A DNA stretch of 21,662 bases, taken from positions 1 through 21,662 of the forward strand of contig JBHIAE010000049.1 in assembly GCA_046758445.1 (NCBI GenBank), in the 5' to 3' direction. The notes beneath the pieces are model-generated. The model did not search any database. It was not told where the DNA came from and saw nothing but the letters and a program-made list of their open reading frames with translations. Below are positions 1 through 21,662 of the stretch, in pieces. Position 1 is the stretch's first letter. Every line of letters begins with the position of its first letter. This DNA is from Candidatus Thorarchaeota archaeon. GTDB lineage: Archaea > Asgardarchaeota > Thorarchaeia > Thorarchaeales > Thorarchaeaceae. The position numbers and the translations under genes are program-made.

Positions 1-77
1 CGCTCAGACACACCACTAATTTCTTAACGAGGGTTTCCGCCCCGTGATACCGCTTTTGATGACCCATCCTAGAGGAG

Positions 78-1424
78 ATGGCGATGGCGAGGACGAGAAT
101 CATCATCATGGGTGCGGCGGGTCGTGATTTCCACAACTTCAACGTGTTCTTCAGAGATAATGAGGAATACGAGGTTGTCGCCTTCACTGCAGAACAGATC
201 CCCGGAATCGGAGACAGAATGTACCCTCCGGAACTCTCAGGCAAGATGTATCCAGAAGGCATCAGGATATACCCAGAGGAGATGCTACCGGAGCTGGTTG
301 AGAAGTTTGACGTAGAGCAGTGCATTCTAGCCTATTCTGATCTCTCGTATGATACCGTCGGCCACAAGATTGCCTGGGTCAATAGCATTGGTGCTGATAT
401 TCGACTCATGGGAACCGAAACGACGATGATCAAGAGTAAGACGCCTGTGGTTGCAATCTGTGCAGTTAGAACTGGTTCTGGAAAGAGCCAGACCTCCAGG
501 CGAGTGAATCAAATCCTTGTCGATATGGGTCTAAAGCCTGTGAACATAAGGCATCCAATGCCCTATGACCCTGACCTGAGAACCCAGATTCTGCAGCGCT
601 ATGAAACGCTCAAGGACCTGGACAAGTACAATTGCACTATTGAGGAGAGGGAGGAGTATGAGCCGATGATCAACATGGGGGTGATTCTCTACGCAGGTGT
701 TGATTACGGTGAGATTCTCGAAAAGGCCGAACAGGAGGCAGATGTCATCACGTGGGACGGCGGCAACAATGACTTCCCGTTCTACGAGCCCGACTTGCTG
801 ATAGTGCTAGCAGACCCGCATAGGCCGGGCCATGAGATCTCATACTATCCGGGAGAAACGAATCTGAGAATGGCTGATGTCGTCATAATAAACAAGGTTG
901 AGACCGCTGACTATGACTTTGTTGAGGAGGTAAGAGACAATATCATGGATGTCAATCCTGAAGCCATTATCATCGAGGCTGCCTCGCCTGTCAGGGTCGA
1001 AGACTGGCAACTCATCAGAGGAAAGAGAGTTCTCGTGGTTGAAGATGGCCCTACAGTAACTCACGGAGAGATGCCCTACGGGGCAGGATATGTTGCTGCA
1101 CGCAAGGCTGGAGCCACCATTATTGATCCCCGGCCTTTCGCTGTTGGTTCCATCAAGAAGACCTTTGATAAGTATATGCACCTTGAAGACGTCCTACCTG
1201 CAATGGGGTATGGAAAGAAACAGATGAAAGAACTGGAGGACACCATCAACAAGGCGGACGTCGATGCTGTTGTAATCGGGACTCCGATTGACCTAGCCGG
1301 CCTAATCAAGATTAACAAGCCAAGTGTGCGAATCAGGTACGACCTTCAAGAAATCAGCAAGCCTGACCTGGTTGATGTCCTTTCCGAGTTCGTAGAAACA
1401 CAGAGGCTGACGACAACAGTCTGA
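78..1424 (+). CDS. arcE: COG2403 P-loop enzyme (annotated as GTPase or cyclic 2,3-diphosphoglycerate synthetase-like); most like arginine synthetase ArcE
   Basis: N-terminal IIIMGAAGRDFHNFN, P-loop AVRTGSGKS, RHPMPY, WDGGNND, VEDGPTxTHGxMxxGAG and LPAMGY motifs. SD AGGAG at 73-77 spaces better to ATG 84. Family call is firm; the specific function is inferred. Confidence 0.75.
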   Translation: MAMARTRIIIMGAAGRDFHNFNVFFRDNEEYEVVAFTAEQIPGIGDRMYPPELSGKMYPEGIRIYPEEMLPELVEKFDVEQCILAYSDLSYDTVGHKIAWVNSIGADIRLMGTETTMIKSKTPVVAICAVRTGSGKSQTSRRVNQILVDMGLKPVNIRHPMPYDPDLRTQILQRYETLKDLDKYNCTIEEREEYEPMINMGVILYAGVDYGEILEKAEQEADVITWDGGNNDFPFYEPDLLIVLADPHRPGHEISYYPGETNLRMADVVIINKVETADYDFVEEVRDNIMDVNPEAIIIEAASPVRVEDWQLIRGKRVLVVEDGPTVTHGEMPYGAGYVAARKAGATIIDPRPFAVGSIKKTFDKYMHLEDVLPAMGYGKKQMKELEDTINKADVDAVVIGTPIDLAGLIKINKPSVRIRYDLQEISKPDLVDVLSEFVETQRLTTTV

Positions 1425-1478
1425 CTGCACTTCAAAACAGCTCAATGGTTAACTCCTCACATCTCGTGGGACTGGAAA

Positions 1479-1514
1479 ACCGAACAAAGGGAGCCAGATA
1501 GCTCCCGAATCGGT
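1479..1514 (-). terminator. Hairpin between convergent genes, probable terminator
   Basis: GGGAGC(1489-1494)-6 nt loop-GCTCCC(1501-1506) with outer ACCGA/TCGGT arms; T-rich run (TTTGTTCGGTTTT) follows on the minus strand. Confidence 0.45.
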
Positions 1515-1520
1515 GTCAAA

Positions 1521-2465
1521 TCACCACAACTGCTGCGAGGTTTCTACATCTCTACTCTCTAGGTCTCGATAGAGCACGGCTTGGAAGACGTAGGGAATCG
1601 CGGTGAACAATAGTCCAGCTATCATTCCGGGGATCAGGAGTCCTATCACTCCAAAGCCGAGAACAAGGCCGAAGAGAAACACGCCCACAATGAGGCCGAG
1701 CACTATTGCCACTATGCCCAGAACTATCTGACCAACAAATACGTGCCAGAACTGGCCTCCAGTGAGTTCAAAAGCTCGTCTCAGAGACCCGATCGCGGAC
1801 TTGTCCTCAGCAATCACCACAGCGGCAACTGGCGCAAATCTTACCCCGACATAGACTACCAAGATGAATGTCACCAAGATCAGTACGGATGCTGTGGCTA
1901 GGGCTTCGAGAGTCAAGGGAACAAGTAGGATGTACATTAGAGCAGGCATGAACAGTGCTGCGCTTATGATTCCAACTAGGATCTGTGCAATTATCAACGT
2001 ACCAGCACGGCCCATGGCGAAGCCTACGCTCGACCCCATTTCAGCCTGACGAGAGCCGTAGTCGTCCAAGGAGTACTTTATCGACGCCCCCGCCAAGATG
2101 GCGTATACGACCATGCCAACTAACATCAGAAGAAGGCTCCCAGTGATGAAGGTATTGAGCACGTCGGGAGTAGGCGGACTCTCAAGCATTATCAGGCTAT
2201 AGAGTCCGAAAAAGAAGGAGAACGGATCCGTGCCGAGATAGGGCACTAAGTCAACCGCCAAGGCGAGGTCTTGAAAGAGCATCCAGAGTGCAACGAATTG
2301 GACAACGTTGAACAAAGCGGCCAGCACTCCAATTATCACGAGGAAAGCGAAGATGTTTCTCGCCCACACTGAGAGCGTTCTAGAAACAAGACCCGTCGCA
2401 CTCACCACATAGTCGTAGCGAGGAGCTTCAGGCTGTTCTATGCCTGGTCCTGAATCTATCTCCAT
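1521..2465 (-). CDS. Polytopic membrane protein, GPDPase membrane-domain/YciC-like
   Basis: About 6 long hydrophobic segments; family-type pattern 'PVAAVVIAEDKSAIGSLRRAFELTGGQFW' and C-terminal 'AVLYRDL'; SD AGGTGG upstream. Confidence 0.7.
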   Translation of the reverse strand: MEIDSGPGIEQPEAPRYDYVVSATGLVSRTLSVWARNIFAFLVIIGVLAALFNVVQFVALWMLFQDLALAVDLVPYLGTDPFSFFFGLYSLIMLESPPTPDVLNTFITGSLLLMLVGMVVYAILAGASIKYSLDDYGSRQAEMGSSVGFAMGRAGTLIIAQILVGIISAALFMPALMYILLVPLTLEALATASVLILVTFILVVYVGVRFAPVAAVVIAEDKSAIGSLRRAFELTGGQFWHVFVGQIVLGIVAIVLGLIVGVFLFGLVLGFGVIGLLIPGMIAGLLFTAIPYVFQAVLYRDLESRDVETSQQLW

Positions 2466-2500
2466 AATGAGTCCACCTTCACTGGCAGCACCCGAAGCGG

Positions 2501-2516
2501 CTTATAACTACTTCCG
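2501..2516 (-). promoter_or_regulatory. Archaeal BRE/TATA promoter for the 2465 gene
   Basis: Minus strand reads CGGAAGTAG-TTATAAG about 36 nt upstream of the ATG at 2465. Confidence 0.5.
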
Positions 2517-2712
2517 AAACACTAGCCAGTAGAACTTGCGGGGCTATGGACGGTCATGAAACTTCGACGTGATGTTCGGGTTTCTATGAAGTTCAGGGGC
2601 ACACAACATTCAGTAATACACCCACTGATTAGGGGCACAACGTAGAAATCCATAATAGCATGGGCTTCTTGATTCAAGCGACCCACCACTGCTAGTTCCG
2701 GAGTGTTGAGTA

Positions 2713-3144
2713 TTGTCTGAATCCGATGAGAAACTACAGAGAGGCATCATCGACCTGGAAAAAGGGAACCACAAGAAGGCGTTTGGAGTCTTCAAGGAAG
2801 TGTTCGAGGATCGGAAGGAGAAGTTCCTGAAGAGAGTACAAGAGAATCCTAAATCACCCACGCTGATGCTTGAAGCTTTGCACATGATTCACGCACTAGT
2901 CTGGCTCCGGGTTGCAGAAGCGGGCAAGGACAAGAGAAACGCTCTGGAGTTGTATGGCAAAGCTGTCGGCACCGTTGAGGCTGCGAGATCTGCCCTTGGG
3001 CCTCTTGTCGGTGGACTTGCCCAGTGGGCGAAGGAACAGAACATCAAGGTGGTCTACAACAAGGCCAGGGGGCTTCTGGCAGCGACTACCGATCTTGAAG
3101 AAATGGCAAAGAAGGAGCTAGAAGCCTATCTAAGAATGAAATAG
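2713..3144 (+). CDS. Hypothetical all-helical (TPR-like) protein
   Basis: 143 aa; TTG start with GGAGTG SD; TPR-like patterns 'GIIDLEKGNHKKAFGVF' and 'GKDKRNALELYGKA'. Confidence 0.65.
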   Translation: MSESDEKLQRGIIDLEKGNHKKAFGVFKEVFEDRKEKFLKRVQENPKSPTLMLEALHMIHALVWLRVAEAGKDKRNALELYGKAVGTVEAARSALGPLVGGLAQWAKEQNIKVVYNKARGLLAATTDLEEMAKKELEAYLRMK

Positions 3145-3177
3145 TCACTCCGCCATTCAGACTCATAGGAACGGACT

Positions 3178-3516
3178 CTAGAAATCCTTCATATGATTTG
3201 ACCATTCTCTGGCGGGAAATCTCTCCTTCATCAGTTCAAGCTCAGAAAGGACACTTCCCTCAAGGTCTATCTCGTAGTAGTTTGCAAGCTGGACCAGAAG
3301 AGAGAATACCTGGGCAAACTCGCGGGACATATCATCCCTAGTTGGGCCATCGTGGCCGAGCCCAACTACCTTGTAGCCTTCATCCACTGTAATGTGTCGA
3401 GATATCTCCCCCAGTTCCTCTATCAAGTGAGCAAAAACCAAGGAAGGGCGAAACTTCTCCCAGCCACGCTCCCTCTCGAACGCGGCTATTTTCTTCTGAA
3501 TCTCGCGTAAGTCCAT
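3178..3516 (-). CDS. MazG-like nucleotide pyrophosphohydrolase
   Basis: 'IAAFERERGW...HLIEELGEI...EFAQVFSLLVQLANYYEIDLE' matches the single-domain MazG/dCTPase pattern (second ExxD reads EFAQ). Confidence 0.85.
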   Translation of the reverse strand: MDLREIQKKIAAFERERGWEKFRPSLVFAHLIEELGEISRHITVDEGYKVVGLGHDGPTRDDMSREFAQVFSLLVQLANYYEIDLEGSVLSELELMKERFPAREWSNHMKDF

Positions 3517-4218
3517 CTAGGTCATCCTCTTCGTTATTTGCAGAACCTGAGCTCGGGCTTTATCCAAAGCACCACCGGGGACATCCTTTAGTCTTCCGAG
3601 TACTGTGGATTCTGGGAGTGGGTCCCCTGTGAGAAACATTGCCTCACTCACTGCACCCATGATTTCGGCTGGGGGTAGTGCGGCAATTGGCAGTATGATC
3701 CCCGGTTGAATTCCAGGGAGATTAGTGACGACATTCCAGATTACACTCCCATCTGTGCATCGGCATCTCATAAGGTCTTTCGACCCCTCAAACGGAGATA
3801 TCTGAGTGATTTCCACAGCCAAAAGGTCGACAGCATACGCGGGATCGTCACAATGTTCCACAAGTCGATGCTGGAACCCTCGTCCAATCCGAAGCGCATA
3901 GTCAATCTCTGCGGCTACTACATTCTCACCGCTCGATGCAGGCACATATCCCTGACTGTCAACTGCTGTTCTGAAGAACTCCTCAAAGGTGTCCATCGCA
4001 GCGACAAGATTCTTGGTTGCCTCCATCTCAGACAAGGCCCTTGCCTCTGTATATGCATACTTCACTTCATAGAGCAGTGCCCCGGCCGTCTTCAGAGCAT
4101 CACCTAGTTTCGAGTATTCAATGTGAAGCCGCAACTTACGGTTGCTCACAATCTCATTTAGACGCCTGATGGCATCTTCTAGGACTAACACTCTCGCATC
4201 CTTTGCCGTATCCAACAT
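3517..4218 (-). CDS. Archaeal tRNA-binding protein with C-terminal EMAP/Trbp OB-fold (COG2517-like)
   Basis: N-terminus MLDTAKDARVLVLE; C-terminal 'VVTNL...AALPPAEIMGAVSEAMFL' OB-fold signature; SD GGTGA. Confidence 0.8.
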   Translation of the reverse strand: MLDTAKDARVLVLEDAIRRLNEIVSNRKLRLHIEYSKLGDALKTAGALLYEVKYAYTEARALSEMEATKNLVAAMDTFEEFFRTAVDSQGYVPASSGENVVAAEIDYALRIGRGFQHRLVEHCDDPAYAVDLLAVEITQISPFEGSKDLMRCRCTDGSVIWNVVTNLPGIQPGIILPIAALPPAEIMGAVSEAMFLTGDPLPESTVLGRLKDVPGGALDKARAQVLQITKRMT

Positions 4219-4282
4219 GAATCACCATGAGACTCTCAGCGAGGCCATCAATATTGGACCTATCGCATGGCTAGAGGAGGCG

Positions 4283-4300
4283 CCAAGAAGTGATATAAAG
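4283..4300 (+). promoter_or_regulatory. Putative BRE/TATA promoter for the longin-wHTH gene
   Basis: CCAAGAAGTG-ATATAAAG in the divergent intergenic region. Confidence 0.45.
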
Positions 4301-4356
4301 CTAGATAAACTAACGCGTTCAGACGAATCTATACTCGCCTCATCGGGGTGCTTGCA

Positions 4357-4974
4357 TTGATCCAGGCGTTGTTCATCATAGCCGAAAGCGGACTTTGTCT
4401 TATTAGCAGGGCATATGGACAGGCAGAGGAGGGCGGAATTGATGACAACCTGGTTGGAGGCTTTCTCCAGGCAGTTGGGTCATTTGGTGAAGAGCTCCGT
4501 GGCGGCGGCGTTCTGGAGGACATGTCCTTCAGGGGATTCAAGATCGTCCTCTCGCGACATGAGGGCTTCATGGTTGCTGGAATGATTGACCAGATAGATG
4601 ACAGAATATCCGCAAAAGCTGTCCTGTCGGAAGTGGGAAACGATTTCACGAGTGCATTCAAGGAAACTATCGAAGATTTCGATGGAAGTCTTGACCGCTT
4701 CACCGTCTTCATTCCGAGAATTGATGAGATTACTAAGGATGGACGTGCAGCCGAGAAGAGGGTCATAGTTCCGATACTCAAGGGGAAGGTTTCTCCAATG
4801 CTAGTGAGGCTCGGTCAGATGACTCAGACTGTTTTTGATGTCGCCAAGAAGTGCAAGGGAAAGATGACGTCCAACGACATTGCCTACGAGCTGAAGATCC
4901 CTATCAAAGAGGTCGTAAAGGCCCTTCACACCCTAGAAGACATGCAGATGCTGGAATGGAAGGAGATTGGCTGA
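4357..4974 (+). CDS. Longin-like domain protein with C-terminal winged helix (Asgard type)
   Basis: 'IQALFIIAESGLCLISRAY...DDNLVGGFLQAVGSFGEEL...LEDMSFRGFKIV' longin pattern; C-terminal 'CKGKMTSNDIAYELKIPIKEVVKALHTLEDMQML' HTH. Likely start is TTG 4357 after the GGGGTG SD (ORF track: 4348). Confidence 0.75.
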   Translation: MIQALFIIAESGLCLISRAYGQAEEGGIDDNLVGGFLQAVGSFGEELRGGGVLEDMSFRGFKIVLSRHEGFMVAGMIDQIDDRISAKAVLSEVGNDFTSAFKETIEDFDGSLDRFTVFIPRIDEITKDGRAAEKRVIVPILKGKVSPMLVRLGQMTQTVFDVAKKCKGKMTSNDIAYELKIPIKEVVKALHTLEDMQMLEWKEIG

Positions 4975-5015
4975 AAGGGCCAGCCCCTACCTTTGTTGCA
5001 TTGTGCACTTGGTAT

Positions 5016-5726
5016 CTACTGTGTTTGTCCCCACTCATTACCTGTCGCAATGAGAATCAAGCCTATGACTATTAGTCCAGGTGCTAGCACCCCTGAGATT
5101 GTGTAAGATCCCGCAAACACAACGTCAGCAAGGACGTGTCGGGCGGCGTGAATCACTCTGCCCGCAAACAACACAAAGAAGCCAAGTCCCAATAGAAGGT
5201 TGGACTTCCTGAGTATACCACCTGATTGCCATGCCAAATACCAGAAGAGCAATGGGATGAACAATGCATAAACGGCTCCAGCACCTCCGGACAATGCCTG
5301 TCGGGTAAGTGTTTCAAGCGGAAGAAGTCCGAGAACAATACCAATGACCACAGCTGGGACGGCGAACAGTATCTCCGCCCAACGTTTGCCAAAGATCATG
5401 AAGGCAGCTGTTGCAGATAACACCGCAAGAGCCATCCACTGGAAGAATGCACCGGCACTCAACCAGGGTGTGTGGTCTGGAAGTAGTGGCGTAAAGCCTC
5501 CACCATACAAGGAAGTTGCATCAGCATAGAAGTCTCCAACAAAGTAGAAGCTCCGTCCTATAGCGAGCAATAGGAAGAAGAGGGCCATAGCCAGTTGGAA
5601 TGGATTCCTAGTCTTCCTGTATCGGAAGAACAGAAGAAAGATGAAGATGAAGAAATAGTAGCCAACGACTAAGAACCAAAGTCCAATGTGGACTTCTCTA
5701 ATCACCATATCGATGGTCTGTATCAT
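5016..5726 (-). CDS. Stand-alone 7-transmembrane protein
   Basis: Seven hydrophobic helices by eye and no cytoplasmic output domain. ATG 5726 has a TAGGAG SD (ORF track starts at 5753). Confidence 0.7.
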   Translation of the reverse strand: MIQTIDMVIREVHIGLWFLVVGYYFFIFIFLLFFRYRKTRNPFQLAMALFFLLLAIGRSFYFVGDFYADATSLYGGGFTPLLPDHTPWLSAGAFFQWMALAVLSATAAFMIFGKRWAEILFAVPAVVIGIVLGLLPLETLTRQALSGGAGAVYALFIPLLFWYLAWQSGGILRKSNLLLGLGFFVLFAGRVIHAARHVLADVVFAGSYTISGVLAPGLIVIGLILIATGNEWGQTQ

Positions 5727-5821
5727 TGTGCTCGCTCCTAACGAGTCGCTCACCGTGTGATGACGTTCTGTTCGCTCACCGACAAATAAGTGTATTCTGG
5801 GCCACTGGCCTATTCCTCAAT

Positions 5822-5882
5822 GCATACCAACAAGATATGCGAGTATGATGCAGAGAATATGCCAATCGCATACAACAAGATA
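5822..5882. repeat. Near-perfect direct repeat GCATAC(C)AACAAGATA, two copies
   Basis: Copies at 5822-5837 and 5868-5882, 30 nt apart, in a divergent promoter region. Confidence 0.6.
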
Positions 5883-5925
5883 ACCTCTATATTGGCGAAC
5901 TAGTGTATCTCAGTTCGGTGGTTTC

Positions 5926-6336
5926 TTGAGTTTTCGGCCTGCATGGAAGCTGAAAGCAGCTGATGGAACCGTGACCGAGTTCCAGGATATTAGGCGGAAG
6001 GTAGGCAACCGGATAATCCGAGCATATCTATTAGAAGCTGCTCTCTCGGGTGACCGCGTAGAGAGAATCAAAGCCACTCTGAGAGGACCTAAGAACGAAT
6101 TCAAAGATTTCGACAACTTCTTCGTTCTCTGGGCCAAATCTGAGAATGGTCAATTCCAAATCCTAGTAGAGGCAAATGTCTATGAGAACTTGAGAATCGT
6201 TGCCACTGATACTGCTGCAATAGCGGAGAAAGAGCCTGCCGATATAGTTGCAGTTCTTACAGAAGCATTGGCCCAATTGGATCTGCACGGAACGAAGCTT
6301 GTGATGAGTCAGAATTCCAGAGTCCGGATCAAATAG
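5926..6336 (+). CDS. Hypothetical protein
   Basis: 136 aa; TTG start with GGTGG SD and TATA-like CTATATT upstream; 11 nt before the next gene. Confidence 0.65.
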   Translation: MSFRPAWKLKAADGTVTEFQDIRRKVGNRIIRAYLLEAALSGDRVERIKATLRGPKNEFKDFDNFFVLWAKSENGQFQILVEANVYENLRIVATDTAAIAEKEPADIVAVLTEALAQLDLHGTKLVMSQNSRVRIK

Positions 6337-6347
6337 CACATCATCTG

Positions 6348-6554
6348 ATGGAGGAATCGAGAATGCTCAAAAGATATGCTGACTGTCCTGTCTGTGAACA
6401 GAAGACTGTACTTACAGTGCCTCCAGGTGTTCTCGACAAAACGAAGCGGTTCCCGTTCACCATCAAAGTTGTCCATGATGATCACTACTTCTACATCAAT
6501 ATCGATTCTCAGGCCCGCATAACAGACATTCTCAGTCCAGAACTAGTCGAGTGA
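6348..6554 (+). CDS. Small putative Zn-binding protein (CPxC...HxxH)
   Basis: CPVC and 'VVHDDHYFYINID' motifs; fills the gap up to the convergent PAC2 stop. Confidence 0.65.
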   Translation: MEESRMLKRYADCPVCEQKTVLTVPPGVLDKTKRFPFTIKVVHDDHYFYINIDSQARITDILSPELVE

Positions 6555-6555
6555 T

Positions 6556-7353
6556 TCAGCCAATGTACCTATCACTAGGACTCTTGCCAAGCTCATCTGA
6601 TGGACCCTTCTGCGAAACCTCTGATTTTGCCCAAGAAATGAACTCCATGACTCTGGAAACATCATCATCAAGGATATCGAAAGCTGCCTTGAGGCCCACA
6701 AGTGATCCGATCTTCTCGAGTACTGTCCTCGCGGCCCGGTAGTCCATCTTGATCATTCCGAGGGTTTCTCCGAGCAAACAGGCACCTTCCATATCATACA
6801 TGGAGGCTCCCCACGCGGGGATGAAACCGTTTGCACCGTTGACAACTCCCTCTTTTGTCGCAACGGTCCCATTAATGCCTGAGATTCTTTCAAGTAGGCC
6901 TGCGGAGCTAGCTGACACAAAGACACGCGGGGGAGATGGATACGCATCGAAGAACTCCTGATACCCTGTTTCATATGCCGCTAATGCGAACACCTCCTTG
7001 ACACCAAGGGAGGTGAACTCTTGCACTACGAAATCAGCATACTCGAAAACTCCACGCCCGGAAGCAGGCTGAAAGTCAGCTGTCAGAATCAGGATGTCGT
7101 GAGGTTCATCTGGGGCTGCCTTGTACAACAGAATAGAGCTCTTCGGAAAATGGCTTATCCCATCCTTGACCATTATACGAGGAGGGAAGTCATCTGCAAA
7201 GAAGTCCATTACTGGCTTTGCATCTAGCACTGCTGCGAGTGTTTCAACAGCGATTCTTCCCACACTTGCTATTCCTGGAAGACCTAATACTGCGACGGGA
7301 CTTTTCAAAGAGGCTTCATCGACATCAACAAATCGCCGTGTGTACATTGACAT
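6556..7353 (-). CDS. PAC2 family proteasome assembly chaperone
   Basis: GLPGIASVGRIA, 'DFPP', 'ADFQP', 'GACLLGET', 'DYRAARTVL' and C-terminal RYIG. Start probably ATG 7353 (ORF track: 7389). Confidence 0.88.
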   Translation of the reverse strand: MSMYTRRFVDVDEASLKSPVAVLGLPGIASVGRIAVETLAAVLDAKPVMDFFADDFPPRIMVKDGISHFPKSSILLYKAAPDEPHDILILTADFQPASGRGVFEYADFVVQEFTSLGVKEVFALAAYETGYQEFFDAYPSPPRVFVSASSAGLLERISGINGTVATKEGVVNGANGFIPAWGASMYDMEGACLLGETLGMIKMDYRAARTVLEKIGSLVGLKAAFDILDDDVSRVMEFISWAKSEVSQKGPSDELGKSPSDRYIG

Positions 7354-7411
7354 CCGTTCCTGACAAGGGATTCTTGGGGATGAACACATTAAGTACTATC
7401 GGTGCTGGAAA

Positions 7412-8164
7412 CTAGAGACCATAGAACTCGGAGGCACTTTGAGTGGTCACGTCAGCCACCTGTTCCACAGGCTGGTCCAACACTTCGGCAAGTGACTGAC
7501 ACCCGATTGCGATGTTTGCAGGCTCGTTCCGTGTTTCCGTTGGGGATAGATAGGGCCCATCCGTTTCAAGCAGAATCTGCTCCAAAGGTAGTGCTTTGGC
7601 TGCACTGACACGATTGCGATATCTAATGAAGTTCGCTGGAAGAGTTATGTGCCATCCATGATCGGCCACCGTTCGAGCTACATCAAGAGTACCGTCAAAA
7701 CAATGCATTAGTACCCCATTTGCGGCATGCTTCTCCAGAATTGAAACTGCTTCAGCTTCAGCCTTTCTCGAGTGAATCACAAGCGGAAGGCCCAACTCGT
7801 TCGCGAGTTCTATGAACATGAGGAACAATGGCTCCTGCCCCCTACGCTTGGCCGAATCCCTGACCCAATGATAATCTAGACCGACTTCGCCAACGGCCAC
7901 AAGATCCTTGGCATATTTCCGCGTTAGTTCGATTGTCTTCTCCGCAGTTTCATTGGTCAGAGTCGATGCTTGACCACCTGCACTGTGATATATGAAACTG
8001 CTGTGCTTCTTTACGATTCCCAAGGTACGCCGGAAGGAACCTGGACCTATGGAAGAGGTCACCATTCCAACGAGTCCGGCTTTCTTCGCTCTATCTATTA
8101 CTCGGTCAATGTCGTTCTTGAAATGCCTCATGTCAATGTGAGTATGTGCATCAAAGAGCTGCAT
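7412..8164 (-). CDS. tatD: TatD family metal-dependent nuclease/hydrolase
   Basis: DAHTH, VGEVGLDYH, IHSR, MHCF, LLETDGPY and RNEPA motifs. Confidence 0.92.
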   Translation of the reverse strand: MQLFDAHTHIDMRHFKNDIDRVIDRAKKAGLVGMVTSSIGPGSFRRTLGIVKKHSSFIYHSAGGQASTLTNETAEKTIELTRKYAKDLVAVGEVGLDYHWVRDSAKRRGQEPLFLMFIELANELGLPLVIHSRKAEAEAVSILEKHAANGVLMHCFDGTLDVARTVADHGWHITLPANFIRYRNRVSAAKALPLEQILLETDGPYLSPTETRNEPANIAIGCQSLAEVLDQPVEQVADVTTQSASEFYGL

Positions 8165-8227
8165 AATCCGAATGACTCTCCTTCTGTTGTAACTATGCTG
8201 TCCGATTGTTATTGACCTGGGTAATGG

Positions 8228-8629
8228 CTATTCATCAGGACCTTTCTTGATTGCGTCTTTCACGTAAGAACTGAAATCAGAGGTTTCTCCATCACGCTGA
8301 ACTCTGATTCTTGGGCCCTCCCCCTTGACTTGACGCTCGATATACATGACGTCGAGTCGACTCATCAACTGACGGTATCCTCTGTACACAATGAGATATA
8401 GGATGACCTCTTCAACCTGTTTCCCAATCCCGGGCTCTTGTTTCAGTAGACGCTCCAAATGCTTCTGTGCGTCTGGGTCAAGGAATTTCCTGAGAAGCTT
8501 TGCACGCTCGGCTGTCACCTTCTTCTCACGTTCGCGTGTAGCCTCAAGCTCTTTCTCACGCTTCATAAGCTGAGCCATCTTCTTTCTTCGTATCATTACC
8601 AAGTCCGGATCATCATCAGTCAGGGCCAC
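8228..8629 (-). CDS. PDCD5/TFAR19-like DNA-binding protein (divergent)
   Basis: 'DDPDLVMIRRKKMAQL...LLRKFLDPDAQKHLERL...GKQVEEVILYL' matches the PDCD5 pattern. GTG 8629 follows an AGGTGA SD (ORF track: 8659). Confidence 0.75.
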   Translation of the reverse strand: MALTDDDPDLVMIRRKKMAQLMKREKELEATREREKKVTAERAKLLRKFLDPDAQKHLERLLKQEPGIGKQVEEVILYLIVYRGYRQLMSRLDVMYIERQVKGEGPRIRVQRDGETSDFSSYVKDAIKKGPDE

Positions 8630-8752
8630 AACCTCACCTTGGAACCGCTTAGCAAGCACAGTTAAGCCTAACGATGCAACCAGAAGTGCTTTTTAGCCTT
8701 GAAGTAGAACTAGGGCCGACAACACAGGTAGCAGTGTTGGGGTATGCCATAG

Positions 8753-9688
8753 TTGACATCAGAAGAAACTTGCAGATTTCTCTCAATCTCGAAGTCTGGA
8801 CATTCATGCAAACTAAGAAACCAGATCCTGGCAAGGTCTGAAGTAGAGGCGAAATGCATCAAAACGAACTTGGCTGTGATTTGTGTCGACGCCTATACTG
8901 CCTTGGCAAAGGGCCAGGAAGCGGTTAAAGCAAACAGCACAGATGCATTCCTATGGTTGGTCGAATCAGCGAATCAGTTCGAGAACCTAGGAGAAACTGA
9001 CAATGCAATAATGGCAACCGTCAAGACGATAGACCTCGCATTGAAGATGAATCTGATTGAGAAAGGGTATGAGGTATTCCGATACTCGAGATCAATGTTT
9101 GAATCCGGTCTTGCTAGGAATGACCCCTCCCTTGCGGACCCGGCCCTTAAACAGATTCTTGTATCAGAGGGGCAGAAGCTATTGGCCGCAGCTCGGAAGG
9201 CCCATGAAGGCTCAGCAATGGCGGACATGCAGGCAGAGCTCAAGGCGAGCATTCTTACGGGAGTAAGTTTGAAGAAGGTCGAGAAGGAAGAGGCTGAGAA
9301 GCTGGTCATCAGTCATGGTAGATCACTGTACACGAAGAAATCAACTGAATACAAGGAGGGTGCTGACACCTACCTAGCATCCGGCATAGTTCAAAATGCC
9401 ATTGTATTCGCGTGCTTGGGTGCCTTAGCCGACCTAATGCTAGGATTGCCAAAGGAAGGTCTCCAGTTCTTGAGTGAATTCACCGAACAGTCCGGCAAGA
9501 AGGAGGAGTTCCTTGCCAACAAGTGCTTTCAATGGACTAAGCTAGTGTTCTCAGGTCTGGTCAAGAGAGATGTCGATGCCATTGAACGAGCAAGAACGCT
9601 CTTCCTGAATGTCCCTTTTAGCTTCAAGGACGACATGGAGTTTGCTAGGCGTGTCATGGAGTCTGTGCGTAGAAGGATTAGTCAATGA
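8753..9688 (+). CDS. Helical-repeat (TPR/SNAP-like) protein with N-terminal 4-Cys segment
   Basis: 311 aa; helical hairpin repeats; four Cys in the first 44 aa; overlaps the convergent methyltransferase gene by 11 nt. Confidence 0.65.
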   Translation: MTSEETCRFLSISKSGHSCKLRNQILARSEVEAKCIKTNLAVICVDAYTALAKGQEAVKANSTDAFLWLVESANQFENLGETDNAIMATVKTIDLALKMNLIEKGYEVFRYSRSMFESGLARNDPSLADPALKQILVSEGQKLLAAARKAHEGSAMADMQAELKASILTGVSLKKVEKEEAEKLVISHGRSLYTKKSTEYKEGADTYLASGIVQNAIVFACLGALADLMLGLPKEGLQFLSEFTEQSGKKEEFLANKCFQWTKLVFSGLVKRDVDAIERARTLFLNVPFSFKDDMEFARRVMESVRRRISQ

Positions 9689-11021
9689 TGCGCAATCTGG
9701 CAATGAAGAAGGCGTTGGAATCATGTCTATGAGGAAACAGCCTGACTGCCTTTTCTGAACAATTGAAACCATCATATCCTCTTGAACCATCAATCGGGAT
9801 CTCCAATAGTTCGAAGCTATGGCGAGTCATGGCTGAGTCGATCTGAGATTCGCCCTCATGTGGTAAGAGTGAGCAGGTCGCATAGACAATCTCTGTCCCT
9901 GGACGGTCAGCATAAGCGTCAAGAACTCCATCGAGAATCTTATTTTGGATTGACATCAAGCTGAACAATGTTTGCTTGTTCAGGCGCCATTTGAAGGAGG
10001 GGTGACTCCGAAGCATGCCAGTGGATGAGCAAGGTGCGTCGATGAGAATCTTATCTGCGTCACGGACTGGTGCTTCTGCAGCATCTGCCATTAGGAAACT
10101 AACATCTTGGCAACCAAGAGAATCGCAGCGTCTCTTCGCCACCTCCAGTCGCTTCGGATTGATGTCGGTAGCGTCAAGCTGACCCTCTAAATTCATGAAT
10201 TCCCATAAGAGCTGTGTCTTCATGCCAGGAGCCGCACAAGCGTCCCAGATTCTCATTCCAGGCTGTGGGTCAAGAGCGCGCACTACCTCGACGCTACCCT
10301 TGTCTTGGATCAATACTTGACCACTGGTGAATTCTGAGGAACTAAACAGCCTGTCGACACAATCAACTACCTTGTATAGATTCGGAATGCCTACCTCTGG
10401 CGTCAGCCTGACATCCTTCTTCTCCAAGCTCTTGATGACGTTCTCATGACCCTCAAGGAGCCTGTTAACGCGCAAGTAGTAGTTTCGTAGTCCATTGTTA
10501 TGATTCATCAGTGCCAATGCGTCGTCGTGCCGAAGGTTCTCAAGCAATAGTTCAACCAAGAATGTTGGATGAGATAGCTTCACGCTTAGCGCATTGATCG
10601 GCTTGAGGCGACGCACAGCTGCCTCTAAATCGAGTTCTAGAACACGCCTAGTTGTTTCAAACAAGTGGGAAGCTCTCCCGAGAAGCCTGGTCCGAATCTT
10701 CTCCAACGAAGTGTTGAGCCACCTGCCCTCATATGTTGCAAGACGGAGCAGACTCCGGTCTCTTTGACTAATCTCAGAGAAACTCCTACGTTCAAGAGCT
10801 CGGGCAACAATGTAATCGATTGTGTTGAGAAACTTTACTACGCCTAGACTTCTGGACCTTACATAGCCCCTTACGTCGTCCCGCATCGCCCTTTCAGACT
10901 CGGCCGACCGCACAAGCATTCGTATAGACTTCGGAAACTCGGTATACTTCGAAAGAATATCAACAACGATGTCCTTTGCGACACCGATGTCAACAAGTTT
11001 CACCGCTTGGTTCAACTCCAA
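9678..11021 (-). CDS. RsmB/NOP2/Sun RNA cytosine-C5 methyltransferase with NusB-like N-terminal domain
   Basis: IQD, DACAAPGMKT, ILIDAPCSSTG, VYATCS (both catalytic Cys), FFIARL; N-terminal 'IDYIV...RSLLRLATYE'. Confidence 0.92.
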   Translation of the reverse strand: MELNQAVKLVDIGVAKDIVVDILSKYTEFPKSIRMLVRSAESERAMRDDVRGYVRSRSLGVVKFLNTIDYIVARALERRSFSEISQRDRSLLRLATYEGRWLNTSLEKIRTRLLGRASHLFETTRRVLELDLEAAVRRLKPINALSVKLSHPTFLVELLLENLRHDDALALMNHNNGLRNYYLRVNRLLEGHENVIKSLEKKDVRLTPEVGIPNLYKVVDCVDRLFSSSEFTSGQVLIQDKGSVEVVRALDPQPGMRIWDACAAPGMKTQLLWEFMNLEGQLDATDINPKRLEVAKRRCDSLGCQDVSFLMADAAEAPVRDADKILIDAPCSSTGMLRSHPSFKWRLNKQTLFSLMSIQNKILDGVLDAYADRPGTEIVYATCSLLPHEGESQIDSAMTRHSFELLEIPIDGSRGYDGFNCSEKAVRLFPHRHDSNAFFIARLRIID

Positions 11022-11096
11022 TAGAGCTCAGAGTTAGTGACTAGTCAACACTGCGATTCTCCTCATATGAACCCTGAGTTGCCCTATATAGACTAG

Positions 11097-11582
11097 CTAG
11101 AGCATCCTCTCGTACATCTGCACCAGCATACCCTCTATCTGTTCATAGGGCTCACCCCAGGGGCGAAAGCCGAACTTCTTCATAAGCCGCTCGCTAGACT
11201 TTTGGCCTACAAGTATGTTGCAGTAGTTCCGTTCGCAGCCGTGAGCCCTACCGTATTCTGCAAACTGGATGTACATGGCTGAAGCCAGACCTGTGCCTTC
11301 GCACTGGGGGCTGACGGTCTGGTGTTCGCCAAAGAGACCTTTCTCAGTAATCTTGGCCTTGTACACACCAACGAGTCTTCCACCCAGACGACTACCGAAA
11401 TAGTGGTATCCTTGGCGCATGTCTTCAACAACCTGTTGTGGAGTATACATCCTCCTTTCTCGCCAAGACTCAGGATACTCGGTTGCCAATGGCCAGACTT
11501 CCTTAAAGAGTTCAGAGATCTCTTGAGCATCGTCCTCGCTAAGCTCGACTATGAGAATCTCGTCTTCAGGGATCTCGGCCAT
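11097..11582 (-). CDS. GNAT family N-acetyltransferase
   Basis: Motif A-like 'TVSPQCEGTGLASAM' and C-terminal 'SERLMKKFGF'. Start probably ATG 11582 (ORF track: 11636). Confidence 0.8.
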   Translation of the reverse strand: MAEIPEDEILIVELSEDDAQEISELFKEVWPLATEYPESWRERRMYTPQQVVEDMRQGYHYFGSRLGGRLVGVYKAKITEKGLFGEHQTVSPQCEGTGLASAMYIQFAEYGRAHGCERNYCNILVGQKSSERLMKKFGFRPWGEPYEQIEGMLVQMYERML

Positions 11583-11647
11583 GGTTAGTCCCATCTGGGG
11601 AAGCAGAAGTGTAACATAAACCTCTGCGTATGTCAAGATTCGTCAAT

Positions 11648-12766
11648 TCAAGAAACACTGGCGGCCCAATCATAGGCCTCTTGGATTGGAGTGCACCCTC
11701 CACACAAGTGACAGCCTGCAGCGGTTTTGGAGGGATTGATGTCCCAGCGGTGTAGAATCCTTCCGACTTCCTTGTAGAGTTCCACTGACTGTTCCAGACT
11801 GCCAGCATATGATGGCACGTAGTCTGCAAGTTGGCTGCCGGTTGCCGGACGAATCGGGGCCACAATGGGCAAGACCCCCATCTTTGCTAGTTCTTCTACC
11901 AAGCCAAGTGTTGTTTCAGTCCTCTCTCCAAGCCCCTGAAGGATGAAGGTGCTAACGTTTCCCCTACCAAAGAATTTCAAAGCAGATACCCAGCTCTGCC
12001 GGTAGAGGTCCAATGGGCCGTAACCGTATTTTCCCGGACAGATCTTCTCACGGACGGATTCGTCAGCACTCTCGATATGCAGCCCAATCGCGTTAGCGCC
12101 GGCTTTTGCAAGCTCCTCGATGACACGCTGGTCTCTTGGAGGCTCAATCTGGACTCCAATGGGTATGTCGCTAGACTCTCTAATGCGTTTCACAATAGGA
12201 ATCAACCTTTCAGCCCCCATCTCACTTGAGTCATGAGGAGTTCCAGTTGTCAAGAGAACATCAGTGATTATTCCTTCAGACTCGGCAACGCTTACAACCT
12301 CTGCAATCTGATCGGGTTGCTTTTCCAGCGGTGTATCGCCGCTCAGGTATGAGGTAGGTATCGTGCAGAACTTGCACTGTTCACCACCATCCCAATACCG
12401 ACAGGCCTGATACACTGTGGTGGCCAGAGTCGAGTTCCCGTGGAGCAGAGCTATTTGACCGTAGGGCACTCCGTCCTTTGTTGTGCAATCATAGAAGTTG
12501 GGCCGCGGAACAGTGCGAAGCTGTATGTTTCCGTCATAAAGCCAGACAGAAGGGTCTCCTGTTGAACGAAGGGGCGCAGAACCAAAACGTTCAGCCATCT
12601 CGCCTCGGCGAATCGGAACGCCGCACGAACGGCCGTTTGGGAGAAGGAAGTATCTGGCACCCACAGGACCAGCTCCTCCCTTCCTTCCAGACGCTTCGCT
12701 CTCTGGAAGAGTAGCACCTTCTGTAAGGAGCCTTACCTTTAGTCGAAGGTGGTCTTCTGCGTCCAT
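11648..12766 (-). CDS. Radical SAM protein, MSMEG_0568/NitD-like family
   Basis: GRKGGAGP, 'DGVPYGQIALLHG..TLATTVYQAC', extended Cx8Cx2C cluster motif, 'GNVSTFILQGLGE', C-terminal AGCxxCGGC. Confidence 0.85.
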   Translation of the reverse strand: MDAEDHLRLKVRLLTEGATLPESEASGRKGGAGPVGARYFLLPNGRSCGVPIRRGEMAERFGSAPLRSTGDPSVWLYDGNIQLRTVPRPNFYDCTTKDGVPYGQIALLHGNSTLATTVYQACRYWDGGEQCKFCTIPTSYLSGDTPLEKQPDQIAEVVSVAESEGIITDVLLTTGTPHDSSEMGAERLIPIVKRIRESSDIPIGVQIEPPRDQRVIEELAKAGANAIGLHIESADESVREKICPGKYGYGPLDLYRQSWVSALKFFGRGNVSTFILQGLGERTETTLGLVEELAKMGVLPIVAPIRPATGSQLADYVPSYAGSLEQSVELYKEVGRILHRWDINPSKTAAGCHLCGGCTPIQEAYDWAASVS

Positions 12767-12805
12767 TTCGCTCCTTCCTACGGAAGTGCTGGTCTTAATT
12801 TGTCT

Positions 12806-13924
12806 TCACCTTTGGTCCTTTTTGGACTTTTGAGCCACGCGTACCAGCTCAGGAAGGTCCAAGACCTTGAGGTCTGATTGTGTTTGGGACACGAACATGT
12901 TCTTGCAGAATGGGCAAGAAGTGACAAGGATGCTGGCTTCAACGTGCTTTGCATGTCGTATTCTCTCGGCCCCAATGGTCTTCGCCTTTTCGGGAAACAG
13001 AGTTCTAAGACCAGCTCCGTTGCCGCAGCACATTGCATTGTCACCATGTCGTTCCATCTCAACAAACCTACTCCCTGTTATCTTGTTTAGTATCCTTCTC
13101 GGCTGATCGTAGATTCCGCAGTGCCTGCCCAGATGGCAAGGATCGTGATACGCGACGTTTCCTTCGAACTCTCCCACCGGTAGGTCATCAATGTGTGCGT
13201 AAAGGAGCTCAGCGACGTGTTTCACCGGCTTATTGATCTTCAGTCCATGTAAGGGATAGTCCTTTGTGAGGACTCTGTAGCAACCGGGGCAAGTGACAAG
13301 GATCTCGTCAGCCTCCACAGAATTGAATACCTCAACATTGTGTCGTGCCTGTTCTAGCGCTGTTTCCACAAATCCAGTCCTTAGAAGTGGAGACCCACAA
13401 CACCACTCTTCTGATGATACAACGACTGTGTAGCCTAGACTAGCCAGAACTGATACAGCGTCCTGTGCGATTTCTTTCTCACGATAAGCTGCGGTGCACC
13501 CTGAGAAGTAGGCGATCTTCGTTTCACCTTCTCCCTGAATCGAAAGCCAGTTGTTCCTTTCAGAGTGCTTCTCGTTGAAGGGATTATGGTGCTCTTTCAC
13601 TGCAGACTCAAGTTTGCTCAGTTCGGCTGGATGCCTGCCCTCGGTCACGAGGCGGATTCGAGTAGTTTCTACAATGTCTGCAACATCGATTTCAGGAAGA
13701 CACCATGTGAGGCAATGACTGCACTCAAGACACATATAGAGAACCTCAATTCCTCTCTCATCCAGAGAACGGATATTCTTGGCATCCTGATGAACTAGCA
13801 GACTCCTTCCGTGCGGAGTGGGCGAGTCAGATCTCCAGGCGAAGAACGTTGGACAGACATGTCTGCACATCTTTCTGCAAGCTGCACACATACGAGATTG
13901 CCTTTCCACCTCTTTGAGGTCCAC
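12806..13924 (-). CDS. Fe-S oxidoreductase with 4Fe-4S dicluster plus two CCG domains (HdrD/GlcF/GlpC-like)
   Basis: CAACRKMCRHVCP, CLECSHCLTWC, FSGC, WCCG, TCPGC, YHDPCHLGR, MCCG, TSCPFC. Confidence 0.88.
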   Translation of the reverse strand: MDLKEVERQSRMCAACRKMCRHVCPTFFAWRSDSPTPHGRSLLVHQDAKNIRSLDERGIEVLYMCLECSHCLTWCLPEIDVADIVETTRIRLVTEGRHPAELSKLESAVKEHHNPFNEKHSERNNWLSIQGEGETKIAYFSGCTAAYREKEIAQDAVSVLASLGYTVVVSSEEWCCGSPLLRTGFVETALEQARHNVEVFNSVEADEILVTCPGCYRVLTKDYPLHGLKINKPVKHVAELLYAHIDDLPVGEFEGNVAYHDPCHLGRHCGIYDQPRRILNKITGSRFVEMERHGDNAMCCGNGAGLRTLFPEKAKTIGAERIRHAKHVEASILVTSCPFCKNMFVSQTQSDLKVLDLPELVRVAQKSKKDQR

Positions 13925-15352
13925 TTACTCAAGCACCCCCAGACCGAGCTTGCCCGGATTCATGATACAGTTGGGGTCTAGGACGTCCTTGATTTGCCTA
14001 AGAACCTCGAATGCACTTCCGAGTTCGTTCTTAGTGTAAGTGCTTCGCGTCAGACCAACACCGTGCTGATGACTCATTGTGCCACCAGCCTGCAGACATG
14101 CTTCCACAGCATCATCCCAAATCTCTCTGTACTTCGCCCAGGCAGTTTCTGCGTCAGGCTGCTGTTGGAAGAAGCTCATGTAGATGCTTCCTCCGCTAAG
14201 GTACATGTGTGAGAAGTGGGTCAATGGAAGTGCTCCGTGTGCCTCTATTGTCTTCTTCATTGCACGATATACTTCCTCAAGATTCTCGTAGGTCGCCACA
14301 ACATCGATTGTGTCCTCAAGAGCATACTTCAGTGAGCGAATTCTCGTCGGATAGTACATGTCGTATCTATGCTCCCACCAGCGTCTCGAGGGGCCTTCTC
14401 CGTAGTCCGTACCTCCACTTTCCTCACATATCCGAACACACTCCTGTTCATCAATCTCAATCTTCTCTGGTTTTCCGTCAAAGCCCAGCAGTAGCATGCA
14501 CTGTCCTTCTTCAACATCAGTGTGCGGAGCCACAAATATGGCCGTGTCTTCAGCATCGTAGAACCGAACGATCGATGGTGTGATTCCCTCGCGGAATATC
14601 AGTCGGATTGCCTCGATACCACTGTGTACATCAGGAAATGCAAATGATTTGAAACGTCGCTCACGTGGGATAGGAAACAATTGGAGTGTAGCCTCGGTTA
14701 TCACTCCAAGCGTTCCTTCAGAGCCGATGAATAGCTGACGTAGGTCCGGACCAACTGAATGGCGAGGTACGGCTTTGGTTCGGATGATGCTACCGTTCGG
14801 CAATACAAATTCAAGTCCTAGAGTGAGATCCTCTATCTTCCCGTAGAGAGATGATAATGAACCAGCGGAGCGCGTTGCTACGAACCCGCCTACATTTGAA
14901 GCCCTCAAGGAGGTTGGAGTGTGACCTGTGGTATAGCCATGACGATTCACTTCTTCTTCAAGGTCTATTCCAACCATTCCAGCTTGCACTCTTACGAGGA
15001 GAGACTTGTGATCAATTTCTATAATGCTGTCCATCCGCTTGAGATCGAGCTGGATGCCTCCATAGATGGGAAGAGTTCCCCCACTGACACCAGCACCTCC
15101 CCCAACTGGAGTCACAGGGACTTTGAGATCGTTGGCAATCTTGAGAACTCCTGCGACCTCTTCGGTATTCGCCGGAAACACGACCATATCTGCAAGAGGC
15201 AACGGTTCACCGTCCCGGATCTTTGTTGCGCTCAATGACCAGGCATCGTGCGCGTTCAGAACCATGTCGGTTTCGTGAACCGTGATATGGTCATCACCGA
15301 CAACATCTGCTATTCTCTTGACAAGCTGGGCCTTCTTTTTGGCTGAAATCAA
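13925..15352 (-). CDS. FAD-linked oxidoreductase (VAO/PCMH fold), alkyl-DHAP synthase-like
   Basis: PVGGGAGVSGG, GHTP, GGFVATRSAG..S..YGKIED, GPDL..LFIGSEGTLGVITE, HFSHMY..GGSIY, GGTMSHQHGVG, LDPN.IMNPGKL. Start probably TTG 15352 after an AAGGAG SD (ORF track: 15403). Confidence 0.85.
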   Translation of the reverse strand: MISAKKKAQLVKRIADVVGDDHITVHETDMVLNAHDAWSLSATKIRDGEPLPLADMVVFPANTEEVAGVLKIANDLKVPVTPVGGGAGVSGGTLPIYGGIQLDLKRMDSIIEIDHKSLLVRVQAGMVGIDLEEEVNRHGYTTGHTPTSLRASNVGGFVATRSAGSLSSLYGKIEDLTLGLEFVLPNGSIIRTKAVPRHSVGPDLRQLFIGSEGTLGVITEATLQLFPIPRERRFKSFAFPDVHSGIEAIRLIFREGITPSIVRFYDAEDTAIFVAPHTDVEEGQCMLLLGFDGKPEKIEIDEQECVRICEESGGTDYGEGPSRRWWEHRYDMYYPTRIRSLKYALEDTIDVVATYENLEEVYRAMKKTIEAHGALPLTHFSHMYLSGGSIYMSFFQQQPDAETAWAKYREIWDDAVEACLQAGGTMSHQHGVGLTRSTYTKNELGSAFEVLRQIKDVLDPNCIMNPGKLGLGVLE

Positions 15353-15359
15353 GGTTCTC

Positions 15360-16595
15360 TCACTCCTTTGATAGTCGCTGAGCGATGAAGACTGTGAGAT
15401 CATCGACTTCGACGGAGCTGCCAGTCTTGAAGAGTCTGCTCTCGATATGCGCCGTGCACAGTGGACACGGCGTTACTACTTTCTGGGCTCCCGTCCTTTC
15501 AATTGCGGCAAGATTCTCATCAACGACAGCATCGGCCACATCGCTTGAATGGTAGGCAACCAGACCGCCACCACCACAACATGAGTCCTCAGCGTCAGAG
15601 ATCGAAACCCTCACTCCTGGGGCAACAGTAAGAATGCTAATCGCGTGATTCATGATCTGGCGTGAAGTGTGCCTTATGAGATGACATGGATCGTGTACCG
15701 TTACTTTCACATCGCTGAACTTGCGACCAGCCTTGAATGCCTCTTCAATTCGCTCCAATCCAATCTCTTCTGCGAGGAAATCGAGCATATGATAGACGGG
15801 CACTCCCCATTTGTCACGCACACTGATATCTGAGAGATTCGAGGTACATCCCGCGCACGTCGTGACAATCTTCTTCACACCAAGCTGTTTCAGTTGACGC
15901 TGCAAAGTGTCAGCAAGAGTCCTTCCAGTCTTGTCGTCACCCATAAGGCGTGAAGGTAGGCCACAGCAACTCATCTCCTCTAGCAAGGTAAAATCAATTC
16001 CGAAGTAGTCTAGAACAACCTTGGCAGCCTCTCGGACCTCCTGAGCTCGCTCTTCAGCCTGGCATCCGGGGTAGAATAGAACCTCCGAACTCTTCGCAAC
16101 TCTATTAGGAATGAGTGGCAGCCCCAGACGTTCCAGCCTCATGTCGCGACTCTCAACCTTTTCCTCCACGTCCTCCCAAGGTTCGAAGGCGAGATTGTGC
16201 TTGGTGATGGTTTCACGTACCACGTGGAGGCCCTTAGGAACCAGATCAGGTCTGTGTTCGAATATGCTGGTACGCACAATGTTCACCACTTCAGGTATGT
16301 CGACGTTCTTGGGACATACCTCTCTGCAAGTTCCACAGCCGGTACAAATATAGACGATATCGCCTGTTGACCAAAACTCTGGCGGCGAGCGGCTCAATTC
16401 TGCTGCGATGCTTCTCGGGCCAGAGAAGCGATCCACACCCACTGCGGCTACGACAGGACAGTGGTTGATACAAAGCCCACAGTTTATGCAGCGTTCGACC
16501 GATCTGATGGTGTCAAGCTCATCTTCATGATACGGTGTGATTTTCTCCTCTTTCAGAGTCTTCTTTACGAACTCGTAGGCCCCTTCCTCTGTCAA
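15360..16595 (-). CDS. glpC: Anaerobic glycerol-3-phosphate dehydrogenase subunit C-like Fe-S/CCG protein
   Basis: CINCGLCINHCP, CTGCGTCREVCP and two CCG domains; lies directly after glpB. Confidence 0.8.
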   Translation of the reverse strand: MTEEGAYEFVKKTLKEEKITPYHEDELDTIRSVERCINCGLCINHCPVVAAVGVDRFSGPRSIAAELSRSPPEFWSTGDIVYICTGCGTCREVCPKNVDIPEVVNIVRTSIFEHRPDLVPKGLHVVRETITKHNLAFEPWEDVEEKVESRDMRLERLGLPLIPNRVAKSSEVLFYPGCQAEERAQEVREAAKVVLDYFGIDFTLLEEMSCCGLPSRLMGDDKTGRTLADTLQRQLKQLGVKKIVTTCAGCTSNLSDISVRDKWGVPVYHMLDFLAEEIGLERIEEAFKAGRKFSDVKVTVHDPCHLIRHTSRQIMNHAISILTVAPGVRVSISDAEDSCCGGGGLVAYHSSDVADAVVDENLAAIERTGAQKVVTPCPLCTAHIESRLFKTGSSVEVDDLTVFIAQRLSKE

Positions 16596-17966
16596 CTAGC
16601 CTCCCTCCTTAACTATGCCCGTTGCGTAGTGTCCCACTGCATAACCCGTGCTCAACGACACGCCAAGACCGCTCTTCTCAGACGGGAAGTTGTGCCCAGC
16701 CAGAATCGAGCCTGCACAGAAGAGATTCTCAGCGGCATATTCACCTTCCTGATCTATGGGCCTAAATGCCGCATCAACGCTCAGCCCTGCGCCCAAGAAG
16801 GGCTGTCCCCTAGGACTTAGTGCCAGAGTATTGGTTTGCCTCAGCGGCAACGTTTCAGCGGCTGAATAGAACTCCCCGGTCACTGCCATCAGACCAAAGA
16901 CAGTTTCACGAAAGCCGTTCTGATCGCCTTCAATGCCGCCTCCTATGAACTTCCCGGTGGCCAACACGACTGCCTTTGGTGTGACTTCAAGACTTCTTCT
17001 TGGACTTCTCGCCTTGACCCTCATCACCTGACGTTCTTCTATTGAGCCGGAAACGACCTCATGGCCAATAAGGAGCCTTCCTCCTGCTTCAAGGTACATT
17101 TGGTCAAGGGCTTTCTGGAGCCTCAGCCCTGGCACTGAGGGAGGAAAAGCAAGAAGTTCAAACACAATTGCTCCCAACTCATCCTGCATCTTCTTTGCAT
17201 TCTTTACTGACGATTCAACTCCGAGGACTGGAGGAAGGGCGACATGAGTGGCACCCACTTGGTCGATGTGCTTCTTCAGAGAATCCACTAGTTCTGTAAT
17301 CGAGGCATCATGATCAAAATGCCTAGCAAGCTCAATTGAGGACACGTTGTACTGTTTTCCGTGTGGAGTAATGTCAACGATGCAGTGTCCTACCTTGTGT
17401 GGTGGTTCGCTCCTCTGCATTTGTCGCTCAAGGAACGCCTTCGATGCAACCGATGGATGGAAATCTGGATGACCATGGAATCCAGCAAACAGAAGGACAC
17501 TATCATCCGCCTCCATCAGGCCGCCGTTCCACATTGTTTTCTGAACCAGACAGGTCGGTTTGGTGGTCCCGAGGACTGTAATGGGGTGTACGTTGGTTTC
17601 GAAACCTCCATACAACGGCGCTATGGAATCTTTCAACTGACCCTGAAGCCACTCAATCGGAGATCTCACACTCTCGATGACTCTTGTCAGGATATTGTCC
17701 GTCTGTGTTTCCTGAAAAGCAAACATCCCGTAGGGATGGAACGGGTGGATTTCTGTGATTAACTGAAGACCTTCAATGGGTGCAGAGAAGGGAATCAAAG
17801 TCGCTGGAAGGTATCCGATGACATCTACGGCGCCTGACGAGTAAGCTGTTGCACCCTGGCCTTTCCGAAGAACCAGCGTGTTCAATCCGTTCTCAGCAGC
17901 TATCGTTCCAGCAACTAGCCCTGCCATTCCACCACCAATGACAAGAACCTCAACGTCCAGGTCCAA
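16596..17966 (-). CDS. glpB: Anaerobic glycerol-3-phosphate dehydrogenase subunit B
   Basis: VIGGGMAG, GQGATAYSSGAVD, TVLGTTKPT, PPSVPGLRL, VLATGKFIGGG, NLFCAGSILAG, EKSGLGV. Confidence 0.9.
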   Translation of the reverse strand: MDLDVEVLVIGGGMAGLVAGTIAAENGLNTLVLRKGQGATAYSSGAVDVIGYLPATLIPFSAPIEGLQLITEIHPFHPYGMFAFQETQTDNILTRVIESVRSPIEWLQGQLKDSIAPLYGGFETNVHPITVLGTTKPTCLVQKTMWNGGLMEADDSVLLFAGFHGHPDFHPSVASKAFLERQMQRSEPPHKVGHCIVDITPHGKQYNVSSIELARHFDHDASITELVDSLKKHIDQVGATHVALPPVLGVESSVKNAKKMQDELGAIVFELLAFPPSVPGLRLQKALDQMYLEAGGRLLIGHEVVSGSIEERQVMRVKARSPRRSLEVTPKAVVLATGKFIGGGIEGDQNGFRETVFGLMAVTGEFYSAAETLPLRQTNTLALSPRGQPFLGAGLSVDAAFRPIDQEGEYAAENLFCAGSILAGHNFPSEKSGLGVSLSTGYAVGHYATGIVKEGG

Positions 17967-19634
17967 CTACATCCACTCCTCCCACGGTTTGAGGTCGTAG
18001 TCAACCTTCGCACGGTCAAGGTTCCCGACACATGCGTAGATGCCCTGTGTCAATTCCTCTTGGGCCAGTTGCTCACCTCGAATCGGTTGGCGGATACCCT
18101 TCCATCTCTCGGCCCGAAAGTCCAGGATGTCAACTTGGAAGTCTTCACCGCTGAGTTCCAGCTCTTCAGCCAGAATTGCAGCAGCCTTGTACGTACAGAA
18201 CGTCCCTTGACATGGCCCAGTGCCTAGACGCACCCTGCGTCTGATATCATTCAGCGTCTGGGGAAATTCCTCTCTGATGGTATAGCGAATCTCTGCCTCC
18301 AGGATAGGCTCGCAAGTACAGACCGTCGTCTTCCATTCAGGATAGTCCCGCGTCAGCTCTAGTACCTTAAGCATCTCTGTGCCTCGCCGAGCCCGCATCC
18401 TCTCCAGAGTGTGTTGAGGAATGCCATACTCTGTCGAAAGCGGCAGGATGTCAACGTCATCCTCGTTACCCGGCAGAGGCTTTTCGTGAGTGGTGGTCTT
18501 CTTGTCAACATTCAGCCTTGTACATACAAGGTCAGTCGCTGCCTCTGCCATGTGTCTACACATGACAAGCTTTCCGCCTGTGAAGCTCACAAGACCAGAA
18601 GCACCTTGAGATTCATGATCGATGACCTCATAGCCCCGAGTCACATCTCCCTCTGGAATCTTCCATGTGGGTACTAGCGGTCTAACGCCTGCCATCGTGC
18701 GGATGATTCTTGCTTCTCTGATAGAAGGAATGACCCATTCCATGCTTTGCAGAAGATACTCGATCTCGTCATGTGTTGCGACAAGTGTATCAGGATCTTC
18801 CCAAGTGTCAAGTGCTGTTGTTCCCAGCAACGTTGTGTTCTCGTGCGGGAATAGATAGATCATCCTCCCATCGACGGCTTTCGCAATGATTCCTACGTTC
18901 ACCACGCGTCGGTCTAGAATTATATGAGCGCCCTTGTTCGTTCTCAACTCTAGCTCCGCCCCTGCAAGTGAAGCGATCTTGTCCGCCCAAGGTCCACCTG
19001 CATTGACTATCGTTTTCGTCTTGACGCTCTCAACTTCACTGGTAACTCGATTGTAGAAGACTACAGACTCTATCTTCTCTTCCTGTTTGGTGATCTCAAC
19101 GACTTCGCAATATGTGCGAATCTCCGCACCATGTATCTTGGCATCAAGAGCCTGGAGTAGACATAGACGGAATGGATCAATGAAAAACTCCTCAAAGTAC
19201 ATGCTCGAGATTATGTTGGGATTCAACATGGGCTCGATCTTCATTGCATCCTCAGGTTCAAGAAACAAGACAGGAGGAACATCTCGAGTTTCTGCACGCT
19301 TCGAGTACTCCGCGGCAAAGTTCCCTCCGCTAGAGAGATCGCTCAGTTCTAGAATAGGGGTCAAGATCGGGTTCTTCATTATGATGTGTCGTGCAATCCG
19401 GTTGAGATGGACAACCTCCTCAGAACAAATGTCGACAATCTCAGGTTCATCCATGTACTTCAGTCCTGAAGATATCATCCCCGCACAAGTGCCGACTGTG
19501 GCAGATGCGATGTCATCGCGCTCGAGTAGGAGCGTTCGGAGACCGCGCATGGCGCAGTCCCGCGCCACGGAGGTGCCCGTGCTTCCGCCGCCAATCACAA
19601 CCACATCAAAGTCCGAATCATTCATTCCGCTCAC
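17967..19634 (-). CDS. glpA: Anaerobic glycerol-3-phosphate dehydrogenase subunit A-like flavoprotein with BFD-like [2Fe-2S] tail
   Basis: VIGGGSTG..ARDCAMRGL, DPFRL, VNAGGPWAD, KGAHI, AGVRPL, GGKL...R.MAE, VCTCE...RVRLGTGPCQGTFC. Confidence 0.9.
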   Translation of the reverse strand: MSGMNDSDFDVVVIGGGSTGTSVARDCAMRGLRTLLLERDDIASATVGTCAGMISSGLKYMDEPEIVDICSEEVVHLNRIARHIIMKNPILTPILELSDLSSGGNFAAEYSKRAETRDVPPVLFLEPEDAMKIEPMLNPNIISSMYFEEFFIDPFRLCLLQALDAKIHGAEIRTYCEVVEITKQEEKIESVVFYNRVTSEVESVKTKTIVNAGGPWADKIASLAGAELELRTNKGAHIILDRRVVNVGIIAKAVDGRMIYLFPHENTTLLGTTALDTWEDPDTLVATHDEIEYLLQSMEWVIPSIREARIIRTMAGVRPLVPTWKIPEGDVTRGYEVIDHESQGASGLVSFTGGKLVMCRHMAEAATDLVCTRLNVDKKTTTHEKPLPGNEDDVDILPLSTEYGIPQHTLERMRARRGTEMLKVLELTRDYPEWKTTVCTCEPILEAEIRYTIREEFPQTLNDIRRRVRLGTGPCQGTFCTYKAAAILAEELELSGEDFQVDILDFRAERWKGIRQPIRGEQLAQEELTQGIYACVGNLDRAKVDYDLKPWEEWM

Positions 19635-19675
19635 GACCTATGAGTACTCTTCTCCCTGACCTCCGGACCCACCAA

Positions 19676-21130
19676 TCAATAGTGTGCGAGTAATGTGGAG
19701 AGCTCAGACAGTAGCAGTTTCTCGAATATCTGGTACTTCTCTTCGTAGAGTGAAGCATTCTCAGGTATGGGCTGCCTCTTCTCTTCAACATGAAACATGT
19801 TTCCGATTGCTTCATTGAAAGAGCTGTAGACACCTGATCCGACAGCTGCAAGCATCGCCGCCCCGATGACGGTGGAGTCTCTTGACCTTGGAAGAACGAC
19901 AGTCTTGCCAGTGCAATCGGACATGATTTGACGCCAGAGAGGAGAGTTCGCACCACCGCCATCGATTCTTAGCTCCTCAAATTCCCGATCTAGCATCTCT
20001 TCCATCGTCTTGACATAGAACTGGATGCCGTGTCCGTTCCCTTCCATGATGGCTCTTGCTACATGGGCTTTCGTGTGTTCGAAACCTAGGTTGTACAATA
20101 TACCCTTGGTGAATGCCATGAAGGGGAAGAAGACCAGCCCCTCACTACCGGGAGGTACGTTCCTTGTAGACGCTTCAATCAGCTCGTAGATGTCTTCTTC
20201 ACCCTTCCCTGCAAGTGCTGCGTCAGCTTGGTAGTACTGATCACGGTACCATTTGAATGCCCATCCGGTTCCTGGGAGAACGCCCTCCAAAATCCAGCTC
20301 CCCGGAGTCGCACTAGGATTGCTGTACATCACGTACGGGTCTTCAATGTACTCGTCAGTATGCGTTATGACAAAAGTCCCGGTCCCAGTGGTTGCCTTTA
20401 CTACTCCGGTCCTGGTCGTTCCTGTGCCCAGAGCAGAGCATTGTTGGTCACCTGAACCCATGATCAACGGTGTTCCCTTGCGGAGTCCGGTGGCTTTCGA
20501 TGAGTCTGAAGTGATCTCTCCAATTACGGTTCCCGGCTCCACGATGTCCGCATACTTGCTTGCAGGGATTCCTGTTTCCTCACAGATCTCGTCTGACCAT
20601 TTCAGAGTTGAATGGTCTATGGGGCCAAACCTCGCATTGGATGGTTCTGTCACCATTGCACCACAAAGGCGATTGTATAGGTATGCATCCAGAGTGACAA
20701 ACTTGTGAGCCGCCTTGAATATCTTCGATTTGTTCTCTGACATCCACAGAATCTTCGTAAGAGACCTTCGGGGTCCAATTAGCTCTGCAAGTTCGTCCTT
20801 TCTCTTGCTTGTGCGATTGTCTGTCCATAGTATGGTGGGACCAAGTGGGTTTCCCTTCTTGTCTATAGGCGTAATGCAATCGCGAGTTGTTGCCATAACT
20901 GCCCCCACAACAGCCTCTGCTCCCGGCCCATACTCGGACAAGGCGCGTTGCATTGTTGTACAGGCTGTTCTCCAAAATGTATCCGCAAGTTGTTCGTGCG
21001 TCGCTAGTTCCCGTGGAGTAGGAGGATACTCCTCGTATGCTTTGCCCAGTTCGCGACCTTCCTCATCCACCAAGACCGACCGGGTGCCAGTAGTGCCAAT
21101 ATCAAAGACTGCAAAGACTCGCTGACTCAT
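19676..21130 (-). CDS. FGGY-family carbohydrate kinase (glycerol kinase/xylulokinase-like)
   Basis: FDIGTTGTRS, ILWTDNRT, KILWM, GDQQ, TGTGTF, VPPGSEGL, ARAIMEG, IDGGGANS.LW.QI. ATG 21130 follows an AGGTGA SD (ORF track: 21139). Confidence 0.9.
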   Translation of the reverse strand: MSQRVFAVFDIGTTGTRSVLVDEEGRELGKAYEEYPPTPRELATHEQLADTFWRTACTTMQRALSEYGPGAEAVVGAVMATTRDCITPIDKKGNPLGPTILWTDNRTSKRKDELAELIGPRRSLTKILWMSENKSKIFKAAHKFVTLDAYLYNRLCGAMVTEPSNARFGPIDHSTLKWSDEICEETGIPASKYADIVEPGTVIGEITSDSSKATGLRKGTPLIMGSGDQQCSALGTGTTRTGVVKATTGTGTFVITHTDEYIEDPYVMYSNPSATPGSWILEGVLPGTGWAFKWYRDQYYQADAALAGKGEEDIYELIEASTRNVPPGSEGLVFFPFMAFTKGILYNLGFEHTKAHVARAIMEGNGHGIQFYVKTMEEMLDREFEELRIDGGGANSPLWRQIMSDCTGKTVVLPRSRDSTVIGAAMLAAVGSGVYSSFNEAIGNMFHVEEKRQPIPENASLYEEKYQIFEKLLLSELSTLLAHY

Positions 21131-21236
21131 GTAGTTCACCTGTTCAGTCTATTAAGCAGAAGGTCTTAGCTGCAACGCGCAATATGAATCGTCCGACAGA
21201 GAGAGTTATAGGAGTGGCTGTCTGAATACGGGCTCG

Positions 21237-21662
21237 ATGTCAGACTATCCTGTTCACGTAGAAGTGGAGCCGGGTGTGCATCTCATACGAGGACTCAACA
21301 AGGCTCAATTCCCAGAAGCCAATTCTCTTCTAATCGATGATGAAATTCTCACCCTTGTAGATGCCGGCTCCGCCAGAGAACAGGTTGTGAGCACGATGAG
21401 AGACCTCGGACATAAGCCGGAGGACCTTGACAGAATCGTATTGACTCATTTCCACATCGACCACAAGGGACATGCAGAGCACTTCCGCGAGCTCTCTGAC
21501 TGTGAGGTCATCTGTCATCCGTTGTCAGATGAGGGCGTCAAGACGTTTGAGGGAATGGCCGGTTGCTGGGGGGTCGAACACCACAACAAGATTAGCGACT
21601 GGAAATCGTGGCTCCAGGGTTGGCTGCCTTATGTGACATCTGACTACGTAGTCACAGGACAT
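21237..21662 (+). CDS. Metallo-beta-lactamase fold hydrolase (5' part; runs off the window)
   Basis: My translation: MSDYPVHVEVEPGVHLIRGLNKAQFPEANSLLIDDEILTLVDAG...DRIVLTHFHIDHKG...; HxHxDH motif; open to the window end; TTATAG at 21206-21211. Absent from the ORF track because it has no stop in the window. Confidence 0.88.
   Translation, partial: MSDYPVHVEVEPGVHLIRGLNKAQFPEANSLLIDDEILTLVDAGSAREQVVSTMRDLGHKPEDLDRIVLTHFHIDHKGHAEHFRELSDCEVICHPLSDEGVKTFEGMAGCWGVEHHNKISDWKSWLQGWLPYVTSDYVVTGH

Follow-up and report, generated by a model that had tools for sequence, protein, structure and literature searches.

Gene content and conservation of the locus

We have analysed a stretch of 21,662 nucleotides (hereafter the window) from a Thorarchaeote genome. 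Its nearest relatives carry the names Thorarchaeota or Promethearchaeota, so the "probable Asgard" host given in a preliminary description of this DNA is correct. Six co-oriented genes, here called K, A, B, C, D and F, lie on the minus strand and are listed below with their neighbours.

21237-21662, plus strand: metallo-beta-lactamase-fold gene (Lactamase_B domain), divergent and cut by the contig end
19676-21130, minus strand: K, predicted FGGY-family kinase of an Asgard-specific clade (FGGY_N and FGGY_C domains)
17967-19634, minus strand: A, predicted GlpA-type catalytic flavoprotein of anaerobic glycerol-3-phosphate (G3P) dehydrogenase (DAO, DAO_C and BFD [2Fe-2S] domains)
16596-17966, minus strand: B, predicted GlpB subunit (TIGR03378, 218.9 bits, over the cut-off of 174.15)
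15360-16595, minus strand: C, predicted GlpC-like Fe-S subunit (Fer4_8 and two CCG domains; two [4Fe-4S] motifs)
13925-15352, minus strand: D, FAD flavoprotein placed in the short, YgcU-like clade of the AGPS superfamily (FAD_binding_4 and FAD-oxidase_C domains)
12806-13924, minus strand: F, CCG Fe-S protein, putative partner subunit of D (Fer4_8 and two CCG domains)
11648-12766, minus strand: radical SAM gene, MSMEG_0568-like (TIGR04043, 285 bits, under the cut-off of 304)
11097-11636, minus strand: GNAT gene, co-oriented, after the radical SAM gene

Our ORF analysis confirms intergenic gaps of 41 (K-A), 0 (A-B), 0 (B-C), 7 (C-D) and 0 nt (D-F); that is, the starts of B, C and F abut the stops of A, B and D, respectively. 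K starts with ATG at 21130, though its ORF can be extended to a GTG at 21139, while D starts with TTG at 15352, after the stop codon (TGA) of C and with GGAG just ahead of it. These gaps, as well as the domain content of all six genes in our domain search, agree with the preliminary description.

The gene order is collinear in 63 of 63 Thor-type loci, 44 of which span all six genes from K through F, so the arrangement is not due to chance. In addition, K-A-B-C-D is found again in Freyarchaeia and A-B-C-D in another archaeon, and the Hel-type genomes hold D-F together with a K-clade kinase. The linkage that had been read as one pathway is thus conserved beyond Thor, in Asgard genomes of the Freya and Hel types.

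The kinase and the GlpABC-type genes

Against the NCBIfam models, K scores higher on xylulokinase (XylB, 222 bits), AI-2 kinase (LsrK, 219 bits) and gluconokinase than on GlpK (156 bits, with a cut-off of 590), and reaches no equivalog cut-off. In the kinase tree, the Thor, Freya and Hel kinases form a separate clade outside GlpK. K thus belongs to the FGGY kinases, in a clade confined to Asgard archaea, and is not a GlpK orthologue. It retains the GlpK residues R83, W103, D245, Q246 and F270, but E84 is replaced by D and the Tyr135 region is changed, and the pocket departs from that of GlpK on the side distal to the phosphorylated hydroxyl. These differences bear out the altered substrate motif claimed for the kinase. 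Since K is no GlpK orthologue, and a second kinase of the genome (contig C8) has all GlpK glycerol-binding residues, K may act on a substrate other than glycerol.

A matches TIGR03377 at 432 bits, under the cut-off of 553, and shows 33.6% identity with E. coli GlpA and 25.5% with GlpD. It retains H233, T271, R317 and K354 of GlpD, with R54 changed to K, and has SSGLKY at the place of HGGLRY in GlpD, which bears out the altered motif also claimed for GlpA. For C, the best NCBIfam matches are TfrB (174 bits) and GlpC (121 bits), both under their own cut-offs. Overall, A-B-C is a GlpABC-type glycerol-3-phosphate dehydrogenase and the only one of the genome, where A is the sole GlpA/GlpD homologue. 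Two glycerophosphodiesterases are encoded as potential suppliers of G3P. The order, domains and coupling of A-B-C, the key GlpD/GlpA residues and the upstream kinase gene are all shared with the GlpK-GlpABC systems of E. coli and Haloferax volcanii, which differ in their true GlpK, in the HGGLRY motif and in having no D and F genes coupled to glpC. The G3P dehydrogenases of archaea were surveyed in 2025 (PMC11962113), and by a term search that paper mentions neither CCG- or FAD-linked-oxidase-type partner genes nor Asgard genomes.

The departures in K and A could also be explained by an erythritol-type (EryA/EryB) pathway for C4-C6 polyols or ketoses. Brucella has an FGGY kinase in EryA and a GlpD homologue in EryB. 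By analogy, K would form a polyol phosphate, the GlpABC-like enzyme would convert it to a ketose 1-phosphate with a DHAP-like head, and D-F would oxidise or rearrange the carbon beside the ketone. The model scores and tree position of K, the altered distal side of its pocket and SSGLKY in A all point in this direction. However, B lies above the GlpB equivalog cut-off, A-B-C has the order and coupling of true GlpABC, the genome has no other G3P dehydrogenase to use what the glycerophosphodiesterases supply, and our domain search found no isomerase, epimerase or aldolase in or beside the Thor operon. We regard such a pathway as unlikely, though it is the first alternative to consider.

An AGPS-type flavoprotein with a probable Fe-S partner

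D has 475 aa, and its homologues have 474-479 aa. By sequence, its closest solved relative is AGPS/ADPS (EC 2.5.1.26; PDB 2uuu, 4bby) at 206 bits, followed by the putative oxidoreductase 3pm9 and D-lactate dehydrogenases at 155-158 bits. The predicted fold (pLDDT 93) also best matches AGPS, with a TM score of 0.90 by query and 0.79 by target at 29% identity, and both proteins share the VAO-type FAD domain and cap. The catalytic residues are kept, R263 of D corresponding to AGPS R352/R419 and Y391 to Y508/Y578, and the His loop largely so, SHQHGVG of D being aligned to SHHHGVG. At these three places D is AGPS-type and not GlcD-type, as the preliminary description had proposed. In addition, the metal-ligand motifs H.GDGN.H and GEHG of E. 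coli GlcD, which carry the His/His/Glu ligands of the GlcD / D-lactate dehydrogenase family, are absent at the same columns of D and replaced by AGPS residues.

This bears on the view that two unrelated modules simply adjoin here, with K and GlpABC serving glycerol and D-F being an ordinary D-lactate or glycolate-type 2-hydroxyacid dehydrogenase. In its favour, the genome has several other GlcD-like plus CCG pairs, D scores 228 bits on the GlcD model, and its TM score to mouse D-lactate dehydrogenase (0.85) is not far from that to AGPS. On the other hand, those other pairs lie on different contigs, are 24-27% identical to D and none is near an FGGY kinase gene, while only 7 nt separate D from C, and the link of D-like genes to FGGY and G3P-dehydrogenase genes recurs over many phyla. 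Considering also the missing metal ligands, we find this view highly improbable.

D also differs from AGPS in several respects. AGPS has 584 and 658 aa in the two solved enzymes, and D is without its N-terminal domain (~125-180 residues), its cap insert and the Y[ILM]RD motif bearing Arg447. The gating helix and lipid tunnel of AGPS are located in the N-terminal / cap insert region. His616 of the AGPS loop is Gln in 120 of 120 Thor homologues, giving HQH for HHH. In the tree, D falls inside the YgcU-like short clade, which is sister to the AGPS-proper clade, and its identity with E. coli YgcU is 32.5% over the full length.

A further difference lies in the partner. AGPS stands alone, while D is followed directly by F in almost all short-clade loci of sufficient length, and a fused D+Fer4+CCG protein exists (P0150). 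The D-F complex model reaches an ipSAE of 0.92, where the best control stays at 0.00. Of 80 solved complexes, 58 attain this mark, as do 2 of 110 mismatched pairs; the model runs concur in at least 97% of contacts, with a partner pLDDT of 92. In the modelled interface, residues 11-77 of F, which include the Fe-S cysteines, face the FAD domain and residues 330-340 of D. From the fusions and the model, we infer that D and F should be in physical contact. A flavoprotein of GlcD fold with a [4Fe-4S]/CCG module, separate or fused, is also seen in GlcDEF glycolate dehydrogenase, YdiJ D-2-hydroxyglutarate dehydrogenase and LdhH, but the AGPS-type substrate site of D is without the metal triad of these 2-hydroxyacid enzymes. 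The coupling to an Fe-S subunit implies net redox chemistry. In AGPS, the Arg, Tyr and His loop enolise the DHAP moiety onto flavin N5, and an active site of this type is unexpected for a simple hydride-transfer dehydrogenase, which counts against a redox reading. AGPS itself is redox-neutral (PMC3509576).

Gene neighbourhoods of D-like genes and the proposed pathway

We compared 92 non-Thor loci that hold a D-like gene. In 30 of them, all of the short clade, a same-strand CCG gene is found no more than 6 kb away from it. An FGGY kinase gene is as near in 41 (39 on the same strand) and a GlpA/GlpD-like gene in 45 (all on the same strand), with both in 27. In the tree, the D-linked kinases of Halapricum, Thermoplasmatota, Hadarchaeota and the Loki-type locus L119 fall within the true GlpK clade, and this tie of D-F to GlpK in four other archaeal lineages weighs against the polyol pathway. 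D homologues are also found fused to a PfkB kinase or to a HAD phosphatase, and their neighbours include TRAP, MFS and ABC transporters, GH1/GH2 glycosidases, KduI/IolB isomerases, aldolases or true GlpK. That is, these are the neighbourhoods of soluble sugars or glycerol, not of lipids.

For the polyol pathway, further hints come from PVC bacteria, where short-clade K-D-F trios lie with KduI/IolB, GFO/IDH/MocA, FSA/transaldolase and glycosidase genes, from one metagenomic trio that adjoins an AP_endonuc_2 gene (EryC-like fold), and from the PfkB::D fusion within a sugar cluster with a DeoC-type aldolase. Since the K-D-F trios of PVC bacteria and Dehalococcoidales occur without any G3P dehydrogenase amid sugar and sugar-acid genes, the family substrate may be larger than C3 or depend on the clade. 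The ygc cluster of E. coli (ygcNOPQRSUW-yqcE-ygcE) is comparable in linking a short-clade protein, YgcU, with an FGGY kinase (YgcE) and electron-transfer proteins. It differs in that ETF (YgcQR) and FixCX-like YgcNO replace the CCG subunit, YgcE belongs to another FGGY clade than K, and the cluster has no GlpABC.

Based on the above analyses, we tentatively propose, with a probability of about 0.45, that the operon serves glycerol-type catabolism in an Asgard form, which includes an additional redox enzyme of two subunits, D-F. K would phosphorylate glycerol or a close glycerol-like compound to an ester of the sn-glycerol-3-phosphate type, which A-B-C would oxidise to a ketone of the DHAP type. 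D and F would form a heterodimer, in which F, with two [4Fe-4S] clusters and two CCG domains, is docked on the FAD domain of D. This enzyme would catalyse the net oxidation or reduction of a phosphorylated C3 ketol or polyol that is small and soluble and stands at the level of DHAP / glycerol-phosphate, with electrons passing via F to or from an acceptor. Both the direction of electron flow and the substrate are our inference, and the substrate of D-F is a guess because the YgcU-like clade has no characterised enzyme; we found no functional paper on any of its members in the literature. In the 93%-complete genome, we found no glycerol facilitator, no clear quinone pathway and no futalosine-pathway genes, only a borderline MenA-like gene.

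The preliminary description had instead suggested catabolism or salvage of glyceryl ethers, where K would phosphorylate a monoalkylglycerol, GlpABC would give alkyl-DHAP, and D would use AGPS-type chemistry at flavin N5 to break or exchange the ether bond at C1-O. A kinase, C2 dehydrogenase and AGPS-type enzyme in sequence are chemically coherent, and the trio recurs widely, also with long-clade proteins whose alignment to Dictyostelium AGPS (313 bits) covers the full length. Of the AGPS active site, D has the catalytic Arg, the catalytic Tyr and two of the loop's three histidines, and K and A have changed to smaller residues on the side where an O1 substituent would sit. In most Thor genomes, crotonase and thiolase/DUF35 genes are also found on the upstream side and an ALDH gene on the downstream side. 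However, these lipid-type neighbours occur in Thor only and beyond a divergent gene from the operon; crotonase and thiolase fall outside the window, ALDH is missing from this locus, and no FAR or acyltransferase partner is found in the window. Thiolase and DUF35 are also the archaeal mevalonate-pathway pair. The lost AGPS parts, the fixed Gln, the obligate Fe-S partner, the YgcU-like clade and the soluble-substrate contexts all speak against an ether substrate, and a 2025 survey reports no plasmalogen pathway in Archaea (bioRxiv 10.1101/2025.10.10.681575). We thus retain the linkage, the AGPS-type D and the altered motifs in K and A from that proposal but not its ether-lipid substrate, which we consider quite doubtful; another substituted glycerol, which it also allowed for, may still be the substrate. 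Given the Fe-S partner of D, D-F most likely serves glycerol-phosphate metabolism as a redox enzyme that has yet to be characterised, and is not an ether-lipid enzyme.

The co-oriented run goes on beyond F, with the radical SAM gene 39 nt after it and then the GNAT gene, and 38 of the 63 Thor loci span as far as GNAT. This pair is kept after F in Thorarchaeota only, being absent from the Freya and Hel loci, and its part in the operon function is uncertain. On the upstream side, the metallo-beta-lactamase-fold gene is a conserved neighbour in Thorarchaeota, found at this place and in this orientation in 41 Thor-type loci.

Layout and conservation of the operon

The six genes lie in the window as follows:

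19676-21130, minus strand: K, an FGGY kinase with both domains (FGGY_N and FGGY_C) present
17967-19634, minus strand: A, a GlpA-type protein with DAO, DAO_C and BFD [2Fe-2S] domains
16596-17966, minus strand: B, a GlpB-type protein above the GlpB equivalog cut-off
15360-16595, minus strand: C, a GlpC-like protein with two [4Fe-4S] motifs and two CCG domains
13925-15352, minus strand: D, an AGPS-like FAD flavoprotein (FAD_binding_4 / FAD-oxidase_C)
12806-13924, minus strand: F, a CCG Fe-S protein with two [4Fe-4S] motifs and two CCG domains

The co-orientation and the gap sizes of the preliminary description are borne out: K and A are separated by 41 nt, A/B, B/C and D/F abut, and 7 nt lie between the TGA of C and the TTG start of D, upstream of which a GGAG is found. 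A longer, 492-aa version of D is unlikely because the D homologues are of 474-479 aa. C and F are paralogous, the top NCBIfam model for each being TfrB, followed by LdhH and GlpC. Downstream of F there come, after 39 nt, an MSMEG_0568-type radical SAM gene, a GNAT gene and RsmB. The host had been taken for a probable Asgard archaeon, and its closest relatives do carry Thorarchaeota or Promethearchaeota names; the assembly, at 92.7% completeness, consists of 113 contigs.

The synteny survey proposed in the same description has been run on species-representative genomes, yielding 63 Thorarchaeota-type loci. All 63 are collinear with the order K-A-B-C-D-F-radical SAM-GNAT up to the contig limits; 44 of them span K through F, and 38 continue through GNAT. 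In addition, a Freyarchaeial chromosome carries K-A-B-C-D with F 3 kb downstream, one further archaeon outside Thorarchaeota has the A-B-C-D order, and in Hel-type genomes a K-clade kinase lies close to D-F. That is, the gene linkage is conserved in Thorarchaeota and in parts in Freya- and Hel-type genomes, and since it recurs outside Thorarchaeota, it predates this lineage. The radical SAM-GNAT pair (11097-12766, minus strand; the radical SAM protein at 285 bits vs a cut-off of 304) follows F in at least 38 Thorarchaeota loci. It is absent from the Freya and Hel loci, and therefore we have not counted it in the pathway. A D-adjacent radical SAM gene of Chloroflexi was considered as its counterpart and is unrelated (E 0.12).

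Between K and A, 29 other Thorarchaeota loci hold a conserved ORF of 70-90 aa with no Pfam match (e.g., L003:5310-5582 and L031:5578-5790); in this genome (window 19635-19675) and its two closest relatives the K-A gap is only 41-55 nt. Elsewhere in the window, three ORFs are without Pfam match at E 1e-4, i.e., 78-1424 (plus strand, 448 aa), 5016-5753 (minus strand, 245 aa) and 8753-9688 (plus strand, 311 aa), and a 314-aa ORF at 1521-2465 (minus strand) shows a sub-threshold match to a glycerophosphodiester phosphodiesterase membrane domain (22 bits vs a cut-off of 29.6).

D within the AGPS superfamily

Among solved proteins, phmmer places Dictyostelium AGPS (2uuu, 206 bits) nearest to D, followed by 3pm9 (a putative oxidoreductase) and D-lactate dehydrogenases at 155-158 bits. 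With the structural model of D (pLDDT 93), the top 27 Foldseek matches are mammalian AGPS (TM 0.88-0.90 by query, 29% identity). Mammalian AGPS reaches TM scores of 0.90 (query) and 0.79 (target), mouse LDHD of 0.85 and 0.89. Such likeness to D-lactate dehydrogenases is set against the motifs: where E. coli GlcD has HAGDGNMH and SGEHGIG, D has YLSGGSIY and SHQHGVG in the same columns, so that both H.GDGN.H and GEHG are missing. Without these metal-ligand motifs D is not a GlcD-type 2-hydroxyacid dehydrogenase. The D-lactate dehydrogenase reading of D has been rejected for its missing His/His/Glu ligands, and it is very improbable that D and F form an unrelated D-lactate-type module.

With AGPS, D shares the VAO-type fold and the catalytic Arg and Tyr. 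Its R263 and Y391 align to R352/Y508 of the Dictyostelium enzyme, which are essential by mutagenesis (PMC3509576), and to R419/Y578 of the guinea pig enzyme; in an alignment of 50 D-family members no other residue replaces the Arg, and the Tyr is at least 90% conserved. The HHH loop of AGPS (His615-617), of which His616 and His617 are treated as active-site residues (PMC13019191), is SHQHG in D and in 120 of 120 Thorarchaeota homologues, i.e., the middle His is replaced by Gln; of 150 representatives of the wider family, 126 have HHH. Besides this His, D lacks other AGPS features. The Arg447 motif Y[ILM]RD is absent, with YYPTRIR there instead. The alignment begins only at AGPS residue 127 (Dictyostelium) or 180 (guinea pig), leaving out ~125 or ~180 N-terminal residues, and it skips AGPS 361-390 and 425-466, so the cap insert is missing. 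In AGPS, the fatty-chain channel is made up by the extra N-terminal domain and a gating element.

The tree of ~50 D-family members, rooted on GlcD and drawn without eukaryotic AGPS, splits the family into a long and a short clade. The long clade (540-570 aa) comprises Bacteroidota, Desulfobacterota-type bacteria, Anaerolineae and Actinomycetota; it retains HHH and, as the only one of the two, the Arg447 motif, and its gene neighbours are a GlpD-like gene and a YgcE-clade kinase, without a CCG gene. A long-clade protein aligns with Dictyostelium AGPS end to end at 313 bits. Eukaryotic AGPS would be put with this clade on its phmmer scores (313 vs 206 bits) and because the two have the insert and the Arg447 motif in common. 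The short clade (about 475-490 aa) holds E. coli YgcU, a Thermoplasmatota/Loki/Hadarchaeota group, a Halapricum/Dehalococcoidales/PVC group and the Asgard group with D. In length, lack of the Arg447 motif, tree placement and possession of an electron-transfer partner, D is YgcU-like. We have found no functional literature on ygcU, ygcE or the bacterial and archaeal AGPS-like genes.

One long-clade arrangement is seen at L145:7519-13795 and in ~25 other Bacteroidales loci, where a Crp-like regulator, a GlpD-like gene, an AGPS-like gene, a YgcE-clade FGGY kinase and an NnrU-like membrane protein stand together. The AGPS-like protein there comes close to genuine AGPS, scoring 313 bits against the Dictyostelium enzyme and retaining HHH and the Arg447 motif, and no FAR or acyltransferase gene occurs near these operons.

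D and F as a predicted redox pair, and their gene context

In nearly every short-clade locus that is long enough, a CCG gene directly follows the D-like gene. Among 92 D-like loci outside Thorarchaeota, with neighbours counted within 6 kb, a CCG gene is present in 30, always on the same strand, and one natural fusion (P0150) joins a D-type protein to Fer4_8 and two CCG domains. The modelled D-F complex reaches an ipSAE of 0.92 (best control: 0.00). Of 80 solved complexes, 58 reach this mark, as do 2 of 110 mismatched pairs, a calibration that is approximate since our own alignments were used. At least 97% of the contacts are shared between runs, with a partner pLDDT of 92. In the model, F residues 11-77, which contain the Fe-S cysteines, sit on the FAD domain of D and also touch D residues 330-340, the loop which carries Arg447 in AGPS. 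E. coli ygcU is grouped with genes for an ETF (ygcQR), FixCX-like proteins (ygcNO) and the FGGY kinase ygcE.

The AGPS reaction involves no net redox change (PMC3509576). AGPS stands alone, with FAR and DHAP acyltransferase as its partners, whereas D has a coupled CCG Fe-S subunit; a dedicated electron-transfer partner thus argues for a different chemistry in D.

As for the other neighbours, an FGGY kinase is found in 41 of the 92 loci (39 on the same strand), a GlpA/GlpD-like gene in 45 (all on the same strand), and both together in 27. The D-linked kinases fall into four FGGY clades, namely true GlpK, the Asgard K, a PVC/Dehalococcoidales clade near XylB, and YgcE. Kinases of the true GlpK clade accompany D-like genes in Thermoplasmatota, Hadarchaeota, Acidimicrobiia, one Loki-type genome and Halapricum, whose kinase shares 51% identity with the GlpK of E. 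coli. Near D-like genes there are also genes for TRAP transporters in Dehalococcoidales, for MFS and cupin proteins in Halapricum, for a DeoC-type aldolase in Thermoplasmatales, and for KduI/IolB, GFO/IDH/MocA, FSA/transaldolase, GH1 and GH2 proteins in UBP13 and Victivallaceae. Such neighbours are typical of soluble substrates, and no lipid gene recurs in the examined contexts outside Thorarchaeota. Further D-type fusions (P0212, P0187, P0121/P0123) carry a PfkB sugar kinase, a Cof-type HAD phosphatase or a second FAD_binding_4 domain (~950 aa).

Substrate and proposed reaction

K is not GlpK: it lies outside the GlpK clade in the tree and scores 156 bits with TIGR01311 against a cut-off of 590, below XylB (222), AI-2 kinase (219) and gluconokinase (207), with no equivalog cut-off reached. 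Compared with E. coli GlpK, it keeps five of seven glycerol-pocket residues (R83, W103, D245, Q246, F270), E84 is replaced by Asp, and the Tyr135 segment is shorter. According to Manoharan et al. (2019, PMC6737245), the glpK homologues of Loki- and Thorarchaeota are mostly carbohydrate kinases, the few bona fide ones being Lokiarchaeal, and glpA/D is present. A second FGGY kinase of this genome (C8:54262-55839, locus L080) matches GlpK at all seven pocket positions and branches as the sister of the GlpK clade; its neighbours are a LarA-like gene on one side and an NAD-dependent epimerase gene on the other, with no G3P dehydrogenase nearby.

A scores 432 bits with the GlpA model TIGR03377, below the cut-off of 553. 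Of the positions which we take from the GlpD structure to be substrate residues, it retains H233, T271, R317 and K354, with R54 replaced by Lys. B exceeds the GlpB equivalog cut-off (TIGR03378, 218.9 vs 174.15 bits). C falls below the cut-offs of the GlpC models (121 and 73 vs 278 and 280 bits) and scores higher with TfrB, though the GlpC domain architecture is present. In the genome, at 92.7% completeness, A is the sole GlpA/GlpD homologue and a MIP channel is lacking; two glycerophosphodiesterases are encoded. An MqnA/D gene is absent, with one borderline MenA-like gene only.

Overall, the window holds a conserved operon with a GlpABC-type complex and a YgcU-like member of the AGPS superfamily, whose family is widely tied to FGGY kinases and G3P dehydrogenases, and D is predicted to be bound to its own Fe-S subunit F. 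We infer that the task of D-F would be the net oxidation or reduction of a small and soluble phosphate compound derived from glycerol, either a ketol or a polyol, at the level of DHAP or glycerol phosphate. An alpha-hydroxyketone phosphate would suit the Arg, Tyr and His residues that D has retained. For such a C3 step of the glycerol branch we estimate a probability of about 0.45. A pathway for C4-C6 polyols of the EryA/EryB type, to which the XylB-leading scores of K and the sugar-type neighbours in UBP13 and Victivallaceae could be related, is clearly less likely; the GlpB equivalog match and the D-linked true GlpK kinases are of the glycerol type.

The preliminary description had favoured glyceryl ethers as substrate. 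About 40 Thorarchaeota loci have a divergent MBL-fold gene and a crotonase gene upstream of K, at least 19 a thiolase and a DUF35-type protein beyond these, and most an ALDH after GNAT. In the window the contig end falls inside the MBL gene, and there is no crotonase, thiolase/DUF35 or ALDH. Being absent from the Freya and Hel loci and confined to Thorarchaeota, these neighbours are lineage-specific and support an ether-lipid reading weakly. The domain search agrees with the earlier remark that acyltransferase and reductase genes are missing from the window. We regard the glyceryl-ether reading as improbable. Doubtful to a like degree is its candidate form in which D-F would run AGPS-type chemistry anaerobically and coupled to redox, cleaving the C1-O bond of 1-O-substituted DHAP. 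If this were true, Asgard archaea could use K, GlpABC and D-F together to degrade glyceryl ethers, ether-lipid backbones among them, as far as DHAP. In a related candidate reading, D-F would be a flavin/Fe-S enzyme connecting DHAP with the sn-glycerol-1-phosphate series of archaea. We have also considered an internal electron sink, where GlpABC would oxidise and D-F reduce (e.g., DHAP to acetol phosphate) via the two CCG subunits. The remaining probability goes to an explanation not yet conceived.

To our knowledge, the AGPS active site has been characterised in one role only, the redox-neutral formation of the ether bond in ether lipids of animals and myxobacteria. Here, the AGPS catalytic residues occur in a smaller protein that is probably wired to an Fe-S subunit. 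Genes for proteins of this type are tied to those for glycerol kinases and G3P dehydrogenases in archaea (the Asgard group, Thermoplasmatota, Hadarchaeota and one haloarchaeon) and in many bacteria, of which E. coli, with ygcU, is one. Taken together, the residues, the wiring and the gene ties point to an undescribed step of glycerol or polyol-phosphate metabolism. The electron outlet for G3P oxidation, so far missing in quinone-lacking anaerobes, may be part of the redox step suggested for D-F. JGI labels the Asgard D-like genes 'alkyldihydroxyacetonephosphate synthase', which invites wrong inferences on ether lipids and the lipid divide; a settled function would correct this label.

Two minor observations concern this genome. 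An Aldedh gene between GNAT and RsmB, typical of Thorarchaeota (e.g., L003:14275-16047, 274 bits), is missing here, GNAT and RsmB being adjacent (window 11021-11097). Several further pairs of a GlcD-like FAD-oxidase and a CCG protein are encoded on contigs C18, C12, C5, C32 and C48; the largest group, at least five, is on C18, where a MenA-like prenyltransferase gene lies among them (C18:17020-17874, 106 bits, cut-off 102).
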